Of a stretch of DNA of 64,000 bases, positions 1 to 64,000 are shown piece after piece. The stretch comes from an uncultured Enterobacterales bacterium. Lineage in GTDB: Bacteria; Myxococcota_A; UBA796; CAJQPC01. Position numbers and translations under genes: made by a program. The stretch is taken from positions 2,073 to 66,072 of the forward strand of contig CAZFLE010000015.1 of NCBI GenBank assembly GCA_964519895.1. Reading direction: 5' to 3'. How positions within the stretch are numbered: position 1 is the stretch's first letter; each line of letters starts with the position of its first letter. The notes beneath the pieces are model-generated. The model was not told the origin of the DNA. It did not search any database and saw only the letters and a list, made by a program, of their open reading frames with translations.

Positions 1-770
1 TGGATCTGTTCATCAACTTGCGGCCGGTCAAGCTGCTGGACGCCCGGTACACCCCGCTCAAGGACAAGGCCCCGGAAGACCTGCGCTTCACCGTGTTCCG
101 AGAGAACACCGAGGGCCTCTACACCGGTGTCGGCGGCCAGTTCAAGCGCGACACACCCGACGAGATCGCCATCGAGGCCGAGCTGAACACCCGCAAGGGG
201 GTGGAACGCATCGTGCGGGCGGCGTTCGCCTTTGCCCACGAGCGTGGCCTGGACCGGGTCTGCATGTCGGACAAGTCCAACGCCATGCGCCACGGCCACG
301 ACCTGTGGCAGCGCGTGTTCAAGCAGGTGGCGTCGGAGTACCCGGCCATCGCCGCGAGCCACCTGTACGTGGACGCCCTGTGCATGGAGATGGTCCGAGC
401 ACCGGAGCAATTCCAGGTCATCGTGACGAACAACCTCTTCGGCGACATCGTCACCGATCTCGGGGCCCAGCTCCAGGGCGGCATCGGGCTCGCGGCCAGC
501 GGCAACCTGCACCCGGGCCGGGTCGGCATGTTCGAGCCGGTGCACGGCTCGGCGCCCAACATCGTGGGCCAGGGCATCGCCAATCCCCTTGCCGCCATCC
601 TCAGTGCGGGCATGATGGTGGGGTACCTGGGACACCCCGACCTCGAAGACCGCATCGAGCAGGCGGTCCGGGCCTGCCTCGTCGCTGGCCGGGTGACCCC
701 CGAGCTCGGCGGCGACCTCACAACCTCCCAGGTCGGCGACGCCGTCGTCGCGCACCTGCTCCACACCTAG
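1..770 (+). CDS. Isocitrate/isopropylmalate dehydrogenase superfamily enzyme, tartrate/D-malate dehydrogenase-like (5' partial, runs off the window)
   Basis: The frame is open from base 3 (DLFINLRPVKL). It has FRENTEGLYTGVGG, NLFGDIVTDLGA and GSAPNIVGQGIANP motifs typical of the family. The RENTEG motif rather than RELTGG argues for TtuC/IDH-like rather than canonical LeuB. Confidence 0.8.
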   Translation, partial: DLFINLRPVKLLDARYTPLKDKAPEDLRFTVFRENTEGLYTGVGGQFKRDTPDEIAIEAELNTRKGVERIVRAAFAFAHERGLDRVCMSDKSNAMRHGHDLWQRVFKQVASEYPAIAASHLYVDALCMEMVRAPEQFQVIVTNNLFGDIVTDLGAQLQGGIGLAASGNLHPGRVGMFEPVHGSAPNIVGQGIANPLAAILSAGMMVGYLGHPDLEDRIEQAVRACLVAGRVTPELGGDLTTSQVGDAVVAHLLHT

Positions 771-785
771 CACCAGGACTCCCCC

Positions 786-2003
786 ATGGGCCTCAGCACC
801 GACATCGTCTTCCTCTCCGGCAAGCGGACCCCCTTCGGCGCCTTCAACGGCGCCCTGTCCAGCCTGAGCGCCACCCAGCTGGGAACCATCGCGTCGAAGG
901 CCGCCATCCTGCAGGCGGGCGTGAACCCCGGCGACATCGACCACGTGGTCTTCGGCAACGTGATGCAGACCAGCGCGGATGCGATCTACTGCGCCCGCCA
1001 CGTGGGCCTGCAGTGCGAGATCCCGGTGGAGACGCCGGCCGTGACCGTGAACCGCCTGTGCGGCTCTGGCTTCGAATCCCTGATCCAGGCCGCCCAGCAG
1101 CTGGCCCTGGGCGACGCCACCCTGGTGCTTGCGGGTGGCACCGAGAACATGAGCCAGGCCCCCCACACCATCCGCGGTGCCCGCGCCGGCTACAAGCTCG
1201 GCGGCACCAAGATGAACGACTACCTGCAGGAGGTCCTGTACGACCCCCAGGCCGGCTGCGCGATGGCGATCACCGCCGAGAACCTGGCCGAGAAATACGA
1301 CATCAGCCGCGAAGACGCCGACGAGTACGGCTTCCGCTCGCAGACCGCGTGGAAGACCGCCCACGAGGACGGCCGCTACGCCACCGAGATCACGCCGGTG
1401 ACCCTCAGCGGCCGCCGCGGCGACACCGTGGTCGAGGTCGACGAGCACCCGCAGCTCTCTCCCCTGGCCCCCGAGAAGTACCGCACCCGCTTCGGCAAGG
1501 AGTCGATGGCCCGGCTGCGGCCGGTCTTCAAGAAGGACGGCACGGTGACCGCGGCCAATGCGTCGGGCATCAACGACGGTGCGGGCGCGATGGTCATGAC
1601 CACTGCAGACCACGCCAGTGCCAACGGCCTGACCCCGATCGGGCGCCTGGTCGGCTACGGCGTCGCGGGCGTGGAGCCCAAGTACATGGGCATCGGCCCG
1701 GTCTACGCCATCCGGCGAGCCCTTGCCCACGCGGGCATGAACCTGGATCAGATGGACCTGATCGAGATCAACGAGGCCTTCAGCAGCCAGTACCTGGCCT
1801 GCGAGCGTGAGCTGGGCCTGAACCGCGAGATCACCAACGTGAACTCCGGCGGCGTGGCCATCGGCCACCCCCTGGCCGCAAGCGGCACCCGCATCACGAC
1901 TCACCTGCTGTACGAGCTGAAGCGGCGGGGCAAGCGCTTCGGCGTCGGCTCCGCCTGCATCGGTGGCGGCCAGGGCATCGCGGTCGTGGTCGAGGTCCTG
2001 TGA
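786..2003 (+). CDS. Acetyl-CoA C-acetyltransferase (thiolase II)
   Basis: 405 aa with the VNRLCGSG active-site Cys region, NASGINDGA, and the C-terminal GVGSACIGGGQGIA thiolase signature. Confidence 0.9.
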   Translation: MGLSTDIVFLSGKRTPFGAFNGALSSLSATQLGTIASKAAILQAGVNPGDIDHVVFGNVMQTSADAIYCARHVGLQCEIPVETPAVTVNRLCGSGFESLIQAAQQLALGDATLVLAGGTENMSQAPHTIRGARAGYKLGGTKMNDYLQEVLYDPQAGCAMAITAENLAEKYDISREDADEYGFRSQTAWKTAHEDGRYATEITPVTLSGRRGDTVVEVDEHPQLSPLAPEKYRTRFGKESMARLRPVFKKDGTVTAANASGINDGAGAMVMTTADHASANGLTPIGRLVGYGVAGVEPKYMGIGPVYAIRRALAHAGMNLDQMDLIEINEAFSSQYLACERELGLNREITNVNSGGVAIGHPLAASGTRITTHLLYELKRRGKRFGVGSACIGGGQGIAVVVEVL

Positions 2004-3253
2004 TGTCCGGTTCCAACGGCCGTCCCCCGGAAGCGGACACCATCTACGACTGGAACCTCAACGGCGAGCGGGTCAGCCCGCCGCTCCGGCCCATCGAGTA
2101 CTTCGACGAGACCCTGCGCGACGGCATCCAGTGCCCGTCGGTCCAGGACCCGCCCATCGAGGCCAAGATGGAGATGATCCGGCTGATGTCGGATCTGGGC
2201 GTGCACCACGTCGACGTGGGACTGCCCGGCGCCGGCAAGCGGGCGGTCCAGGACTGCACGGTGCTGGCCGAGATGATCCGCGACGAGGGCCTGCCCATCA
2301 AGCCCACCTGTGCCGCCCGGACCCACGCCAACGACATCAACCCGATCATCGCCATCAGCCAGACTGTCGGCATCGGCATCGAGGTCATGGCCTTCCTGGG
2401 CACCAGCCCGCTGCGGCTCTACGCCGAGAGCTGGGACGCAGAGCTGCTGGAGAAGCGCACCCGCGAGGCGGTGTCCCTGGCCAAGGGCGCTGGGCTCCAG
2501 TGCACCTTTGTGACCGAAGACACCGTGCGCAGCCACCCCAAGCTGCTGGCCCGGCTCTGGAACGCCGCCATCGAGGAACAGGCCGACGGCCTGTGCCTGT
2601 GCGATACGGTGGGCCACGCCACCCCAGACGGGGTCTTCAACCTGATCCACTACGCCCGCAACATCATCCGGGCCGCGGACACGGACACCCGCATCGACTG
2701 GCACGGTCACAACGACCGAGGCCACGCGCTGCCGAACGCACTCATGGCCATCGAAGCCGGCGCCGACCGCATCCACGGCACCGTGCTCGGCATGGGCGAG
2801 CGGGTGGGCAACACAGCCCTGGACCTGCTGATGGTCAACTTGAAGCTCCTGGGCCAGGAAGACGGCGACCTGCGCAAGCTGGTCGACCTGGTCGAGCTGG
2901 CCAGCGAGGCCTGCCACGTGCCGATCCCGCCCGCGTACCCGGTCTTTGGCCACGACGCCTTCCGCACCGGGACCGGCGTGCACGCCGCAGCGGTCATCAA
3001 GGCCCAGCGCAAGGGCCACGCCTGGCTGGCCGACCGCATCTACTCCGGCGTGCCCGCGGCGTGGTTCGGCCGCGAGCAGATCATCGAGGTGGGCCACTAC
3101 TCCGGTGCATCCAACGTGGTCGCCTGGCTCCAGGCCCACGACATCGAGGCGACCGAGAGCCTGGTCCAGGCCGTCATGCACAAGGCCAAGTCGGGCAACC
3201 GCCTGCTCGAAGAGGCCGAGATCCTCCAGGTGGTCGCCGAGCACCGGGTGTGA
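2000..3253 (+). CDS. HMGL-like (DRE-TIM) 2-isopropylmalate/homocitrate synthase family protein
   Basis: 417 aa with ETLRDGIQ, HGHNDRGHALPNALMAIEAGADRIHGTVLGMGERVGN and GVHAAAV motifs. Its start overlaps the thiolase stop (ATGA). Confidence 0.75.
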   Translation: MMSGSNGRPPEADTIYDWNLNGERVSPPLRPIEYFDETLRDGIQCPSVQDPPIEAKMEMIRLMSDLGVHHVDVGLPGAGKRAVQDCTVLAEMIRDEGLPIKPTCAARTHANDINPIIAISQTVGIGIEVMAFLGTSPLRLYAESWDAELLEKRTREAVSLAKGAGLQCTFVTEDTVRSHPKLLARLWNAAIEEQADGLCLCDTVGHATPDGVFNLIHYARNIIRAADTDTRIDWHGHNDRGHALPNALMAIEAGADRIHGTVLGMGERVGNTALDLLMVNLKLLGQEDGDLRKLVDLVELASEACHVPIPPAYPVFGHDAFRTGTGVHAAAVIKAQRKGHAWLADRIYSGVPAAWFGREQIIEVGHYSGASNVVAWLQAHDIEATESLVQAVMHKAKSGNRLLEEAEILQVVAEHRV

Positions 3254-3321
3254 GGCCCAACCCGGATTCCCTGGGCCTCCCAGAACTCGCCGGGCTTCCC
3301 GCCTGGGAGCCGGGCCGCACG

Positions 3322-3864
3322 ATGGCCCTGGGCGGCCGGGTGCGGGGCAGCCTGCTCAAGGACTGGGGGGTGCACGTGGAGCGCCGCTGGGGCCGAGGTG
3401 CCCCCGAGGCGCTGGTCGAGGCACTGGGCTTCGATCTGGCCATTCGCCCGGCCCAGGGCGCCTGGTTCCCGGTCTGGGTCCAGCTTCGCCTGACGGAGCT
3501 CATCATCGAGCGGCACCTGGGCGGAGACCGGGCGGCGTTGGCCCCCTTGATCTGGGAGGACGCCGCCCTGAGCGCCGGTCCGCTGGCCACCGCGGCGCTG
3601 CGCCTCGCCGGCCCCGTGCGCATCCTCAAGCGCGCCCCGGGCAGCTTCTCCGGGCTCTACGACCAGGTCCAGGCGACGACCGAGCTCGACGACCAGCGCA
3701 TCGCCGTGCGCTTCACCGGCCCGGACCACGTGGACCAGCCCACCTGGAAGCTGCTCCAGGCCACGTCGCTCACGGGCCTGGTCCAGATGGCTGGACTGAG
3801 CGACTGGTCCCTGGCGGCGAGCTCGCCCTCTCCCGGCGCCTTCGACCTGACGCTGAGCCTGTGA
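3322..3864 (+). CDS. Hypothetical protein, possibly TIGR02265/DUF2378 (Myxococcus paralogous family)
   Basis: This is the in-frame tail of track ORF 1963..3864, with the first plausible ATG at 3322. The size (180 aa) and sequence style resemble DUF2378. The assignment is from memory only. Confidence 0.4.
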   Translation: MALGGRVRGSLLKDWGVHVERRWGRGAPEALVEALGFDLAIRPAQGAWFPVWVQLRLTELIIERHLGGDRAALAPLIWEDAALSAGPLATAALRLAGPVRILKRAPGSFSGLYDQVQATTELDDQRIAVRFTGPDHVDQPTWKLLQATSLTGLVQMAGLSDWSLAASSPSPGAFDLTLSL

Positions 3865-4122
3865 CCCCAGATGACCTCGGCGGGGGCGCTGCGCCCAGGC
3901 CGTGAGCGTCAGGCCGCGGTCCTGGGCTGGCGTCGGTTTCTTGCGGGCTCGATCACGCCGCCCAGACAGTCCAACGCGACAACCCAACCCAGAGTCATGC
4001 CCCAGGGTCAGAACCAATCACAATCCCGATCCATCCCGGCGAGGCTAATGCTTAACAAAAGGTTCCCGACCCCGGTTCCCGAGACTCCCGAGACCCCGGT
4101 TCCACGACCCGCTGGCCTCCAG

Positions 4123-4286
4123 CTAGTCCCCTGTCTCACAAGTTCGTGAGGTGATCGCGCAGCCATCGCCGTGGCTGGTGGTCTGCTCGAGCGGCCGGTG
4201 TGGCCGAGTCACATCAAAGCGAGAGCGGGCCGCCAGGCGCGGCGAGGGCAAGTGAGCGCCCACGAACTTGTGAGACAGGGGACTAG
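4123..4286. mobile_element. MITE-like element, copy 1 (164 bp, perfect 26-bp terminal inverted repeats, flanked by CTAG)
   Basis: The left arm ctagtcccctgtctcacaagttcgtg is the exact reverse complement of the right arm cacgaacttgtgagacaggggactag. A gap-free colinear second copy lies at 28337-28500, and the two share an identical 27-nt core gcggccggtgtggccgagtcacatcaa. Confidence 0.7.
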
Positions 4287-4307
4287 TGGGGTGAGTCGAA
4301 CGCTCGC

Positions 4308-6629
4308 TCAGTAGTGCCGCTGGAGCACGTACCAGCCGAACGCCCTGAGCATGACCTTGGAGAGGCTGTCGTCGACCAGCGGATCGAGCTGGCGCCAGGC
4401 GTCTTCCACCAGGCCTTCGGCCTGTTCCACGCAGTCGTCGATGGCTCCGATCTCTTCCAGGCGCGCGATGACGTCGTTCACGACGGCCTGGTCCTGGGGA
4501 CAGGCACAGACCGTGTCGGCCAGCCATGCCCGATCGTCGGGGGACAGGACCCGCATCGCCTTGACCACGGGCAGGGTGATCTTGCCCTGGCGGATGTCCT
4601 CGCCGCGCTCCTTGAGGTTGCCCTTGAAGCCCCGTAGGTTCAACACGTCGTCGATGATCTGGAAGGCCAGGCCCAGGGACTCGAAGTAGCGTCCGACGCC
4701 GTCGATCTGTTCCTCGCTGCCCTTGCCGGCGATGGCGCCCATGCGCGCGAGGGCCGCGGCAGGCGCTGCGGTCTTGAGGCGGTGGATCGCCAGGACCCGC
4801 TGCTCCAGGAAGTCGATGCGACCGGTCTCCACGGCGCCGGGCACGGCGTCCATGGGCCCCAACAGGTCCAGGGCCTGGCCGGCGTGACCAGCACGGAGCG
4901 CCTCGAAGTAGAGCTCGTAGACACGCACGGTCTCGGCGCTGGAGAGGTCCGGGTTCTGCAGCAGCTGCTGGCCGATGAAGTACCCGGCTGTCCCCGAGTT
5001 GATGGCCAGGGCCTCGCCGTAGACCAGGTGACAGGCCGGTCCGCCGCGACGCCAGTCGGACTTGTCCTGCACGTCGTCGACGATCAGTGAGCCCACGTGC
5101 ATGAGCTCGGGCATCGCCAGCCACTTCACGTAGTCCCGGCTGTCGCCCCCCACGATGTCGCAGCAAGCCAGCGCCGCATAGCTGCGCCAGGCCTTGCCCC
5201 CCCGGTCGGTGATCTCGCGGAGGGGCTTCAGGTAGCCCTCGACCAGCTGGTCGTGGTCCACGCCCTCCATGAAGTGATCTCGGTGCTCCCCGGACACCAG
5301 GTCCCGCAGCGCGTTGTAGCTGGGGCGCTCGATCGGCAGGACCTTGCGGATGGAGCGCCGGACCTCGCGGGAGACCGACTTGAAGAACTTGTCCAGGGTG
5401 TCGGTCGTGAAGTACCCGCTGCGCTCCACATAGGCCTGGCCTGTGAGGCGGCGCTTGCCCCGGGTCCCCTGGACCAGACATCGCCCTTCCCAGAACGCCG
5501 GCTTGGAGATCAGCGTCACGAATTCCTGGTCTGCGAAGCACGCCTCGATCCGCAGCTCCAGGTCCGCCGCGGGCACGCTGAGCGTCCAGGCCAGCGGATA
5601 GCGGTTGAAGGTCCGGGCGCTGGTCCAGCTGTTCGGATCCGGGGTGAGCTCGAGCTCCGGGAAGCGGGTGACCGTGCCGTCCGCATCGATCAGCACGGCA
5701 CAGGCGTCGATCGGGGCCTGGCCAGCCAGGTCCTCCATGGTGTAGGCCGTGAGCTGGGAGCCGTCTTTCAGCTGGGCCGCGAGCCAGTTCCAGGCCATGT
5801 CGTCGTTGGCCACGGCCGCAGGGGGCTCGCCGGCCACCGGCGGGGCGGGATCCTGTCCCATCGCATCGGCGTCCAGGATGGAGTGGGCCCCGAACTCGTG
5901 GTCGTACCAGGCCTTTCCACCCCGGACCCGCTTGCGACGGCCGTCGAGCCACACCTGGCCGCTCACGTCACAGCGGGGCAGGAAGTAGTAGAACATGTCC
6001 TCGCCGGCCCGGCCCTTGACCACGCCGTCGGTCCCGTGGCGCACCGCCGTGCAGCGCGGGGTCAGCGTCAGGTCGACCGCGGTGCCTTCGGGTCCGTCCT
6101 TGAGCTCCAGCCGGTAGCGCCCGTCGTCGAGCTTCCAGAACCGGTTGCCCCCGAAGTCCAGGTCCAGACGGCCCTTGGAGACCAGCACCGGTGCGGCGAA
6201 GAACCGGTCCGGCTGGGGCACCTGGCCGCGCTCCAGGACCTCCTTCATCGCCTGCTGGATGCGGGGGTCCCGAGAGCCCTGACCGCGCTTGATCTTCTCC
6301 AGCCCGTGCTTGGGTGCGCTGGTGTCCACCCGGCTGTCGAACAGGTAGCGCGACCGCGCGGTGTCGCTGACGGCCCAGGTCAGGCTGTGGGCATGGATCG
6401 GGGCCTTGGTGTCCGGGTGCTCCCCGCTGAGGATGCGGAAGAACGACGCGAACACGCCCACCGTTCGACCCCGGCCGAGGTCCAGGTGGCCGTTGAGGTA
6501 CCACCACTCGGTTGTGGAGGAGGCATGGGGCAGATCCTGCACCGCCAGGTCGATGGGACCTGGGCCGGGCCAGTCGACGGGTGCGTCCACCAGACGGATC
6601 GCCGTCGGCCCGAAGGCGTTCTCTCCCAC
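4308..6629 (-). CDS. Fusion protein: N-terminal CrtC/AttH-like lipocalin (carotenoid hydratase-like) domain plus C-terminal polyprenyl diphosphate synthase
   Basis: 773 aa. The N-terminal half has the TEWWYLNGHL motif and beta-rich architecture typical of AttH/CrtC. The C-terminal half has prenyl synthase Asp-rich motifs LIVDDVQDKSDWRRG and FQIIDDVLN. Confidence 0.75.
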   Translation of the reverse strand: MGENAFGPTAIRLVDAPVDWPGPGPIDLAVQDLPHASSTTEWWYLNGHLDLGRGRTVGVFASFFRILSGEHPDTKAPIHAHSLTWAVSDTARSRYLFDSRVDTSAPKHGLEKIKRGQGSRDPRIQQAMKEVLERGQVPQPDRFFAAPVLVSKGRLDLDFGGNRFWKLDDGRYRLELKDGPEGTAVDLTLTPRCTAVRHGTDGVVKGRAGEDMFYYFLPRCDVSGQVWLDGRRKRVRGGKAWYDHEFGAHSILDADAMGQDPAPPVAGEPPAAVANDDMAWNWLAAQLKDGSQLTAYTMEDLAGQAPIDACAVLIDADGTVTRFPELELTPDPNSWTSARTFNRYPLAWTLSVPAADLELRIEACFADQEFVTLISKPAFWEGRCLVQGTRGKRRLTGQAYVERSGYFTTDTLDKFFKSVSREVRRSIRKVLPIERPSYNALRDLVSGEHRDHFMEGVDHDQLVEGYLKPLREITDRGGKAWRSYAALACCDIVGGDSRDYVKWLAMPELMHVGSLIVDDVQDKSDWRRGGPACHLVYGEALAINSGTAGYFIGQQLLQNPDLSSAETVRVYELYFEALRAGHAGQALDLLGPMDAVPGAVETGRIDFLEQRVLAIHRLKTAAPAAALARMGAIAGKGSEEQIDGVGRYFESLGLAFQIIDDVLNLRGFKGNLKERGEDIRQGKITLPVVKAMRVLSPDDRAWLADTVCACPQDQAVVNDVIARLEEIGAIDDCVEQAEGLVEDAWRQLDPLVDDSLSKVMLRAFGWYVLQRHY

Positions 6630-6765
6630 TGCTTCTCCACGGGTGCCGCGGTTTACCTACCACCCGGTCGGGAGCGGGTAAGGGCCCGCCATCAGTCTTG
6701 ACGCCTTCCAGACTGGGCGTTGACAGCCCGAACCCGGGTCCGTGGCCCCGAGTGGGCCACTGGAT

Positions 6766-7122
6766 TCAGTCGTCGGCGTCGGTCGATCCGTCCGTGAGGC
6801 GCTCCAGCACCTGGGCCCTGAGGGCCTCGCGCTTGGCGTCCGTGGTGTTCGAGCCGGCGTCGCGCCAGGCCATGAGGTAGTGCCTGTTGTTCTGGACCGT
6901 GTGCAGGATGAGCAGCCCGGCCAGCATCAGGTTCACGATGCGCAGGACCCCGGTGAACCCGGGAATACCCACGGTCACCAGCACGCAGGCCACCGCGAAA
7001 TTGGCCAGCTGGATGGTCCAGAACAGGGCCTTGCGCCGGTACCATCGCTCCCCCACGTGCAGAGCCCGGTTGGCGATCATCAGGCCCACGGTGCCGAACA
7101 GCAGCCAGGTGTCCAGGTCCAT
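6766..7122 (-). CDS. Small integral membrane protein (118 aa), hypothetical
   Basis: This is the tail of track ORF 6766..7710. Its ATG at 7122 overlaps the panC stop (ATGA). It has three hydrophobic segments. Confidence 0.5.
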   Translation of the reverse strand: MDLDTWLLFGTVGLMIANRALHVGERWYRRKALFWTIQLANFAVACVLVTVGIPGFTGVLRIVNLMLAGLLILHTVQNNRHYLMAWRDAGSNTTDAKREALRAQVLERLTDGSTDADD

Positions 7123-7952
7123 CAGGGCACGAGGGCCCGGTTGTCGATGAGCCGGGTCTGGCCGTAGAAGGCGGCGACCAGGGCCCTGGCCGGACCGGTC
7201 ACGGTCTGCACCGGGGCCAGACTGTCGGCGTCTCGGACCTCGAGGTAGTCGAGGCGGTCGGCCCGGATCTGATCTCGACCCAGGGCCAACAGCTGGGGCA
7301 CGTCGCGGGTGCCGCTGGCCACGGCGTCGGCCATCGCCGTGAGCGCCCGGTTCAGGCTGAGCCCCCGGGCCCGCTGGTCCGGGGTCAGGTAGGCGTTGCG
7401 CGAGGAGAGGGCCAGACCATCGGGGTCCCGGATGAGGGGAGCCCCCACCACCTCGACAGCGAGGGCCAGATCGCAGGTCATGCGCCGGACCACCGCGAGC
7501 TGCTGGTAGTCCTTTTCGCCGAAGACCGCGACGTGGGGCTGGACCAGCCCGAAGAGCCGCGCGACCACCGTGGTCACCCCGTCGAAGTGACCGGGCCGGC
7601 GACCACCGCACAGGCCTTCGCTCACCCCGCTCACCGAGACCCCGGTCGAGAAGTCCCGGGGGTAGAAGCGCTCGGGCACGAACAGCAGGTCGACCCCGTG
7701 ATCCCGGCACTTGGCCGCATCCCCCGCCAGGTCTCGCGGGTAGGTGTCCAGGTCCTCGCTCGGGCCGAACTGCAACGGGTTCACGAAGATGCTGACCACG
7801 AGACGGTCGCAGTCCCCCCGCGCGCGGTCCATCAGGCTGGTGTGCCCCGCGTGCAGGAAGCCCATGGTGGGCACGAAGCCGATGCGCAGCCCGGCCTGGC
7901 GCCAGGCGCGGGTCTGCGTGATCAATGCATCGGGGGATGCGACGGACTCCAT
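7122..7952 (-). CDS. panC: Pantoate--beta-alanine ligase
   Basis: Carries GFVPTMGFLHAGHTSL, FVNPLQFGPSEDL and GEKDYQQ motifs. The start was trimmed to the Met 4 nt downstream of the panB stop. Confidence 0.9.
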   Translation of the reverse strand: MESVASPDALITQTRAWRQAGLRIGFVPTMGFLHAGHTSLMDRARGDCDRLVVSIFVNPLQFGPSEDLDTYPRDLAGDAAKCRDHGVDLLFVPERFYPRDFSTGVSVSGVSEGLCGGRRPGHFDGVTTVVARLFGLVQPHVAVFGEKDYQQLAVVRRMTCDLALAVEVVGAPLIRDPDGLALSSRNAYLTPDQRARGLSLNRALTAMADAVASGTRDVPQLLALGRDQIRADRLDYLEVRDADSLAPVQTVTGPARALVAAFYGQTRLIDNRALVP

Positions 7953-7956
7953 CGCT

Positions 7957-8826
7957 TCAGTAGAGCTTGGCGAGCTGCGGGCCAGGCCGGGCCTTGCGCT
8001 TCCAGAAGCCGTGCTCACGGGCGGGGAAGCTGCCGGCCTTGACCTCGGCCACGTAGCGGGTCACCGCGTCGACCATCGGCTGCTCCAGCTCGGCGAAGCG
8101 CTTGACGAAGCGGGGCTTGAAGCTGGTGTCGAAGCCCAGGAGATCGTTGCACACCAGGACCTGGCCGTCGCAGTGCGGCCCGGCGCCGATGCCGATGGAC
8201 GGGATGTGCAGCAGCGCCGTCAGCTCGGCTGCCAGCTCGCCGGGCACCATCTCGAACACCACGCTGAAGGCGCCGGCGTCCTGGACCGCCAGGCAGTCCC
8301 GCCGGAGCTGGTCAGCACCCGCGTCGCCGCGGCCCTGGACACGCCAGCCCCCCAGCGCGTGCACGGACTGCGGGGTCAGCCCCACGTGAGCCACCACCGG
8401 GATGCCGGCCTCGACGATGCGCGCGATGGCCGGGGCCGAGCGCTCGCCGCCCTCGAGCTTCACGCTCTGGGCACTGCCCTTCTGGACCAGGTACCCGGCC
8501 GACGTGAGCGCCTGTTCCGGGGAGACCTGGTAGGACATGAACGGCATGTCGACCGTCAGGTGGGCCCTCTGCAGACCCCGGGCGACGCAGCGCCCGTGGT
8601 AGGCCATGTCGTCCAGGCTCACCGACAAGGTGTCCTGCTGGCCCTGGATGACCATGCCCAGCGAGTCGCCCACCAGGACCATGTCTACGCCGGCTTGGTC
8701 GACCAGGCGGGCCATGGAGTAGTCATAGGCCGTGACCATGGCGATCTTCTCGGGTCCATCGGACCCCTTACTCTCGAGGTTGTCGGCCTTCATGCGGAGA
8801 AGGTCCAACGCGGTCTTGCGGGGCAT
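7957..8826 (-). CDS. panB: 3-methyl-2-oxobutanoate hydroxymethyltransferase
   Basis: The C-terminal 289 aa of the 804-aa track ORF carry VTAYDY, LVGDSLGMV, VKLEGG, HVGLTPQS and IGIGAG motifs. The ATG is at 8826. Confidence 0.9.
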   Translation of the reverse strand: MPRKTALDLLRMKADNLESKGSDGPEKIAMVTAYDYSMARLVDQAGVDMVLVGDSLGMVIQGQQDTLSVSLDDMAYHGRCVARGLQRAHLTVDMPFMSYQVSPEQALTSAGYLVQKGSAQSVKLEGGERSAPAIARIVEAGIPVVAHVGLTPQSVHALGGWRVQGRGDAGADQLRRDCLAVQDAGAFSVVFEMVPGELAAELTALLHIPSIGIGAGPHCDGQVLVCNDLLGFDTSFKPRFVKRFAELEQPMVDAVTRYVAEVKAGSFPAREHGFWKRKARPGPQLAKLY

Positions 8827-8834
8827 CTGCCCTC

Positions 8835-9518
8835 CTACACGCCCTCCGTGCTGAACAGTGTCGGCTGGGTCTCCCGCTCGAACAGAGTCGATGCAGGGAC
8901 CCCGGGGGCACACTTGCCCGCCAACCAGTCCTGGATCATTCCAAGGACCGCTGTGCGGGCGTCTGGATCGTTGACGTAGTCGATGTCCGTGGTCTCCAGG
9001 TAGTGAACCGGTGCTTCGTGGTAGTTCTTCCACAGGTTGAAGTACCGGTCGCGCAGGTCGTCCAGGTAGTTGCGCTGGATGACGGCCTCGGCGGAGATGC
9101 CGCGGCACTGGATGCGGGACATGATGACGTCGGTGGGGGCGTCGAGGAACAGGACCAGGTCCGGCCGGACCAGGTTCGTGCCCAACAGCCCGGCGAAGCG
9201 GTCGTAGAGGGCCAGCTCGTCGCCGCCGAGGGTCTTCTCGGCGAACAGGCGGTCCTTCTCGAACAGGTAGTCGCTGACGATCAGGTCGGTGAACAGCTCG
9301 CCCTGGCGCAGGTTCTGCTGCTGCGCGTACCGGGTGGCCAGGTAGAACATCTGGGCCGGAAAGGCAAAGCGTTCGGAGTCCGCGTAGAACTCCTTCAGGA
9401 AGGGGTTGTCCTCGGCGGGCTCCAACACCAGGTGGGCTCGCAGCTCGTCTCGCAGCGCGCGGCACAGGGTGGTCTTGCCGACCCCGATCAGGCCCTCGAC
9501 GACGAGAAACTTCGACAC
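8835..9518 (-). CDS. Deoxynucleoside kinase family protein
   Basis: 227 aa with the P-loop VEGLIGVGKTTL, an ERF..P...FY dNK pattern, and the DRYF lid region. Confidence 0.8.
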   Translation of the reverse strand: MSKFLVVEGLIGVGKTTLCRALRDELRAHLVLEPAEDNPFLKEFYADSERFAFPAQMFYLATRYAQQQNLRQGELFTDLIVSDYLFEKDRLFAEKTLGGDELALYDRFAGLLGTNLVRPDLVLFLDAPTDVIMSRIQCRGISAEAVIQRNYLDDLRDRYFNLWKNYHEAPVHYLETTDIDYVNDPDARTAVLGMIQDWLAGKCAPGVPASTLFERETQPTLFSTEGV

Positions 9519-9759
9519 CCGCGAGGCCTCTGGCCGAGGGTTCTGAGGGGGCTGACCGTGCCGGCCAGCTGCTCTGCTGTGCGCGACCTAATCTACCGCG
9601 GTCGCCCACGCCCCCCCGCCCCGCGATCCGAGCCCCCGGGGTGTCAGCCGCCAGGGCGCCCCATGTCAGCGGCCTGCCAGGTCGCCACGGTGCCAGGCCG
9701 ATCCACGGCGGGCACGGGCCTTGCTTGGGAGCGCTGCGCTTCGACAACGGAGGTGAAGC

Positions 9760-10194
9760 ATGAAGAGCATGAACGAGGTGTTTCTCCTGGGCCACGTGGG
9801 CCGGGATCCCGAGGTGAGCAAGACCCGCAGCGGCAAGGACCGTGCGACCTTCAGCCTGGCCACCAGCTACAGCATTCGCGCCGACGACGGCTGGGACGAA
9901 CGCACGGACTGGCACAAGGTGGTGGTGTTCGACTGGCTGGCCAAGCGAGTCGAAGAGCGCCTGCGCAAGGGCGATCCGGTCATGGTGCGTGGCCGCATGA
10001 GCAGCCACAAGTGGACCGACGACAACGGGCAGGCCCGGGTGTCCTGGAGCGTCGTGGCGCGCGAGGTCAGCTTCTTGCGCTCCCGCCGCGACGGCGAGCA
10101 CCGAGACCTGGGCATGGGGCCGGCCCCCGGCTCGGTGGCGATGCCGCCTCAGGCGCCGGGGGAGGTGCAGCCAGACGACGACATTCCCTTCTAG
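9760..10194 (+). CDS. ssb: Single-stranded DNA-binding protein
   Basis: OB-fold N-terminus (NEVFLLGHVGRDPE, WHKVVVF), a Gly/Pro-rich linker, and the acidic tail DDDIPF. Confidence 0.9.
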   Translation: MKSMNEVFLLGHVGRDPEVSKTRSGKDRATFSLATSYSIRADDGWDERTDWHKVVVFDWLAKRVEERLRKGDPVMVRGRMSSHKWTDDNGQARVSWSVVAREVSFLRSRRDGEHRDLGMGPAPGSVAMPPQAPGEVQPDDDIPF

Positions 10195-10688
10195 GGATCT
10201 GCGGTGGCGGCCTCTGCGCGCGGACGCCGCCACCACCACAGCCCCAGGCTCAGCGGTCCCAGCCACGGCGCCCACAGGACCGTCGCCTCGCTGCTGAGCC
10301 AGCGGAGTTCGAAGTCCCAGGTCGTGAACGGGTAGGCCAGCATGTACCCCACCCCCATGTGGTCCTGGCACAGGTCCAGCGCCAGGTGCAGGAACAGGCC
10401 GGCCAGCAGGTTCTTCCAGGCCTCGAGACGGTCCGGTTCGTGGAACAGGAGCGCCAGCACCGTGCCCAGCGCCAGCATGCCCAGCGGCATGTGGGCGATC
10501 TGGGGGGCATGGACCAGGGCCTCGGGGATCGGCGCCCCGGCTTCCCGCAGCCGGGCGAGCCCCAGCCCCGGTGCCCGGGCCAGCAGATCCGGCAGCACGG
10601 TGCCCAGGACCAGGGTCGCGGTGTGGCCCCGCCGAGTGACGGCCTTGACCAGAAAGCCGGTGGCCATGTGCGTGATCAGGTCAGCCAC
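10191..10688 (-). CDS. Membrane-bound metal-dependent hydrolase, YdjM/DUF457-like
   Basis: 165 aa with the N-terminal DLITH motif, multiple transmembrane segments and conserved His residues. Confidence 0.6.
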   Translation of the reverse strand: MADLITHMATGFLVKAVTRRGHTATLVLGTVLPDLLARAPGLGLARLREAGAPIPEALVHAPQIAHMPLGMLALGTVLALLFHEPDRLEAWKNLLAGLFLHLALDLCQDHMGVGYMLAYPFTTWDFELRWLSSEATVLWAPWLGPLSLGLWWWRRPRAEAATADP

Positions 10689-11133
10689 GGGCCACCACCC
10701 CCCCCTCTCGCCAGCGGAAGCCCACCAGCACCAGCACCCCGCTCAGCGCCACCCCCAGCAGCCCCAGTCCGACCTTGGCCTTGCGCAGGTGGTGGACCTC
10801 GTGACGCTGCTCGACCAGGAGCTGACGGTCGCTGTCGAAGACCGTGACGGCGGAGATCGTGTCCCCCAGGGCGAGCCCGCTGGGGTCCCCCTCGACCGGG
10901 ATGGGACCGGTGATCTTGTACAGATCGTAGCCGTCGTCCCGCAGGGCCGTGACCCGCCACAGAGGCAACAGGATGGTCCGCCCGCGGCACTCCTCCAGGT
11001 GGTCCAGGCAGTAGCGGTAGCCCACGGGCTTGGTGACGCTGTAGTGCCCGTAGAAGGCCGCCATCAGCACCAGCCAGCCCAGGCAGGCCGCGGCCACCCA
11101 GGGCCGCGCCCGGTTCGAGAGCAGCGAGGTCAC
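10681..11133 (-). CDS. Hypothetical membrane protein
   Basis: 150 aa with transmembrane segments at the N- and C-termini. It overlaps both neighbours by a few nt, which suggests an operon. Confidence 0.45.
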   Translation of the reverse strand: MTSLLSNRARPWVAAACLGWLVLMAAFYGHYSVTKPVGYRYCLDHLEECRGRTILLPLWRVTALRDDGYDLYKITGPIPVEGDPSGLALGDTISAVTVFDSDRQLLVEQRHEVHHLRKAKVGLGLLGVALSGVLVLVGFRWREGGVVARG

Positions 11134-11140
11134 CGTGGGT

Positions 11141-12109
11141 TCAGGCGGTGGCTTCGGCGGGTTGCTCGCCCATCAGGTGCCGAACGTCGGCCGGCGGTAG
11201 CGCCCGCTTGCCCGCCAGCTGCGCCAGGAACTGCCGCCACCCGCGGGTCAGGAAGTACGGGTGCAGGTCCGTGGGCATCAGGTCGAAGCAGCGCCGGTGG
11301 TACGCCGGCAACAGGTACCAAGGCACCTTGAAGTTTGCGTGGTGCTCGAAGTGGTAGTTGATGTTGAACGGGCTGGTCAAGTACCGGGTCCCGTAGAAGT
11401 AGGTCCGAGACCGAAAGAACGCGTCGGGCTCGGTGGCCAGGCCGCTGGCGTGTTCCTGGGCGATCTTGGTGAAGTTGAGCATCGACGTGAACTGGAAGGA
11501 CAGCAGCACGGCGAGCGCCACCTGGGGGGCGACCAGCACGTAGCCCAGGGTCCCGACGGCGCCCCAGAAGGCCACCCCGATGACCATGCGTTTGAGGCTG
11601 AACCCGTACTGGGCCGACGGGTTGGTCTTGAGTGGGCCGAGCACGGGGATCAACAGGAACAGGTAGCGCCGCAGCAGGCGCATGCCGTCCAGCGGGTCCG
11701 GGTTCTGCTTGTCCTCGGGTTCGGTCGGCTTGAGGTGGTGCACCACGTGGCCTTCCTGCCAGTGCTGCACGTAGTCCGTGAACAAGATGTTCCCGAAGGC
11801 CACGCCGATCCGGTGGTTGAGCGCCTCGGAGCGTTCGTTGTCCTCGCGCAGCACGAACATCACGTGGCTGCACTCGTGGATGACCAGGATGTAGAGGCTG
11901 TAGGACAGGGACCCGAGCAGCACCACGGCCAGCGGCAGGTAGATCAATGGCTCGAGCACCGCGCCCAGCGCCATCACGCCGGCGTAGGCCGACGCCACCA
12001 GCGCCAGGCTGCCGAGATTGATCAGGTTGTGCCGGGCCTTGGGCTGCTTCTTGTAGTGAAAGTCACCGCCAGCGGCGATGGCCTTCTTCAGCCAGTCAGG
12101 ACGTGCCAC
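11141..12109 (-). CDS. Fatty acid desaturase family protein
   Basis: Three His boxes are present: HECSH, HVVHH and HFEHH. The protein is polytopic. Confidence 0.8.
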   Translation of the reverse strand: MARPDWLKKAIAAGGDFHYKKQPKARHNLINLGSLALVASAYAGVMALGAVLEPLIYLPLAVVLLGSLSYSLYILVIHECSHVMFVLREDNERSEALNHRIGVAFGNILFTDYVQHWQEGHVVHHLKPTEPEDKQNPDPLDGMRLLRRYLFLLIPVLGPLKTNPSAQYGFSLKRMVIGVAFWGAVGTLGYVLVAPQVALAVLLSFQFTSMLNFTKIAQEHASGLATEPDAFFRSRTYFYGTRYLTSPFNINYHFEHHANFKVPWYLLPAYHRRCFDLMPTDLHPYFLTRGWRQFLAQLAGKRALPPADVRHLMGEQPAEATA

Positions 12110-12131
12110 GCGCTCACCTCGAACCCAGGGA

Positions 12132-13184
12132 ATGGGGCTTCTAACCAGACCGCTCGGATTACGGGGTGGCCCAGTGGGACCCCTCGCCGGCCGCTATCGC
12201 CTGGAGCACCTGATCGGCGAAGGCAGCTTCGCGTCGGTGCACGCCGCCTGGGACCTGCAGGCCGAGCGGCGGGTGGCGATCAAGGTGCTCAAGGACACCA
12301 CCCGCCAGCGCCCTCGGATGATCGAGCGCTTTCGCCGCGAAGGCCGCACGCTAGCTGACCTGGCGCACCCTCACCTGGTCCAGGTGCTGGACGTGGGGTG
12401 CGAACAGGGCCGTGACTACCTGGTGCTCAGCTTCGTCGACGGCGAGTCCCTCGGAGAGCGGCTCGAAGGGCGTCGCCCCATGTCCCAGGACCAGGTGGTC
12501 GAGCTGGGGCTCCAGCTCCTGGCGGGGCTGGCGGCGGCGCACGCAGAAGGCATCGTGCACCGAGACGTGAAGCCACCCAATGTGCTGCTCTCCGGGGACC
12601 AAGCTGTGCTGGGCGACTTCGGCATCGCGGCGCCGATGGCGGGGGATGGGAGCGGCCGGATCACCCGCACGGGCGCCACGCTGGGCACGTTTGGGTACAT
12701 GGCCCCGGAGCAGCTGGTGGATGCAAAAAACGTGGGCGTCCAGGCCGATCTCTATGGGCTCGGCGCCACCCTGTACCACGCCTGTTCCGGGTACGCGCCC
12801 GCCAACCTGCACGCGGCGGCCCTGGACTCGCCGCGGTGGCGGCGGGTACCGCCGGAGCTGGTCCCGGTGCTGTCGCGGGCGGTACGGCTGGACCCGGCCG
12901 AGCGCTGGGCGGACGCCGGAGCGATGGGCCGGGCCCTGCTCAGCTGTCGCGGCAGACCCGAGCTCCCTGCAGCCCTGGACCCCACCCGCTGGCCCGCCCC
13001 CCATGCGGACCTGACCCTGGAGGCCGCGCCCGCCTGCGTGCCCTTCGAGCCACCGTCCGGACCCAACCGGGACACCCTGTGGGACCTCCCGACCAACCAC
13101 GAGGAACAGCCTGTCGAGCGGCGGCGCTGGCCCTGGCTGGCCGCGGGCGTCGCCCTGGTGATGGCAGGGCTGTGGTGGTGGTGA
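12132..13184 (+). CDS. Serine/threonine protein kinase with C-terminal transmembrane anchor
   Basis: Carries GEGSFASV, AIKVL, HRDVKPPN, DFG and APE motifs. The start was trimmed to the ATG at 12132 to avoid overlap with the divergent desaturase. Confidence 0.85.
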   Translation: MGLLTRPLGLRGGPVGPLAGRYRLEHLIGEGSFASVHAAWDLQAERRVAIKVLKDTTRQRPRMIERFRREGRTLADLAHPHLVQVLDVGCEQGRDYLVLSFVDGESLGERLEGRRPMSQDQVVELGLQLLAGLAAAHAEGIVHRDVKPPNVLLSGDQAVLGDFGIAAPMAGDGSGRITRTGATLGTFGYMAPEQLVDAKNVGVQADLYGLGATLYHACSGYAPANLHAAALDSPRWRRVPPELVPVLSRAVRLDPAERWADAGAMGRALLSCRGRPELPAALDPTRWPAPHADLTLEAAPACVPFEPPSGPNRDTLWDLPTNHEEQPVERRRWPWLAAGVALVMAGLWWW

Positions 13185-13188
13185 GGCG

Positions 13189-14199
13189 CTACTCGCCGGC
13201 GACGGCCCGGACGCCGTAGAGCTGGAGCAGGTCGTTCACGTCGGTGGTGCGCAGATCCATGCCGCTGCCCGACGGGAGGAACACGATGGACTTGCCCTGC
13301 AGGGCCTCGGCCACCTCGAGCTTGACCTTGTTGCGCCCGCCGGATCCGGCCAGGGCCTTGGCCCGCTCGGTCAGGCCCTCGGCCAGGGCGCGCTTCTCGG
13401 CCAGGGCCGCCTCGGCCTGCTTCTGCCGCTCGAAGGTGATGGCGTCGGCCTGGAGGCGCCGCTGGTCGGACTGCCCCTGGGCGGTGGCGACCGTCCGGGT
13501 CACCTCGCCCTTGGCGACCTCGAGCTCGCGGTTCATCTGGGCGATGGCCGCCGTGGTCTCGGACTTCAGGCGACTGGCGTCCTGTTCGGCGACTTTCTTG
13601 TCCTGGATGACCTTCATGTAGCGGGGGTTGAAGCGGTGCTCGCCCAAGAGCACCTGCTCCACGATGATGCCCTCGCCACCCAGGTAGTGGTCCAAGTGCT
13701 CCTTGCACTCCGCCGCCTTCCGGAAGCGCACCTCGGCGTTGTAGTACTGCTCGCTGCCCAGCTCGTTGAGCACGTCGCGGATGATGGTCCGGCTGACCGG
13801 GCGCACCAGCCGCTCTTCGACCTCGCGGGTGGACCGCCCGACGAAGCGCAGCAAGTAGGGCGCCTGGGCAGGGTCGAGCCGCCAGGAGACGGTCACGTTC
13901 ACCGAGATGTCGTTGCCGTCGATGGTCTTGAAGTTGAGGGAGTCGTCGCCGGCCCTGGAGCCCGAGTCGCTCTCCCGGGACATCTCCAGGTTCTGGAGTG
14001 CGGTGTCGAACACCTGCCAGTCGGTGATCACCGGCGGAAAGAAGCTGGTGGAGCCGGGGGCGTAGACGGTGTCCTGGACGCCCTTGTCGAACACGATGCC
14101 CATCTTGTTCGTGCGGACGCCGACCTCGGTGGAGCCGGTGGTGTGGGGGGTGCAGGCCACCAAGAGGGCGGCGAGGAACGCGGAGAGGATGCGGGTCAT
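13189..14199 (-). CDS. SPFH/Band-7 domain lipoprotein
   Basis: Signal plus lipobox MTRILSAFLAALLVAC, an SPFH core, and an Ala/Glu-rich coiled coil. The start could alternatively be the GTG at 14208. Confidence 0.75.
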   Translation of the reverse strand: MTRILSAFLAALLVACTPHTTGSTEVGVRTNKMGIVFDKGVQDTVYAPGSTSFFPPVITDWQVFDTALQNLEMSRESDSGSRAGDDSLNFKTIDGNDISVNVTVSWRLDPAQAPYLLRFVGRSTREVEERLVRPVSRTIIRDVLNELGSEQYYNAEVRFRKAAECKEHLDHYLGGEGIIVEQVLLGEHRFNPRYMKVIQDKKVAEQDASRLKSETTAAIAQMNRELEVAKGEVTRTVATAQGQSDQRRLQADAITFERQKQAEAALAEKRALAEGLTERAKALAGSGGRNKVKLEVAEALQGKSIVFLPSGSGMDLRTTDVNDLLQLYGVRAVAGE

Positions 14200-14201
14200 G
14201 G

Positions 14202-15227
14202 CTACCACCCCTGGACCAGGTCATCGAGGTGGAGCGGGTTGATCCCGCTGGGGCCGTCGGTCGGCACGACGATGACCTGGGTGCTCTCCAGGACCTCGGC
14301 CATGCGCAGCCCAACCAGGTTCGACGCGCCCGCGGCCTTGAGGGCCTCGTTCTCCAGGCGGATGCCCTCGGCCTCTGCCAGTGCCACCAACAGGTCGCCT
14401 TCGGCCACCTTCTTCCGGTAGTACAGGTTGGCCTCGGCCTCGATCTTGCGCACCTCGGTCCTGCCTCGCTCGCGCTCGACCTCGACCTGGGCCTGGCCTT
14501 CGGCGAGCACCCGGTTCTTCTCGGCCTCCTGCTCCGCGGCGACCGCCTCGGCCTGGTTCTTGAAGACCAGCTGGTCCTGGATCTTGCGCTGCTCGATCGC
14601 CTCTTGGTATCGGTCGTCGTAGGTGTAGTGACGGACCATCACCGACCAGACCTCGATGCCCTTTGGGGCCAGGTCGGCGGACAGGGCCTCCCGAGCGGCG
14701 ATGCCGGCGGCCCGTCGCGCGGCGCCGTCGTAGAACTGCTCGGAGTTGAGCTTGCCCAGGGTCTGGCGCAGGAAGGTGTCCGAGCGTGGTGCGACGAGGC
14801 TGGTCTCGTAGAGGCGCCCCGGGCCCACGCTGGTGATGACCTTGTAGGGGTCCGAGATGCGGAAGGCGACGGTCACGTCGACCGTGACCTGGTAGCCCTC
14901 GTTGGTCTGGATCCGGATGGCCGGCGCGTAGAAGGCCTCGGCCGAGCTCGACGTGTGGTCGTCGTTGAGCTCCATGAGCTGGATGTCCCGGGGGAACACG
15001 TGGAGCTGCTCGTAGCCGGGCACCACCACGTGGAGGCCCGGGCCGAGCACGTTCTTCTGGATGCCCTTGTTCGGGCCCAGGTAGACCTGCTTCACGGCAA
15101 AGGCGTCGGGGGGCACATAGGTGGTGAAGCTCGCGTAGAGCATCACCAAACCGATGAGCAAGGCCGGGAAGACCAGCAGGAGTCGGTTCCGGGCGGTGTT
15201 GACAGAGGCGAGCTTGAGCTCAGCCAT
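14202..15227 (-). CDS. SPFH/Band-7 domain membrane protein (HflK/C-like)
   Basis: 341 aa with an N-terminal transmembrane segment, an SPFH core and a coiled coil (QAEAVAAEQEAEKNRVLAEGQAQ). Confidence 0.8.
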   Translation of the reverse strand: MAELKLASVNTARNRLLLVFPALLIGLVMLYASFTTYVPPDAFAVKQVYLGPNKGIQKNVLGPGLHVVVPGYEQLHVFPRDIQLMELNDDHTSSSAEAFYAPAIRIQTNEGYQVTVDVTVAFRISDPYKVITSVGPGRLYETSLVAPRSDTFLRQTLGKLNSEQFYDGAARRAAGIAAREALSADLAPKGIEVWSVMVRHYTYDDRYQEAIEQRKIQDQLVFKNQAEAVAAEQEAEKNRVLAEGQAQVEVERERGRTEVRKIEAEANLYYRKKVAEGDLLVALAEAEGIRLENEALKAAGASNLVGLRMAEVLESTQVIVVPTDGPSGINPLHLDDLVQGW

Positions 15228-15236
15228 GGGCGGGCC

Positions 15237-15833
15237 TCACTGTGGGTCGGGCTGGCGCGGGCGGTCTCGGGACTTGGAGCCTTCGGCCCCCGGGTCCTCG
15301 AGCGACAGCGCGGGTTGGTAGGCGTCGAGCTGCGCCTGGATACGCTCCAGGTCGTCCACGATTGCCTGGAGCGCCCCCTGGTAGCGGCTCGTGGCCTGCC
15401 AGGCGCGGAGCTCCGGCAGGAACGGGACCAGGAACGGCACGATGAAGGCCAGGGCGACGACCGGGCTGTGCAGGGCACGGGTCGCGATCAGGGCGACCAC
15501 GAGAGGCACGATGAAGGCGACGAGCCGGAACACGACGTCGCCCTTGCGCCAGGTGTCGAAGCGACTGCTCTCCAGCTCGTTCTGGAGCTTGGCGAGCTTG
15601 AGCCAGCGCGGCAGGAAGGTCTCGACCATCTCGCGCTGGAGCCGCTCGGCGTGGGCGGGGTCGCTCATCACTTCGCCCATCTCGGACAGCACCTCGCCCA
15701 GGGCCTCGTCGACGATGCGACGGGCCGCTGCGTCCAGCTCGTCGGGCCGATCGAGGTAGCTGCGCCGAGCGCCCTCCAGGCGCTCGGTCAGGTGGGCGGC
15801 GACGGTGTCGAGGCGGTAGCTCTTGGCGACCAA
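15237..15833 (-). CDS. Hypothetical membrane protein, first gene of the SPFH operon
   Basis: 198 aa with a TTG start, a helical N-domain, two central transmembrane helices and a charged tail. Confidence 0.5.
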   Translation of the reverse strand: MVAKSYRLDTVAAHLTERLEGARRSYLDRPDELDAAARRIVDEALGEVLSEMGEVMSDPAHAERLQREMVETFLPRWLKLAKLQNELESSRFDTWRKGDVVFRLVAFIVPLVVALIATRALHSPVVALAFIVPFLVPFLPELRAWQATSRYQGALQAIVDDLERIQAQLDAYQPALSLEDPGAEGSKSRDRPRQPDPQ

Positions 15834-15880
15834 CAGGATGCCTTGACCGGGTGGGGCAGGAGGTTAGTTGGCGGGTCGCT

Positions 15881-15955
15881 GGGCGATTAACTCAGTGGGA
15901 GAGTGCTACCTTCACACGGTAGAAGTCACTGGTTCAAATCCAGTATCGCCCACCA
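15881..15955 (+). tRNA. tRNA-Val (anticodon CAC), CCA encoded
   Basis: A full cloverleaf was folded by hand. Acceptor stem gggcgat/atcgccc. D stem actc/gagt. Anticodon stem ctacc/ggtag with loop ttCACac. T stem actgg/ccagt with loop ttcaaat. Discriminator a, then CCA. Confidence 0.9.
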
Positions 15956-17426
15956 TTTTCGACACCTCTGGGGCTCCGGCCCCGAGGATGTCGAAGACAA
16001 CTGAAGTTTCGGCGGTTCCAAACGACTCGCCGTCGTGGGTGAGCCCGGTCGGGAACACCAGCCGCTGAAGGTGGATGCGGGCCTTGGGATGCAGGTCCGT
16101 CCACAGCGCGGCCGGCTTCGACAGCAGGCGCTCGGCGAACCCGAGCAGGGCGTCCACGTCGAGCTGGTCGTCCTGGGCCTGGTGAAGCTCGATGCGGACC
16201 GCTGCGATGTCGGCGTCCAGCTCGGCCTGCTTCGCCCGGCAGGCCTCCTCGCTGATGACGCGGTCGAGGTACGCATCCACAACCTGCCCTCGGCGTCGCT
16301 CCAGGTCCTGCAGCCGTTTGTGGAGGGCGGCCTCGGCCGCACCGGCGTCCTGGCGACGAGTCCGCCACACGTCGAGGATGACCTCGCGGAACAGCCGCAC
16401 GTACTCGACCCTCGGTGACGCCCGGCACAGCAGCTCCACGAAGGCCTCCTCCATCCGCTCCTTGGGCAGGGACACGCAGCCACTCCGGCGGCACCTGTAG
16501 TAGCCGAAGCGGCCGTTGCGTCCGCGGGAGAAGCTCCCAGTGACCGGCAGATCGTGGTGTGCGCAGCGCACGAAGCGTCGCAGTGGAAAGTCCGGGTGGT
16601 CCAGGAGGTGCGGCGGGGACTTCGGCCCCTTGCGCGTCAGGACGTGCTGAACGGCATCCCAGAGCGCCTCGTCCACGAGCGGATCGAAGTCGCCCTCGAC
16701 GTCGATGGCCCACCTGGGCTCGACGATGCGGCCCTTGTAGATCGGGTTGCCCAGCATGTTGCGAAAAGTCTGGGCGCTCACAGCGTTGCCTCGCCGGGTC
16801 GTCAGGCCGAGGGCGTTCACGTGCCTGCGGACCGCGGCTTGCGAGCGGTGGCCGGTGGCGTACATCTCGAAAGCCAGCCGAACCAGCGGGGCGCGATCGG
16901 AATCAGCAACCAAGCTGGCTCCCGCCCCCGTCCGGGGCTTGGTATACCCGACGGGCGGCTGGTGGGGCCATCGGCCGCGCGCGACCGCGGCCTTCATGCC
17001 GTTGAGCGCCCGCTCCGAGCGCACGTCGTTGTCGAACTGGGCGACCAGGGCCAACATGCCTTCGAGGAACCGGCCTGGTGCGTCATCCTCCAGGTGCTCG
17101 GTCGCCGACCGTAGTTCGATGCCGAGGGTACGCAGTCCGCCGCGCAGCATGTGGTAGTCGCCGACGTTCCGGGAGAACCGGTCCACCTTGTACACGACCA
17201 CGTAGTCGACCTCGGCCTTCCGGTCGGCGCACACTCGCAGCAGCCGGTGGAGCTGGGTCCGGTCCGCCGTCTTGGCGGACTCGCCGCGCTCCTCGAAGAC
17301 CTCCATGACCTGGAGACCGTTGCGCCGGCAGTAGTCGCGGCAGGCGTCGAGCTGGGTCGCCAGGCTCAGGTTCGAGACCTGCTCCTTGGTAGAGACACGA
17401 CAGTAGACGAGGGCGTTGAGGGGCAC
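15912..17426 (-). CDS. Large serine recombinase (integrase)
   Basis: 504 aa. It has a resolvase catalytic N-terminus ALVYCRVSTKEQ, VYKVDRFSRN, a recombinase domain, the Cys-rich zinc ribbon CAHH..YYRCRRSGC, and a coiled coil. The last 14 codons are antisense to tRNA-Val positions 32-75. Confidence 0.9.
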   Translation of the reverse strand: MPLNALVYCRVSTKEQVSNLSLATQLDACRDYCRRNGLQVMEVFEERGESAKTADRTQLHRLLRVCADRKAEVDYVVVYKVDRFSRNVGDYHMLRGGLRTLGIELRSATEHLEDDAPGRFLEGMLALVAQFDNDVRSERALNGMKAAVARGRWPHQPPVGYTKPRTGAGASLVADSDRAPLVRLAFEMYATGHRSQAAVRRHVNALGLTTRRGNAVSAQTFRNMLGNPIYKGRIVEPRWAIDVEGDFDPLVDEALWDAVQHVLTRKGPKSPPHLLDHPDFPLRRFVRCAHHDLPVTGSFSRGRNGRFGYYRCRRSGCVSLPKERMEEAFVELLCRASPRVEYVRLFREVILDVWRTRRQDAGAAEAALHKRLQDLERRRGQVVDAYLDRVISEEACRAKQAELDADIAAVRIELHQAQDDQLDVDALLGFAERLLSKPAALWTDLHPKARIHLQRLVFPTGLTHDGESFGTAETSVVFDILGAGAPEVSKMVGDTGFEPVTSTV

Positions 17427-17656
17427 GGCGGTCTACGGTCCATTGCCGTCGAAGCCACGGCCGCGTCCACGAGGACACGGGCGACGGCGTACATGGCCGC
17501 ACGCAGCTCGGCGAGCTGTCGGGGGGTCAGCTCGGCGGAGCCACGCAGCTCGCTGAATCGTTCGAGGGAGAGCACGGCGGGGGCCTGCTCGCGTCGGGTG
17601 GACGCGGGTTGACCGACCGCTCGGGCTCATCCCGTGGCGCTCAGGGGGCTGCATGG

Positions 17657-18514
17657 TCACTCCTCAGCGGCACGCGGGGTCGTCCCGTCGTGCTCCGAGG
17701 GCTTGGTGTGGACGGTCCGCTCAACATGGAGGATGGAGCCGTCGCGGCGAACGATGCGGAGGTCCTGGTAGTCGTCGGACGCCACCAGGTCGGCCAACTC
17801 GGCGTGGTCGTCGAGCGAGACGCGCTGCGTCGCGGCGACGTGGCGAACCTCGCCGTTCTTCAGGCGGACCTCGACGCGGTCGAAGTCGCCAGACCGGATC
17901 ATCTTGACGACGTCCTGCTCCGGCTTGGACATCAGGTTGCCCATCATGGCGTGGCCCAGTTCGGCCATGAAAGTGCGCCCCCGGCCGTGGCGTGGCAGCT
18001 CGATCGGAGGCTTGCGACAGCGCAAGAGACGCCGGACCAGTGGGTTGACGTTGAGCAGGATGACCGACGGCGGCGCCGCGTCCGGGTCGTTGGACTCCTC
18101 CAAGTCACCGTGCTGAAGCAGGTCGATGATCTCCATCGCTGAGTCCATGACGAAGCGGCTCTTCAGGTCCGTCATCACGAACACCGGCAGGTCCAGCAGC
18201 GCGATCAGCCGGACGGCGGACATGAAGTGATCGGCGCCCTCGTCCAGCATGACGTCGCGGACGAAGCGCAGCGACCCGACGGGCACGCCGTAGCGCTTGC
18301 GGATCTCTGCCATCACCATCAGCGCGAAGACCTGGCGCGGAGTGTAGCGGCGCCATGACTCGCCGCGCCGCTCCTGGTCCGGGAGCACGCCCTTGCCGTC
18401 CCACTCGTTGAGCTGCCGGTACGACAGGTCTGCGGCCTTGCGTACATCGCCGGCGGTGAAGGGTCGGTCGGCCTCGTCAGGCATCGGACATCCAGAATGA
18501 ACGTGAGCGTTCAT
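17657..18514 (-). CDS. MerR-type HTH protein with uncharacterised C-terminal domain
   Basis: The N-terminus FTAGDVRKAADLSYRQLNEWDGKGVL looks like a MerR/excisionase-type HTH. The remaining ~200 aa are unrecognised. The start is at 18514 or 18484. Confidence 0.55.
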   Translation of the reverse strand: MNAHVHSGCPMPDEADRPFTAGDVRKAADLSYRQLNEWDGKGVLPDQERRGESWRRYTPRQVFALMVMAEIRKRYGVPVGSLRFVRDVMLDEGADHFMSAVRLIALLDLPVFVMTDLKSRFVMDSAMEIIDLLQHGDLEESNDPDAAPPSVILLNVNPLVRRLLRCRKPPIELPRHGRGRTFMAELGHAMMGNLMSKPEQDVVKMIRSGDFDRVEVRLKNGEVRHVAATQRVSLDDHAELADLVASDDYQDLRIVRRDGSILHVERTVHTKPSEHDGTTPRAAEE

Positions 18515-18625
18515 TCCTTCTACCGCGCCAGGTCTCCAGCGAGCAAGGGGAAATGTACGGCTCGGTTCAATCCTGCTCGGCTGGCGCGACGGTCGCGTCT
18601 GGTTGCAGCCCGTTGCGCGGACCGA

Positions 18626-19489
18626 TCAGGGCCCGGCCCGTTGGGGCTCCGGCATCCGCGCGAGCGCAGCCAGCCCGAGAGACGCCAGGGTCACACACGA
18701 CAGGGCAGTCAGCCAGGCGTTCCCCAGGACCCAGGCGGCCAACGTCGCCCCGGTCTCGCGCCAGACGATGTAGCCAGCCATGACCAGAACGAAGACGCCG
18801 AACCCGCGGCGAAGCGCCCCCTCGGGGACCCTGGACGCGAGCTTCGCACCAGCAAGCGCACCGACGACGGCGCCGGCGGTGACTGCGGCGGCAAGCTCGA
18901 AGTCGACCGACACATCAGCCGCGTGACCTGCAAACGCCGCGAACGACTTCAGCGCGATCACGAGCAGCGAGGTGCCGATCGCCCTGTGCATGTCCATTCC
19001 GCCAAGGAGAACCAGTGCCGGGACCACCAGGAAGCCGCCACCGGCACCGACCAGCCCGGTGGCGGCTCCCACGATGAGACCCTCGACGATAACCAGCGTC
19101 ACCGGCAGCGACCCGCCCTCCGACCGCCGCGCCGGCGTGCCGCGCCCGCGGAACATCCCGACAGCGGTCGCCACCATCATGGCGGCGAAGAGCAAGAGCA
19201 GCGTGGACCCGCTGAACCAGCCCGCCGCCCGGCCGCCGAGGTAGGCGCCAGCCATCGCCGTGGCGCCGAACAGCAACCCCGTGCGCCACGCGACGTTGCC
19301 CGAGCGTGCATGGGGCACGAGCGCGAAGGCTGAGGTCGTCCCAACGATCAGGAGGGACGTGGCGATGGCCTCGCGGGGCTCCAAGCCCACGGCGTAGGTC
19401 AGGATGGGGACCGCCAGGATCGACCCGCCACCGCCGAGGAGCCCGAGGGCGAGGCCGATGAGAACGGAGAGTGCAACAGCGAGCGCCAC
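18626..19489 (-). CDS. TauE/SafE (TSUP, DUF81) sulfite exporter family permease, copy 1
   Basis: 287 aa, polytopic, with repeated GGGGS/GAGGGF motifs. The GTG start is preceded by GGGAGG. Confidence 0.85.
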   Translation of the reverse strand: MALAVALSVLIGLALGLLGGGGSILAVPILTYAVGLEPREAIATSLLIVGTTSAFALVPHARSGNVAWRTGLLFGATAMAGAYLGGRAAGWFSGSTLLLLFAAMMVATAVGMFRGRGTPARRSEGGSLPVTLVIVEGLIVGAATGLVGAGGGFLVVPALVLLGGMDMHRAIGTSLLVIALKSFAAFAGHAADVSVDFELAAAVTAGAVVGALAGAKLASRVPEGALRRGFGVFVLVMAGYIVWRETGATLAAWVLGNAWLTALSCVTLASLGLAALARMPEPQRAGP

Positions 19490-19491
19490 GG

Positions 19492-19950
19492 CTACCTCCC
19501 CGCTTCAGCGGCGGCGGTGCGAGCGACGCGAGTCGCGGCGAAGCCGTCCAGGAAGTGAACCAGCAACATCCCACCGAGCATGGCTGCGACAAACGTGATC
19601 GCCTTGGGTCCGCCCGGCAGCGCTGAGACCACCGCAGGGCCGGGACAGTAGCCAGCCAGGCCCCACCCCACTCCGAAGAGGGCGGCGCCACCAACCAGCC
19701 GGCCATCGATGTCCCGCCTCGTCGGCCGGCTGAAGGACGTCGAGCACAGCGGCGCTGTTCGATGGTCGATGACCCGACGCAGAGGGGTGTGCACGAGGAG
19801 TGCCCCGACCATCACGACGCCGAGGCTGGGGTCCCACGGGCCAAGCAGGTCCAGGAAACCGACGACCACGTCCGGACGGGTCATCCCCGACACGACGAGG
19901 CCGGCGCCGAAGACCAGCCCGGAGAGAGCCGCTGTGATGAGACCCTTCAC
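19492..19950 (-). CDS. YeeE/YedE (sulfur transport, DUF395) half-protein B, copy 1
   Basis: Its GTG start overlaps the upstream stop (GTGA). It carries the [11 protein letters not shown] motif. Confidence 0.75.
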   Translation of the reverse strand: MKGLITAALSGLVFGAGLVVSGMTRPDVVVGFLDLLGPWDPSLGVVMVGALLVHTPLRRVIDHRTAPLCSTSFSRPTRRDIDGRLVGGAALFGVGWGLAGYCPGPAVVSALPGGPKAITFVAAMLGGMLLVHFLDGFAATRVARTAAAEAGR

Positions 19951-20378
19951 AGCGCACCTCCGAGCACATGGTTGACCGCGAAGGCACTGGCGGCGCCGGT
20001 GCCCATGAACGTCAGGACGCTGGTGAGCGACCGGGGTGACATCCGAGCCAAGCCACACACGCCGTGCCCGCTCGTGCAGCCGTTTCCGAGCCGGGTGCCA
20101 GCCCCGACGAGCAGCCCCGCGACAATGAGAGCGCCGGTGGACCGGGAGAGCGGATTCACGAATGCGTCCGGGACGACCGGGACGAGCAACAGCCCCGCGA
20201 GCACCAACCCGACAACGAAGGCCGCGCGCCAGTGGCGCTCTTGGGTCCGACGCTGAAGCAGCCCGCCGACGATGCCGCTGATCCCGGCGATGCGACCGTT
20301 GAACAGGAGGTACGAGGATGCCGCCAGCCCGATGAGCATCCCGCCGACGAGGGGAGGGAGGAGTGACTGCAGGGTCAT
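19947..20378 (-). CDS. YeeE/YedE (sulfur transport, DUF395) half-protein A, copy 1
   Basis: Its ATG at 20378 overlaps the pdo stop (ATGA). It carries the [12 protein letters not shown] motif. Confidence 0.75.
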   Translation of the reverse strand: MTLQSLLPPLVGGMLIGLAASSYLLFNGRIAGISGIVGGLLQRRTQERHWRAAFVVGLVLAGLLLVPVVPDAFVNPLSRSTGALIVAGLLVGAGTRLGNGCTSGHGVCGLARMSPRSLTSVLTFMGTGAASAFAVNHVLGGAL

Positions 20379-21433
20379 CGTGCTTCTCCTTCGACGGAGG
20401 CCCGGACGACAGGCAGGCCCCGATCGGTCCAGGCCTGCATCCCGCCTGAGACGGAAGCGATCTGGGAGAAGCCACTCGTGCGAAGCCTCTGAGCCGCCTC
20501 GGCCGACCGCCGGCCCGAGTGGCAGATCAACGCGATCCGGTCGTCGGTCGACCACTCGCTCGCGGCGTCAGCGAGCTTGCCGAGGGGGACGCGCTGGGCG
20601 TCAGGCGCGCACCCGAGCGGCCCACAGCACTCCGCGGGCTCGCGGATGTCGATCAGCCGGACGCGGGCCGCGTTCGCGGCGATCCACACGGGGTCGACCT
20701 CCGGGATGCCGGCACCAGTGAGGACGATGGGAAGGCCCGTCGCAGTCGCCCCACACGCCCGGTTGGCCGGCAGGGCGACGTCGATGCGCTTGGGGTACGG
20801 AAGGCCCAGGCCATTCATCAGCGCGATGAAGTCGCCCTCGGAGCGACCATGTCCGAGCCTGGCGTTGTGCCGCTTCTCGTCGCCGACGGTGCTGACGGTG
20901 CGGCCCTTGTAGTCGTGGCCGGGGTAGACGCGGGTGGCGTCCGGCAGCGTGAAGATCTGCTCGTGGACGCGGCGGTAGAGCGTCCTCGCGTCGCCCTCCT
21001 GGAAGTCGGTCCGGCCGCACCCGCCGATCAGCAAGGCATCGCCGGTGAACACCATCGTCTCGTCGAGCGTGACGAAGCTCACGCAGCCCGCGGTGTGGCC
21101 CGGCGTGGCCCGCACCTGCAGGCCGTAGCCGCCGAAGCGGACCACCTCGCCGTGGCCGACGGCCTGGTCGGAGCAGCTGACCCCGGCGGCCTCGCTAACC
21201 ACGGCGAGGCAGCCCAGCCGGTCCCGTAAGGCCGAGGCGCCGGTCACGTGGTCGGCGTGGACGTGGGTGTCGAGAGTGCACACCAGTCGGACCCCAAGGC
21301 TGTCGACGAGCGCAGCGTCCCGGTCGACCTGTTCCAGCACGGGATCGATGATGACTGCCTCACGGCTCTCGGGGTCGGCGAGGAGGTAGGTGAAGGTGGA
21401 CGTGTCCGGGTCGAACAACTGTCGGAAGATCAT
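20375..21433 (-). CDS. Persulfide dioxygenase (MBL fold, ETHE1-like) fused to a rhodanese domain, copy 1
   Basis: The start was trimmed to MIFRQLF to match copy 2. It has the THVHADHV metal motif and a C-terminal rhodanese domain with the active-site loop CHSGRRS. Confidence 0.85.
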   Translation of the reverse strand: MIFRQLFDPDTSTFTYLLADPESREAVIIDPVLEQVDRDAALVDSLGVRLVCTLDTHVHADHVTGASALRDRLGCLAVVSEAAGVSCSDQAVGHGEVVRFGGYGLQVRATPGHTAGCVSFVTLDETMVFTGDALLIGGCGRTDFQEGDARTLYRRVHEQIFTLPDATRVYPGHDYKGRTVSTVGDEKRHNARLGHGRSEGDFIALMNGLGLPYPKRIDVALPANRACGATATGLPIVLTGAGIPEVDPVWIAANAARVRLIDIREPAECCGPLGCAPDAQRVPLGKLADAASEWSTDDRIALICHSGRRSAEAAQRLRTSGFSQIASVSGGMQAWTDRGLPVVRASVEGEAR

Positions 21434-21468
21434 GGCAGAGCCCTCGGAGTGAGACAGCTTGGACAAGA

Positions 21469-21483
21469 GCAACGGGCGTGCCA
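21469..21483 (-). promoter_or_regulatory. Sigma-54 promoter (-24/-12) of sulfur module 1
   Basis: The minus strand reads TGGCACgcccgTTGC, an exact match to the TGGCAC-N5-TTGC consensus. It lies about 35 nt upstream of the pdo ATG. Confidence 0.75.
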
Positions 21484-21554
21484 ACCCCCCGCGGCACGTA
21501 TTTCCGCAGACTTAGGTGGTTGCCTCCAGGCCTCGTATTTCATAGTGTCTCGAC

Positions 21555-22505
21555 ATGACGAAACAACATCGTCCAAAGACTCGGACGTTCCACGGCATGG
21601 TGACCGCCTCGCGGCAGATGGAGCGGCTGTTCGAGCTGGTAGGACGCGTCGCCGAGTCTGGCTCCTCCGTGCTGATCCGGGGGGAGACCGGCACGGGCAA
21701 AGAGCTGGTGGCGCGCGCCATCCACTCCTTGAGCCCTCGGCGGGACGCGACGTTCCGAGCAGTGAACTGCGCAACGCTCACGCCCGAGCTGCTTGCGTCG
21801 GAGCTGTTCGGGCACCGCCGGGGCGCCTTCACCGGAGCTGTACAGGACCGGCCCGGTCTCTTCGCTCTGGCCAATGGCGGCACGCTGTTCTTGGACGAGA
21901 TCGCCGAGATCCCGCTGGACATCCAGGGGCGCCTCCTCCGGGTCCTTCAGGAGCGCTCCTTCGTGCCTGTCGGCGGGACCGATCCAGTCCAGGTCGACGT
22001 GCGCGTCCTCGCGGCCACGCACCGTGCGCTGAGACGCGAGGTCGAGGCCGGGCGCTTCCGGGCCGACCTGATGTACCGGATCCGCGTCGTGCCGCTCTTC
22101 CTCCCGCGTCTGGTCGAGCGCTCCGGCGACATCGAAGCGCTGGCGTGGCACTTCATCGACGAGTTCAACGTCCGCGGGTTCCGCCAGGTCGAGCGCCTCG
22201 CCGCCGAGACCCTCGACCTGATGCACGCTCACGCCTGGCCGGGCAACGTCCGCGAGCTGCGCAACGTCATCGAGCACGCCTTCGTGATGGGAACCGGACC
22301 CGACCTGTTGCCGGGTGACCTGACGCCCGAGCTTCGCGGAGAGCCCCCGCCTGGAGACCCCGCCGACCGGACGGAAGAGAGCGCCGAGCGGGACCGCATC
22401 CTCACCGCGCTGAACCGCGCCCGAGGCCACAAGGGCAAGGCCGCCGAGTACCTCGGGTGGAGCCGGTCGACCCTGTGGCGAAAGATGCGCGAGCAACGAC
22501 TGTAG
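21555..22505 (+). CDS. Sigma-54-dependent transcriptional activator lacking an N-terminal sensory domain, copy 1
   Basis: 316 aa. The AAA+ core starts about 12 aa from the N-terminus ([27 protein letters not shown]). It has a C-terminal Fis-type HTH ([21 protein letters not shown]). Confidence 0.9.
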
Positions 22506-22520
22506 GGCGGCGCTGGACGC

Positions 22521-22961
22521 TCACCAGACCGACAGCAGGTCGTCGAGGGCGCGCTGCTCCGCCGCGTCCCGTGTCCAGGTCTCCAGGCCCGTCAAGACCG
22601 GCCCGTCACGCTTCGGCAGGCCGGCCCGGTCGAGGATGGCGCAGGCAGCGCGGATGCGGGCGCCGGTCTGGACCGAGCTGTCGGCGACGACGCCACGGAG
22701 GAATCGCATCGACTCCAAGGCAGCCGCGCCCACCTCCTCGCGGACCGCCGCCAGGCGCTCGGCTCGCCGGCGCCTCAGCTCCTCTTGAACCGCCGCGACC
22801 TGGAGCCAACGCCAACAGGTGGCTCGATGGACACCCAGCTCCGCCGCCACCTCGGGCACCGTCTTCCCGGCGAGGAGGTGGTCTACAAACAGGTCGTGGC
22901 GGGGCTCAAGCTGGCCCACTTGCACTCCAGTCTGGCCACTCCCCTGCCTGGTGTAAATCAA
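22521..22961 (-). CDS. Hypothetical HTH DNA-binding protein (phage/element-type)
   Basis: LLAGKTVPEVAAELGVHRATCWRWL is a clear HTH. The start codon is uncertain (TTG at 22961 or an internal GTG). Confidence 0.45.
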   Translation of the reverse strand: MIYTRQGSGQTGVQVGQLEPRHDLFVDHLLAGKTVPEVAAELGVHRATCWRWLQVAAVQEELRRRRAERLAAVREEVGAAALESMRFLRGVVADSSVQTGARIRAACAILDRAGLPKRDGPVLTGLETWTRDAAEQRALDDLLSVW

Positions 22962-23080
22962 GCAGTGCAGTCCTCCCAGGCGGGCACAATGGCCTCATGA
23001 GGCCCTCCCAGAGCCCCGTATCTGCTGCTCAACGATGGAAAGCCGCAAGTTCTCGACCTCCGAGAGCCACCCCCACACCC

Positions 23081-23150
23081 GGTTCCAACTCGGAGTGATT
23101 TGGCCCACCATCGATTGGCCCCGTCAAAGCCTACCTTTGACGGGGTCTTT
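23081..23150 (+). repeat. Degenerate tRNA 3'-tail-like remnant R1 plus terminator-like hairpin
   Basis: The tail ggttccaactcggagtgatttggcccaccatcga is followed by the hairpin ccccgtcaaag..ctttgacgggg and a T-rich run. The unit is paralogous to the one at 23976-24039. Confidence 0.5.
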
Positions 23151-23187
23151 CGTTCTTCCGCTCCACGTGCCCTACCGGACGCCCGAA

Positions 23188-23598
23188 CTACTCCGGTAGC
23201 ACGCGGAGAGCCGGGCAGTGTCTGGGCGCGACCGTCCGCATGTGTCGGTGGTCCAGACTGATGACCACGTCCGTGCCAAGACGCTCAGCGAGGGCAATGA
23301 CTGATGCGTCCGTGCCTCCGAGCGGGAAGGACGCGTACTGCTCCACCAACTCGGCCATCCTCGAGAGATCCTCGGGCCTCGGCCCCTCGACGTCAAAGTC
23401 CGACAGTCCCCGCAAGAACTCCGCTTCCACCCTCGCTCCCATTCGCGAACCGATGAGGTAGGTCGCCTCGGCGACGACCATCGCCGGGATGAGCAATCGC
23501 AGTCCGGGCGTCCGGAGCGCAGCGACGCAGGCTTCGTGATCCGCGTCGTCGGCGTCGACCGCCGCATACAGCGGACCCGTGTCAACGATCGCCAGCAC
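23188..23598 (-). CDS. vapC: PIN-domain toxin VapC (module 1)
   Basis: LAIVDTGPLYAAVDADD at the N-terminus, GGTDASVIALAE, and the C-terminal SLDHRH match the PIN acidic residues. The GTG start was chosen 17 nt inside the antitoxin gene. Confidence 0.75.
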   Translation of the reverse strand: MLAIVDTGPLYAAVDADDADHEACVAALRTPGLRLLIPAMVVAEATYLIGSRMGARVEAEFLRGLSDFDVEGPRPEDLSRMAELVEQYASFPLGGTDASVIALAERLGTDVVISLDHRHMRTVAPRHCPALRVLPE

Positions 23599-23824
23599 CG
23601 GTCCACTCCCGCGCGAGGATCTCTTCGGCTTTCCGGGCGGTGTGGCGCTGCCCGCTGCGCCCGATTCCGGCGAAGGGGAGGGCGCGAGGTTCCTCGTCGT
23701 CGAGACCGAGGGCGGCGGACAGAGCCCGGCGAACGACATCGGAGACCGACGTACCTGCGCGCTCCGCCCGACGCGCGAGGACGACGGCCATCTCTTCCGG
23801 CAGCGAAATGGTGATGCGATGCAT
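23582..23824 (-). CDS. Ribbon-helix-helix (CopG-like) antitoxin
   Basis: 80 aa. MHRITISLPEEMAVVLARRAERAGTSVSDVVRRAL is a canonical RHH. An AT-rich direct repeat (agtatgaagtatg, read on the minus strand at about 23821-23833) spans the start codon and the first few upstream bases. Confidence 0.75.
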   Translation of the reverse strand: MHRITISLPEEMAVVLARRAERAGTSVSDVVRRALSAALGLDDEEPRALPFAGIGRSGQRHTARKAEEILAREWTGAGDR

Positions 23825-23900
23825 ACTTCATACTACATCATCATCTGAGGGCGGGCAAGTCGCGTCAATCGTCCGATCAGGTCGCCGTCCCAACCCTCCC

Positions 23901-23921
23901 GGTCCAGGTTCGCCCACCATC
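23901..23921 (+). repeat. tRNA 3'-tail-like remnant R2
   Basis: ggtccaggttcgcccaccatc shares ccaggttcgcccaccatc with R3 and is followed by the imperfect hairpin ccctgcc..ggcgggg. Confidence 0.5.
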
Positions 23922-23975
23922 AAACCCTGCCGACGAGGCGGGGTTTCTTGCTCTGGCCACTGCCGGACGCCGGCC

Positions 23976-24003
23976 GGTTCAATCCAGGTTCGCCCACCAT
24001 CGA
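23976..24003 (+). repeat. tRNA-Val 3'-tail copy R3 (candidate attR / displaced original tRNA end)
   Basis: ggttcaatccaggttcgcccacca compares with the tRNA's ggttcaaatccagtatcgcccacca. There is one indel and two substitutions by hand alignment. Confidence 0.6.
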
Positions 24004-24007
24004 CCGA

Positions 24008-24039
24008 GCCCGTCAAAATTCATCTTCGACGGGCTTTTT
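24008..24039 (+). terminator. Rho-independent terminator following remnant R3
   Basis: The stem gcccgtc/gacgggc has a 13-nt loop and is followed by ttttt. Confidence 0.65.
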
Positions 24040-24131
24040 CGCGTCCTTGTCTGGCGCGACCATGCTGGACGTTCGAACTCTGGCCCGCCTGGCACTGAGC
24101 ACGGAACTTCACTATCGGTTAAGATTCGTGC

Positions 24132-24680
24132 ATGGGGGCAACCGGACCATCGTGGGACCAACTGTACGAACATGCCGTCGCCCAGGCCGGGTATTTCACC
24201 ACCGCGCAGGCAGCGGAGGCCGGCTACTCGTCGCCACTGCTGCACAAGTACCTCGCCAACGGCAAGGTCATGCGCATCCGTCGCGGCGTGTACCGGCTGG
24301 CACACTTCCCGGCGGGCGACGACGAGGATCTGGTGGTGCTCTGGCTCTGGAGCGACCGCGAAGGCGTGTTCAGCCACGAGACCGCGCTGGTCCGCCACGA
24401 GCTGTCCGATCTGCTGCCGCACGACGCCGAGATGACGGTGCCGCCATCGTGGCGGCGTCGACGGCTGCGGGTCCCCATGGGGCTGCACCTCCACTTCGCG
24501 CCCGTCCCCGCAGGCGAGCGCACCTGGTATGGCGCCGTGCCGATCACGACCGCCGCCCGCACCATTCGGGACTGCCGAGCCGCAGGTGTGTCGCCGGAGT
24601 TCGTTGACCAGGCCATTCGGCAGGGCGTTGGGCGAGGGCTGTTCACGGAGGGCGAGGTTGGCAACGGGGGCAGGTCGTGA
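24132..24680 (+). CDS. AbiEi-family antitoxin / transcriptional regulator (type IV TA)
   Basis: GYFTTAQAAEAGYSSPLLHKYLANGKVMRIRRGVYRL matches the AbiEi N-terminal winged-helix pattern. It overlaps the toxin gene by 4 nt. Confidence 0.8.
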   Translation: MGATGPSWDQLYEHAVAQAGYFTTAQAAEAGYSSPLLHKYLANGKVMRIRRGVYRLAHFPAGDDEDLVVLWLWSDREGVFSHETALVRHELSDLLPHDAEMTVPPSWRRRRLRVPMGLHLHFAPVPAGERTWYGAVPITTAARTIRDCRAAGVSPEFVDQAIRQGVGRGLFTEGEVGNGGRS

Positions 24681-25579
24681 AGCGCTACGCCACGCCGCTC
24701 GCCTTCAAGGAGGCGCTCGAAGCCCGGCTCCGGGCGGCGTCTCGGTCTGGCGGCCAGGAGCAGAACCGGCTGCGGATGCGCCTGCTGATGGACCGTTTCG
24801 CCGCGCGCGTGGTCCATGAGTACGGCGAGCACGTCGTGCTCAAGGGCGGCGTCGTACTCGAGCTCCGCCTGTCAGAGGCCCGTGCGACCAAGGATCTCGA
24901 CCTTCGTCTGGTCGGCGACCCCGATGCCACCCTCACCAGGCTCCAACGCGCCGGCAGAGAGAACCTCGGGGATCACCTGGCGTTCGAGGTCGGGCCCGAC
25001 CCTCGCCACCCCACGATCGAGTCGGAGGGCATGCAATACCAGGGGCTCAGGTTCCGCGTTCAGGCCCGGCTCGCCGCCAAGGTCTACGGTGGCCCCTTCG
25101 GGGTCGACGCCGCCTTTGCGGAGCCTTTGGTGGGCGACCCCGAGCTGCTGCGTGGCTCCGAGTTCCTCGCCTTCGCCGGGGTCGAGCCGCCGACCCTCCT
25201 AGTCTACCCGCTGGAGGCGCACATCGCAGAGAAGCTGCACGCCTACACGCTGCCCCGCTCGCGTCCGAATTCCCGGGTGAAGGACCTGCCCGACCTTGCG
25301 CTGCTCGCCAGGGTCCGGCCCATTGATGCCGTCACGCTGCGGGACGCTCTCGATAGGACCTTCGCGCATCGAGCGGTTCACACGGTCCCCACCGAGGTAC
25401 CCGACCCGCCCGAGGCATGGCGAGTGCCGTACGCACGGTTGGCTCGTCGGGACCGCCTGCCGTGGATCGACCTCGCCGCGGTGGCCGAAACGACCCGAGC
25501 CTTCCTCGACCCCGTACTCTCCGGCGGTGGGGGGCTCTGGAGTCCCAGCGCCTGGCGGTGGGAGGCCGAAGAGCCCTGA
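24677..25579 (+). CDS. AbiEii/AbiGii nucleotidyltransferase toxin (DUF1814)
   Basis: 300 aa with the VLKGGVVLELRL..ATKDLDL nucleotidyltransferase motif and family-typical length. Confidence 0.85.
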   Translation: MKRYATPLAFKEALEARLRAASRSGGQEQNRLRMRLLMDRFAARVVHEYGEHVVLKGGVVLELRLSEARATKDLDLRLVGDPDATLTRLQRAGRENLGDHLAFEVGPDPRHPTIESEGMQYQGLRFRVQARLAAKVYGGPFGVDAAFAEPLVGDPELLRGSEFLAFAGVEPPTLLVYPLEAHIAEKLHAYTLPRSRPNSRVKDLPDLALLARVRPIDAVTLRDALDRTFAHRAVHTVPTEVPDPPEAWRVPYARLARRDRLPWIDLAAVAETTRAFLDPVLSGGGGLWSPSAWRWEAEEP

Positions 25580-25842
25580 GCGGATTCACAGCATGGCGCC
25601 GAGCGCGCGAACGTGGAAGATCCAGGCGCCGTCCCATCCCTCCGCTTCGACCCAGAAAGTTCGAACGTCGTCCAAGACGGCCCACCATCTCAGAGCAGCC
25701 GCTGGAGCCGATCCAGCGGCTGTTGCTGCTTCGCGTCGTGAACCAGTGCTAGCAGCGTCGCTTCGCCCAACTGCAGCCTGCCGCTCGCACAGCTCGTTGA
25801 CGTCGCCTGTGAACACCTCTACGTTGATGGCAGAGAACTACC

Positions 25843-26097
25843 ATGAGTACTACCATCGATTCTGCCGGAAGGTTGGTCATCCCCAAGGCCGTGCGCGACG
25901 CGGCCGGTATACAGCCAGGCACCCCCCTTGATGTGCGCTTCCGGGACGGGCGCATCGAGGTCGAGCCCGTGCCTCTCGACGTCACTATCGAGTCCGTCGG
26001 TGGCGTCGCCGTCGCCACGCCACGGGAGCCCGTCGACACGTTGTCGGCCGCGGCGGTCTCAGCCACCCGCGGCCGCCTGCGCGACGAGCGAGGCTGA
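25843..26097 (+). CDS. vapB: AbrB/SpoVT-fold antitoxin (VapB-like, module 2)
   Basis: SAGRLVIPKAVRDAAGIQPGTPLDV is a canonical SpoVT/AbrB swapped hairpin. Confidence 0.8.
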   Translation: MSTTIDSAGRLVIPKAVRDAAGIQPGTPLDVRFRDGRIEVEPVPLDVTIESVGGVAVATPREPVDTLSAAAVSATRGRLRDERG

Positions 26098-26116
26098 CCT
26101 GACCGCGGGCACCGCC

Positions 26117-26545
26117 TTGGACACCAGCGTCATCATCCCGGCGTTGCTGGCGTGGCACGAACACCATGGTGCAGCACTTCCCGTCGTCACCGAAGCCCTG
26201 GCCCAGGAAGAGCAAGCCATCCTCCCGCTACCCGCGCTGATCGAGGCCTACGCTGTGCTCACTCGTCTCCCAGCGCCATGGCGGCTGCGTGCCTCGGACG
26301 CTCACCGACTGCTGGTAGACACCTTTCGTGGCAGAGTGCGGGTCGTCGGCCTGGATGCAGACGACGCCTGGTCCCTCCTGTCCCAGGTGGTCACCAACGG
26401 CGTGTCGGGCGGCGCGACCTACGATGCCCACATCGCGGCATGTGCCAGGAAGGGCGGTGCCGGGCGCCTCGCCACCTTCAATCGTCGCCACTTCGAGCGC
26501 CTCGATCTCGGTGCTGTCGCCCTGTGGGTGCCGTCGGTCCACTGA
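26117..26545 (+). CDS. vapC: PIN-domain toxin VapC (module 2)
   Basis: LDTSVIIPALL at the N-terminus, GGATYDAHIAACA, and the C-terminal TFNRRHF. The start is ambiguous (TTG at 26117 or CTG at 26099) and lies just after the antitoxin stop. Confidence 0.7.
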   Translation: MDTSVIIPALLAWHEHHGAALPVVTEALAQEEQAILPLPALIEAYAVLTRLPAPWRLRASDAHRLLVDTFRGRVRVVGLDADDAWSLLSQVVTNGVSGGATYDAHIAACARKGGAGRLATFNRRHFERLDLGAVALWVPSVH

Positions 26546-26634
26546 CCCCGCCCTCAGGGCGGCTCCGGTGGATTCCCCGGCTCCCCAGTCACCGCGTGCA
26601 CCGCCTGGGCCGCACGGAGGTCTCGACCTGGACA

Positions 26635-26661
26635 ATACAGTTATAATCGTGTATATACATG
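26635..26661 (+). promoter_or_regulatory. AT-rich promoter/operator of the arsR-like gene
   Basis: ATACAgttataatcgTGTATATACAtg contains TATAAT (26642-26647) and the perfect 10-bp palindrome TGTATATACA, which abuts the start codon. The surrounding sequence is about 70% GC. Confidence 0.5.
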
Positions 26662-27003
26662 TTTATGAATACTTCACTCCAGGCCCTGGCAGACCCCAGC
26701 CGACGCCGCATCGTCGAGCTGCTGCTCGCCCGGGAGCTGCCGGTCGGCGAGCTGGTCGAGGCCTTGCCCATCGCCCAGTCCGGCGTGTCCCGGCACCTGC
26801 GCATCCTGCGAGAGGCCGGCATGGTGCGGTGCCGGGCAGAGGGTCAGCGGCGGCTCTACGCCCTACAACCCGAGCCCTTCGCCGAGCTCTCGGACTGGCT
26901 GGCCGAGGTGCGGCGGCACTGGGACCACAGTCTGGATCGCTTCGAGATGGCGCTGGCGCAGCGCCAGTCCCCCACCCCACCCGAGACCAAGGACGAGACA
27001 TGA
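26659..27003 (+). CDS. ArsR/SmtB family transcriptional regulator
   Basis: LADPSRRRIVELL...ELPVGELVEALPIAQSGVSRHLRILREAGMV is a winged HTH. The start may be the second ATG at 26665. Confidence 0.85.
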   Translation: MFMNTSLQALADPSRRRIVELLLARELPVGELVEALPIAQSGVSRHLRILREAGMVRCRAEGQRRLYALQPEPFAELSDWLAEVRRHWDHSLDRFEMALAQRQSPTPPETKDET

Positions 27004-27455
27004 GCACGCAACAGACCATCGAGCGGGTCTTCGACGCACCCCTGGCGCTGATCTGGGAGCTCTGGACCACCGCGGCGGGCCGCGGAGCCTGGTACGGGCC
27101 GCGAGGCTTCGTGACAGAGGTGCACCGCTACGAGCTGCACGTCGGGGGCGCGTTCGACTACACGATGCGGGCGGGCTCCCCCGAGATGGCCGCGAACATG
27201 GAGAAGATGGGCCGGCCCCCGTCCTTTACGGTGAACGCTGTCATCACGGCCATCGAGCCCATGACCCACCTGGCCTGGCGAGAGACCCACGGCAGCGCCA
27301 GCATCGACACGGCGGTGACCTTCACCGAGCAGCCCGAGGGCGTGCACATGACCCTGGTGCTCGCGGCCGCGACGGAGCAGCAGCTGGGCGGCGCCGCGAT
27401 GGGCTGGCGCAGCACACTCGACCGGCTCGAGGAGCAATTGGCACAAGGGGCCTGA
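27000..27455 (+). CDS. SRPBCC superfamily protein (AHSA1/Aha1-like)
   Basis: Its ATG overlaps the arsR stop (ATGA). IERVFDAPLALIWELWT is typical of AHSA1-domain partners of ArsR regulators. Confidence 0.75.
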   Translation: MSTQQTIERVFDAPLALIWELWTTAAGRGAWYGPRGFVTEVHRYELHVGGAFDYTMRAGSPEMAANMEKMGRPPSFTVNAVITAIEPMTHLAWRETHGSASIDTAVTFTEQPEGVHMTLVLAAATEQQLGGAAMGWRSTLDRLEEQLAQGA

Positions 27456-27467
27456 AACCTTGGGCGT

Positions 27468-28334
27468 TCACCTGGGCGCCGGGTGCTCCCGTTCCGGCGC
27501 CCGGGCGAGCGCACCCAGTCCGAGGGCCGCCAGGACCACGCCCCACAGACCGGCGATCCACCGGTTGTCGACCACCCAGGCGGCCGCAGACGCCCCGGTC
27601 TCCCGCCAGACGATGAAGCCGGCCATCGCCAGGACGAAGACCCCGAACCCACGACGGAGCGACGCTCCCGGGACCCTGGACGCGAGCTGGGCACCCGCCA
27701 GCGCGCCCAGCACGGCCCCGGCGGTGACCGCACCGGCCAGCGCCAGGTCGACGGGCACATCGACCGCGTGGCCCGCATAGGCCGCAAAGGACTTCAGGGC
27801 GATCACGAGCAACGAGGTTCCGATGGCCCGGTGCATGTCCATGCCCCCGAGCAGGACCAGCGCCGGCACCACCAGGAAGCCCCCGCCGGCGCCCACCAGC
27901 CCTGTCGCCGCTCCGACCCCCAAGCCCTCGGCGACCACCAAGGCCACTGGCGGGGACCCGGCCCAGGGCCCCGGGGCCGCCGAGCTGCGGCCTCGGAACA
28001 TGCCCAGGGCGGTGGCGACCATCATGGCGGCGAACAGCAGGAGCAGCGTCGATCCGCTGAACCACCCGGCCGCCCGGCCGCCGAGGTAGCCCCCGGCCAT
28101 CGCCGTGGCCCCGAACAAGAGCCCCGTGCGCCAGGCCACGTTGCCCGCCCGCGCATGGGGCCAGAGCGCAAAGGCCGACGTGGTCCCGACGATCAGCAAG
28201 GACGTGGCGATGGCCTCGCGCGGCTCCAGACCCACGGCATAGGTCAGGATCGGCACCGCGAGGATCGACCCACCACCGCCCATCAGGCCAAGGGCGAGGC
28301 CGATGAGCACGGAGAGCGCCACGGCGATCCACAC
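27468..28334 (-). CDS. TauE/SafE (TSUP) sulfite exporter family permease, copy 2
   Basis: Colinear with copy 1. A GTG at 28334 (or 28322) was chosen because the track ORF start at 28379 lies inside the inserted repeat element. Confidence 0.8.
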   Translation of the reverse strand: MWIAVALSVLIGLALGLMGGGGSILAVPILTYAVGLEPREAIATSLLIVGTTSAFALWPHARAGNVAWRTGLLFGATAMAGGYLGGRAAGWFSGSTLLLLFAAMMVATALGMFRGRSSAAPGPWAGSPPVALVVAEGLGVGAATGLVGAGGGFLVVPALVLLGGMDMHRAIGTSLLVIALKSFAAYAGHAVDVPVDLALAGAVTAGAVLGALAGAQLASRVPGASLRRGFGVFVLAMAGFIVWRETGASAAAWVVDNRWIAGLWGVVLAALGLGALARAPEREHPAPR

Positions 28335-28336
28335 GG

Positions 28337-28500
28337 CTATTCCCCTGTCGCAGAAGTTCGCGAGGCACTCGCGAAGCAATCGTCGCGCCTGGTGGATTCC
28401 AGACGCGGCCGGTGTGGCCGAGTCACATCAACGCGGCTGGGAGCCGCCAGGCGCGACGAGGGCGAGCGAGTGTCCGTGAACTTCTGCGACATGGGACTAG
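28337..28500. mobile_element. MITE-like element, copy 2, inserted in the yeeE-B/tauE junction of sulfur module 2
   Basis: 164 bp, gap-free colinear with copy 1. The arms are ctattcccctgtcgcagaagttcgcg and cgtgaacttctgcgacatgggactag (23 of 26 pair). It is flanked by CTA(T)/CTA(G). The paralogous junction in module 1 (19487-19492) has no insert. Confidence 0.7.
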
Positions 28501-28955
28501 TGCCGCCGCTCAGGAGAGGCGACGCGGGCCAGGGGTCTCCCGGCGAGGGCGTCCACGCGGTGCACCAGCACCATGCCGGCCAACATGGCGGCCAGGAAGG
28601 TGAGCGCCTTGGGGCCGCCCGGCAGGGCAGAGACCACCGCAGGGCCCGGACAGTAGCCAGCCAGACCCCAGCCCACGCCAAAGAGGGCGGCGCCCACGAC
28701 CAGGCGGGCGTCGAGGTCCCGCCGGGTCGGCATCCTGAAGGCGTCGGAGCACAGGGGCGACCGCCGGCGTTCGATCAACCAGCGCAGCGGGGCGTGCACG
28801 AGCAGGGCCCCGACCATCACGACCCCCAGGCTCGGGTCCCAGGTGCCGAGGACGTCCAAGAAGCCGACGACCACGTCGGGGCGGGTCATCCCCGACACCA
28901 CGAGGCCGATGCCAAAGACCAGGCCCGAGGCGGCTGCGGTGATCAGTCCCCTCAC
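28497..28955 (-). CDS. YeeE/YedE half-protein B, copy 2
   Basis: GTGA start overlap as in copy 1, with the [11 protein letters not shown] motif. Its TAG stop lies in the terminal CTAG of the inserted element. Confidence 0.75.
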
Positions 28956-29383
28956 AGCCCACCTCCCAGCCACTGGCTGACCGCGGTGGCGCTGGCCGCG
29001 CCGGTGGCCATGAAGGTGAGCACGCTGACCAGCGAGCGCGGGGAGCTCCGAGCCAGCCCACACACGCCGTGCCCGCTGGTGCAGCCGTTCCCGAGCCGAG
29101 TGCCAGCGCCCACCAGCATCCCCGCGACGACGAGAGCGGCGGTGGACCGAGAGAGCGGATTCACGAAGGCCTCGGGAGCGGCAGGGGCGAGCAACAGTCC
29201 CGCCCCACTCAGCCCGATCACGAACGCGCCCTGGAGATGGCGGTCCCCAGTGCGACGCTGGAGCAGCCCGCCGACGATGCCGCTGATCCCAGCGACGCGA
29301 CCGTTGAACAACAGGTAGCCGGACGCCGCCAAGCCGATGAGCATCCCGCCCACGAGCGGCGGGAGGAGCGCTTGAATGGTCAT
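28952..29383 (-). CDS. YeeE/YedE half-protein A, copy 2
   Basis: ATGA overlap with the pdo stop, with the [12 protein letters not shown] motif. Confidence 0.75.
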
Positions 29384-30438
29384 CGTGTGGCTCCGTCGCT
29401 GGACACCCGCACCACTGGGAGGCCAAGGGCGGTCCAGGCGGCCATGCCGCCTTCCACGGACGCGACCTGGGCCAAGCCACGGGCCCGGAGCCCCAAGGCG
29501 GCGTCGCCCGAACGCCGGCCCGAGTGGCAGACCAGGGCGACCCGAGCGTCGCTCGACCACGCGCCCGCGGCCTCGCCGAGCTCGCCAAGGGGGACCCGCA
29601 AGGCGTTGGGAATGCACCCCAGCGGTCCGCAGCACTCGACCGGCTCGCGAATGTCGACCACCTGAAGCCGCGCCGGGTTCGCCGCCACCCACTGGGGGTC
29701 GACCTCGGGGATGCCGCCGCGGCTCATGACGATGGGAAGGCCCGTCGCAGGCACCCCGCACGCCCGGTTCGCGGGCAGCGCGACGTCGATGCGCCTGGGG
29801 TAGGGAAGCCCTAGCCCGTTCATCAAGCGGATGAAGTCAGCCTCGGGGCGTCCCTGCCCGAGCCGGGCATTGTGTTGCTTCTCGACGCCCACGGTGCTGA
29901 CCGTGCGGCCCCTGTAGTCGTGGCCGGGGTACACCCGGGTGGCGTCCGGAAGCGTGAAGATCTGCTCGTGCACGGAGCGGTAGAGGGTGCTCGCGTCGCC
30001 CTCCTGGAAGTCCGTGCGTCCGCAGCCGCCGATCAGCAGGGCGTCCCCGGTGAAGACCATGGCCTGGTCCAGGGTGACGAAGCTCACGCAGCCCGCGGTG
30101 TGACCCGGCGTGGCCCGGACCTGCAGCCCAAATCGACCGAACCGCACGACCTCGCCGTGCCCGACGGTCTGGTCGGAGCAGCTCACCCCTGCGGCCTCGC
30201 TGACCACCGCCTCGCAGCCGAGGCGGTCACGGAAAGCCGTGGCGCCGGTCACGTGATCGGCGTGCACGTGGGTGTCGAGCGTGCACACCAGGCGCAGGCC
30301 CAGCTCCTCGACCAGGGCCGCATCCCGCTCGACCTGCTCCAGCACGGGATCGATGATGACCGCCTGGGCACTGACGGGATCGGCCAGGAGGTAGGTGTAG
30401 GTGGAGGTGTCCGGGTCGAACAGCTGTCGGAAGATCAT
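29380..30438 (-). CDS. Persulfide dioxygenase-rhodanese fusion, copy 2
   Basis: 352 aa starting [18 protein letters not shown], with THVHADHV and a rhodanese CHSGRRS loop. Confidence 0.85.
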
Positions 30439-30472
30439 CGGGGTGCCTGGGAGGGAGTTGGCTTCACTGTGA

Positions 30473-30487
30473 GCAACGGCCGTGCCA
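30473..30487 (-). promoter_or_regulatory. Sigma-54 promoter (-24/-12) of sulfur module 2
   Basis: The minus strand reads TGGCACggccgTTGC, an exact consensus spacing, in the same position relative to pdo as in module 1. Confidence 0.75.
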
Positions 30488-30558
30488 ACACCTTCCGCCT
30501 CGCGTTTCCAGCCACTTGGAGACCTGCCGAACCAAGAGTTGATTCATAATGTCTCAAC

Positions 30559-31509
30559 ATGAAGCAATATGATCGTCCAAGCACGCGCACATTCCACGGC
30601 ATGGTGACCGCGTCACCCCAGATGGCCCATCTCTTCGCGCTGGTGGCGCGCGTCTCCGAGCCTGATTCGTCTGTGTTGATCCGCGGAGAGACCGGCACCG
30701 GCAAGGAGCTCGTTGCCCGGGCCATTCATGCCCTGAGCCCCCGCCGGAACGCGGCCTTTCGGGCGGTCAACTGCGCCACCCTCACCCCCGAGCTGCTCGC
30801 GTCGGAGCTGTTCGGGCACCGTCGCGGCGCCTTCACCGGGGCCATCCGGGACAAGCCTGGTCTGTTCCAGCTCGCCGACGGCGGCACGCTCTTCCTGGAC
30901 GAGATCGCCGAGATCCCCTTGGACATCCAGGGGCGACTGCTGCGGGTCCTGCAGGAGCGCTCCTTCGTGCCGGTGGGCGGGACCGAGCCGGTGCAGGTCG
31001 ACGTGCGCGTGCTGGCGGCGACGCACCGAGCCCTCCGCCGCGAAGTCCAAGCCGGGCGCTTCCGGGCAGACCTGATGTACCGGGTCCGTGTGGTGCCGCT
31101 GTTTCTCCCGCGCCTGGTGGAGCGCACGGGCGACATCGAGGCCCTGGCCTGGCACTTCATCGACGACTTCAACCGGCGGGGCTTCCGGCAGGTCGACCAT
31201 CTGGCGCCAGAGACCCTGGACCTGCTCCACGCCCACCCGTGGCCGGGCAACGTGCGCGAGCTCCGGAACGTCATCGAGCACGCCTTCGTGATGGGCACGG
31301 GCCCCGACCTGGTGCCCGACGACCTGACGCCCGAGCTTCGCGGGGAGCCGCCGCGGGCAGACCCCGGCGCGGCGACCGCGCTCCAGGCCGAGCGGGACCG
31401 GATCCTGTCGGCGCTGAACCGCGCGCGAGGGCACAAGGGCAAGGCCGCGGAGATCCTGGGGTGCAGCCGATCGACGCTGTGGCGGAAGATGCGGGAGCAG
31501 CGGCTCTGA
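30559..31509 (+). CDS. Sigma-54-dependent transcriptional activator lacking a sensory domain, copy 2
   Basis: 316 aa, colinear with copy 1 (about 45 mismatches by hand alignment). It has GAFTGA, Walker A/B and a Fis HTH. Confidence 0.9.
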   Translation: MKQYDRPSTRTFHGMVTASPQMAHLFALVARVSEPDSSVLIRGETGTGKELVARAIHALSPRRNAAFRAVNCATLTPELLASELFGHRRGAFTGAIRDKPGLFQLADGGTLFLDEIAEIPLDIQGRLLRVLQERSFVPVGGTEPVQVDVRVLAATHRALRREVQAGRFRADLMYRVRVVPLFLPRLVERTGDIEALAWHFIDDFNRRGFRQVDHLAPETLDLLHAHPWPGNVRELRNVIEHAFVMGTGPDLVPDDLTPELRGEPPRADPGAATALQAERDRILSALNRARGHKGKAAEILGCSRSTLWRKMREQRL

Positions 31510-31601
31510 CTCGGCAGACCATGAACCGTCCCCGTCCACTCAGGCCTCCCGGTGGGGCAGGTGGGCGGGCTCGGCGCAGGCCGTCGCCGAGGGCGCCAGA
31601 G

Positions 31602-32108
31602 TCACTCGGCAAGGGCAGCCACGGCCCTGGCCACCAGGTCAACGCTGGCGGGCACGGGCCCCACGCCCTCTCCCAGGGTCATCTGGCGGCCTTGCTTGAT
31701 CGGTCCCAGCAGCACCAGGTAGGACTGACCCTGGCGGGTGTAGGCGTCCCGCAGTCCAGGCCGATCGGCGCGGGCTGTCTTGGAACCGGCCACGACCCAC
31801 TGGTGCACCGTGTGGCGCCCGGGCTGCAGGCCACCGGAGAGCACCCGGCCCACGTCGAATGTGAGCGCCTGGGACGCGATCTCGTACCCACTCCAGCTGT
31901 CGGGGGGCTCCCCGACCGCCACCAGGGTGCCCACGAAGGCGCCGGTGGCCTGGGAGAGGAGCAGGAGGACCGCGTCTTCGGCGGCCCGGTCTTCGGCCTG
32001 GGCGATGAAGTCCACGGGGGTGTCCTGGGCAGGGCTCTGCGGGGGCGGTTCCTGGGATGCTGCGGCACAGCCCGCGAGCACGGCCAGGGTGGGCAGCAGG
32101 GTGCTCAA
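31602..32108 (-). CDS. Hypothetical lipoprotein
   Basis: This is the tail of track ORF 31602..32432. The TTG start gives STLLPTLAVLAGC, a signal plus lipobox. Confidence 0.45.
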   Translation of the reverse strand: MSTLLPTLAVLAGCAAASQEPPPQSPAQDTPVDFIAQAEDRAAEDAVLLLLSQATGAFVGTLVAVGEPPDSWSGYEIASQALTFDVGRVLSGGLQPGRHTVHQWVVAGSKTARADRPGLRDAYTRQGQSYLVLLGPIKQGRQMTLGEGVGPVPASVDLVARAVAALAE

Positions 32109-32362
32109 GGTCGGGCGGCGTAGCCGCGCTCGCTGTTGTACTCGTTCTCGACGTCGATGCCCTGTTGGTGCGACGCGGGGAAGCGGCTGGCCTGGTCGGC
32201 GTCGAGGGTGGCGAGGTCGGTCCGATAGGTGGCGACGTCGTTGACGAAGCTCTGGGCCAAGGCGATGTCGCCGGGAGACGAACCGCCCGGGGGTGCGCCA
32301 CCCGCCGTCAGGGCGGCCACGATGGCGCTCTGGGTCGCGGTGAGCGCGCCCTGGCGGGCCAC
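32105..32362 (-). CDS. Hypothetical small protein (85 aa)
   Basis: It has a GTG start and its stop overlaps the lipoprotein's TTG start. Composition is protein-like but no recognisable domain was found. Confidence 0.3.
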   Translation of the reverse strand: MARQGALTATQSAIVAALTAGGAPPGGSSPGDIALAQSFVNDVATYRTDLATLDADQASRFPASHQQGIDVENEYNSERGYAARP

Positions 32363-32421
32363 CAGCGCTCGGGCCCGCTGCGCCAGCGGATCGGATACGC
32401 CTTCGGCCTGACCCGGAGGCC

Positions 32422-33024
32422 TTGATGACCACGTCCCTGACCTACTTCGACTTCGACGGCTCCCGCGGCCTGGAGTGCCGCCTGGCCCTGACCCTGGCCG
32501 GGGTGGACTTCGAGGACGTCCGCATCAAGCGCGAGCAGTGGCCGGGGCTGAAGCCCGAGCAGCCCTTTGGGGCGCTGCCGGTCCTGGACCAGGACGGTCG
32601 CAAGCTCGCCCACTCGGCCGCCATCCTGGGCTACATCGGACGCGCCCACGGGCTCCACCCGAGCGATCCCTGGGAAGCCGCCCGGCACGACGCCATCATG
32701 GTGTCGGTCGAGGACCTGCGGGCCAAGGTGCCCGGGGGCCGGGACATGTCCGACGACGCCAAGAAGGCCGCCCGCGAGGCTTTTGCCGCCGGCTGGCTCG
32801 CCCAGTGGGCCAGCACCGTGTCCGAGCAGATCCAGGGACCGTTCTTGGCCGGGGAGCAGCTGAACGTCGCCGACCTCAAGGTCTTCGTCATCCTCAAGGC
32901 CTACCTCAACGGTGGCTTCGACCACATCCCCGCCAGCGTGTTCGACGCGTGGCCCGAGCTGCTCGCACACCAGGCCGCCGTGGCCGCCCACCCCGGGGTC
33001 CAGGCCTACTTCGCCGGGCGCTGA
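32422..33024 (+). CDS. Glutathione S-transferase
   Basis: 200 aa with an N-terminal thioredoxin-like fold (FGALPVLDQDGRKLAHSAAILGYI) and an alpha-helical C-domain. Confidence 0.8.
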   Translation: MMTTSLTYFDFDGSRGLECRLALTLAGVDFEDVRIKREQWPGLKPEQPFGALPVLDQDGRKLAHSAAILGYIGRAHGLHPSDPWEAARHDAIMVSVEDLRAKVPGGRDMSDDAKKAAREAFAAGWLAQWASTVSEQIQGPFLAGEQLNVADLKVFVILKAYLNGGFDHIPASVFDAWPELLAHQAAVAAHPGVQAYFAGR

Positions 33025-33026
33025 CC

Positions 33027-34517
33027 ATGTCCGTGCCGACCCAGCTCGTGATCTTCGGCGCGTCCGGGGACCTGGCCCAGCGCAAGCTGGTCCCCGCCCT
33101 GCTGGGCAACGTGGCCGAGGGCGCACTGTCCCAGGGCCTGCAGGTCGTGGGCGTGTCGCGCTCGGAGCGCACCAGCGAGGGGTGGCGAACACGGCTCGAT
33201 CCGCACATCCCATCGGAGCTCCGGTCCACGTGGCATGGCTTCCGGGACCAGCTGCACTGGGTGAGCTGCGATCCGACGCGACCGGGCGCCGTGGCCCAGC
33301 TCAAGATCGCGCTGGACGGGCTCATCGCCCAGGCCGGCGGGCACCCCGTGCGCTCCGGGCGGCTCTTCTACCTGGCGCTGGCACCAGCGCTGTTCGGTCC
33401 GGTGGTCCAGGCCCTGTCCGACGAGGGCATGCTGGCCTGTCCGCCGGACAGCGCCGAAGGCTGGCGACGGGTCGTGGTCGAGAAGCCCTTTGGCAAGGAC
33501 CTGGCCAGCGCCAAGGCGTTGAACCAGGCCCTGCTCAGCCACCTGCGCGAGGACCAGCTCTTCCGCATCGACCACTACCTGGGCAAGGAGACCGTCCAGA
33601 ACATCCTGGCTCTGCGGTTCCAGAACGCGATCTTCGAGCCCCTGTGGAACCGCCAACACGTGGAGTCTGTGGAGATCTCGGTCTGCGAGACCGTGGCCAT
33701 GGAGGGCCGCCGGGGGGCCTACTACGACACGGCGGGGGCTCTGCGGGACATGGTGCAGAACCACCTCCTCCAGGTGCTCGCCCTGGTCGCGATGGAGGCC
33801 CCCGGGGCGCTCCGGGCCGACGCCATCCGGAACGAGAAGGTCAAGGTGCTCCAGGCCCTGCGCCCCTTCTCGGCCCAGCGGGTCCAGAGCGACGTGGTCC
33901 GCGCCCAGTACGCCGCAGGCCCTGCCCGGGATCGGGGCTACCTGGTGGAGCCCGGTGTGGCCCAGGGCTCGACCACCGAGACCTTCGTGGCCATGCGGGC
34001 CCTGGTGGACAACTGGCGCTGGAGCGGGGTGCCGTTCCTGTTGCGCACCGGCAAGGCTCTGCCCAAGCGCTTCAGCGAGGTGGTCCTGCGCTTTCGCACG
34101 CCGCCGGTGGACCTGTTGAACGGCCCGCTGCCCGAAGACACCTGTGCCCTGCGGCCCAACGACCTGCGCCTGCTGATCCAGCCGGTCGAGGCGATGCGCT
34201 GGTCCTTCCTGGTCAAGCAGCCGGGACCGGGCATGGTCATGCGCCCGGCGGAGCTCGGCTTCGACTACGCGTCGATGGGCGAGGGCCCGACGCCCCCGGC
34301 GTACCAGCGCCTCCTGTTGGATGCCCTGGAGGGCAACGCGACCCTGTTCATTCGCGGCGACGAGGTCGAAGCGGCGTGGTCCTTTGTCGACGGCATCCGC
34401 GAGGGGTGGCACGCCACCGGGGCGCCGGTCCACCAGTACCCGGCCGGCTCCCGGGGTCCCGAGGCAGCGGACAGCCTGTTCCGCGGCTGTGAGGGCACCT
34501 GGAGTGCCGGCCCGTGA
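33027..34517 (+). CDS. zwf: Glucose-6-phosphate dehydrogenase
   Basis: Carries FGASGDLAQRKL, RIDHYLGKE, EKPFG and NWRW motifs. The start was trimmed to the ATG at 33027. Confidence 0.9.
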   Translation: MSVPTQLVIFGASGDLAQRKLVPALLGNVAEGALSQGLQVVGVSRSERTSEGWRTRLDPHIPSELRSTWHGFRDQLHWVSCDPTRPGAVAQLKIALDGLIAQAGGHPVRSGRLFYLALAPALFGPVVQALSDEGMLACPPDSAEGWRRVVVEKPFGKDLASAKALNQALLSHLREDQLFRIDHYLGKETVQNILALRFQNAIFEPLWNRQHVESVEISVCETVAMEGRRGAYYDTAGALRDMVQNHLLQVLALVAMEAPGALRADAIRNEKVKVLQALRPFSAQRVQSDVVRAQYAAGPARDRGYLVEPGVAQGSTTETFVAMRALVDNWRWSGVPFLLRTGKALPKRFSEVVLRFRTPPVDLLNGPLPEDTCALRPNDLRLLIQPVEAMRWSFLVKQPGPGMVMRPAELGFDYASMGEGPTPPAYQRLLLDALEGNATLFIRGDEVEAAWSFVDGIREGWHATGAPVHQYPAGSRGPEAADSLFRGCEGTWSAGP

Positions 34518-35209
34518 CCCTGACGGTGACGGACTCGGTGGGGGCCACGGCCGGCCGCCTGCTCGATGAGGCACTCACCCGGGCCAAGCACACCAGAGGC
34601 CGCGCGAGCCTGGCCGTGCCCGGCGGGGGCAGCCCGCTGTCCGTGTTCCGGTGGCTGGCCGAGCACCACGATGGGGGTGGCACGCTGCTCACCTGGGTCG
34701 ACGAGCGGCACCTGCCCTGCGACCCGAACGGGCCGTGGCAGGACCTGCCTGCCGAGAGCAACCTGCGAGGCGCCTGGGAGCACTGGCTCTCCCGGACGAA
34801 CCGGCCCCCTGCGCTGCTGCCGATGGTCAGCCCCGGGACCCTGGACCAAGCCTGCGCGACCTTCGCGGCGGCGTGGTCCGGCCGCGTCGAGCGCCTGGAC
34901 GCCGTGCTCCTGGGCATGGGCCCCGACGGCCACGTGGCGTCCCTGTTCCCCGGGCACCCCGTGCTGTCGGCGACCGGGGTCTGTGCCGCGGTGAGCGACA
35001 GTCCCAAGCCGCCGTCAGAGCGCCTGACCCTGACCCTGCCCACGCTGCTCGCGGCCGAGACCGTGGTGCTCGTGGCGACCGGGGCCGCCAAGGGCGCTGC
35101 CCTGGCCCGGGCGGCCGCCGGCGACCCTCACCTTCCCCTGACCCCGCTGTGGCAGCGAGACGACCTGGCCGTCGTGCTCGATCCGGCCGCGGCTTCGGAG
35201 CTCCCGTGA
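34514..35209 (+). CDS. pgl: 6-phosphogluconolactonase
   Basis: Carries LAVPGGGSP, LLGMGPDGHVASLFPG and LTLTLP motifs. Its GTG start overlaps the zwf stop. Confidence 0.85.
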   Translation: MTLTVTDSVGATAGRLLDEALTRAKHTRGRASLAVPGGGSPLSVFRWLAEHHDGGGTLLTWVDERHLPCDPNGPWQDLPAESNLRGAWEHWLSRTNRPPALLPMVSPGTLDQACATFAAAWSGRVERLDAVLLGMGPDGHVASLFPGHPVLSATGVCAAVSDSPKPPSERLTLTLPTLLAAETVVLVATGAAKGAALARAAAGDPHLPLTPLWQRDDLAVVLDPAAASELP

Positions 35210-36624
35210 GCACGTCCCCTCCCCTGGCCCAGATCGCCGTCATCGGCATGGGCGTCATGGGCCTGTCCCTGGCTCGAAACCTCCACAGTCGCGGTCTACG
35301 GGTCGTCGGCTTCGATCGGAGCCCGGCCCGCGCGGCCGCGCTCACCGACACCTGGGGCGACGAGCGCTTCTCCTTCACCAGCGACTACGGGAGCGTCGCA
35401 GCGGCCCTGGAGCGGCCCCGACGGCTCCTGCTCATGGTGACGGCCGGTGCGGCGGTGGACGCGGTCATCGCCGCTGCCAAGCCCTTCCTGGCGCGGGGCG
35501 ACGTGATCGTGGACGGCGGAAACTCCCACTGGCCGGACACGGACCGGCGGGAGCAGGCCCTGGCCGCAGAAGGCCTGCAATTCGTGGGCATGGGCGTGAG
35601 CGGCGGACAGGAGGGGGCCCTGCGCGGGCCCTCGATGATGCCCGGCGGCAGTCCCCAGGCCTGGGACGCCCTGCGGCCCCTGCTCGAGCCGGCGGCCGCG
35701 GTGAGCGACACGGGACCGTGTGTCACCTGGTGTGGCCACGGAAGTGCCGGCCACGCCGTGAAGATGGTGCACAACGGCATCGAGTACGGCGACATGCAGC
35801 TCATCGCCGAGGTGTGGTCACTCCTGCGTCCGGGCCGCACGCCGGGCCAGGTGGCCCAGGTCTTCCACCAGTGGAACGAGGGCCGCTTGCAGAGCTTCCT
35901 GGTGGAGATCACCAGCCACATCGTGGCGGCACGGGATCCGCGCGGCAGCGGCCCCCTGGTGGACGCCATCCTGGACGTCGCCGGCCAGAAGGGCACCGGG
36001 CGCTGGACCGTGGTGGACGCCGTCCAGGCCGGGGTGGCCATGCCCACCGTCGCCGCCGCCGTGGACGGTCGGGTGCTCTCTGCCCGCAAGGCCGACCGGG
36101 TGCGTGCTGCGGGTCTCATCCGCGAAGACCACGCCGCGCCGGACATCGCGTCGGCGGACCTCGAGGCCGCGCTCTATGCCGCCAAGCTCTGCTCCTACTC
36201 CCAGGGATTCAATCTGCTGGCTGCGGCGTCGACCAGCCGCGGCTACGACACAGACCTGGCGGAGATCGCCCGGATCTGGAAGGCGGGCTGCATCATCCGG
36301 GCCCGCTTCCTGGACCGAGTGCACGCGGCCTTCCAGCGGGACCCGGGGCTGACACTGCTGGCCCTGGACCCGGACTTCGCGGCCGAGCTGTCCCAAGCCC
36401 TTCCGGCCCTGCGCCGTGTGGTCGGAGCCGCGATCGGCGCCGGTGTCCCGGTGCCGGCCCTGGCTGCGTCGCTGAGCTGGCTCGACCAGCTGCGGCAGAC
36501 CCGGGGAACCGCCTGCCTGATCCAGGCCCAGCGCGACTGGTTCGGGGCCCACAGCTACAGGCGCACCGAAGCGCCAGATGTGCCTGTGCACACGGAATGG
36601 GGCACACTGGAGCGCCTCAGCTAA
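35206..36624 (+). CDS. gnd: 6-phosphogluconate dehydrogenase (decarboxylating)
   Basis: Carries IGMGVMG, GVSGGQEGALRGPSMMPGG, KMVHNGIEYGDMQLI and QAQRDWFGAHSY motifs. Its GTG at 35206 overlaps the pgl stop. Confidence 0.9.
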   Translation: MSTSPPLAQIAVIGMGVMGLSLARNLHSRGLRVVGFDRSPARAAALTDTWGDERFSFTSDYGSVAAALERPRRLLLMVTAGAAVDAVIAAAKPFLARGDVIVDGGNSHWPDTDRREQALAAEGLQFVGMGVSGGQEGALRGPSMMPGGSPQAWDALRPLLEPAAAVSDTGPCVTWCGHGSAGHAVKMVHNGIEYGDMQLIAEVWSLLRPGRTPGQVAQVFHQWNEGRLQSFLVEITSHIVAARDPRGSGPLVDAILDVAGQKGTGRWTVVDAVQAGVAMPTVAAAVDGRVLSARKADRVRAAGLIREDHAAPDIASADLEAALYAAKLCSYSQGFNLLAAASTSRGYDTDLAEIARIWKAGCIIRARFLDRVHAAFQRDPGLTLLALDPDFAAELSQALPALRRVVGAAIGAGVPVPALAASLSWLDQLRQTRGTACLIQAQRDWFGAHSYRRTEAPDVPVHTEWGTLERLS

Positions 36625-36632
36625 GGACACCC

Positions 36633-38441
36633 ATGCTCCTCGCGCTCGCGCTGGCCCTGGTGGGCTGCGAAGCCGACCCGGCGCCGGCCTCGGACGGACT
36701 GCCGCCGCTGAGCGCTCCCCTGCGGGCGCTCACCCCCACCGAGTACAACAACGCCATCCGCGACCTGCTGGTCCTGCCGGCAGACGGCGCCGACTGGCCG
36801 GCGGCCCCCGACATCGCCGGCCGCTTCACCGCCTCGGAGGGCCAGACCAGCGGCGTCTTCGGCGTCGACGCCGCCGACGAGCCGCCCTGGCCGCGCATCC
36901 TTCCCGAAGAGGCGATGGTCGCGGGCTTCGAGGGCATCGCCAACGGCCAGGAGCCCTCGGCCTACCAGCTCGAGGAGCTCCAGAAGGCCGCCGTGCACTT
37001 CGCCAGCTTCACCCTGGTGTCTTCCAACTTCTTCCAGTGTGAGGACTGGGCCAGCTCCCAGGATGCCGACTGCGCCTGGGCCAGCCTGGCTCGCTTCGCC
37101 CAGCGGGCCTGGCGGCGCCCCCTCGCAGCCGACGAGCGCCAGCGGCTCCTGGACTTCTGGACCAGCAACCTGGACGCCGGCACCGCCGAGGAGGCCGTGG
37201 TCCTGACCGCGGCCGGCATCCTCCAGGCGCCGCAGTTCGTCTTCCGCATCGAGCGGGGCGACCCGGCGACCACCACGGCGTCCCAGGTGGCCCTCACGGA
37301 CTGGGAGGTCGCCACCCGGCTGTCGTTGTTGTTGTGGGACTCGATGCCCGATCCGACCCTCTTCCAGGCCGCGGCCGACGGCGAGCTGTCCACCGAAGAG
37401 GGCGTGCGCACCCAGGTCCGGCGGATGCTCCAGGACGACCGCGCACACGCCGCGCTGGTGCGCTTCCACGACCAGTGGCTCGGCACCGACGCCGTGCACG
37501 ACGTGTCGCCTGACCGCTCGGCCTATGGGCCCCTCTATGGGCTGGACCCGGACCCCGAGCTCGACACCACCGGCGACGCGGACTGGCCGTCCGTGTTGGG
37601 CCCGGTGCGCTACTCGATGGAGGCCGAGGTCTTCCTGTTCGTCCGCGACGTGCTGTTCGGGGACGAGCCGACCCTGACCCGGCTCCTGACCCACGACCAA
37701 GGCTGGTCGTCCAGCTACACCGAGCCGCTCTACGGCGACGTGGAGACCCTCGAGGGCGACACCGAGCGCTGGCCCTACGAGACCATCATCGCCAGCCTGC
37801 CGACCCAGGGCACCCTCACCCTGCGCCCCATCGCCTTCCCCCCCGGTGAGCGGGCCGGCCTGCTCACGCTGCCGGCCTTCCTCGCGGTGGGGGCCTACAC
37901 CGTGCACCCGGCCCCCATCCTGCGAGGGCACACGATCCTGGAGCGGGTGACCTGCACCGACCTGGGGGTGCCACCCCAGGGCGCCGAGGCCGAGACCCCC
38001 CAGGACACCCTGGACGCCGAGTCCACCAACCGGGCTCGGACCGAAGAAGCGACCAGCGCCGCGGAGTGTGCGGGCTGCCACGACATGCTCAACCCAGCGG
38101 GCTTCGCCTTCGAGCACTACGACGCCATGGGCATGTTCCGCACCACCGACAATGGCCAGCCGGTGGACGCCAGCGGGTCGACGAGCATTGGGGGCGAGGA
38201 CTTCAGCTTCATGGACGCCCTGGGGCTGAGCCTTCAGCTGGCCGCCAGCGAGCGGGTCCGGGACTGCTACAGCCTCCACTGGGCACGGTCGGCCACCGGG
38301 CTGAGCCTCGACGAGCACGACGACCGGATCGCAGACCTGCAGGCCTCCTTCCGGGCCGACGACGACGTGCTCCAGCTGCTCGAGGACCTGGCGGCCAGTG
38401 CGCTCTTCCGGACCCTGCAGACCGAGGAGGACAGCCGATGA
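36633..38441 (+). CDS. DUF1592/DUF1595/DUF1588-type lipoprotein with a CxxCH heme-binding motif
   Basis: Lipobox LALALVGC, LTPTEYNNAIRDLL (DUF1587-like), and the CAGCH motif with NPAGFAFEHYD. The start was trimmed to the ATG at 36633. Confidence 0.75.
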   Translation: MLLALALALVGCEADPAPASDGLPPLSAPLRALTPTEYNNAIRDLLVLPADGADWPAAPDIAGRFTASEGQTSGVFGVDAADEPPWPRILPEEAMVAGFEGIANGQEPSAYQLEELQKAAVHFASFTLVSSNFFQCEDWASSQDADCAWASLARFAQRAWRRPLAADERQRLLDFWTSNLDAGTAEEAVVLTAAGILQAPQFVFRIERGDPATTTASQVALTDWEVATRLSLLLWDSMPDPTLFQAAADGELSTEEGVRTQVRRMLQDDRAHAALVRFHDQWLGTDAVHDVSPDRSAYGPLYGLDPDPELDTTGDADWPSVLGPVRYSMEAEVFLFVRDVLFGDEPTLTRLLTHDQGWSSSYTEPLYGDVETLEGDTERWPYETIIASLPTQGTLTLRPIAFPPGERAGLLTLPAFLAVGAYTVHPAPILRGHTILERVTCTDLGVPPQGAEAETPQDTLDAESTNRARTEEATSAAECAGCHDMLNPAGFAFEHYDAMGMFRTTDNGQPVDASGSTSIGGEDFSFMDALGLSLQLAASERVRDCYSLHWARSATGLSLDEHDDRIADLQASFRADDDVLQLLEDLAASALFRTLQTEEDSR

Positions 38442-39820
38442 TCCATCGACGACGCTTTCTCCAGACCCTGGGACTCGGCGCGGTAGGTGCCGGCACCCTG
38501 TCCAGCCGGACCCTCTGGGCCGATCAGCACGAGGCCCCGAAGCGGCTGTTGATCATCTCCCACTGCCACGGCTGGCCCTATGAGAGCTGGCGGCTCCGCC
38601 CAGAAGGCCTGTCCGACGACGCGCCCTGGGAGCTGGAGCTGACGACTCTGGACGCCGACGAGCTCTCCGCACCCCTGGCCCCGCTGCACGCCCACCGCAG
38701 CCGGCTGGTGGCCCTGGACGGCCTGTCCTTGGCGACCGCCGAGCTGGACATGGACGGCAACCGCCACGACACCGGCTGGGTGCACGCCTGGACCGGGGAC
38801 AATGCGGATTTTTCCGACTCGGACACCCGCAGCCGCTCCCCGAGCATCGACCAGCGCATCGCCGCCGCCATCTCGCGCCTGGACCGCCTGCCGTCGTTGG
38901 AGCTCTCGGTCGACGCAAGCGGCGAGAGCGGCCGACCCATCGCCTATGCCCAGAACGGCGTGCGGCTGCCGGTGGCCAACACGCCGCTGCTGGCCTGGGA
39001 GCGCCTGTTCGGGCTCACCTCGAACGCCGATCCACTGGTCCTGCGCCAGAGGGAGCAGCTCGCCTATGCCCACGCCGAGTACCAGGCGGTGTGTCCAAGC
39101 CTGGGCCGGGCGCAGCAGGAGCGGCTGACCACCCACTTCGACCTGCTCGACGACCTGATCGCCCGCATCACGGGGCTGGCGAGCCTGACCTGTGACACCG
39201 TGCCCGAGCCGGTCACGTCGGTCGCCAGCTACGACGAGAACTTCGACGCCTTCGCCGAGCTGATCGGTGCGGCCTTCGCCTGCGACATCACCCGAGTCGC
39301 GAGCCTGTCCCTGGGCGAGCTGCCCACCGCGGACTTCGGCTGGGACAGCCTGACCGACGACGTGCACAAGGGCATCGCCCACGGGGTCTACGACAGCCCC
39401 ATGAAGCTCCAGGCGATGACCGACTACCTGACCCTGCACAGCGAACAGGTGGCGCGGCTGGTCTCGCTACTGGAGAGCCTGCCCGACGTGGACGGCCGCT
39501 CGGTCATGGACAACACCCTCATCGTCTGGGGCTCGGAGCTGGGGGATGGTTGGCACGGCTACCAGCACTGGTGTCCGCTCCTGATCGGGGGGGACTGGCA
39601 CTTCCCCACCGGCCGCTACGTGCACGAGCCCCACGCCACACCGGTCGAGATCCTGGTGCCCGACGGCTACGCCACAGTGTCCGGCCTGCCCCACCAGCAC
39701 CTGTTGGTGAGCGTCGCCCAGGCCCTGGGACTGGACCTGGACAGCGTGGGCATCGACGCGACCTGGAGCCAGACCGGGGATCGGATCGACTGCAGCGGCC
39801 CGCTTGCGGTGCTGACGTGA
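38438..39820 (+). CDS. DUF1552 family protein with a Tat signal
   Basis: Twin-arginine leader MIHRRRFLQTLGLGAVGAG. ATGA overlap with the upstream gene. This is the classic DUF1592/DUF1552 gene pair. Confidence 0.75.
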   Translation: MIHRRRFLQTLGLGAVGAGTLSSRTLWADQHEAPKRLLIISHCHGWPYESWRLRPEGLSDDAPWELELTTLDADELSAPLAPLHAHRSRLVALDGLSLATAELDMDGNRHDTGWVHAWTGDNADFSDSDTRSRSPSIDQRIAAAISRLDRLPSLELSVDASGESGRPIAYAQNGVRLPVANTPLLAWERLFGLTSNADPLVLRQREQLAYAHAEYQAVCPSLGRAQQERLTTHFDLLDDLIARITGLASLTCDTVPEPVTSVASYDENFDAFAELIGAAFACDITRVASLSLGELPTADFGWDSLTDDVHKGIAHGVYDSPMKLQAMTDYLTLHSEQVARLVSLLESLPDVDGRSVMDNTLIVWGSELGDGWHGYQHWCPLLIGGDWHFPTGRYVHEPHATPVEILVPDGYATVSGLPHQHLLVSVAQALGLDLDSVGIDATWSQTGDRIDCSGPLAVLT

Positions 39821-40368
39821 TCGGCCTGTGGCTGGGGCTCGGCTGTGGCGGCGGCACGCTGACGACCGGCACGACGGGTGTCGACACCGGCGCGGCGTCC
39901 ACCGGCACCGCGTGCTGGTGGTGTGTCGACACCGGCCTGGACAGCCAGGACACCAGCGACCCCACGGACTCGAACTCCAAGACCGGCAAGGACGACACCG
40001 GCAAGGGCGGCGACGAGGTGCTGTCCGGTCGGCAGGCCCAGGGCTCCGGCCTGGGGAGCCTGAGCTTCGCCGACTACGACGCGTCGGCCTACTGCGGCCT
40101 GAACCTGGAGGTCGTCGAGGCCACCGCCGCAGACACCTGCGACGACTGCGACTTTGCCTGGCTCGTCACCCTGAGCGACACGGCCGAGGTGACCAAGGAC
40201 GGTGGCGGCTGCGGCCCTGGTCTGGCCTATGAGGGCACGTCGAACTGGTGGGGGCACGGCGCCGACGGCCAGCTCTGGTCGTCGACGGACGGCGGGGCCT
40301 GGTCTGCCGAGAGTGGTTCGACGAGCAAGGTGATGGGCATGTCGTGGACGTGGAGCCTGAACCTCTGA
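39817..40368 (+). CDS. Hypothetical Thr/Gly/Asp-rich, Cys-containing lipoprotein
   Basis: Its GTG start overlaps the DUF1552 stop (GTGA). It has the lipobox LGLGC and a low-complexity region with VDTG repeats. Confidence 0.4.
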   Translation: MIGLWLGLGCGGGTLTTGTTGVDTGAASTGTACWWCVDTGLDSQDTSDPTDSNSKTGKDDTGKGGDEVLSGRQAQGSGLGSLSFADYDASAYCGLNLEVVEATAADTCDDCDFAWLVTLSDTAEVTKDGGGCGPGLAYEGTSNWWGHGADGQLWSSTDGGAWSAESGSTSKVMGMSWTWSLNL

Positions 40369-40381
40369 CGGACGCTGACGC

Positions 40382-40570
40382 TCACCCCGCCCTCGCCCGC
40401 GCCCGCCACCGGGACGGACTCACCCCCACCTGCCGCTTGAACGCCCGTGAGAACGCCGCCTCGGAGCCATAGCCGACGCCCTCGGCGATGTGCGCCAGGC
40501 CCGCGCCCTCGCGCAGGCCCCGGCGGGCCAGCACCGCGTTCGCCGTCGACGCCTTCCGGGTCGGTCGGGC
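40382..40570 (-). pseudogene. AraC-family regulator remnant (only the last HTH is retained)
   Basis: The tail IAEGVGYGSEAAFSRAFKRQVGVSPSRWR is the AraC second HTH. Everything upstream is occupied by the 3' end of the FG-GAP gene or lacks AraC-like sequence. Confidence 0.5.
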
Positions 40571-40586
40571 CGCCCAGGCCGTCTGA

Positions 40587-41969
40587 TCAGCGGAACAGCC
40601 ACACGACCCCGGCCCCTTCGGCGTCGCCCAGGGCCCCCCAGGCCCCGACCGCCAGGGCATCGCGCCCGTCTCCGCCGCCACCGGGGATGGCCGCGAGGCC
40701 CTGGGAGAAGGCGTCGCCGTCGGCGTGACCGGAGGTGCTGTCCAGGGTGTCGACTGCGGTGGTCCCCAGGGGCGTGCCCCACGCCAGCCACAGCACACCG
40801 GGACCGGACTCGCCCTGGGGGCCCACCGGCGCGTGGGGTGCGCCGAAGACCACGTCGTCACGGCCGTCGCCGTCGAGGTCCAGGTCCGTCGCCAGCGTGG
40901 TGCCGACGCGGTCCCCCGCTCGCTGGCCGGTGAGCAGCCCGTCGGGTTCGTCGCTCGGAGGACTCAGGTGGATGGCGACGCTGCCCGCGTGGTCGGCCAC
41001 CCGGCCGTCCTCGGGCGCACTCACGACCAGGTCGGCCAGCCCGTCGCCGTCCAGATCGCCGCCCAGGGCCAGCTGAGCCCCGGACGCGCCCGTACCGCCC
41101 ACCCGGTGATCCGCATCCGCCACCGCCAGGCCGTCCGGGACCGGTGCCAGGAAGATCGCCGCCCGGCCACCGCCACCCAGAGCCCCAGGCGCCCCGATGG
41201 CCAGGTCCAGGAGACCGTCGCCGTCCACGTCGCCGGCGGACAGCGACGTGCCCGCTTCGTGTCCGTCGGCCGTGCCAGAGACCCGCTCCGAGACGGACCA
41301 GAGCGGCACGTCGCCGGGCTCGAAGGGCCCACTGGCCACATAGACGACCCCTCGGCCATCGCCCTCGAAGGGCGCTGAGACGGCGACTTCGGCGGCACCG
41401 TCGCCGTGGTGGTCACCGAGACCGACCACGGCATGTCCGGTTCCCGCGTAGGGCGTGATGCCGATCAGGCGGGTCTGCACGGCGCTGATCCGCCCCCGGT
41501 AGGCCACCGGGCCGGGCACCCAGCCCGCGTAGCCGGACCCGTCCTCGAGGCCATCCGGCGCTCCCAGCCACAGATCGGGCACGCCGTCCCCGTCCACGTC
41601 CCCGGCTGCAGCGACCTCCGTGCCCAGGGCCCCTGGCGCAGGATCGTCCGGCTCTGCGACCCGCACCGCTGTCGGCGAGAGCGCCGCGATGCCGACGATG
41701 TCGACAGGGGCCAGATACGCGAGGTCAGGGACCTGGGCCTGGGGTGCCGTGACCACCAGGTCCGCGGCGCCGTCGGCGTCCAGGTCGCCGGCCATCACCA
41801 GGGCGTAGCCGGCCCGGCCGTGGATCTGGTCGCCCACCAGGCAGCCCTCGGCCACCAGCCCGCCCAGCACCGCTCCTGTCACGCAGAGGGGCGCGGGCTC
41901 CTCGTCGACCCACGGACACTCCGCGGCCGGGCACCAGTCGCACCCCCCGGTGAAGAGCAACAGCAGCAT
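40587..41969 (-). CDS. FG-GAP repeat (integrin-alpha-like beta-propeller) protein
   Basis: About seven repeats of the GD(L/V)DGDGxxDLxxxAP type. The N-terminus is hydrophobic and Cys-rich. Confidence 0.8.
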   Translation of the reverse strand: MLLLLFTGGCDWCPAAECPWVDEEPAPLCVTGAVLGGLVAEGCLVGDQIHGRAGYALVMAGDLDADGAADLVVTAPQAQVPDLAYLAPVDIVGIAALSPTAVRVAEPDDPAPGALGTEVAAAGDVDGDGVPDLWLGAPDGLEDGSGYAGWVPGPVAYRGRISAVQTRLIGITPYAGTGHAVVGLGDHHGDGAAEVAVSAPFEGDGRGVVYVASGPFEPGDVPLWSVSERVSGTADGHEAGTSLSAGDVDGDGLLDLAIGAPGALGGGGRAAIFLAPVPDGLAVADADHRVGGTGASGAQLALGGDLDGDGLADLVVSAPEDGRVADHAGSVAIHLSPPSDEPDGLLTGQRAGDRVGTTLATDLDLDGDGRDDVVFGAPHAPVGPQGESGPGVLWLAWGTPLGTTAVDTLDSTSGHADGDAFSQGLAAIPGGGGDGRDALAVGAWGALGDAEGAGVVWLFR

Positions 41970-41990
41970 GGGCCCACGGTAGTCCAGGGT

Positions 41991-42470
41991 CTACAGGAAC
42001 AGCGCCCGCTCGTGCTCCGTCACGTGCTCCCGAGGGGCCGGCAGTGTGGTGGTGTGGCCCGTGGGCAGGAAGCCATGCCGCGCATAGAGCCTCACCGCCG
42101 GCAGGTTGGCGTCCGCGACCTCGAGCAGCAGCGTGTGCTCGCCGAGCTCCCGGGCCCAGGCCACCAGCGCCTGGACCAAGGCGTCGCCCAACCCTCTGCC
42201 CCGGCTCTCGGGCGCAACCCACATGGAGAGCAGCCAGGACGTGCGCGCCCGGTCGGCGTCCGGTCCGCCCCGCACGATGCCCACGTCGGCGCCACCATCG
42301 ACCGCGACAAAGGTGGCCAGATCACGGACCTGCTGATCCCAGCTCTCCGGGGGACGCTGGGCGGTCTCGGCGTAGGTGCTGGCGAAGGCGTCGGGGGCCT
42401 CTTGCAGCGACCGCAGCCGAATCGCCCGCAGGCGCGGCCCTTCGTCGGGCCCCAGGCGAACCACGATCAT
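41991..42470 (-). CDS. GNAT family N-acetyltransferase
   Basis: WVAPESRGRGLGDALV (the acetyl-CoA loop) and RLYARHGF. The start is at 42470 (MIVVRL) or 42506. Confidence 0.75.
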   Translation of the reverse strand: MIVVRLGPDEGPRLRAIRLRSLQEAPDAFASTYAETAQRPPESWDQQVRDLATFVAVDGGADVGIVRGGPDADRARTSWLLSMWVAPESRGRGLGDALVQALVAWARELGEHTLLLEVADANLPAVRLYARHGFLPTGHTTTLPAPREHVTEHERALFL

Positions 42471-42597
42471 CGGGTCTTCAGGGTCGGGATCAGCGGAGGC
42501 ACCCACGCCCTCTATCCACCGCTGTCAGGAGACCGCTCTGGGGGCTGCCGGAGTCCGGGTCTTCGGGGTATGGATCCAACACCTTCTTGGAGCACCG

Positions 42598-44100
42598 ATG
42601 ACCTCTGCCAAGACCGCCCTGCAGGCCATCCGGAATCACGCCGGCACCCGCCAGACCCTGGGCCTGGACGACGCGACTGTCGACCGCTTCCTGGCCCTCG
42701 ATCCAACCCTGGCCGAAGCCATCCTGGCGGCCCAGGCCGAGCACAAGGCCATGGCCGCGGACCACGCCGAGCTGCTGGCCGCCGACGAGGCCGCCTTGGC
42801 CCTGGCACTTCAGACCGACTTCGTGAACTTCTACCCGCCCGAGACGGTGAACCCCTACGTGGCCCTGGCTGCCCGGGGTCCCTGGGTCATCACCACCCAC
42901 GGCGCAGTCATCCACGACAACGGCGGCTACGGCATGCTCGGCATGGGCCACGCCCCCGCCGAGATCCTGGCGGTCATGGCCCAGCCCCACGTGATGGCCA
43001 ACGTCATGACGCCCAACGCCAGCCAGAAGCGCTTCGCGACCCTGCTCCAGGCCGAGATCGGCCAGACACGCACGGACGGCTGTCCCTTCACCCGCTTCAT
43101 CTGCATGAACTCGGGCTCCGAGTCGGTGACGGTCGCCTGCCGGATCTCCGACGTGAACGCCCTGCGCCAGACCGGCCCGGGGGGCCGCCACCAGGGGCGG
43201 ACCATCAAGTTCCTGACCCTGGAGGGCAGCTTCCACGGGCGCACCGACCGGCCGGCCCAGGCGTCCGACTCCTGTGTCAGCACCTACCGCAAGCACCTGG
43301 CCAGCCACCACGGCAACGACAACCTGGTCACGGTGCCGATCAACGACGTGTCGGCTCTGCGAGCGGCCTTTGCCGACGCAGACGCCCAGGGTGTCTTCCT
43401 CGAGCTGTTCCTGATGGAGCCCGTGATGGGCGAGGGCAACCCGGGCGAGGGCGTGACGCCCGAGTTCTACGCCGCCGCCCGCGAGCTCACCCGGGCCCAC
43501 GGCGGATTGTTGCTGGTCGACAGCATCCAGGCCGGCATCCGCGGCACCGGGTACCTCTCCGTGGTCGACTACCCCGGCTTCCAGCACCTCGACCCGCCGG
43601 ACCTGGAGACCTGGTCCAAGGCCCTGAACGCCGGGCAGTACCCCATGAGCGTGCTCGGCCTGACCGCCAGTGCTGCGGCGCTCTACCAGCGCGGCATCTA
43701 CGGCAACACCATGACCACCAACCCCAAGGCCCTCGACGTGGGCTGTGCGGTGCTCAGCGGCCTGACCCCCGCGATCCGAGAGAACATCCGGGCCCGGGGC
43801 CGACAGCTGGTCGCCGGCTTCAACCAGCTGGCCCGCGAGTTCCCCGGCGTGGTCACCAACGTCCAGGGCACCGGGCTCTTGTGCTCCTGCGAGCTCACCC
43901 CGAGCATCGAGGTGGTGGGCTACGACGGCATCGAGACCTGGCTGCGAAAGCACGGCCTGGGGGTGATCCACGGCGGCGAGAACAGCCTGCGCTTCACGCC
44001 CTGGTTCAGCCTGAGCGAAGCCGAAGCCGACCTGATCGTGGACTGTGTCCGCCAGGGCATCGCGGCCTTCGTGGGCGCCCAGGCCGCCGCGAGCAAGTAG
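42598..44100 (+). CDS. Class III PLP-dependent aminotransferase
   Basis: Carries NSGSESV, EPVMGEGN, LLVDSIQAG and SKAL (Lys) motifs. The start was trimmed to the ATG at 42598. Confidence 0.8.
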   Translation: MTSAKTALQAIRNHAGTRQTLGLDDATVDRFLALDPTLAEAILAAQAEHKAMAADHAELLAADEAALALALQTDFVNFYPPETVNPYVALAARGPWVITTHGAVIHDNGGYGMLGMGHAPAEILAVMAQPHVMANVMTPNASQKRFATLLQAEIGQTRTDGCPFTRFICMNSGSESVTVACRISDVNALRQTGPGGRHQGRTIKFLTLEGSFHGRTDRPAQASDSCVSTYRKHLASHHGNDNLVTVPINDVSALRAAFADADAQGVFLELFLMEPVMGEGNPGEGVTPEFYAAARELTRAHGGLLLVDSIQAGIRGTGYLSVVDYPGFQHLDPPDLETWSKALNAGQYPMSVLGLTASAAALYQRGIYGNTMTTNPKALDVGCAVLSGLTPAIRENIRARGRQLVAGFNQLAREFPGVVTNVQGTGLLCSCELTPSIEVVGYDGIETWLRKHGLGVIHGGENSLRFTPWFSLSEAEADLIVDCVRQGIAAFVGAQAAASK

Positions 44101-44103
44101 CGC

Positions 44104-44892
44104 TCAGCTGAACCGGCGCATGAGCCAGTAGACCAGGCCTGGGCACAGGCGCATCAGCACGTCCACCGCGACGCCGTGGCCGGTGATGACCTTGCGTCGA
44201 CGACGCCTGGCGATGGCGGCGACCATCACCCGGGCCGCCCGATCGGCCTTCCACATGATCAGCTCTGGCCGCTTGTCGACGCGGTCCTCGTGGAACACGC
44301 CCTTGTTGTCGACCTGGTTGATCTCGGACTCCACGAAGCCGGGGTGCAGGGCCGTGCAGCTGACGCCAGTGCCCTTGAGATCGATGTAGAGCCCGTCGCC
44401 GTAGGCCCCGACCGCGGCCTTGCTCGCCGCATAGGCCGCGCCGGTCGGGTAGCTCACGAACGACGCCACGCTGCCCATCAAGGCCAGCCGGCCGCCGGTC
44501 TTGAGCAGCTCTGGGAGCGCGGCCTGGACCGTGCCCACCACCCCGAACACGTTCACGCCCAGCTGCCGCTGGAAGTCTTCGACCGTGGCGTGGTGGCCCT
44601 TCTTGGCGATGCCGAAGCCCGCGTTGGCCACCGCCACATCGAGCCCGCCCCACGCCTCCACGATGTGCGCCACGGCGCCGACGAGGGCGGCCTGGTCTTG
44701 CACGTCACAGGGGACCGCGAGGCCCTCACCGCCTGCAGCCTGGACCTGGGCCACGGTCTGGTCCAGCTTCTCTGTCCGGCGTCCAGATACCGCGACGCGG
44801 GCCCCTTGACGGGCGAATTCGACAGCGATGGCGCGGCCGATGCCGCTGCCCCCGCCCGTGATCCAAGCGACCTTGCCTGCGAACTCACCCAT
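44104..44892 (-). CDS. Short-chain dehydrogenase/reductase (SDR)
   Basis: Carries TGGGSGIGRA and YAASKAA motifs. The start was trimmed to MGEFAGK at 44892. Confidence 0.85.
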   Translation of the reverse strand: MGEFAGKVAWITGGGSGIGRAIAVEFARQGARVAVSGRRTEKLDQTVAQVQAAGGEGLAVPCDVQDQAALVGAVAHIVEAWGGLDVAVANAGFGIAKKGHHATVEDFQRQLGVNVFGVVGTVQAALPELLKTGGRLALMGSVASFVSYPTGAAYAASKAAVGAYGDGLYIDLKGTGVSCTALHPGFVESEINQVDNKGVFHEDRVDKRPELIMWKADRAARVMVAAIARRRRRKVITGHGVAVDVLMRLCPGLVYWLMRRFS

Positions 44893-44962
44893 CGGTGCAC
44901 CCTCCTCGGCAGCGCCTCTATCCGGTGCCGTTACATTCCCGCCCTCGATCCGGGAGATCCAG

Positions 44963-46852
44963 ATGTCCCCCCTCCTCTTGCTGGCTCTGGCGGCCTGCTC
45001 CGACGGCGAACCCACACCCCAGGCCCAGCCCGGCCCGCTCACGGCCGGCATCGCCACGGCGCGCATCCCGGCGCCCGTAGGCATCGGCACCGCGGGCAAC
45101 GGCCCCTTCGACGCGCCCACCTCGGACTCCCCCTTCGCCGAGATCTACCCGGCGACCAAGCACCTGTATGGCCACCCGGAGATCAAGGTCGTCACGCTGT
45201 CCCGGGGCGAGGGCTTCGAGCTCATCTTCGTCCGGGTCGACGCCATCGGCATGTTCCAGCAGCTCCGCCGGGCCCTGGTCCTGGAGCTCGAGCAGCGCAC
45301 CGGCCGGGACTTCGACGACGCCCTCATCATCGGAGCCACCCACACCCACTCGGGACCTGGGCGAGTGCTCGATGCCGGGGGCTTCTTCGACCTGATCGCA
45401 GACCGCTACTTCCCCGAATTCTACGAGGCCTTCCTGCACACGCTCGCCGACACCATCGAGGCCTCCCTGGCGGACCTGCAGCCAGCGAGGGTGGGCCACG
45501 CCATCACCACCTGCAGCGACGCCCACGAGGACCGCCGCTGCGAGGACGGACTGGACTACGAGAACCCCGCCCTGCCGGTGATCGCCGTCGAGCGGGACGC
45601 TCGGGTCGACGCGGTGGTCATGAGCTACGCCATCCACGGCACGGTGCTCGGCATCGACGAGCTGTTCCTGTCCCAGGACGTGTCCGGGGTGATCGAACAG
45701 GCCGTCGAGGACCGCTTCGACCACCCGGTCGAGGCCTTGATGTTCAACGCCTGGGGTGCCGACATGGCCCCGGCCACGCCGATCGTGGAGACCCGCGCCG
45801 GCGCGAGCCAGCCCAGCGGATTCGACAAGATGGACGCCGTGGGCCAGACCGTGGCCGACGCCGTGGACCAGGCCGTGACCTCGCTGAGCTGGCACGACGA
45901 GCCCACCATCGCCGCCACCACCAGCCGCATCCACATCGACCGCGAGATCATCGGCTACGAAGACGGGGTGTTCGAGTACGAGTACGGCGGCGTGTACTGC
46001 GAAGGCGGCGACGACTGCGACACCAGCACGGTCGAGGAAGAGCTCGATGCGCGCTGCATCCCCTTCAACGCCGACTACCCAGCCCCGGACCAGACCGTCG
46101 TGACCGCCGGACAGGTGGGCGGCATGCACTTCATCACCTGGCCTGGCGAAGCGGGCACACTGCTCGCAGAGGCGCTGATGGCCGACATCCAGGACACACA
46201 CCCGGACGTCCAGGAGCTGGCTTTCTTCGGCTACACCCAGGACTACCTGGGCTACTCCATCCTGGAGGACGACTGGTGGCAGGGCGGGTACGAGGCCGCC
46301 GGTGGCCTCTGGGGTCCCCAACAGGGAGAGCACCTGAGCTTCTGGTCCTGGCTGGCCTTTGGCAGCTACATGGGCACCCACATCATGGGCCTGGAGCCCG
46401 AGCCCATCACGCCCTTCGACGACCCGGTCTACGAACCCTACGTGGTCGAGACGGCCATCGATGCCGGCACGGTCCTGGCCGACGTCCCTGACGCCGTCGG
46501 GGTCTCCGACGTGGTGACCCTGACCGTGCTCGGCGAAGACGCCTGGCTGGGCACGCCCCTGGCCCACCTCGAGACCGCCGCCGGAGAGCCGGTCACGCGG
46601 GCCAATGGTGCACCCGTGGACAGCGACTCCAGCCGCTTCTGGATCGACCACGTGGTGGACCCCACCTACGAGGACGAGGAGCTCGCCGGGGCCCGCACCT
46701 TTGCCTGGACCTACTCCCTGCCCGTCCAGAAGCCCACGGTCGGTGCCGGCACCCTGGCGGCGGGCAGCTACCGGATCCGGGTGGAGATCCCCAGGGCCGA
46801 CGGGTCGATCGACACGGTGACCAGCAGCGCCTTCACCGTCACCCTTGACTGA
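44963..46852 (+). CDS. Neutral/alkaline ceramidase-like lipoprotein
   Basis: Lipobox LLLALAAC and the GATHTHSGPG motif with surrounding context typical of the neutral ceramidase N-domain. The assignment is from motif memory. Confidence 0.6.
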   Translation: MSPLLLLALAACSDGEPTPQAQPGPLTAGIATARIPAPVGIGTAGNGPFDAPTSDSPFAEIYPATKHLYGHPEIKVVTLSRGEGFELIFVRVDAIGMFQQLRRALVLELEQRTGRDFDDALIIGATHTHSGPGRVLDAGGFFDLIADRYFPEFYEAFLHTLADTIEASLADLQPARVGHAITTCSDAHEDRRCEDGLDYENPALPVIAVERDARVDAVVMSYAIHGTVLGIDELFLSQDVSGVIEQAVEDRFDHPVEALMFNAWGADMAPATPIVETRAGASQPSGFDKMDAVGQTVADAVDQAVTSLSWHDEPTIAATTSRIHIDREIIGYEDGVFEYEYGGVYCEGGDDCDTSTVEEELDARCIPFNADYPAPDQTVVTAGQVGGMHFITWPGEAGTLLAEALMADIQDTHPDVQELAFFGYTQDYLGYSILEDDWWQGGYEAAGGLWGPQQGEHLSFWSWLAFGSYMGTHIMGLEPEPITPFDDPVYEPYVVETAIDAGTVLADVPDAVGVSDVVTLTVLGEDAWLGTPLAHLETAAGEPVTRANGAPVDSDSSRFWIDHVVDPTYEDEELAGARTFAWTYSLPVQKPTVGAGTLAAGSYRIRVEIPRADGSIDTVTSSAFTVTLD

Positions 46853-47537
46853 GCCCTGCACGCGTCCGGAGCCGGTGGACCCCCACACGGTTCCGGTGCC
46901 CATCCTGTCCCGAGACGCGCGCTTCGTGGTGGTGGCCAAGCCGTCGGGCCTGGCGGTGCACCGGGGCCTGGCCCAGGACCCGACCTACGTGCTTCAGCGG
47001 GTGCGGGATGCCGTGGGACGGCATGTCTACCCCGTGCACCGCCTGGACCGCCCCACCAGCGGGGCGCTGCTCATGGCCCTGGACCGGGACGCCGCCCGCA
47101 TCCTGCACGACCAGTTCGACGCCCGCACCGTGGCCAAGCGCTACCTGGCCCTGGTGCGGGGCCGCGCGCCCGACGAGGGGGGCGTCGACTCGCCTCTGGC
47201 CCGAGACTCCGGGGCCCCGGTCGAAGCCCTCACCCGGTATCGCACGCTGCAGCGGGTGCGCAGGGCGTCGTGGCTCGAGGTCATCCCACTGACTGGCCGC
47301 AAGCACCAGATCCGGCGGCACCTGCGCCGGATCGACCACCCGGTGGTGGGCGACGTGACCCTGGGGGACGGCAGCATCAACCGGCAGTTCCGGCAACGCT
47401 GCGGGCTCTGGCGACTGGCACTGCACGCCAGCCAGCTGGCCTTCGATCACCCCGAGACCGGGGCCCGCATCCAGGTCGACTGCCCGCTCCCCCCAGACCT
47501 GGCCGGACCGCTGGAGCGCCTGGGCATCCAGGGCTGA
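46845..47537 (+). CDS. RluA-family pseudouridine synthase (TruC-like)
   Basis: Carries the VHRLDRPTSGALL catalytic Asp motif, KRYLALV and GRKHQIRRHL. Confidence 0.85.
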   Translation: MTEPCTRPEPVDPHTVPVPILSRDARFVVVAKPSGLAVHRGLAQDPTYVLQRVRDAVGRHVYPVHRLDRPTSGALLMALDRDAARILHDQFDARTVAKRYLALVRGRAPDEGGVDSPLARDSGAPVEALTRYRTLQRVRRASWLEVIPLTGRKHQIRRHLRRIDHPVVGDVTLGDGSINRQFRQRCGLWRLALHASQLAFDHPETGARIQVDCPLPPDLAGPLERLGIQG

Positions 47538-47679
47538 GCGCCCGGCACCCCCAGCCCCGTCTTCGCATTCCTTAGGACAGGGTCACGGATTGTCCGGGGC
47601 CCGAATGGTGCAGCCAAGCCGGCGTCGGAGTGTGCGAGTCCCGAGCGGGACCACCTCAACCTCTCCACTGGAGCACCCC

Positions 47680-47979
47680 ATGAAGACCCTCATCGCCCTG
47701 ACCACCCTCGCCGCCATCGCCACCTCCTCCGCCGACGCCGAAGCCCGCCCCATGCTGGACCGCGGCGACCGCATCGAGATCGCAGCCCAGTCCGGCGAGC
47801 TGACCAAGCGAGAGGTCGCCCGCCTGCGAGCCGAGCAGCGTGAGCTGGCCACCGCCCTGGACATCGCCCAGTCCGACGGGCGTGTGACCCGGGCCGAGCG
47901 CAAGCAGCTGCAGCGCCTGGAGAACCAGCTGGATCGTCGCCTGGTGCGCTACGGGCACAACGAGCGCTCCCGACGCTGA
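47680..47979 (+). CDS. Small secreted protein with two Thr-x-x-Glu/Gln-rich helical repeats
   Basis: Signal peptide MKTLIALTTLAAIATSSADA. It contains two similar helical repeat segments (ELTKREVARLRAEQ and RVTRAERKQLQRLENQ). Confidence 0.45.
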   Translation: MKTLIALTTLAAIATSSADAEARPMLDRGDRIEIAAQSGELTKREVARLRAEQRELATALDIAQSDGRVTRAERKQLQRLENQLDRRLVRYGHNERSRR

Positions 47980-48013
47980 GCCTTGGCGGGCCCACCACCC
48001 GGCCGCGCTCTCC

Positions 48014-48667
48014 ATGTGGGGGGCGCGGCCGTCGCGCGCCGGGCTCGGTTACGCCCAAGGCATGGGCAGGCGCTTGCAAGCGGCAGTCGTCGGGACGGTC
48101 GCAGGGCTGGCCGGCTGGACCTGGCTGGCGCTGGACTGGGTCCCGGTGACCAACACCGAGATGGCCCCGAGCCTGGTGCCGGGAGACTGGGTGCTGTTGG
48201 GGCCCGGTGCGCCCGTGCTGGGCCGAGTGGTCGCGCTCGACGACCCGGCCTGGCCGGGTCGACCGGTGCTGCGCCGGGTGCTCGGCCTGGCCGGCAACAC
48301 GGTGGGCGTGGAAGACGGGCTCGTGGTGGGCGAGGATCAGCGCCTTCGGATCCGGGAGATGGGTCGCGACGAGCACACCCTGACCCTGGCCGAGGACAAC
48401 GGCTACCTGATCCGCCGACTGCTCACCCGGGACCGGGCCCGAACCCCGCCGGTCCAGGTCCCCGACGGCCAGCTGTGGCTGCTGGCGGACAACCGGCCCG
48501 AAGCCCTGGACAGCCGCTGGTGGGGACCGGTCGCCGCCGAGCGGATCGAGCAGGTCGTGTGGCTGCGGCTGGGCGAGCCCGGCCTGTGGCGCAAGCGCGT
48601 GGCCATCGGTGGCCGCGACGGTCCCTGGGCCAAGCCCACGCCGCAATCCGCCGCCGAGCCGGGGTAG
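48014..48667 (+). CDS. Signal peptidase I (S26)-like protein with substituted catalytic residues
   Basis: The S26 boxes are recognisable (PGDWVLL, RRVLGLAGNTV, LLADNRPEALDSRWWGPV). However, the SM.PTL box reads EMAPSL and the K-R-V box reads R-R-V. Confidence 0.65.
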   Translation: MWGARPSRAGLGYAQGMGRRLQAAVVGTVAGLAGWTWLALDWVPVTNTEMAPSLVPGDWVLLGPGAPVLGRVVALDDPAWPGRPVLRRVLGLAGNTVGVEDGLVVGEDQRLRIREMGRDEHTLTLAEDNGYLIRRLLTRDRARTPPVQVPDGQLWLLADNRPEALDSRWWGPVAAERIEQVVWLRLGEPGLWRKRVAIGGRDGPWAKPTPQSAAEPG

Positions 48668-48675
48668 CGTGCGGC

Positions 48676-49584
48676 GTGCCCGAGTACCCCGACGTCACCG
48701 TCTACATCGAGCGCCTGGAAGCCCGGGTCACCGGCCACGTCTTGGAGCGCCTGCGCCTGGCCAGCCCGTTCCTGGTGCGCACCTTCGACCCCCCGATCAG
48801 TGCCCTGACCGGGCTGACCGTGCGTGGCTTCCGCCGGATCGGCAAGCGCATCGTGTTCGCCTTCGATCACGACCTGTTCCTGGTGCTGCACCTGATGGTC
48901 GCGGGTCGCCTGCGCTGGCGGGATCCCGGCGCCAAGCTGAACCGTCGGCTGGCCCTGGCCGGCTTCGACTTTGCCCACGGCACCTTGCTGCTGACCGAAG
49001 CGAGCAAGAAGAAGCGGGCGTCCCTGCACCTGGTCCGTGGCGAGGCGGCCTTGGCAGAGCACGACCGGGGCGGCGCGGAGCTCTCTGGCCTGGATCGTGA
49101 GGGCTTCAAGGCCGTGCTGCGCCGAGAGAACCACACCCTCAAGCGCACGCTGACCGATCCCAGGCTGTTCAGTGGGATCGGCAACGCCTACAGCGACGAG
49201 ATCCTGCATCGGGCCCAGCTCTCCCCGCTCACTTGGAGCACCCGGCTCGACGAGGACCAGATCACCCGCCTCTACCAAGCCACCCTGGCCTGCCTGACCG
49301 AGTGGACCGAGCGGCTGCGAGCCGAGGTCGGCGACGGCTTCCCCGACAAGGTCACGGCCTTTCGGGACGAGATGGCCGTGCACGGTCGGTACAAGAAGCC
49401 CTGCCCCGTCTGCGGCGACCCGGTCCAGCGCATCCAGTACGCCGACAACCAGACCAACTACTGCCCCACCTGTCAGACCGGGGGCAAGCTGCTCGCCGAC
49501 CGCGCCCTGAGCCGCCTCCTCAAGGGAGACTGGCCCAGGAGCCTGGATGCGCTCGAAGAGCACAAGGCCGAGCGCAAGGTCTGA
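48676..49584 (+). CDS. Fpg/Nei family DNA glycosylase
   Basis: The GTG start gives (M)PEYPDV with Pro2/Glu3. It has the H2TH region GIGNAYSDEILH and the C4 zinc finger CPVCG..CPTCQ. Confidence 0.8.
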   Translation: MPEYPDVTVYIERLEARVTGHVLERLRLASPFLVRTFDPPISALTGLTVRGFRRIGKRIVFAFDHDLFLVLHLMVAGRLRWRDPGAKLNRRLALAGFDFAHGTLLLTEASKKKRASLHLVRGEAALAEHDRGGAELSGLDREGFKAVLRRENHTLKRTLTDPRLFSGIGNAYSDEILHRAQLSPLTWSTRLDEDQITRLYQATLACLTEWTERLRAEVGDGFPDKVTAFRDEMAVHGRYKKPCPVCGDPVQRIQYADNQTNYCPTCQTGGKLLADRALSRLLKGDWPRSLDALEEHKAERKV

Positions 49585-49587
49585 GCG

Positions 49588-50385
49588 TCAGCCCTCGCGG
49601 GCCAGCTGGAGCTGGCTGAAGCCAAACCGGACCTTCAAGGTCATGTACTCCTCGCCGATCTCCAGGGCGAGGTCGTCCACGCCCATCTTGATGTTCAGCG
49701 GGCCCAGGCCGTTCTCGCCACCCATCATGCCGTCGAGCTGGTCCTTCTTGAGGATCGGCACCGGGTTGAACCGGACCATCTGCTGGTCGATGAGCTTCTG
49801 GGCCATGTCGTCGACGTACTTCCAGAGGGGATGGTCGCCGAAGCGGACGGTGACGCCCTTGAGGTTGCCCTGGAGCTGGCCCGTCTCGTTGTTGTAGTGG
49901 ATGTCCTTGAGGTGCACCTCGGCCCCCAGCCGCTTGGACAGGTCGAAGGGGATCTCCAGGTTCTGCTTGAGCAGGGTGGCCCGCCCTGCGGCGCTGAACT
50001 TGAAGAAAGCCTGGGCGCCGATCTCCTGGGTGGCGTAGACGAACTCGCTGCCGTCCCGATCGACCTCGACCTTCCAGGTGCCGTCGACGGACAGCATCTC
50101 CTCCAGCACTTCGTAGACCTGGTCCCGGCGGTTGTCCCACACGTCGCCGGCCTTGTCCTTGACCTTGACCAGGGCGTTGGGTGCGCCGCCGCCTTCGATG
50201 AGCCCCCGGACCTTTTCCTTGACCCCCAGCTGCCGGGCGAGATCCCGGGCGTTCTTGACCAGATCGAACTCTCCCTCCTTGACGGTGACCGGCAGGCTCG
50301 CGGCGAGCAGCTCCGAGAACATGGTCCGTCCGATGGACAGGGCCATGTGGTAGCCGTCGCTGATCTGCTTGGGGGCGTGGGCCAT
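49588..50385 (-). CDS. Hypothetical protein (265 aa), no recognisable domain
   Basis: The start was trimmed to MAHAPKQ. It has balanced, Lys/Glu-containing composition that is atypical of artefact ORFs in this GC context. Confidence 0.5.
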   Translation of the reverse strand: MAHAPKQISDGYHMALSIGRTMFSELLAASLPVTVKEGEFDLVKNARDLARQLGVKEKVRGLIEGGGAPNALVKVKDKAGDVWDNRRDQVYEVLEEMLSVDGTWKVEVDRDGSEFVYATQEIGAQAFFKFSAAGRATLLKQNLEIPFDLSKRLGAEVHLKDIHYNNETGQLQGNLKGVTVRFGDHPLWKYVDDMAQKLIDQQMVRFNPVPILKKDQLDGMMGGENGLGPLNIKMGVDDLALEIGEEYMTLKVRFGFSQLQLAREG

Positions 50386-50540
50386 GGAACCTCCGTGCCG
50401 GGGCAGTCTACCGGAGCGGGCCGCGGATGCGCTCCAGGACGGCCACCGCGTCACTGACGCCCTGTCGCATCAAATCGCGTCAAGGCGGCCCCGTGGCGAC
50501 AGGTTGTCGCGCCCACACCGCGGATCGAGGCCCCTGGGGC

Positions 50541-50556
50541 AGGCACGGCTCTTGCT
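50541..50556 (+). promoter_or_regulatory. Candidate sigma-54 promoter
   Basis: aGGCACGgctcTTGCt has GG-to-GC spacing identical to the consensus. It lies 31 nt upstream of the 50587 ATG. Confidence 0.55.
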
Positions 50557-50586
50557 TTGGAGCACCCACACACCTTGGAGGTGTTC

Positions 50587-50961
50587 ATGACTCGCTGGAT
50601 CCCCCTGTCCACCGGCCTGGTCTGCGGTGCCCTCGCCGCCACGCTGCTCACCACGGCCCAGGCCCGCACGGCCCTCGCCCCTGAACCGGCCTTGCGCCTC
50701 GAAGCGTCCGCGCCCGCCACCGACTCGGCGACGGGCGAGGTGGACTGCGTGGTGCTGCGCCCGCCGACCGAAGCCTCCCTGGAGGCCTGGTTCAGCCACC
50801 AGCTGGCCGCTGACCGCGATCACTTCGTCACCGGCGACGGCGCCATCTACCAGGCCCAGGGCGTGTCCATGAGCCCTTCGGAGTGGATCTGCGCCCTGCG
50901 CGTCAGCGACAGCCGCTCTACGAGAGCTCGGTCGCGCGGAAGAAGTACGCGATCTCGATAG
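50587..50961 (+). CDS. Hypothetical secreted protein
   Basis: Signal-like N-terminus [26 protein letters not shown]. The 3' end overlaps convergent ndk by 44 nt, so the C-terminus is doubtful. Confidence 0.35.
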
Positions 50962-51337
50962 CGGCGTTCTCGGTCGAGTCCGAGCCGTGCACGCTGTTCT
51001 CGCCGATGCTGCCGGCGTAGAGCGCCCGCAGGGTGTCCGGCGCGGCTTCGGCTGGGTTGGTGGCGCCCATGATCTCGCGGTTCTTGGCGACCGCGTCGTC
51101 GCCCTCGAGCACCATCACGACCACCGGGCTGCGGGACATGAACGCGGTCAGCTCGCCGAAGAACGGCCGCTCCCGGTGCACCGCGTAGAAGCCTTCGGCC
51201 TCGTGCTGGGACAGATGGATCTTGCGCATCGCAGCAATCCGCAGCCCCTCCTGCTCGAAGCGACCGGCGATCTTGCCGATGAGGTTCCGCTCGACGGCGT
51301 CGGGCTTGATGATGCTCAGGGTCTGCTGCGTGGCCAT
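50918..51337 (-). CDS. ndk: Nucleoside diphosphate kinase
   Basis: Carries [10 protein letters not shown], the NSVHGSDS active-site His region and GATNP. Confidence 0.95.
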
Positions 51338-51395
51338 CTTTGGCGCTCCGGTTGAGGGGTTGCTCAGAGGGGCGCCCGTATAGCTCGGTCGGCGT

Positions 51396-52264
51396 CTAGA
51401 GCAAGCCCTGCACGGTCTTGCCCATGTCCGACGGGTTCCGGCTCAGGTGGATGCCAGCGTCCTCCATGGCTGCGTACTTGGCTTCGGCGGTGCCCTTGCC
51501 GCCGCTGATGATGGCGCCAGCGTGGCCCATCCGCCGCCCAGGAGGCGCCGTCGCGCCGGCGATGAAGCCCACGACGGGCTTGGTCATGTGGTCCTTGGCC
51601 CAGGCACAGGCGTCTTCTTCGGCGGTGCCACCGATCTCGCCGATCATGACGACCACGTCGGTGTCGGGGTCGTCGTTGAACAGCTGGAGCGCGTCGATGT
51701 GCCGGGTGCCGATGATCGGGTCCCCACCGATGCCGATGCAGGTGGACTGTCCCAGCCCCAGGGCCGTGAGCTGCCCGACGGCCTCGTAGGTGAGAGTCCC
51801 GGAGCGGGACACGACGCCGACGCGGCCCGGCAGGTGAATGTGACCGGGCATGATGCCGATCTTGCACTCCCCGGGGGTGATGATGCCCGGACAATTGGGG
51901 CCGATCATGCGGGTCTGCTTGCCCTCGAGGTAGCGCCAGACCCGGACCATGTCGTGCACGGGCACGCCCTCGGTGATGGGCACGACGAGCTCCACGCCGG
52001 CGTCGATGGCCTCCATGATGGCGTCGGCCGCGAACGGCGGCGGCACGAAGATGACCGAGACGTTGGCGCCGGTCTCGGCCACGGCTTCGGCCACGGTGTC
52101 GAAGACCGGCACCCGGTCCCTGAAGGTCTGTCCGCCCTTGCCGGGGGTGCAGCCGGCCACCAGGTTGGTGCCGTAGTCCATCATCTGGCCGCAGTGGAAG
52201 CTGCCGGCGCCGCCGGTGATGCCCTGACAGAGCAGGCGGGTGTCCTTGTTGACGAGGATGGACA

Positions 52265-52265
<1 letters not shown>
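51396..52265 (-). CDS. sucD: Succinyl-CoA synthetase alpha subunit
   Basis: Carries [27 protein letters not shown] and the GHAGAII phosphohistidine loop. The ATG is at 52265. Confidence 0.95.
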
Positions 52266-53503
<1,238 letters not shown>

Positions 53504-53567
53504 CAGGGAACTCCATCGCCCGACTGGGCGAAGCGGTCCGCCCCGACGCGGGGCGGTTTGGGTGGCG

Positions 53568-54737
53568 TCAGCGCTGGCGGCTGCGGACCGGCTGGTCTTC
53601 GGCGATGAACTTGCAGCGGTAGATGGCCACGCCCTTGCCGCCACGGAAATTCAAGCGTTCGTCGATGATCTGGGCCGCGATGCCGGAGCAGCGGCTCAGC
53701 CCGAAGAGACAGGTGTAGTAGTCGCTGTTGCTCAGGCCCACGGCCTGGAGCAGCGTGCCGCTGATAGCGTCGACGTTTGGGTAGGGGTTGGAGACCTTGG
53801 GGTTCTCGCTCAGCACCTTGACCGCACGCTCCCGCATGGCCATCGCGGTCTTGTAGAGCGGGTCTTCGGGGCAGATCTCGGCACCCAGGCCGTACTGGAT
53901 GGTCGCGCGGGGGTCTTCTGCGCGGAGCACCGCGTGACCGAAGCCGAAGATCAGCCGCTTGGCGGCGAGCTCGCCCCGGATGAAGGCCTCGACCTGGTCT
54001 GGGTCGGACGTGCCGACACTGCGCACGAAGTTGAGGCAGTCCTGGTTGGCCCGGCCGTGTCGAGGCCCGTACAACCCGGCCATCGAGGCGGCCAGCGACG
54101 CATAGAGATCGGCCAGGCCCGACGCCACGGACTTGCCCGTGAAGGTGGACAGGTTGCCGCCGCCGTGGTCCAGGTGGAGCACGTAGAAGACCCGCAGGAG
54201 CCGCGTGATGGCGTCGTTGTCGCCACCGGGCACGCCCAGCATGTGCACGAAGTTTTCGATCAGGCCCCGCTCCGGCTCGGACGGGATGGGATCGCCCCAG
54301 CCCTCGCGAACCCGCACGATCGCAGCCAGCAGGGTCGGCAGCTGGGCCACCACCCGCAGGGCGTCCTCGCGGAAGTCGTCGGCCTTGCCCGTCATGCCCA
54401 GGAACATGAGCCCGGAGATGAGCCACTCCATGGGGTGGCCGTCCCGGGGCAGGCCCTTGATGAGGTCCAGCACGCGGCCATCGACCGCCGCCCGCTCCAC
54501 GAGCTGGGCCTTGAATGATGCCAGCTCGTCGTCGCTCGGCAGAGCCTTGTGGAAGAGCAGGTAGACGGCGGCCTCGGGGTCCAGGTCCCACAGATCGGTG
54601 ATCGGGTAGCCGCAGTAGTGGAGGCCCTTGTGGGGGTCCACGAACGAGGTGCGCACCGTGCCCACCGGCACGCCTCTCAGGCCGGTGTTGAGGTGTGCCC
54701 GGGTGACCTGAAAAAGGACCTCATTCGCGTCCGACAT
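53568..54737 (-). CDS. Citrate synthase family protein (short type; several signature positions diverge)
   Basis: Carries [21 protein letters not shown] and GFGHAVLR, which correspond to the citrate synthase His motifs. The start was trimmed to MSDANEV. Confidence 0.8.
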
Positions 54738-54949
54738 CCTGCTGTTCCTCCTCGGCGGGGTCGCGCCACAGAGGGCCATCGTGCGGCACGCTGAGCGGTG
54801 CCAGGGCCCTCGGGCGGGAGGCATTGGATAGCGCGTGCAGGGGCCCTGCGCTACCTCCGCAACCGGCCCGAAGGACCCACGCTGAGCTATGATGCGAAGC
54901 CGTCGAGAGCACGACTTGCGCGTCGACGGCGACACCCAGGAGTCCAGGC

Positions 54950-56110
54950 TTGAAGCTGCAGGAAGTGGTCGCCCGCACGGACGTCGGCCGGGTTCGCGAT
55001 CACAACGAGGACAACCACCTGCTGGACGCCGAGCTGGGCGTCCTGGCCGTCGCTGACGGCATGGGCGGCCTGGCCCTGGGCGAGGTGGCGTCTGCCACCG
55101 CCATCGCCACGCTGGGCGCCGCCACCGAGGTGCTCCGGCCGCTGATCTCCGCGGTGGACAAGAACCCGACCAGCGCCAACCGCATCCAGCTCGCCCAGGC
55201 CCTCGAGGTCCTGAGTCACATCGCGTCCCAGCGCATCCAGCAGGCCACCCAGGGCCAGCCGTCGGGGACCACGATGGTCAGCGCCATCCTCACGATGGGT
55301 CACCTGCTGGTCTGCCACGTGGGAGACAGCCGGGCCTACCTGTACCGGGACAACACCCTGCGCCCCCTGACCCAGGACCACACCATCGCGGCCGCGCGCC
55401 TGCGCCAGGGCCTGATCACCCAGGAAGAACACGACCAGAGCCCCTACCAGCACATGCTGTACCAGGCGCTGGGCACCCAGGGAGACATCGACCCGGACCT
55501 GATCGACGTCACACTTGCCGACGGCGACCAGATCCTGCTCTGCTCCGACGGCCTGACCGGGCCAGTCTCCGACGACGCGCTGGCCATCATCCTGGCCAAC
55601 GCAGAGTCCCTGGACGACGCCGCAGACCAGATGATCGCCATGTCCCTGGCCAACGGCGGCCCGGACAACATCACGCTGGTGCTGGCCAGGGTCGAGACCC
55701 CGGCCGCCGCCGCCGTGATCGACCGCCGCCAGGAAGAGCTCGCAGCCAGCCCCACCTTTGGGCTGCTCAGCGACAACGACCACCTGCTACTGGCCTTGTT
55801 CCTCCAGGACGCGCGGGTCGACGCGGACCAGCCCTTCGACCTGGACCTGGGCGTGCACGTGCTGGTGGCTGGCGCGGCCACGTCGGGCGACAAGACCCTG
55901 GGCCCCGGGGACGCCTTTGGCGTCGCCCGCTTCGCCGGCGCCGAAGCGGGCGAACCCGACGTCTCCGCCACGTCGGCCGCGCACGCAGCCGTGCTCACCC
56001 AGGACGCCTTCGACGTGCTGGACAAGCGCCGGCCGGCGCTGAGCGCCCGACTGCTCCGCGGGCTGCTGGGGGTCCTGGCGACCCAGCTTCCTGGTCGCCG
56101 GGACGCCTGA
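54950..56110 (+). CDS. PP2C Ser/Thr phosphatase fused to a cyclic-nucleotide-binding-like domain
   Basis: TTG start. It has TDVGRVRDHNED, ADGMGG, GDSRAYL and DNITLV motifs. The C-terminal ~120 aa have a cNMP-domain pattern (GPGDAFG...). Confidence 0.8.
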   Translation: MKLQEVVARTDVGRVRDHNEDNHLLDAELGVLAVADGMGGLALGEVASATAIATLGAATEVLRPLISAVDKNPTSANRIQLAQALEVLSHIASQRIQQATQGQPSGTTMVSAILTMGHLLVCHVGDSRAYLYRDNTLRPLTQDHTIAAARLRQGLITQEEHDQSPYQHMLYQALGTQGDIDPDLIDVTLADGDQILLCSDGLTGPVSDDALAIILANAESLDDAADQMIAMSLANGGPDNITLVLARVETPAAAAVIDRRQEELAASPTFGLLSDNDHLLLALFLQDARVDADQPFDLDLGVHVLVAGAATSGDKTLGPGDAFGVARFAGAEAGEPDVSATSAAHAAVLTQDAFDVLDKRRPALSARLLRGLLGVLATQLPGRRDA

Positions 56111-56131
56111 GCGAGCGGGGGCCTCAGTCCG

Positions 56132-57301
56132 CTACAGCCCCACGAAGGACTTGACCGCTGCCGCCTTGTCCGTGTTCTCCCAGGGGAACTCGGGACGACC
56201 GAAGTGGCCGTAGGCGGCGGTGTTGCGGTAGGTCACGCTGCCAGACAGCAAGCCCAGGTGGCCGATGAGGTCCGCCGGCTTGGTGGGAAAGATCTCCCGC
56301 ACGCAGTCGGCCAGCTTCTCGTCGGCGACCTTGCCGGTGCCGTAGGTGTCGACCATCACCGAGACCGGCTCGGCGACGCCGATGGCGTAGGCCAGCTGGA
56401 CCAGGGCCCGCTCGGCCGCGCCGGAGGCGACGATGTTCTTGGCGGCGTAGCGGCCCAGGTAGGCTGCGGAGCGGTCGACCTTGGAGGGGTCCTTGCCCGA
56501 GAAGGCGCCGCCGCCATGGGCGCCGTGGCCGCCGTAGGTGTCGACGATGATCTTGCGACCGGTCAGGCCGGCGTCGCCCATGGGACCGCCGACCACGAAG
56601 CGGCCGGTCGGGTTCACGAAGTAGCGAGTGTCGGCGTCGAGCAGGTCCGCGGGGAGAACCCGCTTGATGTTCTCCTCGATGATGAAGTCCTGGAGATCGC
56701 CGTGGCTCACCGACGCCGCGTGCTGGGTCGAGATGACGACCGTGTCGATCCGCACCGGGCGGCCGTCGCGGTACTCGACGGTGACCTGGGACTTGGAGTC
56801 CGGGCGGAGCCAGTCCACCACGTTGCTCTTGCGGAGCTGGGCCATCTGGGCCAGCAGCTGGTGGGAGAAGTGGATGCTCATCGGCATCAACACGTCGGTC
56901 TCGTCGCAGGCGTAGCCGAACATCATGCCCTGGTCGCCCGCGCCCTGTTCCGTGAACAGGCCCTCGCCAGCCGTCACGCCCTGGGAGATGTCCGGGGACT
57001 GCTGCTCGACCGCGACCATGATGGCGCAAGTGTTGCCGTCGAAGCCCTTGTCGCTGTGGTCGAAGCCGATGTCGTTCACGACTTCGCGAATGACCGAGGG
57101 GTAGTCGACCCGCTCGCTCGACGTGATCTCGCCGGCGATGGCGACGAACCCGGTCTTCACCATGGTCTCGCAGGCCACGCGGGAGCTGGCGTCGCCGGCC
57201 AGGTGTGCGTCGAGGATGGCGTCCGAGATCTGGTCGCACATCTTGTCGGGGTGACCCTCGGAGACGCTCTCGGAGGTGAACAGGAAGTCCTTCACAGCCA
57301 T
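56132..57301 (-). CDS. metK: S-adenosylmethionine synthetase
   Basis: Carries [19 protein letters not shown] and GGGAFSGKD motifs. Confidence 0.95.
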
Positions 57302-57444
57302 GTTGTTGAGTCCTTGGCGAGCCTCAGGCAGCTCGGTGGTGTCGTTCAGGCGGAGCAGGCAGCAAACGCCCCCGCCGCGAAGAGCGGGGCAACATTGCCC
57401 GACGATGGGCCTCTGTCAAGCCTGCGGGCGAGGCTCGAACGGAC

Positions 57445-58887
57445 TCAGAACAGCTGCTTGCGCTTGGAGCTGCTCAGGATGCCCATGCCTTCGCGGTACT
57501 TGGCCACCGTGCGACGGGCGCACTGGATGTTGTAACGACGAAGCTCCTTGACCAGCTGGGCGTCGCTCAGCGGTCGCTTGGGGTCCTCGGCCGAGATGAG
57601 GTTCTTGATGCGGTTCTTCACCGACTCGGCGGCGACCTCGGACCCGTGCACCTGTTGGATGCCGGCGTTGAAGAAGTACTTCAGCTCGAAGATGCCTTGG
57701 GGACACTGGATGTACTTGTTCGACGTCACCCGAGAGACCGTGGACTCGTGCACGCCGATCTCGTCGGCCACGTCTCGGAGCACCATGGGCCGCAGGTGGT
57801 CGATGCCGCGCTCGAAGAAGTCCAGCTGGCGCTCCAGGATGGACTTGACCACTTTGTAGATGGTGCCCTGGCGCTTGTAGATCGACTTGATGAGGAAGTC
57901 CGCGGAGTCGAGCTTGCCCTTGACGTAGGCCCGGTCTTCCTTGGTCCCCTGCCCCCGCAGGACCTTGGCGTAGTACGGCGAGATGCGCAGCTTGGGCAGG
58001 CCATCCTCGTTGAGGTTGATCTGCCACTCCCCGCTGATCTTGAACAGGTAGACGTCGGGGGTGATGTACCGGGGCTCACAGTCGCTGTAGCCACGGGCTG
58101 GGCGCGGCTCCAGGTCCCGGAGCATCTTGTGATACTCGATGGCGTCCTCGACATCGAGGTCCATCGCCCGGGCCACGCCCTGGTAGTTCCGGCGCTCGAA
58201 GTCCCCCAGGTGGTCCTGGATGATCTGGACCACGAACGGGTCCTCGGGCCAGACCTTGCGGGCCTGGATGACCAGACACTGGACCAGATCAGAGGACCCG
58301 CAGCCCAGGGGATCGAGGGACTGGACCACCATCTGGCCGCCCTCGACCATGTCCAGGTCCAGCTCCATCTCGTCGGCGATGACGTCGAGGGGGATGGTCA
58401 GGTACCCCCGCTCGTCCAGGTTGCAGATGATGACCTCGGCCGCCCTGCGCTCGTCGTCCAGGCAGCGCACCAGCCCCAGCTGCTCGAGCAGGTGGTCCAT
58501 CAGCGACGAGCTCGAGGCCAGGTTGGCCTCGATCGGGGGCAGGTCGTCGTTGCGGCTGACCCCGGTGCCGGTCTTGAAGGTCGACGCGCTGTAGCTCTCC
58601 AGGACCTTCTGCCAGTCCGTGTCGGAGTTCTCGTGGCCGTTGGCGGCCTCGACGTTCTCGGCCTGCTTCTCTTCGGCCTTCTGCTCGAGCTTCCGCTGGG
58701 CGTCGGGCAGCTCGGGGCTCTCGGTGCCGGGGATCTCCTCGAGGGCCGGGTTCTCCATCATCTCCTGCTGGATGGTCTCGACCAGGTCCAGGTGGGAGAG
58801 CTGCAGGAGCTTGATGGCCTGCTGGAGCTGTGGTGTGAGGACGAGCTGCTGAGTGAGCTTGAGACTCTGTTTGATCTCGAGCGCCAT
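57445..58887 (-). CDS. rpoN: RNA polymerase sigma-54 factor
   Basis: Region I is MALEIKQSLKLTQQLVLTPQLQQAIKLLQLS. The RpoN box is ARRTVAKYR. The start was trimmed to 58887. Confidence 0.95.
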   Translation of the reverse strand: MALEIKQSLKLTQQLVLTPQLQQAIKLLQLSHLDLVETIQQEMMENPALEEIPGTESPELPDAQRKLEQKAEEKQAENVEAANGHENSDTDWQKVLESYSASTFKTGTGVSRNDDLPPIEANLASSSSLMDHLLEQLGLVRCLDDERRAAEVIICNLDERGYLTIPLDVIADEMELDLDMVEGGQMVVQSLDPLGCGSSDLVQCLVIQARKVWPEDPFVVQIIQDHLGDFERRNYQGVARAMDLDVEDAIEYHKMLRDLEPRPARGYSDCEPRYITPDVYLFKISGEWQINLNEDGLPKLRISPYYAKVLRGQGTKEDRAYVKGKLDSADFLIKSIYKRQGTIYKVVKSILERQLDFFERGIDHLRPMVLRDVADEIGVHESTVSRVTSNKYIQCPQGIFELKYFFNAGIQQVHGSEVAAESVKNRIKNLISAEDPKRPLSDAQLVKELRRYNIQCARRTVAKYREGMGILSSSKRKQLF

Positions 58888-58984
58888 GCGGCTGTCGACT
58901 CCCCTGGTCCGAGCCCGCGCCCCGACCTCCTGGAGTCTGGCACGAATGTTGCTTGCAGGCAATGACCGCCGCTGCCGGAAGCCT

Positions 58985-59698
58985 TCAGGAGGACCAGCTC
59001 GCCCCCAGCCAGCGCTCCCGGGCTCGCGGATCCTGGGCGACGTCTTCGGGCGCACCCTCGAACACCAGGCGGCCTTCGACCAGCAGGAGGACGCGGTCAC
59101 AGGCCGAGAGCGCCTCGCGGACCGCGTGGTCGGTCAGGAGCACCCCCAGCCCCGCAGCTGCCAGCGCCCTGAAGCGGGCCACCAGGCCCCCCACCGCGAC
59201 GGGGTCGACCCCCGCAAAGGGCTCGTCGAGCAGGAGTACTCGCGGATCGGCGGCCAGGCACCGTGCGATCTCCAGGCGCCGCCGCTCGCCGCCGGACAGC
59301 GCTGTGGCGGGCTGGTCTGCCAGCGCGGAGAGGCCGGCATCGGCCAGCAGGCCCTGGGCGGCCGCTCGGGGCGCCCCGCGGGCCTCCAGGGGCACGAACA
59401 GGTGCTGCCGGACCGTCAGGCCGCGGAACAAGGTGGCGTGCTGAGGCAGGTACCCCAGCCCGGCGCGGACCCGCGCGTGGAGCGGCCCGGTGAGGGGGAC
59501 CCCGCGGAGCCGGACGTCCCCGGCGTCCGGCTTCAGCAGCCCGGTCAGCAGCTGAAAGGTCGTGGTCTTGCCGGCGCCATTCGGGCCCAGGAGCCCGACC
59601 ACCTCACCCGCGTGCACCGACAGGTCCAGCCCATCCACGACCCGCCGGCCCGCCCACGAGCGACGCAGTCCCCGGGCCTCGAGCAGCGGTGCGCTCAC
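58985..59698 (-). CDS. lptB: LPS export ABC transporter ATP-binding protein
   Basis: Walker A GPNGAGKTT, signature LSGGERRR, Walker B LLLDEP. It has the conserved lptA-lptB-rpoN context. Its GTG start overlaps the upstream stop. Confidence 0.85.
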   Translation of the reverse strand: MSAPLLEARGLRRSWAGRRVVDGLDLSVHAGEVVGLLGPNGAGKTTTFQLLTGLLKPDAGDVRLRGVPLTGPLHARVRAGLGYLPQHATLFRGLTVRQHLFVPLEARGAPRAAAQGLLADAGLSALADQPATALSGGERRRLEIARCLAADPRVLLLDEPFAGVDPVAVGGLVARFRALAAAGLGVLLTDHAVREALSACDRVLLLVEGRLVFEGAPEDVAQDPRARERWLGASWSS

Positions 59699-60191
59699 GG
59701 CCCGTCGAGACCCGCGGCGTCCACCACGAGCGTGCACTGCTCGCAGTCGACTGCCTCGCGGTCCACGTACAACAGGATGCGCTCACCGCGCAGCGCGTGG
59801 GCACCGTTCGTCACAGTGGGCGACCCGGTCAGGGTCACCGCCCCGGTGGCGACGGCCAGCTCAGCCCGGTCGGCCGCGGCACGCCATTCGGCTCGGGTCA
59901 CGACCACGTCGCCGGTGGCCAGGGCGGACACCAGCTGACCGTCGCTGTCGTAGCGGGCCTCCAGGCGCTCACAGGACAGCGCCAGGGGGCCCCGACTCGC
60001 CCTCACCTGACCCTCGAAGTGGGCCAGCCGTGCGGTCACGTCCCAGGTGCTGCGCGCGGCCTGGACCGTGAGGGGCAGCCCCCCGTCCGCTGCGGCGGTG
60101 CCCACGAACGCGATGTCCTCGAGCCGCAGGATGGGTTGCTCGACCGGGCCCGGCGCGGTGGGAAAGGCACAGGCCGCCAGGACCCAGCCGA

Positions 60192-60195
<4 letters not shown>
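59695..60195 (-). CDS. LptA/OstA-like periplasmic protein (start codon unresolved)
   Basis: Assigned on context and a beta-rich OstA-like sequence. No ATG, GTG or TTG lies between the pyrG stop and the hydrophobic leader [15 protein letters not shown] at 60195 is used provisionally, and the nearest TTG (60345) would overlap pyrG by about 150 nt. Confidence 0.5.
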
Positions 60196-61846
<1,651 letters not shown>

Positions 61847-61850
<4 letters not shown>

Positions 61851-62575
61851 GGGCTCTCTCCTGACGCGATCAGCGAGCGCACGCGCTCGAGGTCTGACGG
61901 GGTGTCGACGGACGGAGACGGCTCCGCCACCTGGACGACCCGCACGGTGTGACCGTACTCCAGGAAGCGCAGCTGCTCCAGGCGTTCTGCGGCCTCGAGG
62001 GGGCCCCTCGACCTGGCCGCGAAGTCCGCGAGGGCCGAGGTCCGGAAGGCGTAGAGGCCGATGTGCTGCAGTGCGGCTCCCGCGGACGGGATCCGGCTCC
62101 GGGAGAAGTACAGGGCGTCGCCGGCCTGGTCGACCACGACCTTGACCACGGCGGGATCGTCGTCGCCGGGTCCGAGGGGCGCCGCGACGGTGGCCACGGA
62201 GACGCCCGGGTCGGCAAAGGTGGCGATGAGCGCCTCGACGTGGGCCGGGTCCAGCAGCGGCTCATCCCCCTGGACGTCGACCACCACCGACGGCTCGGTC
62301 CCGCCCTGGGCCACCAGGCGGGTCACCACCTCGCAGACCCGGTCGGTGCCGCTGGCGTGATCCGGCCGGGTGATCCAGCACTCGCCGCCGGCGGCCTCGA
62401 CCACCGCCTGGATCGCGGGTTCGTCGGTCGCGACGATGACCCGATCCACGCCGCGGACGCGCCGGGTGCGGTCGAGCACGTGCAGGATCATGGGGCGCCC
62501 AGCCAAGGGCAGGAGCACCTTGCCGGGCAGCCGGTGGCTGGAGAGGCGGGCGGGTATGACGGCCAGGACGTTCAT
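61847..62575 (-). CDS. kdsB: 3-deoxy-manno-octulosonate cytidylyltransferase
   Basis: Carries [15 protein letters not shown] and VQGDEPL. The start was trimmed to MNVLAVI. Confidence 0.9.
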
Positions 62576-62599
62576 CGTCTCGCTGGCCGGTACCAATGC

Positions 62600-62995
62600 C
62601 TACCGCTTGCTGAACTGGAAGCGCTTGCGGGCGCCGGGCTGGCCGTACTTCTTGCGCTCGACCTTGCGGGCGTCGCGGCGGAGCATCCCGGCGGCCTTGA
62701 GGCCGGGACGGTTGTTCGGGTCCCGGTCGCAGAGCGCCCGGGCGAAGCCCATGCGGATGGCGCCGGACTGGCCGGACTTGCCGCCACCCTTGACCGTGAT
62801 GTACGCGTCGACGTTTTCGACGTCGCCGGTCAGCTGCAGCGGCGCGATGAGCCAGCGGCGGTGAGTGTCACGCTCGAAGTAGTCCTCGAGCGCACGGTTG
62901 TTCACGATGATGCGGCCGGAGCCGGGACGCAGGAAGACACGGGCGGTGGCCTCCTTGCGACGGCCTGTGGCGTACCACTGGGTCTTGTTCGCCAT
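62600..62995 (-). CDS. rpsI: 30S ribosomal protein S9
   Basis: Carries GRRKEATARV and GGGKSGQSGA, and ends KRFQFSKR. The ATG is at 62995. Confidence 0.95.
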   Translation of the reverse strand: MANKTQWYATGRRKEATARVFLRPGSGRIIVNNRALEDYFERDTHRRWLIAPLQLTGDVENVDAYITVKGGGKSGQSGAIRMGFARALCDRDPNNRPGLKAAGMLRRDARKVERKKYGQPGARKRFQFSKR

Positions 62996-63006
62996 TTGGG
63001 TGAGCC

Positions 63007-63441
63007 TCAGACGTAGCTGGGAAAGGGCTGGGGAGACTGGGCCGCGTGGGGGTGATCCCCACCCGCGTAGATCTTGAGCTTCTTGATCTGCTGACGGGCC
63101 AGCTTGTTCTTGGGGAGCATGCGGCGGACCGCTTCGTGGATGACCATCTCGGGCTTGCTCTCGAGCATCTCCCGGGCGGTGGTCTCCTTGAGGCCGCCGA
63201 TGTAGCCGCTGTAGCGGTAGTACTTCTGGGTGTCGAGCTTCTTGCCGGTCAGCCGGATCTTCTCGCAGTTCACGACCACCACGAAGTCGCCGGTGTCGAC
63301 GTGGGGGGTGTAGCTCGGCTTGTGCTTGCCCATCAGGACGGTGGCGATCCGGGTCGAGATACGCCCCAGGACCAGATCCTGGGCGTCGACGACGAACCAC
63401 GCACGCTGCACGTCGGCAGGCTTTGTGGAGACGGTGGTCAT
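63007..63441 (-). CDS. rplM: 50S ribosomal protein L13
   Basis: Carries [13 protein letters not shown] and [11 protein letters not shown]. Confidence 0.95.
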
Positions 63442-63546
63442 GGTTCTTCCTGGCAGTTCCGGGACCTGCGTGGAACACAGGTCACGCCGCGCGGACCGTG
63501 CGGACCCGCGAGAGACGGCGCCTTGTAGTGAACCCCGGGCCGGCTG

Positions 63547-64000
63547 TCAAGGACCGTCGAGGGACTCGGCAGGCACGGCGATCTGAACCGTCTCCTCACC
63601 GATGGCCAGCACGTGGGACAGGATGTCGCTGCTCCCAGACCGACCGTCGGCCCACACGAAGTGGAGGTCGTCACCCCGGCGCCCGAGCCAGGGATCGATC
63701 GCCCAGGCAGACCCGGGCGTGGACCCGTCGATGCGGTAGTCGAAGGCCGCCCAGGTCTCCCCGCGGTTCTCGCTGTAGTTGTAGAACAGGTCGTCGAAGC
63801 CCACCTGTTCGTCGTCGTAGCGCCGGTCCTGCCACAGCACGACCACCAGGTCGTCGTCGGGGCCCGAGGGCGCCAGGATCCGAGGGTCGTAGGACTGGGC
63901 TTCGCCGTCGAAGTCCCGCTCCAGCCGCGACTCCTGGGCGGCCCAGCTCTCGCCGCCGTCGACGCTCCTGCGCAGGAAGATGTCGTAGCCGCCGGCGCGA
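63547..64000 (-). CDS. BNR/Asp-box repeat protein (5' partial, runs off the window)
   Basis: Asp-box motifs SENRGETW and SVDGGESW are present. The frame stays open to the window edge. Confidence 0.55.
   Translation of the reverse strand, partial: RAGGYDIFLRRSVDGGESWAAQESRLERDFDGEAQSYDPRILAPSGPDDDLVVVLWQDRRYDDEQVGFDDLFYNYSENRGETWAAFDYRIDGSTPGSAWAIDPWLGRRGDDLHFVWADGRSGSSDILSHVLAIGEETVQIAVPAESLDGP

Follow-up and report, generated by a model that had tools for sequence, protein, structure and literature searches.

A 164-bp repeat in an uncultured high-GC bacterium is one copy of a small, non-coding, hairpin-shaped MITE that targets CTAG

The window analyzed here is a stretch of 64,000 nucleotides from an uncultured Enterobacterales bacterium (GCA_964519895.1 CAZFLE010000015.1:2073-66072). 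It contains two copies, A and B, of a 164-bp repeat. Copy A lies between convergent genes, one of which encodes a CrtC-lipocalin/polyprenyl synthetase protein. Copy B lies within an operon, with the DUF6691 gene and the TauE gene on either side, both on the minus strand. The repeat is one copy of a small non-coding MITE that targets CTAG and has the shape of a hairpin. The strand of the element that folds best is designated as its plus strand, and its ends read GTCCCCTGTC...GACAGGGGAC; these are the ends that a cognate transposase gene would carry. The features of the locus are as follows.

4123..4286, plus strand: copy A (A-type), C-TA-[158-bp element]-TA-G; covariance model match of 187 bits
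4124..4125: left duplicated TA of copy A, from flank comparison across 18 sites
4126..4148, plus strand: left terminal inverted repeat of copy A, GTCCCCTGTCTCACAAGTTCGTG
4174..4181, plus strand: GCTGGTGG in the left arm of copy A
4191..4217, plus strand: invariant 27-nt apical core of copy A
4261..4283, plus strand: right terminal inverted repeat of copy A, the perfect complement of the left repeat
4284..4285: right duplicated TA of copy A, from flank comparison across 18 sites
4308..6629, minus strand: CrtC-lipocalin/polyprenyl synthetase gene; TGA stop codon (4308-4310) 21 nt from copy A
19487..19507, minus strand: unoccupied paralogous junction, TGA-AGC-GGGGAGG-TA-GCC-GTG, with a single TA, in an operon 9 kb away
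28332..28334, minus strand: GTG start codon of the TauE gene, 2 nt past the left C-TA of copy B
28337..28500, plus strand: copy B (B-type), 79% identical to copy A without gaps
28405..28431, plus strand: 27-nt core of copy B, the same sequence as the core of copy A
28497..28499, minus strand: TAG that terminates the DUF6691 gene (28497-29588, minus strand); on the mRNA strand it consists of the right flanking TA of copy B and the adjacent target-derived G

The arms of copy A (4123-4148 and 4261-4286) are complementary at 26/26 positions, as the original prediction had stated. CTAG is also present at both ends, but it is counted inside these 26-nt arms and does not flank them. Both of the arm differences between the copies that had been singled out are indeed compensated: the pair of columns 14:151 is T-A in copy A but G-C in copy B, and the pair 17:148 changes from C-G in copy A to G-C in copy B. 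A third compensated pair is found at 25:140 (T-A versus C-G). The central 27 nt are identical and occupy the same place in both copies; they start at base 69 (offset 68), however, and not at the offset of 70 given before. This 27-mer, GCGGCCGGTGTGGCCGAGTCACATCAA, has exactly two matches in the window, 4191-4217 and 28405-28431, and its chance expectation there is 0 even at 3 mismatches. The rest of the interior had been described as drifted, which is too simple a description: the interior differences are largely compensated, and each copy folds over its full length into one hairpin.

This end-to-end hairpin has about 65 pairs and extends well beyond the 26-nt ends. RNA folding of the plus strand gave -131.2 kcal/mol for copy A (z -14.6 relative to shuffled sequences) and -126.8 kcal/mol for copy B (z -15.5), and the reverse strands folded more weakly (-102.8 and -102.2 kcal/mol, respectively). 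Within the core of copy A, an 8-bp apical stem with two G·U pairs joins 4197-4204 to 4208-4215 and is closed by a CGA loop.

Once identical loci had been merged, the family of the element comprised at least 18 distinct insertion sites, from three sources in related uncultured high-GC bacteria. Species-representative genomes scanned with the end pattern yielded copies in one MAG, CAYFPX01, and a metagenome scan with a 20-mer from the core gave 17 further contigs. A-type copies are 96-100% identical to copy A, and B-type copies are 78-80% identical to it; L001, L003, L007, and L014 are intermediate or mosaic, L019 and L021 have internal deletions, and solo ends are found in L009, at L001:~4468, and at L007:5467-5549. 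L025 and L026 are identical over all 164 nt although they lie at different loci, and copy B differs from both by one base. Several assemblies break inside the element. Identical copies at separate loci and assembly breaks within the element are marks of a recently active dispersed repeat. Several characters that define a MITE are present, namely terminal inverted repeats (in 14 copies), a target duplication, a length of 158 bp, the lack of a transposase gene, and dispersed near-identical copies. This is a new MITE family of an already known type of element.

Three of the fragments deserve a brief description. L007:5467-5549 consists of two tandem left ends followed by unrelated sequence, L009:3516-3590 is a right half adjoining a short inverted GTCCCCTGTCTC, and the solo right end at L001:~4468-4490 directly follows a stop codon. 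The contigs L001, L003, L006, L007, and L009 of MAG CAYFPX01 have a GC content of 70-73% and carry the same element family as the window; because of this GC content, the label 'uncultured Enterobacterales bacterium' of that MAG is probably wrong. The end-pattern matches L002, L004, L005, L008, and L010-L013 were rejected as single chance matches in unrelated low-GC genomes. A viral contig scan with a 16-mer from the mid-stem gave unspecific matches only, and L031 onward were discarded. Viral contigs scanned with the core gave no match, nor did blastn of copy A against plasmids and phages.

To describe the pairing, we used an alignment (A2) of 14 full-length copies from independent loci, which is gapless and in which the hairpin has 69 pairs. 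In these 14 copies, 95.2% of the pair cells were paired, versus 90.5% after shuffling and 33-42% with slid partners. Twelve pairs had changed on both sides. The covariation score was 0.179, versus 0.096 in the shuffles (reached in 0/500) and at most 0.055 in the slid controls. The proposal that compensatory change preserves the pairing, made from two copies, was thus borne out by the larger alignment, where covariation extends over the whole stem. Several of the covariation events are independent of each other. L007 alone has adjacent double changes in the termini, at 6:159 (C-G to G-C) and 7:158 (C-G to T-A); young A-type copies have a transversion swap from G-C to C-G at 17:148; pair 14:151 is found as G-C, as T-A, and as a T·C hybrid within the clade of the MAG; and pair 35:131 has the states GC, GU, and AU. 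The symmetric changes that involve several bases, among them a block of four pairs swapped at 61-66/101-106, point to occasional recopying between the arms, with one serving as the template for the other.

The pairing is not equivalent on the two strands. On the plus strand, every one of the 14 copies has 6-8 G·T pairs, whereas A·C occurs in three cases in total, confined to two copies. G·T is seen at 13 pair positions, 10 of which are common to several copies or fixed, and A·C at 3 pair positions, each in a single copy; the shared wobble positions are thus 10:0 (binomial p = 0.002). The plus strand is favored in 14/14 copies, by 22-33 kcal/mol with RNA parameters and by 8-17 kcal/mol with DNA parameters. 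Four wobbles (57:110, 62:105, 76:92, and 81:87) are invariant in 14/14 copies. Column 57, which holds the T at 4179 in copy A, takes part in a T·G wobble in every one of the 14 full copies, and the distant relative L018 described below has T·G at the matching position in CTGGTGG/CCGCCAG (57:110).

The left-arm sequence GCTGGTGG (columns 52-59), found in A-type copies and in L007, is the E. coli Chi octamer. CTGGTGG is invariant across all copies and the L018 relative, and the opposite arm reads CTGGCGG; the Chi-like motif occurs on one strand only because of the conserved T·G wobble. The octamer in the arm may be a coincidence.

Changes shared by several copies differ from those found once. 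Minor pair states present in at least two copies were paired in 16 cases and broken in 5, whereas the private states of single copies were paired in 4 and broken in 13 (Fisher p = 0.003). A state found in at least two copies must have existed in a copy that transposed. The contrast thus suggests that insertions decay in place while the multiplying lineages keep the fold. It argues against strong host-level selection at each locus, and fits either selection for mobility or slow recopying from arm to arm. Selection on the stem, as originally proposed, is in accordance with the covariation of the whole stem, but the decay of single copies places it on propagating lineages and not on each locus.

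Because 11/14 aligned copies had been obtained through the core 20-mer, the invariance of the core was assessed in the five copies for which it is unbiased (A, B, L001, L003, and L007), namely those found without using the core. In these copies, 0/27 core columns vary, versus 45/129 elsewhere (p = 4e-5). Unpaired columns outside the core are variable at 10/17 positions. Column 96 (4218 in copy A and 28432 in copy B), which is unpaired and located just 3' of the core, shows A, C, G, and T, and thus mutation does reach the region beside the core.

A covariance model built from the family detected one distant relative, L018:123-288, which is present as a single copy in the data. Its terminal repeats (ATACCTCGTCAAGGGGG) and its apex are unlike those of the main family, and the mid-stem segments GATCGCGC-GCCATCG, CTGGTGG, GCCGCCAGG, and CGAGGGCAAGCGAG are common to both. 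It has CTA...CTAG flanks, lies 7 nt past the TAG stop codon (296-298) of a minus-strand gene, and forms a full-length hairpin (-127.4 versus -110.9 kcal/mol) with 5 G·T pairs and the strand asymmetry of the main family. The conserved internal core that had been predicted is therefore invariant within the family (0/27), but in this relative the apex is replaced and the mid-stem is kept instead; as judged from these sequences, the core is specific to the family and not universal. That ends and apex change together between two families, as seen with this single relative, would fit a role of both as specificity determinants for a cognate protein.

We compared the core with known signals. It reads CATCAA and then AGCGAGA, and the IHF consensus WATCAANNNNTTR has no match in it. 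A tRNA reading of the GTGGCCGAG stretch was ruled out with ARAGORN. A candidate CRP-type site, TGTGG-N5-TCACA, has the wrong spacing, and a K-turn in the mid-stem loop, a sigma-54 promoter, and an IHF site, which were also considered, do not match their consensus. On the minus strand of the core (4203-4217), the strand that is usual in mRNA, UUGAUGUGA contains an AUG directly followed by UGA; this is probably a coincidence because no ribosome-binding site lies upstream.

Comparison of 18 sites showed that most copies are flanked as C-TA-[G...C]-TA-G. In L001 and L017 the flanks are CCAG/CCAG, which is a direct (CA/CA) and not an inverted repeat; thus, the middle two bases are the target duplication. 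Three copies have CTAG...CTAC flanks, which are explained by a 2-bp duplication in a C-TA-C target, whereas under a 4-bp duplication an identical mutation would have to have arisen three times. Other left flanks are CCAG, CTGG, and CTCG, and GTAG on the opposite strand is seen in three copies only. The counterpart of the unoccupied paralogous junction at copy B reads ...CAC-TA-[element]-TA-GCC-GTG. The 64-kb window contains 10 CTAGs, where base composition predicts 178 and trinucleotides predict 65; three of the 10 flank the element. Two others are unoccupied potential targets: the CTAG at 10191 is made of the overlapping TAG stop codons of two convergent genes, and that at 767 contains a stop codon.

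Elements of the IS630 family insert at TA, make a 2-bp duplication, and occasionally duplicate pairs other than TA (PMC2170065), and IS630 prefers the TA in CTAG (PMC2170065, citing Tenzen and Ohtsubo 1991). The duplication of TA within CTAG is the signature of IS630/Tc1-mariner elements, and the transposase of the present family would accordingly be of this type; the evidence for the assignment is the target and the duplication. The IS5/IS427 group also makes short duplications and may be an alternative parent group. Pfam searches of about 40 ORFs in the window gave no transposase and no Y1-transposase domain, and paired terminal repeats 1-1.5 kb apart were found neither in the window nor in any of the 23 related loci. 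The HTH_23 ORF at 22521-22994 was rejected as a lone protein of 146-157 aa that is not an IS630 transposase. In the exact-protein look-up for an empty allele, the 773-aa neighbor had no record; for the TauE neighbor, it led to a contig whose terminus coincides exactly with that of the element, so that all of copy B is included.

At 12/18 sites, copy B included, a well-supported gene uses the TAG of the flank as its stop codon, and since the element starts with G, this codon is rebuilt on insertion. Intercistronic copies are found in fliG|fliH|fliI (two, in the same orientation), DUF6691|TauE, and SurA-like|PpiC-like. In three intercistronic junctions the next start codon lies 2 nt past the flank, and thus the AGGGGA(C/A) terminus is at ribosome-binding distance, where the paralogue has GGGGAGG; in copy B the end AGGGGAA is at this distance from the GTG of the TauE gene. 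The flagellar operon at L020:8170-10982 (fliG, fliH, and a fliI-like ATPase gene) has copies in two consecutive junctions, where each flank is the upstream TAG stop codon.

Orientation was scored relative to a gene that runs into the element from no more than 30 nt away, which gave 16 informative sites. At 13 of them the weaker-folding strand is the one present in the mRNA, and at 3 it is the stronger-folding strand (p = 0.021). An orientation bias relative to neighboring genes, recommended earlier as a check, is therefore present. The L018 relative is oriented as the majority, and the transcript of the CrtC-lipocalin/polyprenyl synthetase gene next to copy A would also carry the weaker-folding strand. 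A cut-and-paste enzyme that acts on symmetric ends should have no preferred orientation; to account for the bias, either post-insertion selection or a connection with replication has to be assumed. Having the weaker hairpin on the sense strand could, after insertion, reduce polar effects or make the palindrome less unstable. The GC3 skew of plus and minus genes gave no replication signal (-0.127 versus -0.116, p = 0.83).

With moderate confidence, we interpret the repeat as a non-autonomous cut-and-paste MITE, 158 bp plus the duplicated TA, which would be mobilized in trans by an IS630/Tc1-mariner-type enzyme and in which the constraint acts on propagation. This genome of about 70% GC is strongly depleted of CTAG, and the CTAGs that survive often hold TAG stop codons; given this scarcity, new copies would land at gene ends and between the genes of operons. 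With G as its first base and C as its last, the element restores a CTAG at each end when it inserts. An existing stop codon would be preserved, and the AGGGGAC terminus would come to lie where a ribosome-binding site is expected. In multiplying lineages, the arms would stay complementary on one strand, with G·T allowed, and the apex of 27-31 nt would stay unchanged; individual insertions would then decay freely. The two ends may be brought together when one strand folds back on itself, most probably in a single-stranded state of the DNA during excision or replication, and the apex may be a binding site for the transposase or for a host factor. The fold of that one strand would be what selection among element lineages maintains, and the constraint most likely acts on the propagation of the element. 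Two points bear on this interpretation. The contrast between shared and private changes is also expected from arm recopying over time without selection, but recopying alone does not predict the wobble asymmetry. Known IS630/Tc1 transposition uses double-stranded DNA and does not need a hairpin; thus a strand-specific fold has no established role there, which counts against the interpretation. We give little credence to bolder forms, in which the element is recognized or moves as a single-stranded hairpin despite the TA duplication (a hybrid of a DDE-type MITE and a REPIN/IS200-type single-strand element, with the apex as a second recognition site) or in which the plus strand is an expressed structured RNA of use to the host or to the element.

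Three other explanations were weighed. The hairpin could work as RNA after being transcribed along with its neighboring genes or against them. It would then be either a structure within a 3'-UTR or between cistrons, or a small RNA in its own right, with host selection keeping stem and core; it might act as a stabilizer, as a processing site for RNase III/E, as a device for translational coupling, or through an apical loop that binds a protein or a target. The tolerance of G·U-type wobbles and not of A·C is a classical RNA signature, pair 35:131 follows a path from GC to GU to AU, the folds are very stable, and copies lie just after stop codons and between cistrons with a biased orientation. 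There is also a precedent in the Correia and ERIC elements, with effects through RNase III and RNase E (PMC2229807, PMC10969869). Against such a role, the G·U-pairing strand runs antisense to its adjoining gene at 13/16 informative sites, and this plus strand has no promoter-like site to drive it independently, no U-tract terminator, and no Rfam family. Sigma-70 promoter and intrinsic terminator scans around both copies gave no site; Rfam 15 at the gathering score gave only a tRNA in the window and nothing for the element, and at E values up to 10 over 4050-4350 the best sub-threshold matches had 12-14 bits (E at least 3.7). Moreover, private mutations mostly break pairs (13/17), which is unexpected under purifying selection per locus, and the apex is replaced in the L018 relative. 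We consider a function as RNA unlikely, and the Rfam, promoter, and terminator searches gave no positive evidence for the suggested second role as a small RNA or a host module. Nor do the stem changes by themselves set it apart from a mobile element, since compensatory change had already been described for REPINs (PMC3116915).

An explanation without structural selection would start from a near-perfect palindrome at birth, whose arms are kept alike by mutation (template switching or hairpin-templated repair); the apparent conservation of the core would then be due only to the youth of the subfamilies or to sequence exchange between them. One templated event produces symmetric changes of several bases more easily (6:159 with 7:158 in L007, 61-66/101-106, and 17:148), mosaics such as L014 and L003 suggest exchange between subfamilies, and older changes are compensated and recent ones are not, as this model predicts. 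Templated copying should nevertheless yield perfect Watson-Crick pairs with no preference between G·T and A·C, in disagreement with the 10:0 ratio of shared wobbles, the four wobbles fixed in 14/14 copies, and the T·G match of L018 at 57:110. The 27 core columns never vary, whereas the unpaired columns outside the core do (10/17), with all four bases at column 96. We therefore doubt that mutation by itself accounts for the data. Mobilization as single-stranded DNA by an HUH/tyrosine transposase, as for REPINs by RAYTs or for IS200/IS605 derivatives, would explain the strand-specific fold together with an orientation bias tied to replication; both the maintenance of strand-specific folding in propagating lineages and the biased orientation agree with it, and REPINs are likewise long hairpins with compensatory changes (PMC3116915). 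It is hard to reconcile with a direct 2-bp duplication (TA, and CA twice) abutted by long terminal inverted repeats, as REPINs and IS200/IS605 elements make no duplication. In addition, the left end has no GTAG or CGTC tag, neither arm contains a convincing short REP palindrome (by inspection, the candidate stem in columns 12-28 is lost in some copies), and no Y1-transposase domain was found among the scanned window ORFs. This route is accordingly very improbable.

Among known systems, the interpretation as a MITE moved in trans by an IS630/Tc1-mariner-type enzyme finds its closest parallels in RUP of Streptococcus pneumoniae and other IS630-derived MITEs, which are small and non-coding, have terminal inverted repeats and a TA duplication, and occur in many near-identical intergenic copies that are presumably mobilized in trans (PMC2229807). 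Unlike RUP, with which it has no sequence similarity, the present element is GC-rich and palindromic over its full length and has CTAG-at-stop targeting, a one-strand wobble asymmetry, and an invariant apex; the ends of RUP match IS630-Spn1, whereas no parent insertion sequence was found here in the window or the 23 loci. Correia elements (NEMIS) of Neisseria resemble it in size (about 105-155 bp), in their 26-bp inverted repeats, and in the TA duplication (PMC2229807, PMC10969869). They contain a conserved internal IHF site, are co-transcribed with their neighbors, and are folded as RNA (PMC2229807, PMC10969869); the present element differs in lacking the IHF consensus in its core and promoter-like ends, and in host and base composition. 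With REPINs it shares long extragenic hairpins in which two-sided compensatory changes are common, and for REPINs selection on the replicating unit has been argued and a single-stranded intermediate proposed (PMC3116915). REPINs differ in having no target duplication, and their two short REP palindromes with a tetranucleotide tag and their single-copy RAYT gene have no equivalent here (window ORFs scanned). IS630 and ISY100 agree in the TA target, the 2-bp duplication, the CTAG preference, and the rare non-TA duplication (PMC2170065), but they are autonomous elements of 1.1-1.4 kb with a DDE transposase, without a whole-length hairpin or a reported strand-specific constraint. ERIC and the mycobacterial MIRUs, which are imperfect palindromes or short repeats, likewise sit where genes end or in intercistronic DNA, and MIRU termini overlap neighboring stop and start codons. 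The effects of ERIC on mRNA depend on its orientation. Effects on mRNA have been described for ERIC at the 3' ends of genes (PMC10969869). Both differ from the present element in sequence, size, and host, and no CTAG/TA signature has been described for them.

The family offers a bacterial MITE whose sequence alone is enough to tell three layers apart: what the machinery needs (ends and TA/CTAG), what the lineages keep (the one-strand hairpin and the apex), and what decays after insertion. It is also an example of how an element lives in a compact, CTAG-depleted, high-GC genome, at TAG stop codons and intercistronic junctions, with the stop codon and a sequence like a ribosome-binding site rebuilt. 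If the strand constraint did reflect a single-stranded intermediate, this would bear on the recognition of MITEs in general. In practice, such repeats break metagenome assemblies and can pass for structured RNA genes.

Some other features of the window were recorded. Two tandem paralogous clusters, 18626-22505 and 27468-31509, lie about 9 kb apart with 76-86% DNA identity, and each contains genes for TauE, a DUF6691-like membrane protein, a metallo-beta-lactamase/rhodanese protein, and a divergent sigma-54 activator; the element is in the second cluster (27468-31509) only. A large serine recombinase gene (15912-17432, minus strand) overlaps the 3' end of a tRNA-Val gene (15881-15955). Farther downstream, up to about 27000, are a MerR-like gene, an AbiEi/AbiEii pair (24123-25579), and an ArsR gene, as well as a PIN/ribbon-helix-helix-like pair (~23188-23824). 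The region from 15881 to about 27000 looks like an integrated island containing the sulfur clusters. A minus-strand gene at 40587-41990 encodes repeated FG-GAP domains and contains a 5-copy DNA repeat with a spacing of roughly 175-370 nt.

Follow-up and report, generated by a model that had tools for sequence, protein, structure and literature searches.

The gene described here raises the question of what is made by a bacterial protein in which a double beta-barrel of the AttH/CrtC type and a trans-polyprenyl diphosphate synthase are joined in a single chain. Most likely, with a probability that we put at about one half, the fused protein is bifunctional, a synthase and hydratase whose product is a hydroxylated prenyl lipid; we infer both activities as well as the coupling of the domains. 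The gene lies on the minus strand of the 64-kb stretch of DNA analysed (the window), an earlier note on this DNA having given no strand:

4308..6629, minus strand: complete coding sequence of the fused protein, 773 amino acids plus stop, with a GTG start at 6629 and TGA at 4308-4310.
6635..6638, minus strand: GGAG, a sequence resembling a Shine-Dalgarno element and presumed to act as one, 5 nt upstream of the GTG.

Since DNA of 69% G+C holds long overlapping ORFs (here of 609 and 534 amino acids in other frames of the gene), the length of an ORF alone is little proof. The 773-aa ORF is considered real because of the composition of its reading frame (GC3 0.91, GC2 0.46) and because an identical protein (P0001) is in the database, along with at least 120 full-length homologues that have all three domains; this confirms the single uninterrupted ORF reported in the earlier note.

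The barrel half comprises residues ~20-406 of the fused protein, with the following features:

5889..6512, minus strand: first beta-barrel, residues 40-247, Pfam PF07143 (CrtC), 77.4 bits against a cutoff of 22.5.
5412..5810, minus strand: second beta-barrel, residues 274-406, PF17186 (Lipocalin_9), 94 bits against a cutoff of 26.2.
6210..6332, minus strand: helical insert, residues ~100-140, with the pattern DPR..A..E.LERG.VP.PD and predicted helices at 105-114 and 122-133.
5889..5909, minus strand: WYDHEFG motif, in which D243 aligns with the catalytic Asp of RgCrtC (D268) and W241 with Y266.
5805..5879, minus strand: loop of variable length, residues 251-275, between the catalytic-type Asp and WxW, with pLDDT below 50.
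5784..5792, minus strand: WNW motif with W280 and W282, the equivalents of RgCrtC W283/W285.

Both Pfam profiles match above their gathering thresholds, so that the proposed membership in the AttH/CrtC family is confirmed; this is the opposite of the outcome allowed for in the earlier note, namely HMM searches in which the N-terminal half proves unrelated to CrtC/AttH. TEWWYLNGHL is located, as had been stated, in the first barrel (residues 40-49; 6483-6512, minus strand), whose motifs are TEWWY (residues 40-44) and FYYF (213-216). In the second barrel, DQE (367-369), FWEG (379-382) and ERSG (402-405) are invariant among 80 members, and R383 is present in 75 of them. A PDB sequence search with the N-terminal half retrieves AttH (2ich) at E = 1e-17. 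Foldseek on the AF2 model places this half in the two-barrel calycin-like fold, with matches to 2ich (E = 2e-20, TMt 0.84, 24-25% identity) and to kievitone hydratase (7a0t/7a0q; E = 2e-14, TMt 0.76-0.78). According to the alignment, the helical insert occurs in all fused proteins examined and is absent from stand-alone AttH and CrtC.

Concerning the putative active site of the barrel, a bona fide CrtC of R. litoralis, from a crtC-crtD photosynthesis cluster, served as the reference CrtC in the alignment; WYDHEFG is aligned with GYFDANFG of this protein and with AWLDREW of AttH. Mutagenesis has shown D268, W283 and W285 of RgCrtC to be essential (PMC4717167, PMC12402844), the two tryptophans being described as carbocation-stabilising. 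D243 is kept in all 79 Myxococcota members with a residue at this site, and W280 and W282 are invariant in eight of eight aligned family representatives and in 80 of 80 Myxococcota members; the Streptomyces canus homologue has a Glu at the aligned position of D243. With the Asp and the WxW pair kept, the active site looks intact at the sequence level. Their conservation alone proves no hydratase activity, because stand-alone AttH proteins, themselves without an assigned function, share both. At the positions of RgCrtC H239 and W241 the protein has Y214 and F216, as in AttH; these positions, both essential in RgCrtC according to mutagenesis, were mapped from their distance to the catalytic Asp of R. 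litoralis CrtC, the MAFFT alignment being unreliable there. The N-domain is ~23% identical to R. litoralis CrtC and 25-26% identical to AttH. Orthology to CrtC was rejected in view of this low identity, the replacement of H239/W241 and the lack of carotenoid genes.

The trans-polyprenyl diphosphate synthase domain comprises residues ~410-773, and PF00348 (polyprenyl_synt) matches residues 467-722 with 166.8 bits (cutoff 27):

4311..5207, minus strand: catalytic core of the synthase, residues 475-773, from PF00348, PDB search, Foldseek and the 80-member alignment.
5064..5078, minus strand: first Asp-rich motif DDVQD, residues 518-522, its Asp residues present in 80 of 80 members.
4638..4652, minus strand: second Asp-rich motif DDVLN, residues 660-664, within FQIIDDVLNLRGF, with N664 in 80 of 80 members.

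Together with PF00348, the two motifs bear out the earlier reading of this half as a trans-prenyl synthase. The core further contains GGKxWRS (477-483), H511, KT (619-620), GK.T (682-685) and a C-terminal RHY. DDVQD has G513 and S514 at -5/-4 and is followed by RRG (527-529), of which R527 and R528 are found in all 80 members and G529 in 79. GGK..R, K619 of KT and DDVLN are essentially invariant in the 80 members and conserved also in distant clades. The second motif stands in the context FQIIDDVLN (656-664), and the GGPP synthase of T. thermophilus, of solved structure (1wmw), has FQIVDDVLNL. The Asn, which had been regarded as a departure from the usual Asp, is thus no anomaly; that it marks a defect or oddity is rejected, as 1wmw has the same motif and the Asn is invariant in every fused clade. 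PDB sequence searches with the C-terminal half retrieve GGPP and long-chain synthases at E = 1e-24, and residues 412-770 of the AF2 model are all helical, with Foldseek TMt of 0.75-0.90 to GGPP, octaprenyl and decaprenyl synthases. Judged from these residues, the synthase active site looks intact and competent. Its product probably has a length of C20 or more, because there is no bulky floor at -4/-5 and because the best profile matches are C15-C20 synthases. The best NCBIfam profile is IdsA (141 bits, cutoff 468); as the scores are far below the cutoffs of all equivalog models, the synthase half is orthologous to no named synthase. The family 2 encapsulin cargo polyprenyl transferase (NF041169) was likewise rejected, its 130 bits against a cutoff of 450 reflecting generic synthase-fold similarity.

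The two halves are connected as follows:

5208..5411, minus strand: junction, residues 407-474, four helices right after the last barrel strand, from AF2 and the 80-member alignment.

These helices (412-430, 438-445, 448-454 and 459-474) are modelled with pLDDT of 82-92, and the longest indel in residues 400-480 among the 80 non-redundant members is a single residue. As the junction is conserved, indel-free and helical, a flexible linker is absent. Mean pairwise identity among the same members is 52% in the N-domain, 50% in the junction and 68% in the synthase. For the whole 773-aa chain, the AF2 model has a pLDDT of 87.7 and a pTM of 0.87, the latter arguing for a single rigid body in the model. 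The channelled synthesis suggested in the earlier note would go beyond such a gap-free junction and single-body model, which reveal no tunnel. That the fusion is an artefact of assembly or sequencing, or a recent pseudo-fusion of two genes, has a negligible probability: different studies have yielded hundreds of independent contigs and MAGs with the uninterrupted architecture, it is found in finished genomes or plasmids of cultured Legionella, Streptomyces and Tolypothrix, and its conserved junction is free of indels. These comparative data rule out a two-gene origin and refute the frameshift or stop between the halves that had been considered previously.

The same architecture, with 52-86% identity, is found in at least 357 species-level genomes of a species-representative collection, nearly all of them from uncultured Myxococcota. 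Database records already name it 'polyprenyl synthetase family protein' or 'GGPP synthase/predicted secreted hydrolase', and the fusion is neither rare nor unrecorded. The earlier remark that the architecture was not recognised as a described one is supported: a full-text search of open-access papers and bioRxiv, which a paper in a subscription journal may escape, found no publication on the fusion. A search with the N-domain alone gave 141 clusters at 50% identity (E <= 1e-30), most full-length ones being 720-870 aa long. Three short top matches of this clade, of which P0133 and P0139 end before the synthase part and P0134 inside the first synthase motif, are unlikely to be true single-domain proteins, their end points being as expected for truncations at contig ends. 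More remote members come from Legionella quateirensis, Streptomyces canus NBC_01585 and Tolypothrix sp. PCC 7601. In two relatives (P0199 and P0240) an N-terminal GT1 domain precedes the AttH-synthase unit, and in the Tolypothrix protein, of 1509 aa, a sulfotransferase and GT1; this five-domain form is rare, since the 1509-aa query matched 3 clusters. A divergent relative with a PX-domain fusion (P0177) has lost both Asp-rich motifs.

Neighbours of the fusion gene in the window are a homocitrate/isopropylmalate-synthase-like gene, a thiolase, IPMDH, panC, a deoxynucleoside kinase and SSB. Profile scans covered the genes called outside ~22.5-27.4 kb and 35.2-40.6 kb, in which the gene filter called none (~26 ORFs by Pfam, a few of them also by NCBIfam, and 3 by NCBIfam alone). 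Among the genes scanned, neither terpene families nor a carotenoid context (crtD, crtI, crtB) were found, and tblastn of the 64-kb window found no second prenyl synthase or AttH copy. The absence of adjacent carotenoid or terpene genes noted earlier therefore holds, and a terpene or carotenoid cluster around the fusion gene is rejected for the scanned genes. Mevalonate-pathway genes lie 4-10 kb from the fusion gene in a 78%-identical relative and are absent from the 64-kb window.

Clustering of 84 loci yielded only two recurrent neighbours, a ~205-aa protein and a ~600-aa membrane protein, both without a match in Pfam, NCBIfam or PDB sequences. The first of them is present in the window:

3322..3864, plus strand: conserved neighbour of ~180-205 aa, convergent with the fusion gene, located by tblastn, its true start maybe upstream near 3253.

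In 32 of 61 loci its distance to the fusion gene is below 500 bp, with all orientations represented, and this gene neighbourhood suggests a functional link. Its AF2 model (pLDDT 82.5) gives weak H-NOX-like matches (TM 0.46-0.55), the predicted fold weakly resembling ligand-binding domains of the H-NOX/V4R type. Myxococcota fusion loci have no glycosyltransferase, exporter or isoprenoid gene nearby. Exporters of lipid type are situated beside the fusion gene in three of the four loci examined from outside the Myxococcota, i.e., ABC genes in S. canus, DevB/DevC/ATPase in Tolypothrix, and an RND membrane-fusion protein with an MMPL-like pump in Legionella. Stand-alone AttH genes, in both loci examined, directly follow genes for an ABC ATPase and an FtsX-type permease.

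According to the preferred reading, the C-terminal domain would elongate an allylic primer by condensation with IPP to an all-trans prenyl diphosphate, and the barrel would take up the hydrophobic tail of this product or of a lipid derived from it. D243 would then act as proton donor and an aromatic cage of W42/W43, W241, W280 and W282 would stabilise the cation, such that water is added across a trisubstituted isoprene double bond, most plausibly the omega-terminal one, to yield a tertiary alcohol. In lineages with additional glycosyltransferase or sulfotransferase domains or with adjacent exporters, the hydroxylated prenyl lipid might be decorated and moved from the cytoplasm. The three characterised enzymes of the barrel family, CrtC, kievitone hydratase and the archaeal Hgs, all convert an isoprene double bond into a tertiary alcohol by hydration (bioRxiv 10.1101/2025.10.20.683597), and the substrates of RgCrtC include C12-C20 terpenes, among them C20 geranylgeraniol (PMC3145076; PMC12402844). 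The relatives fused to GT1 or sulfotransferase domains constitute Rosetta-stone evidence that points to a hydroxyl product. With the kept Asp and WxW, the hydratase relatives and the glycosyltransferase fusions, the hydrated or otherwise modified isoprenoid suggested in the earlier note appears to be the best-supported product. Against hydration count the replacement of CrtC H239/W241 by Y214/F216, the Glu at the Asp site in S. canus, and the Myxococcota loci, with neither glycosyltransferase nor exporter nor isoprenoid genes nearby. A more specific version is speculative and rather doubtful: the omega end of the growing chain would leave the synthase cavity at its bottom and enter the barrel, where D243 would hydrate the terminal bond at a set length. 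From the resulting omega-hydroxy (tertiary alcohol) prenyl diphosphate, as the committed precursor, an undescribed class of bacterial isoprenoid lipids or glycolipids would be built. The class would be widespread in Myxococcota; in Legionella, Streptomyces and cyanobacteria, some lineages would glycosylate or sulfate these lipids and others would export them.

Among the alternatives, it is possible, though we think it less probable than hydration, that the barrel is a non-catalytic, lipid-binding receiver of the product, which sequesters the prenyl tail and aids release, sets chain length, or hands the lipid to a membrane protein or exporter; the protein would in this case be a prenyl synthase equipped with its own carrier. 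Long-chain prenyl synthases need detergents or carrier proteins for the release of their products, and both the position of stand-alone AttH genes behind an ATPase and permease, suggesting a transport-linked role, and the exporters adjoining the fused genes of S. canus, Tolypothrix and Legionella would fit a receiver. The fold is, moreover, a barrel of the calycin/lipocalin type, for which a role in lipid metabolism has been proposed from its structure (PMC2954199). Yet D243, W280 and W282, catalytic in CrtC, are near-invariant (79/79, and 80/80 for each Trp), and polar residues of the barrel interior (DQE, FWEG, ERSG) are kept that a hydrophobic pocket would not need; each characterised family member is an enzyme, and the relatives fused to a glycosyltransferase imply the formation of a hydroxyl acceptor.

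Improbable, in our view, is a barrel that cyclises the prenyl chain after protonation by the Asp, i.e., a class-II-like terpene cyclase built on a beta-barrel and a bacterial counterpart of the fungal chimeras. To our knowledge, no member of the AttH/CrtC family cyclises a terpene; those characterised all quench the cation with water, and an alcohol, which might also be a cyclic one, agrees better with the glycosyltransferase fusions. Cyclisation is nevertheless suggested by the comparison of the CrtC mechanism, with its acidic Asp and aromatic cage, with squalene-hopene cyclase (PMC4717167), by the recruitment of an AttH-like fold for cyclisation in the fungal Diels-Alderase CghA (PMC8159843), and by the C-terminal placement of the synthase, which mirrors the fungal chimeras, whose prenyltransferase domains are among the PDB matches (e.g., 8v0f). 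More remote still is a C-terminal domain that is an IDS-like terpene synthase or a regulatory pseudo-enzyme, the protein then acting on external isoprenoids: terpene synthases of the IDS fold exist and are among the weaker PDB matches (6v0k, 7s0x series), and the loss of both Asp-rich motifs in P0177 indicates that degeneration occurs in the family, but GGK..R, DDxxD, RRG, KT, FQ..DDxxN and GK.T are intact in the window protein and in 80 Myxococcota members, and the synthase half, with 68% mean identity, is the most conserved part.

If the synthase-hydratase reading is true, fusions of synthase and modifier, described to date from fungi, would have a bacterial example, in which the partner has another fold and is attached rigidly, without a linker. 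Its product could be an abundant, unrecognised hydroxylated isoprenoid lipid and possibly an environmental biomarker, because the family is large and highly conserved and is centred on uncultured Myxococcota, which are common in metagenomes from freshwater, soil and the sea. There is demand for selective hydration of unactivated terpene double bonds (PMC12402844), and a natural synthase-hydratase would be an existing means of producing tertiary terpene alcohols from IPP. The reading is directly testable, because the carriers L. quateirensis, S. canus NBC_01585 and Tolypothrix sp. PCC 7601 are cultured.

Compared with known systems, the barrel belongs by Pfam and fold to the same two-barrel family as CrtC (EC 4.2.1.131, PF07143), with D268 corresponding to D243, Y266 to W241, and W283/W285 to W280/W282. 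CrtC, which hydrates the terminal isoprene double bond of acyclic isoprenoids including C20 geranylgeraniol, is a stand-alone, membrane-associated protein, whereas the window barrel is fused to a prenyl synthase, possesses the helical insert at ~100-140 and the variable loop, and has no carotenoid genes nearby. AttH NE1406 (2ich) is the best match of the N-terminal half in both sequence and structure, and TEWWY, YYY/YYF, W-x-D-[HR]-E-[WF] and WxW are common to both. AttH proteins (attEFGH-type) are stand-alone and ~330-360 aa long, the Agrobacterium one with a signal-peptide-like N-terminus; the window protein, in contrast, lacks such an N-terminus, has as its fusion partner a synthase dependent on cytoplasmic IPP, and contains the insert specific to the fusions. 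Kievitone hydratase (15% identity; substrate, a prenylated isoflavonoid) and the archaeal hydroxy-GDGT synthase Hgs, which acts on the membrane isoprenoid tails of GDGT, share the fold family, but are stand-alone enzymes of fungi and archaea, respectively.

With short- and medium-chain IDS (1wmw; archaeal IdsA) the synthase half shares the all-alpha fold, DDxxD, RRG and KT. It differs from them in the G/S at -5/-4, i.e., in having no classical chain-length floor, in its N-terminal fusion, and in the invariant C-terminal RHY and the signature DDxxNLRGF of the fused family. The fungal chimeras (PaFS, EvVS, PvCPS) likewise combine a C-terminal GGPP-type prenyltransferase and an N-terminal product-modifying enzyme in one chain. 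Their partner, however, is an alpha-helical class I/II cyclase tethered by a long flexible linker, and all known examples are fungal, whereas the window protein is set apart from these chimeras by its beta-barrel partner, its conserved linker-free junction and its bacterial hosts.

The open reading frame of 773 codons at positions 4308 to 6629, claimed in the earlier note to be uninterrupted, is present and lies on the minus strand, with a GTG start at 6629 (GGAG five bases upstream) and a TGA stop at 4308-4310. Since the DNA has 69% G+C, a long reading frame is weak evidence alone, and overlapping frames of 609 and 534 aa extend across the same gene. The frame is regarded as real because its codon-position composition is of the coding type (GC3 0.91, GC2 0.46) and because public data contain an identical 773-aa protein (P0001) and at least 120 full-length homologues. 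The quoted motifs are all there, i.e., TEWWYLNGHL at residues 40-49, DDVQD at 518-522 and DDVLN at 660-664, and the proposed assignment of the two halves to the AttH/CrtC proteins and the trans-prenyl synthases is confirmed by three Pfam domains, each well over threshold:

Residues 40-247, CrtC N-terminal lipocalin domain (PF07143), 77 bits
Residues 274-406, Lipocalin_9 domain (PF17186), 94 bits
Residues 467-722, polyprenyl_synt domain (PF00348), 167 bits

Both domains are members of well-known families. Among PDB sequences, the N-terminal half matches solely the putative AttH protein NE1406 (2ich; E = 1e-17, residues 34-407), and the C-terminal half matches GGPP, octaprenyl and decaprenyl synthases (best E = 1e-24). 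A chain with both halves was not found in the PDB by Foldseek.

Relatives of the fusion protein exist in at least 357 genomes (scan with one genome per species). The best 80 of these are all metagenome-assembled, exhibit 52-86% identity to the window protein, and are mostly labelled as Myxococcota (Myxococcales, Polyangia, Nannocystaceae, Kofleriaceae, Bradymonadia). Among 80 non-redundant members, mean pairwise identity amounts to 52% in the barrel, 50% in the junction (residues 406-474) and 68% in the synthase, and insertions or deletions at residues 400-480 do not exceed one residue in any member. Recurrence in at least 357 genomes, and the nearly indel-free junction of the 80 members, speak against a frameshift between the halves, which the earlier note had named as a possible refutation. 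When only the N-domain was searched, against 1.84 billion representatives clustered at 50% identity, 2804 matches passed E <= 1e-3 and 141 passed E <= 1e-30, and the full-length top matches are mostly of fused size (720-870 aa). Three short matches examined end before or within the first synthase motif, as would be expected of truncations at contig ends. That the fusion is an artefact of two separate genes is ruled out by these comparative data, and its probability is negligible.

The records of several metagenome-assembled genomes with a Myxococcota-type fusion gene (loci L011, L012, L014, L017, L018, L023, L035, L046) name 'uncultured Enterobacterales/Enterobacteriaceae' or even 'Klebsiella pneumoniae' in their titles, which is almost certainly wrong.

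An AlphaFold2 model of the window protein, built on 33 members, has a mean pLDDT of 87.7 and a pTM of 0.87, with low confidence confined to residues 1-14 and to a variable loop at 251-275. The last barrel strand (393-404) passes directly into helices at 412-430, 438-445, 448-454 and 459-474. The pTM of 0.87 over 773 residues indicates that the two modelled domains would form one confidently placed body, not a tethered pair. The identity of the two domains, the intactness of the fusion and the conservation of its residues are shown.

Concerning relatives outside Myxococcota, those of Streptomyces and Tolypothrix were found by tblastn of the N-domain against plasmids, where it is situated within genes annotated 'polyprenyl synthetase family protein'. 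The following fused forms, the last three of them from protein clusters, were distinguished:

Streptomyces canus NBC_01585, 747 aa, CrtC-Lipocalin_9-polyprenyl_synt
Tolypothrix sp. PCC 7601 (L009:9646-14175, plasmid NZ_CP064882.1), 1509 aa, sulfotransferase, GT1 glycosyltransferase (GT28_N/EryCIII_C/UDPGT), CrtC, Lipocalin_9 and polyprenyl_synt
Cluster representative P0199, 1078 aa, GT1 domain followed by the CrtC-Lipocalin_9-polyprenyl synthase unit
Cluster representative P0240, 1029 aa, GT1 domain followed by the same unit
Legionella quateirensis (cultured), WP_058472502.1, 738 aa, one cluster of fused homologues

The five-domain form of Tolypothrix, represented by just 3 clusters among 5.8 billion proteins, looks from its domain order like a one-protein route to a sulfated terpenoid glycoside. 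In P0177, a metagenomic protein of 888 aa, a PX (phosphoinositide-binding) domain precedes a degenerate AttH-synthase unit that has a deletion of the first Asp-rich motif, SDVTC in place of the second and Glu in place of the barrel Asp, and no longer contains WxW; P0177 is probably a pseudo-enzyme that has been put to use in binding. Members of its cluster carry the JGI name 'geranylgeranyl pyrophosphate synthase'. In all other clades examined, WYDHEFG, WxW, DQE..[FY]WEGR, DD[IV][QE]D.S..RRG and DD[VA][LI]NLRGF are kept. Because these motifs and a helical insert (residues ~100-140), which stand-alone AttH and CrtC do not possess, are common to the fused clades, the sequences point to one ancestral fusion.

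A bona fide CrtC, encoded in the crtC-crtD region of the photosynthesis plasmid of Roseobacter litoralis, was aligned with the N-domain of the window protein, two other members of the family, the fused forms from Streptomyces and Tolypothrix, and a pair of stand-alone AttH proteins. 'AWYDHEFG' of the window protein aligns with 'GYFDANFG' of CrtC, and D243 is therefore the equivalent of the CrtC Asp, and 'WTW' is matched by W280-N-W282. The corresponding residues of Rubrivivax CrtC, whose numbering was carried to R. litoralis CrtC through the identical 15-residue Asp-to-Trp spacing, are D268, W283 and W285; these are essential by mutagenesis and have been proposed to serve C=C protonation and carbocation stabilisation (PMC4717167; PMC12402844). 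Among the family members, D243 is conserved without exception (79 of 79), as are W280 and W282 (80 of 80). H239 and W241 of CrtC are not retained, their equivalents by spacing being Y214 and F216, as in AttH. The N-domain therefore belongs to the AttH/CrtC superfamily and carries its core catalytic residues, but at 23% identity to CrtC and outside any carotenoid context it is no CrtC orthologue. Foldseek places the N-half closest to AttH (2ich, TMt 0.84) and to kievitone hydratase (7a0t/7a0q, TMt 0.76-0.78).

Three family members are characterised, all of which hydrate a trisubstituted isoprene C=C to a tertiary alcohol (bioRxiv 10.1101/2025.10.20.683597). CrtC accepts lycopene and neurosporene, as well as geranylgeraniol (C20) and over 20 terpenes of C12-C20 (PMC3145076; PMC12402844). 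The substrate of fungal kievitone hydratase carries the double bond in a prenyl side chain, and the archaeal AttH-like Hgs makes hydroxy-GDGT membrane lipids (bioRxiv 10.1101/2025.10.20.683597). The AttH-like fold has also been recruited for the Diels-Alderase CghA (PMC8159843).

In the synthase half, GGKxWRS, H511, DDVQD, RRG, KT, FQ..DDVLN and GK.T show little or no variation among the 80 members. The Asn of DDVLN, previously flagged as unusual, is no defect: the solved GGPP synthase of Thermus thermophilus (1wmw) reads FQIVDDVLNL, and the Asn is fixed throughout the fused family. With Gly and Ser at positions -5 and -4 ahead of the first Asp-rich motif, the synthase has no bulky floor of the kind classical for C15/C20 type-I enzymes. 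The best NCBIfam profile is the short-chain IdsA (141 bits), and all profiles remain far under their equivalog cutoffs; a product of C20 or longer would be our guess.

The fusion gene is situated between a panC stretch (109-aa reading frame at 6796-7122, panC at 7122-8018) and a convergent reading frame (3322-3864), past which follow a homocitrate/isopropylmalate-synthase-like gene, a thiolase and IPMDH. An isoprenoid gene or a second prenyl synthase was not found among the window genes scanned, for which the claimed absence of adjacent carotenoid or terpene genes holds. Across 84 related loci, gene order is unconserved save for two recurrent neighbours:

3322-3864, plus strand (start possibly near 3253), protein of ~180-205 aa, no farther than 500 bp away in 32 of the 61 loci that had sufficient flanking sequence, with all orientations represented
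Absent from the window, polytopic membrane protein of ~600 aa, within 500 bp in 17 of the 61 loci, usually directly downstream of the fusion gene

The former, the most persistent neighbour, has no Pfam or NCBIfam match and no obvious heme-binding YxSxR motif. Its AlphaFold2 model (pLDDT 82.5) yields weak, consistent matches to H-NOX (TM 0.46-0.55, E ~4e-3 to 4e-2), and an H-NOX/V4R-like small-ligand-binding fold is tentatively proposed. The membrane protein, present in many Kofleriaceae and Polyangia genomes (L068:12251-14002, L052:12218-13990 and 13 others in alignment A4), has a DDARG motif and, shortly after its first transmembrane segment, an invariant DD; neither Pfam/NCBIfam nor a profile search of PDB sequences gave a match, and it could be a GT-C-like transferase.

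Outside Myxococcota, exporters adjoin the fusion gene: S. canus has ABC genes there, Tolypothrix has devB/devC/ATPase, and Legionella has an RND membrane-fusion protein with an ACR_tran/MMPL pump. In L. quateirensis (L097:5284-12217, UGOW01000001.1), WP_058472502.1 lies directly downstream of the latter two on the same strand, and genes for a CDP-alcohol phosphatidyltransferase, an acyltransferase and CTP_transf_1 follow 5-8 kb downstream. In a relative of 78% identity (L006:16354-22307, JGI 3300009008), a mevalonate block, which is not in the 64-kb window, is found 4-10 kb from the fusion gene; it comprises HMG-CoA reductase, two GHMP kinases, diphosphomevalonate decarboxylase and an FMN_dh-type gene that may be IDI-2.

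Elsewhere in the window, 18648-22501 and 27493-31505 form a segmental duplication (~80% nucleotide identity, copies starting ~8.8 kb apart) with a TauE/SafE exporter, a metallo-beta-lactamase-rhodanese fusion, whose architecture we take to be that of known persulfide dioxygenase-rhodanese fusions, and a sigma-54 activator. Between the housekeeping block and this sulfur module, a large serine recombinase (Resolvase + Recombinase; 15912-17432, minus strand) may mark an integrated element.

A bifunctional synthase-hydratase is our main reading, with a probability of roughly one half. The C-terminal domain would elongate an allylic primer with IPP, and the barrel would bind the hydrophobic end of either this prenyl chain or a lipid made from it; D243 would then protonate a trisubstituted double bond, with the aromatic cage steadying the cation, and quenching by water would give a tertiary alcohol. 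We infer both activities, the substrate hand-off, the hydration site and the fate of the product. The glycosyltransferase- and sulfotransferase-fused relatives are the strongest indirect argument for a hydroxyl-acceptor product, and the exporter neighbourhoods suggest that it is bound for the envelope.

A barrel acting as non-catalytic lipid receiver would suit the lipocalin-type fold and the transport context of AttH, which as a stand-alone protein in Agrobacterium and Caballeronia comes after an ABC ATPase and an FtsX permease; however, the polar and catalytic residues are invariant, and we consider this role unlikely. Still less probable is a protonation-initiated cyclase, whose mechanism would resemble that of squalene-hopene cyclase but for which the AttH/CrtC family offers no precedent of cyclisation. 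With all substrate-binding motifs intact, a synthase half that does not elongate is very improbable.

The earlier note did not recognise the architecture as described. No paper on a lipocalin-prenyl synthase fusion was found in a full-text search of open-access papers and bioRxiv, so that this absence is no proof; the fusion is already in databases under generic names. The family is sizeable, strongly conserved and uncharacterised, it offers a clear testable hypothesis, and cultured carriers exist. The fungal PT-cyclase chimeras likewise combine a prenyltransferase and a product-modifying enzyme in one protein, but differ from the window fusion in that they are eukaryotic and possess a helical cyclase and a long flexible linker.

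Follow-up and report, generated by a model that had tools for sequence, protein, structure and literature searches.

The window, the whole stretch of 64,000 nucleotides that was analysed, contains one tRNA gene detectable by ARAGORN, tRNA-Val(CAC), and the gene of a large serine recombinase (LSR) converges on it. The left end of this locus comprises the following features:

15881-15955, plus strand: tRNA-Val(CAC) (ARAGORN; Rfam 68.7 bits, gathering score 29), the host B arm of attL
15948-15956: common core GCCCACCAT in attL, identical over 9 bp to 23103-23111
15956-15997, plus strand: P' arm of the element, a strong hairpin immediately 3' of the tRNA (fold -29.7 kcal/mol, z -6.2)
15912-17426, minus strand: LSR, integrated form, 504 aa (Resolvase 5e-34, Recombinase 8e-16, weak recombinase zinc-ribbon match)
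17366-17575, minus strand: conserved small ORF (core of about 60 aa, VLSLERFSELRGSAELTPRQLAELRAAMYAVA...), just upstream of the LSR gene

The well-formed tRNA-Val and the convergent 504-aa LSR with 14 antisense codons, both described in the first-pass annotation, agree with these calls. Indeed, the LSR codons from ...MVGD on are the reverse complement of the tRNA, and the integrated ORF ends in ...KMVGDTGFEPVTSTV. Its final 14 codons and the stop (15912-15955) are antisense of the host tRNA-Val, the stop being the complement of TCA at 15912-14, within the anticodon loop. The opposite strand of the P' arm encodes the variable linker of the recombinase. The catalytic residues R10 and S12 are invariant across alignment A1, and the protein matches the PHROG 95 integrase (1e-82). 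Among solved structures it has no close sequence relative, with N-terminal matches alone (E 1e-7 to 1e-11), and the phage and plasmid collections contain no close relative and no match covering at least 80% of the query. About 60 of 74 loci have a homolog of the small ORF in the equivalent place. The ORF matches no family in Pfam or PHROG and may act as an accessory or directionality factor.

Beyond the recombinase and the small ORF, the element carries the following:

17657-18514, minus strand: MerR-type HTH protein, 285 aa (PF13411, 7.5e-06)
18626-21433, minus strand: cargo operon of four genes (Pfam; gene calls on the identical contig L001)
18626-19489, minus strand: TauE/SafE exporter, cargo operon
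19492-19950, minus strand: DUF6691 protein, cargo operon
19947-20378, minus strand: YeeE/YedE-type Sulf_transp protein, cargo operon
20375-21433, minus strand: metallo-beta-lactamase-fold and rhodanese fusion (persulfide-dioxygenase-like), cargo operon
21469-21483, minus strand: sigma-54 -24/-12-like box TGGCACGCCCGTTGC upstream of the operon, a consensus match only
21555-22505, plus strand: sigma-54-dependent activator (AAA+, Fis-type HTH), divergent from the operon (PF00158 6e-66, PF02954 4.5e-14)
22521-22961, minus strand: small HTH protein at the right end of the element (PF13384, 2e-06)

The Pfam matches, the gene calls and the promoter-like box bear out the initial view of the cargo as a regulated sulfur operon and not phage genes; the regulation is of sigma-54 type, and the role of the operon is likely the handling of reactive sulfur. 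The MerR-type gene also has tblastn matches beside the LSR in L005, L055, L024, L074 and L078.

At the right end the core occurs a second time:

23081-23111, plus strand: attR, composed of the P arm GGTTCCAACTCGGAGTGATTTG and the core GCCCACCAT (matched once in the window and in none of 100 shuffles)
23117-23147, plus strand: intrinsic terminator belonging to the tRNA and now separated from it by the insertion (host B' arm; terminator scan; -27.3 kcal/mol, z -7.1)

The core, found at both junctions, corresponds to the last 8 nt of tRNA-Val plus one base, and at the right end GGTTCCAACTCGGAGTGATTTG is followed by GCCCACCAT and then by the host terminator. The integrative element thus extends over 15956-23110 (7155 bp, 7.2 kb). 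This supports the earlier proposal of a compact LSR-driven element at tRNA-Val and, of the two right ends considered there, confirms the one near 23.1 kb; the attR assigned to 23976-24003 was misplaced. The P arm mimics the universal T-arm of tRNAs (GGTTCNAA; GGTTCCAA versus GGTTCAAA), shifted 5 bp farther from the core: GGTTCCAA starts 30 nt from the CCA end, and the T-arm GGTTCAAAT starts 25 nt from it. This shift equals the published attP/attB geometry of LSRs, in which the zinc-ribbon motif is displaced by 5 bp and the attP half-site measures 25 bp (Rutherford 2013, PMC3783163), and GGTTCNAA is presumably the motif read by the zinc-ribbon domain. A GGTTCCAA-type motif stands at equal spacing in 12 genome loci and in L083, L086 and L169. 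The 25-bp/20-bp half-site geometry of the same study places the predicted crossover dinucleotide at about -6/-5 relative to the CCA end. Since the crossover falls within the 8 terminal nt of the tRNA, the host would encode each of the 14 last LSR codons, so that completion of the ORF by the host tRNA holds even more strongly than first claimed. Neither the P' nor the B' arm contains a clear inverted copy of the GGTTCNAA motif.

Free and empty forms of related sites were then compared with these junctions. The attP form is present in two viral contigs, L083 and L086, and in L169, a circular relative recovered as a 5931-bp (5.9-kb) contig with a 30-nt terminal overlap; the circle of the window element itself is not among the data. 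In L169 the P arm is joined to the recombinase gene. An empty-site comparison, suggested previously, is provided by the metagenome contig L164, in which a tRNA-Val (98.7% identical) is joined directly to sequence found after 23110: it continues at once with TCGATAGACCCCGTCAAAG..., homologous to 23103-23164 of the window, and a counterpart of the terminator 23117-23147 lies directly 3' of the tRNA. L164 is not a pristine empty site, as another, recombinase-less module resides there and ends in a degenerate P-type remnant. Excision of the window element would create the junction ...GGAGTGATTTGGCCCACCATTTTCGACACC....

The same organization recurs in the homologs. Among 120 LSR homologs (42-47% identity), 102 end in tRNA antisense with G[FILV]EP tails (...GFEP...). 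At 64 of the 80 genome loci a whole tRNA (Glu, Lys, Ala, Arg, Asn) is antisense to the end of the LSR ORF, and 60 of these 64 read the tRNA in one reading frame. Twelve loci carry, 4-10 kb away, GGTTCCAAC at -30 together with the last 9 nt of their own tRNA. An ORF crossing the core is shared by hundreds of undescribed relatives in soil bacteria. Their large clade spans Acidobacteriota, Myxococcota, Verrucomicrobiota and Nitrospirota, among others, and it targets tRNA-Glu, Lys, Ala, Arg, Asn and Val.

At the level of sequence one can demonstrate the junctions with their core, the pattern across the family, the attP form of the circle, the attB-type junction and the coding-type conservation of the free-form tail. 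As a whole, they are probably explained by a 7155-bp LSR element at the 3' end of tRNA-Val, with a 9-bp core and an exchange of the recombinase C-terminus. The LSR would insert its own element at the extreme 3' end of tRNA-Val(CAC), with strand exchange inside GCCCACCAT, so as to give an attL made of host tRNA, core and P' arm and an attR made of P arm, core and the tRNA's own terminator. The zinc-ribbon domain would read one motif in attP and attB at two spacings, as for the Listeria integrase. The tRNA would stay intact after insertion, with no tRNA half carried or rebuilt. In the free form, the core would lie about 25 codons before the end of the LSR ORF. Since the core is inside this ORF, integration and excision would swap the C-terminus of the enzyme: the integrated gene would end with 12-20 residues read off the antisense of the targeted tRNA, and excision would restore a conserved tail. 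Loss of this tail upon integration would leave a changed "resident" enzyme, comparable to Mx8 IntP/IntX.

The free-form tail of the window element can be reconstructed from its right end:

22995-23110, minus strand: coding sequence of the alternative C-terminus (...KMVGQITPSWNRVWGWLSEVENLRLS...), from the reconstructed post-excision join to the LSR ORF

It aligns without gaps with the tails of 18 other P arms or attP forms (19 in total), and defines a conserved tail of about 25 residues, SWNx(V/I/L)xxWL(R/K)xLxxLRxAA. In 13 of 18 tails the stop lies 23-29 codons past the core and never sooner, the stops of the other frames being scattered. Column entropy follows the order position 3 > position 1 > position 2, and another conserved stretch of DNA, CCGnAGCCA, reads in antisense as W-L-R and leaves the third codon position free. 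The tails end in -AA in 9 of 15 cases and in Ala in 12 of 15. The conservation is of coding type. The tail of the window element is itself atypical (37 codons, ending in ...GRAS, not ...AA), and this element may be decaying. In the AlphaFold model, the zinc-ribbon fold ends about 15 residues before the core and is followed by a linker predicted to be disordered, then by a helix at 500-516 with a pLDDT of about 58-66 and no claimable docking site. GFEP and PSWN are the antisense of DNA motifs that the enzyme must bind, and part of the "protein" conservation is conservation of DNA. The tail, with its amphipathic helix and Ala-Ala end, is most likely a regulatory module, acting as a protease tag and/or a modulator of activity.

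The same junctions could also accommodate a recombinase that is complete before the core, the ORF across the core being a neutral by-product and the tails untranslated or irrelevant GC-rich read-through kept as binding-site DNA. We consider this unlikely, though with a real share of the probability. GFEP and PSWN, as antisense readings of motifs conserved as DNA, fit such a view, as do the folded domain that stops short of the core and its disordered linker, and McMurdie et al. (PMC3146451) judged the comparable dsiB/ssrA overlap unlikely to be functional. However, conservation continues for about 70 nt past the core, far outside a 25-bp half-site; it has a 3-nt periodicity, including the free third position in the WLR block, and the stop falls at a constant position, with a strong enrichment of Ala-Ala ends. 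Furthermore, stops before the core, within the variable linker, have arisen in none of the family members, and the read-through into the tRNA is nearly always in one frame.

Four tRNA-end remnants are present in the window (23081-23110, 23895-23919, 23976-23999 and 25658-25687), of which the first pairs with the LSR. Two of the others read as follows:

23976-23999, plus strand: tRNA-Val 3' fragment from the T-loop on, GGTTCAATCCAGGTTCGCCCACCA (tRNA-type spacing; similar arrangement in L166)
25658-25687, plus strand: remnant with P-type 30-nt spacing (AGTTCGAACGTCGTCCAAGACGGCCCACCA), after AbiEi/AbiEii (related copies in L164 and L168)

The near copy with its terminator noted earlier at 24.0 kb is present, a hairpin and U-run (-17.8 kcal/mol, z -3.3) directly following 23976-23999. 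An element spanning from the tRNA to this copy, with its own tRNA 3' half rebuilding the gene and the displaced end at 23976-24003, would account for the 24-nt near copy and terminator (23976-24041), and long tRNA-derived direct repeats are the classical signature of islands (Islander, PMC4383910). Such an arrangement is nevertheless very improbable. The P-arm motif of the family, with its 30-nt spacing and core, lies at 23081-23110 and not at 24.0 kb; the L164 junction favours joining of 15.9 to 23.11 kb over 24.0 kb; and the 24.0-kb copy mispairs with the 5' half of the tRNA (two substitutions and a 1-nt T-loop deletion). In L166, a different element end precedes its homolog. Nor does any family locus repeat the last 22 nt of its tRNA within 10 kb. 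The idea that the element rebuilds the tRNA from its own T-loop/acceptor copy thus fails, since attL and attR have only 9 bp in common, without a tRNA half in the element, and the circle of the relative L169 shares only about 10 nt with tRNA-Glu. The fragment at 23976-23999 appears to belong to another, older insertion (a VapBC module) and not to the LSR element, and 25658-25687 probably represents the attR left by an earlier serine-recombinase element. The window has two copies of a terminator-like B' (23.1 and 24.0 kb, 75% alike), so that the order of insertions is only partly settled. The remnants are not a dispersed repeat: TCGCCCACCA has 8 matches in the window, but the five that fall outside the locus are in ordinary coding sequence and lack tRNA-like flanks.

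A passenger role for the recombinase, as a resolvase or invertase in an island built by others such as a lost tyrosine integrase at a tRNA hot spot, is extremely unlikely: the locus does hold several remnants of different types, and a tyrosine-integrase element (L029) is inserted in the same kind of tRNA, but in 64 loci from different phyla the recombinase 3' end keeps a fixed position and frame with respect to the core, the attR geometry is of LSR type, the P arm is joined to the recombinase gene in circular L169, and the stretch from 15.9 to 23.1 kb contains no tyrosine integrase.

Tyrosine-integrase islands likewise target tRNAs, keep the integrase gene adjoining and the tRNA functional, and accumulate in tandem, but they carry a tRNA fragment of tens of nt and hence a long direct repeat, compared with 9 bp and a serine recombinase here; in 2015, serine recombinases were stated as not known to target tRNA genes (Islander, PMC4383910). 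Phage LSRs (Listeria A118/LI, Bxb1, phiC31) have the same order of domains (catalytic, recombinase, then zinc-ribbon bearing a coiled coil), and they share the simple sites and the 5-bp shift of the zinc-ribbon motif (Rutherford 2013, PMC3783163), whereas their attB lies in protein-coding or intergenic DNA and their attP outside the int ORF. In Prochlorococcus tycheposons, small cargo-carrying elements likened to ours by description, an LSR replaces the tyrosine recombinase in 27 of 937 tycheposons and cryptic elements; the accessible part of that preprint describes no att-crossing recombinase ORF or tail swap (Hackl et al., bioRxiv 2020.12.28.424599).

Close in organization are the Dehalococcoides ssrA islands, whose CcrB-like LSR of about 500-540 aa, DsiB, is situated at attL and transcribed toward the tRNA-like gene (McMurdie et al. 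2011, PMC3146451). DsiB is likened to the window LSR by description, both resembling CcrB weakly. As here, its ORF invariably runs across attL to a stop beyond the island, and the islands are small, cargo-bearing and often in tandem, with a short non-homologous motif before the far-end repeat. They differ by a tmRNA target, a 20-bp repeat and insertion at the T-loop, whereas our elements use tRNAs and a 9-bp core at the acceptor/CCA end. Their module includes a second small recombinase, DsiA, absent from the window. The DsiB overlap was dismissed as non-functional and no free-form tail was described, in contrast to the tail swap proposed here. In phage Mx8, attP lies inside the integrase coding sequence and integration gives the gene a new, recombinant 3' end (IntP/IntX; Tojo 1996; Magrini 1999; reviewed in PMC6070905), as proposed here; the altered integrase is still active but behaves differently, which was proposed as a switch for prophage stability (PMC6070905). 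Mx8 Int is, however, the tyrosine recombinase of a phage of about 50 kb, as opposed to serine recombinases with simple sites in mostly 4-10-kb cargo elements. In mycobacteriophage BPs and relatives, attP is also within an ORF and gives two C-terminal forms of one protein, viral and prophage, the viral form bearing a C-terminal degradation tag that integration removes (Broussard & Hatfull, PMC3694055). Those phages split the repressor gene and use a tyrosine recombinase as integrase; here the serine recombinase itself would be split, with a presumed tag role for -AA. The LSR gene spans its own insertion point, and the tail of the enzyme would differ between the free and the integrated element.

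The features at the tRNA-Val locus on which the following relies are, in window coordinates:

15881-15955 (+), tRNA-Val(CAC), the only tRNA in the window (Rfam, 68.7 bits)
15912-17426 (-), ORF of the large serine recombinase (LSR), 504 aa
17366-17575 (-), conserved ORF of about 60 aa directly upstream of the LSR
15948-15956 and 23103-23111, the two copies of the 9-bp core, in attL and attR
15956-23110, proposed integrative element, 7155 bp

By its domains, its active-site residues and the geometry of its short att sites, the 504-aa enzyme belongs to the large serine recombinase superfamily. It carries a PF00239 Resolvase catalytic domain (5e-34, residues 5-153) and a PF07508 Recombinase domain (8e-16), and its best PHROG match is the 'integrase' family 95 (1e-82). 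Both R10 and the nucleophilic serine S12 are invariant across 30 aligned homologs. The PF13408 zinc-ribbon is weak in the window LSR (0.0045) and recorded for most homologs; three of its four cysteines are retained, with a histidine at the fourth position. In the structural model of one homolog, P0107, residues 340-419 are predicted to form a long helical hairpin, which would be the coiled coil inserted in the zinc ribbon. Close relatives were not found among solved structures in the PDB, INPHARED phages or PLSDB plasmids.

Direct reading of the ORF bears out the antisense overlap described in the first-pass annotation. Indeed, the final 14 LSR codons (…MVGDTGFEPVTSTV) are the reverse complement of tRNA-Val, and the TGA stop lies opposite a TCA of the anticodon loop. 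To place this overlap in the family, we searched for proteins related to the window LSR; of the 993 relatives obtained at E ≤ 1e-10, we analysed the best 120. These are 42-59% identical to the query and almost all full-length, and 102 of the 120 have the C-terminal ending …G(F/I/L/V)EP…, the antisense of the tRNA T-arm GGTTCGAATCC. In a survey of 80 loci from species-representative genomes (Acidobacteriota, Myxococcota, Verrucomicrobiota, Nitrospira, Planctomycetota and others), a complete tRNA lies antisense to the ORF end in 64, with a single shared reading frame in 60 of them. Overlap with a tRNA is thus a hallmark of a large clade rather than a chance feature of the window.

tRNA targets in the 64 loci with a complete antisense tRNA
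Glu-TTC, 25
Glu-CTC, 9
Lys-CTT, 13
Ala-GGC, 13
Lys-TTT, single
Asn, single
Arg, two

Among the tRNA-Lys members (L031-L043 and other loci at tRNA-Lys), the integrated ORF crosses nearly the whole tRNA (…GIEPSTRRLRVCCSAN, then stop), so the length of the resident-form tail is set by the tRNA targeted.

A long direct repeat, as expected of tyrosine integrases, was ruled out, since the last 22 nt of the tRNA (≤4 mismatches), sought within 10 kb in 62 homolog loci, gave no copy; a search for a short core followed. In the viral contigs L083 and L086, the homolog ORF ends without tRNA antisense, and these free forms (…GGTTCCAACTCGGTGTGAGAAGGTCCACCA…) have only about 10 nt in common with the 3' end of tRNA-Ala. 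The same motif and spacing, followed by the tRNA-Val end, are present at window 23081-23110 (GGTTCCAACTCGGAGTGATTTGGCCCACCA), the single match of the P-arm + core pattern in the window, with none in 100 shuffles. When the last 9 nt of each locus's own tRNA, preceded by the P-arm motif, were sought across the family, P arm and core were found in 12 loci, 4-10 kb from the tRNA, and in all 12 GGTTCCAA starts 30 nt from the CCA end. The 5931-bp contig L169, circular because of its 30-nt terminal overlap, carries a homolog without a tRNA and has P arm, GGGGACGCCA and P' arm joined; the tRNA portion of this circular form is only about 10 nt. An attB-type junction came from a metagenome scan for the predicted right flank. 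In L164, a tRNA-Val 98.7% identical to that of the window is directly followed by TCGATAGACCCCGTCAAAG…, homologous to window 23103-23164; this comparison was made by blastn and direct reading, tblastx giving only GC-rich noise. All four site types, attL, attR, attP and attB, are present in the data.

In the window, attL and attR have in common the 9-bp core GCCCACCAT, and the structural model that bounds the element at 15956 and 23110 is one we hold with good confidence. The first-pass annotation was right to propose an integrative element here, but its right end, put at 24.0 kb, has to be moved to the attR at 23081-23111.

The spacing of the recognition motif differs between the two kinds of site. 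GGTTC(G/A)A in the tRNAs starts 25 nt from the CCA end, versus 30 nt for its counterpart in the P arms, and this shift of GGTTCNAA (-30 in P arms, -25 in tRNAs) is seen in the window and 15 other sites. In the Listeria integrase, the attP half-site is 25 bp long with the zinc-ribbon-domain motif at about positions 16-24, and attB carries the same motif 5 bp nearer the centre than attP (Rutherford et al., PMC3783163). Applied here, the Listeria geometry fits without adjustment and would place the central dinucleotide within the 9-bp core, probably in the CCCA of that core, some 5-6 nt ahead of the CCA end. The enzyme would read the invariant T-arm as one half-site, mimicked in attP at a shifted spacing, and exchange strands in the last few bases of the tRNA, so that no tRNA copy need be carried. 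With the universal T-arm as one half-site, a move of the clade from one tRNA to another is readily explained as well. An inverted copy of the motif, sought by eye in the P' and B' arms, gave nothing convincing. Excision of the window element is predicted to leave the attP junction CCGGTTCCAACTCGGAGTGATTTGGCCCACCATTTTCGACACCTCTGGGG and the attB junction ...TCAAATCCAGTATCGCCCACCATCGATTGGCCCCGTCAAAG.

Several further elements were noticed around these sites. Window 15956-15997, directly after the tRNA, forms a strong hairpin (-29.7 kcal/mol, z -6.2), whose other strand provides LSR linker codons; it may substitute for the displaced terminator or processing signal of the tRNA. In the examples read (window 16016-16030, L083 and L086), the conserved Gly-Thr of the LSR FGT motif is encoded by GGAACC, so that the tRNA strand has a further GGTTCC some 65 nt past the core, either by codon chance or as a putative accessory site. 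Locus L060 has four tandem copies of P arm + core behind one tRNA-Ala element (flipped coordinates 18529, 19445, 20359 and 21216), about 0.9 kb apart and about 7.0-9.7 kb upstream of the LSR start, two of them with identical flanks. This array could consist of tandem mini-modules or of repeated partial insertions.

The core is located inside the LSR ORF, towards its 3' end, and the C-terminus of the enzyme consequently has two versions: after …KMV the integrated form is host-encoded, whereas the free form runs into the P arm. We aligned the free-form tails, observed in L083, L086 and L169 and reconstructed for 12 loci and the window; they differ from the tRNA-encoded tails and give the gap-free consensus x-S-x-x-x-x-SWN-x-(V/I/L)-x-x-WL(R/K)-x-L-x-x-LR-x-AA-stop. 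The alternative, adopted for dsiB of Dehalococcoides (PMC3146451), is that such tails are neutral read-through of a binding site, and it keeps a substantial share of the probability. Four features nevertheless argue for selection at the protein level and not for DNA recognition alone. The stop in the LSR frame falls 23-29 codons past the core in 13 of 18 tails and earlier in none, whereas the two remaining frames have stops anywhere between codons 1 and 38. A second conserved DNA block, CCGnAGCCA, is the antisense of Trp-Leu-Arg, its only free position being the third of the Leu codon, and conservation upstream of it has a 3-nt period. Within tail codons 10-23, which lie outside any 25-bp half-site, the summed column entropy is 17.8, 15.3 and 21.1 at codon positions 1, 2 and 3, respectively. 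Finally, the tails end in Ala-Ala in 9 of 15 cases and in Ala in 12 of 15, and the -AA end recurs in database proteins with non-tRNA tails (P0049, P0059, P0061, P0069, P0090 and P0107).

In the AlphaFold model of P0107 (mean pLDDT 85), the zinc-ribbon fold ends at about residue 484, residues 482-499 are disordered and a helix of low to modest confidence is predicted at 500-516. The reconstructed free-form tail of the window LSR keeps TPSWNRVWGWLSEVENLR but extends to 37 codons and ends in …GRAS; it may have drifted while integrated. Weighing protein-level selection against read-through, we regard a function of any kind for the free-form tail as a nearly balanced question, leaning slightly towards no. 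A role as degron or directionality switch, proposed by analogy, is distinctly more doubtful. In such a scheme, the free circle would produce an enzyme with a conserved amphipathic helix and an ssrA-like Ala-Ala end, short-lived and/or tuned for integration, and insertion would exchange this tail for that encoded by the tRNA, so that the resident enzyme would be stable and differ in directionality or activity. The free-form tail would be a regulatory module, either an ssrA-like degron or a helix modulating the coiled-coil-controlled reaction, or both. That the LSR signals its own integration state through its C-terminus, so that free and integrated enzymes differ in stability, directionality or activity, is likewise a tentative proposal.

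The recombination module includes a second conserved gene. The ORF of about 60 aa directly upstream of the window LSR has a counterpart at this place in about 60 of 74 loci, often abutting the LSR start; its product has the motif MLSxxxCRxLLGPxxxLSDxEIxxLRxxLYxLA and belongs to no Pfam or PHROG family. ORF 17433-17660 was considered as this conserved gene and rejected, the homolog being in the other frame. A MerR-type protein of 285 aa is another frequent LSR neighbour. The small upstream protein, the MerR-like neighbour or the tail itself are candidates for a regulator or for a directionality factor, which in serine integrases reverses the otherwise unidirectional attP x attB reaction.

The window cargo encodes membrane proteins (TauE, DUF6691 and YeeE/YedE-type) together with an MBL-fold/rhodanese fusion; a TGGCAC-N5-TTGC box precedes these genes, which face a sigma-54 activator. 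The earlier description of a self-regulated sulfur-detoxification operon agrees with these domains, the sigma-54-type box and the activator at the level of family names, from which both the putative substrate and the sigma-54 regulation are deduced. Further boxes of this type occur in the window at 30473-30487 (-) and 58938-58952 (+), which fits a sigma-54-using, high-GC (about 68-70%), non-actinobacterial host. The cargo of other delimited elements is unrelated to that of the window and includes a VRR-NUC protein, DUF2330, a MacB/FtsX permease, a Ser/Thr kinase and a DUF4041-T5orf172 protein; L170 has RepA_C and MobC/NikA genes. The family is one of small cargo elements, some plasmid-like, and not of phages, although the viral contigs L083 and L086 (42-46 kb) also have the LSR enzyme. 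A small serine recombinase of about 233 aa, the second in L169, is encoded near the contig junction (5153-5931 to 1-866) and recalls DsiA/CcrA partners; weaker matches to a second recombinase lie beside the LSR in L017 and L019.

To the right of the element, repeat search and reading revealed that tRNA-end remnants, each followed by a hairpin, occur four times:

23081-23110, remnant with P-type spacing, the attR of the element
23895-23919, remnant
23976-23999, remnant with tRNA-type spacing
25658-25687, remnant with P-type spacing and a variant motif (AGTTCGAAC…)

They divide four blocks: the LSR with the sulfur operon, a VapBC-like pair, an 80-bp stub and an AbiEi/AbiEii pair. Three modules in this zone each end in a tRNA-end remnant and hairpin:

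23188-23831, VapBC-like PIN/antitoxin
24132-25579, AbiEi/AbiEii
25843-26545, MazE/PIN

The remnants are not copies of a dispersed repeat: the 10-mer TCGCCCACCA occurs 8 times in the window versus 0.33 expected, but its copies beyond the locus are ordinary coding sequence, which indicates a local hot spot. The tRNA-end copy GGTTCAATCCAGGTTCGCCCACCA that the first-pass annotation took for attR is indeed present at 23976-23999, with its hairpin and U-run. In L166, the corresponding copy is perfect from the T-loop to CCA and follows the same foreign end; the window remnant is the mark of a different kind of insertion, that of the VapBC module. The remnant at 25658-25687 recurs in L164 and L168 beside the same terminator family and probably represents the attR left by an earlier element of the serine-recombinase kind. 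A terminator-like sequence is present twice in the window, at 23.1 and 24.0 kb (75% alike), so that more than one order of insertions is possible. Altogether, 23188-26545 looks like an accretion zone of defence and toxin-antitoxin modules built by repeated insertions at no fewer than two site types.

Five loci with a partial tRNA (L029, L051, L052, L072 and L021) break exactly at the anticodon loop. An LSR crossover at this position was considered and rejected, as the break in L029 is due to a later element of 7.5 kb (11475-19235), which encodes a MobA relaxase and a tyrosine integrase; the ORF of this integrase, too, extends across the tRNA. The element entered tRNA-Glu at its anticodon loop and displaced the 3' half of the tRNA together with the serine-recombinase element. 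This break is uninformative on the serine recombinase, and L029 presents two integrase families in competition for one tRNA.

The system described here is an integrative element of a serine integrase, whose target logic is unusual and whose crossover lies inside the integrase ORF. Textbooks assign tRNA genes to tyrosine integrases; here, serine integrases of a large clade that spans phyla target them by another logic, and islands of this type are invisible to repeat-based island finders. Target specificity seems to reside in about 10 bp of the acceptor stem; together with the universal T-arm half-site, this would account for the repeated retargeting of the clade among tRNAs. Small elements of 4-10 kb carry adaptive cargo in little-studied soil phyla, from sulfur detoxification in the window to nucleases, kinases and ABC permeases elsewhere. 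The in-ORF crossover and the conserved tail specific to the free form suggest that integration state sets the stability or directionality of the integrase. If true, this would be an RDF-independent, self-contained switch in a serine integrase family, and the clade could serve as naturally programmable integrases for conserved tRNA 'safe harbours'. How directionality is controlled in serine integrases matters in practice to genome engineering.

Compared with known systems, the window element is not an Islander-type island: no PF00589 protein, the mark of a tyrosine integrase, is encoded between 15.9 and 23.1 kb, and instead of a long tRNA direct repeat, attL and attR share only 9 bp. According to the 2015 Islander database paper, no serine recombinase was known to target tRNA genes. 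Our literature search met neither a tRNA-targeting serine-integrase clade nor a serine-integrase tail swap, though cataloguing in TIGER (2020) is possible. By description, the closest system is the DsiB module of the ssrA-GI islands (PMC3146451), in which the LSR likewise sits beside attL and its ORF extends across attL into the target gene. In that system, however, insertion takes place in the T-loop of ssrA (tmRNA) and the repeat is 20 bp long, whereas the window element uses a tRNA, a 9-bp core and the acceptor/CCA end. The six-gene DsiB module (with the small serine recombinase DsiA and RecF-like, ParB-like and Mom-like proteins) has no member in the window element; a small serine recombinase is found in some relatives (L169, L017 and L019). 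In BPs-type phages, integration removes a C-terminal degradation tag from the repressor, and Int itself is tagged (PMC3694055). In Mx8, attP lies in the int gene and the prophage integrase has a new C-terminus and altered behaviour (PMC6070905). By analogy, these two tyrosine-recombinase precedents would allow the free-form tail to be a regulatory module. The window element resembles Mx8 in having the attP core inside the integrase ORF and a C-terminus changed on integration; the Mx8 enzyme is a tyrosine recombinase whose change of activity in the prophage form was shown experimentally, whereas the window enzyme is a serine recombinase.
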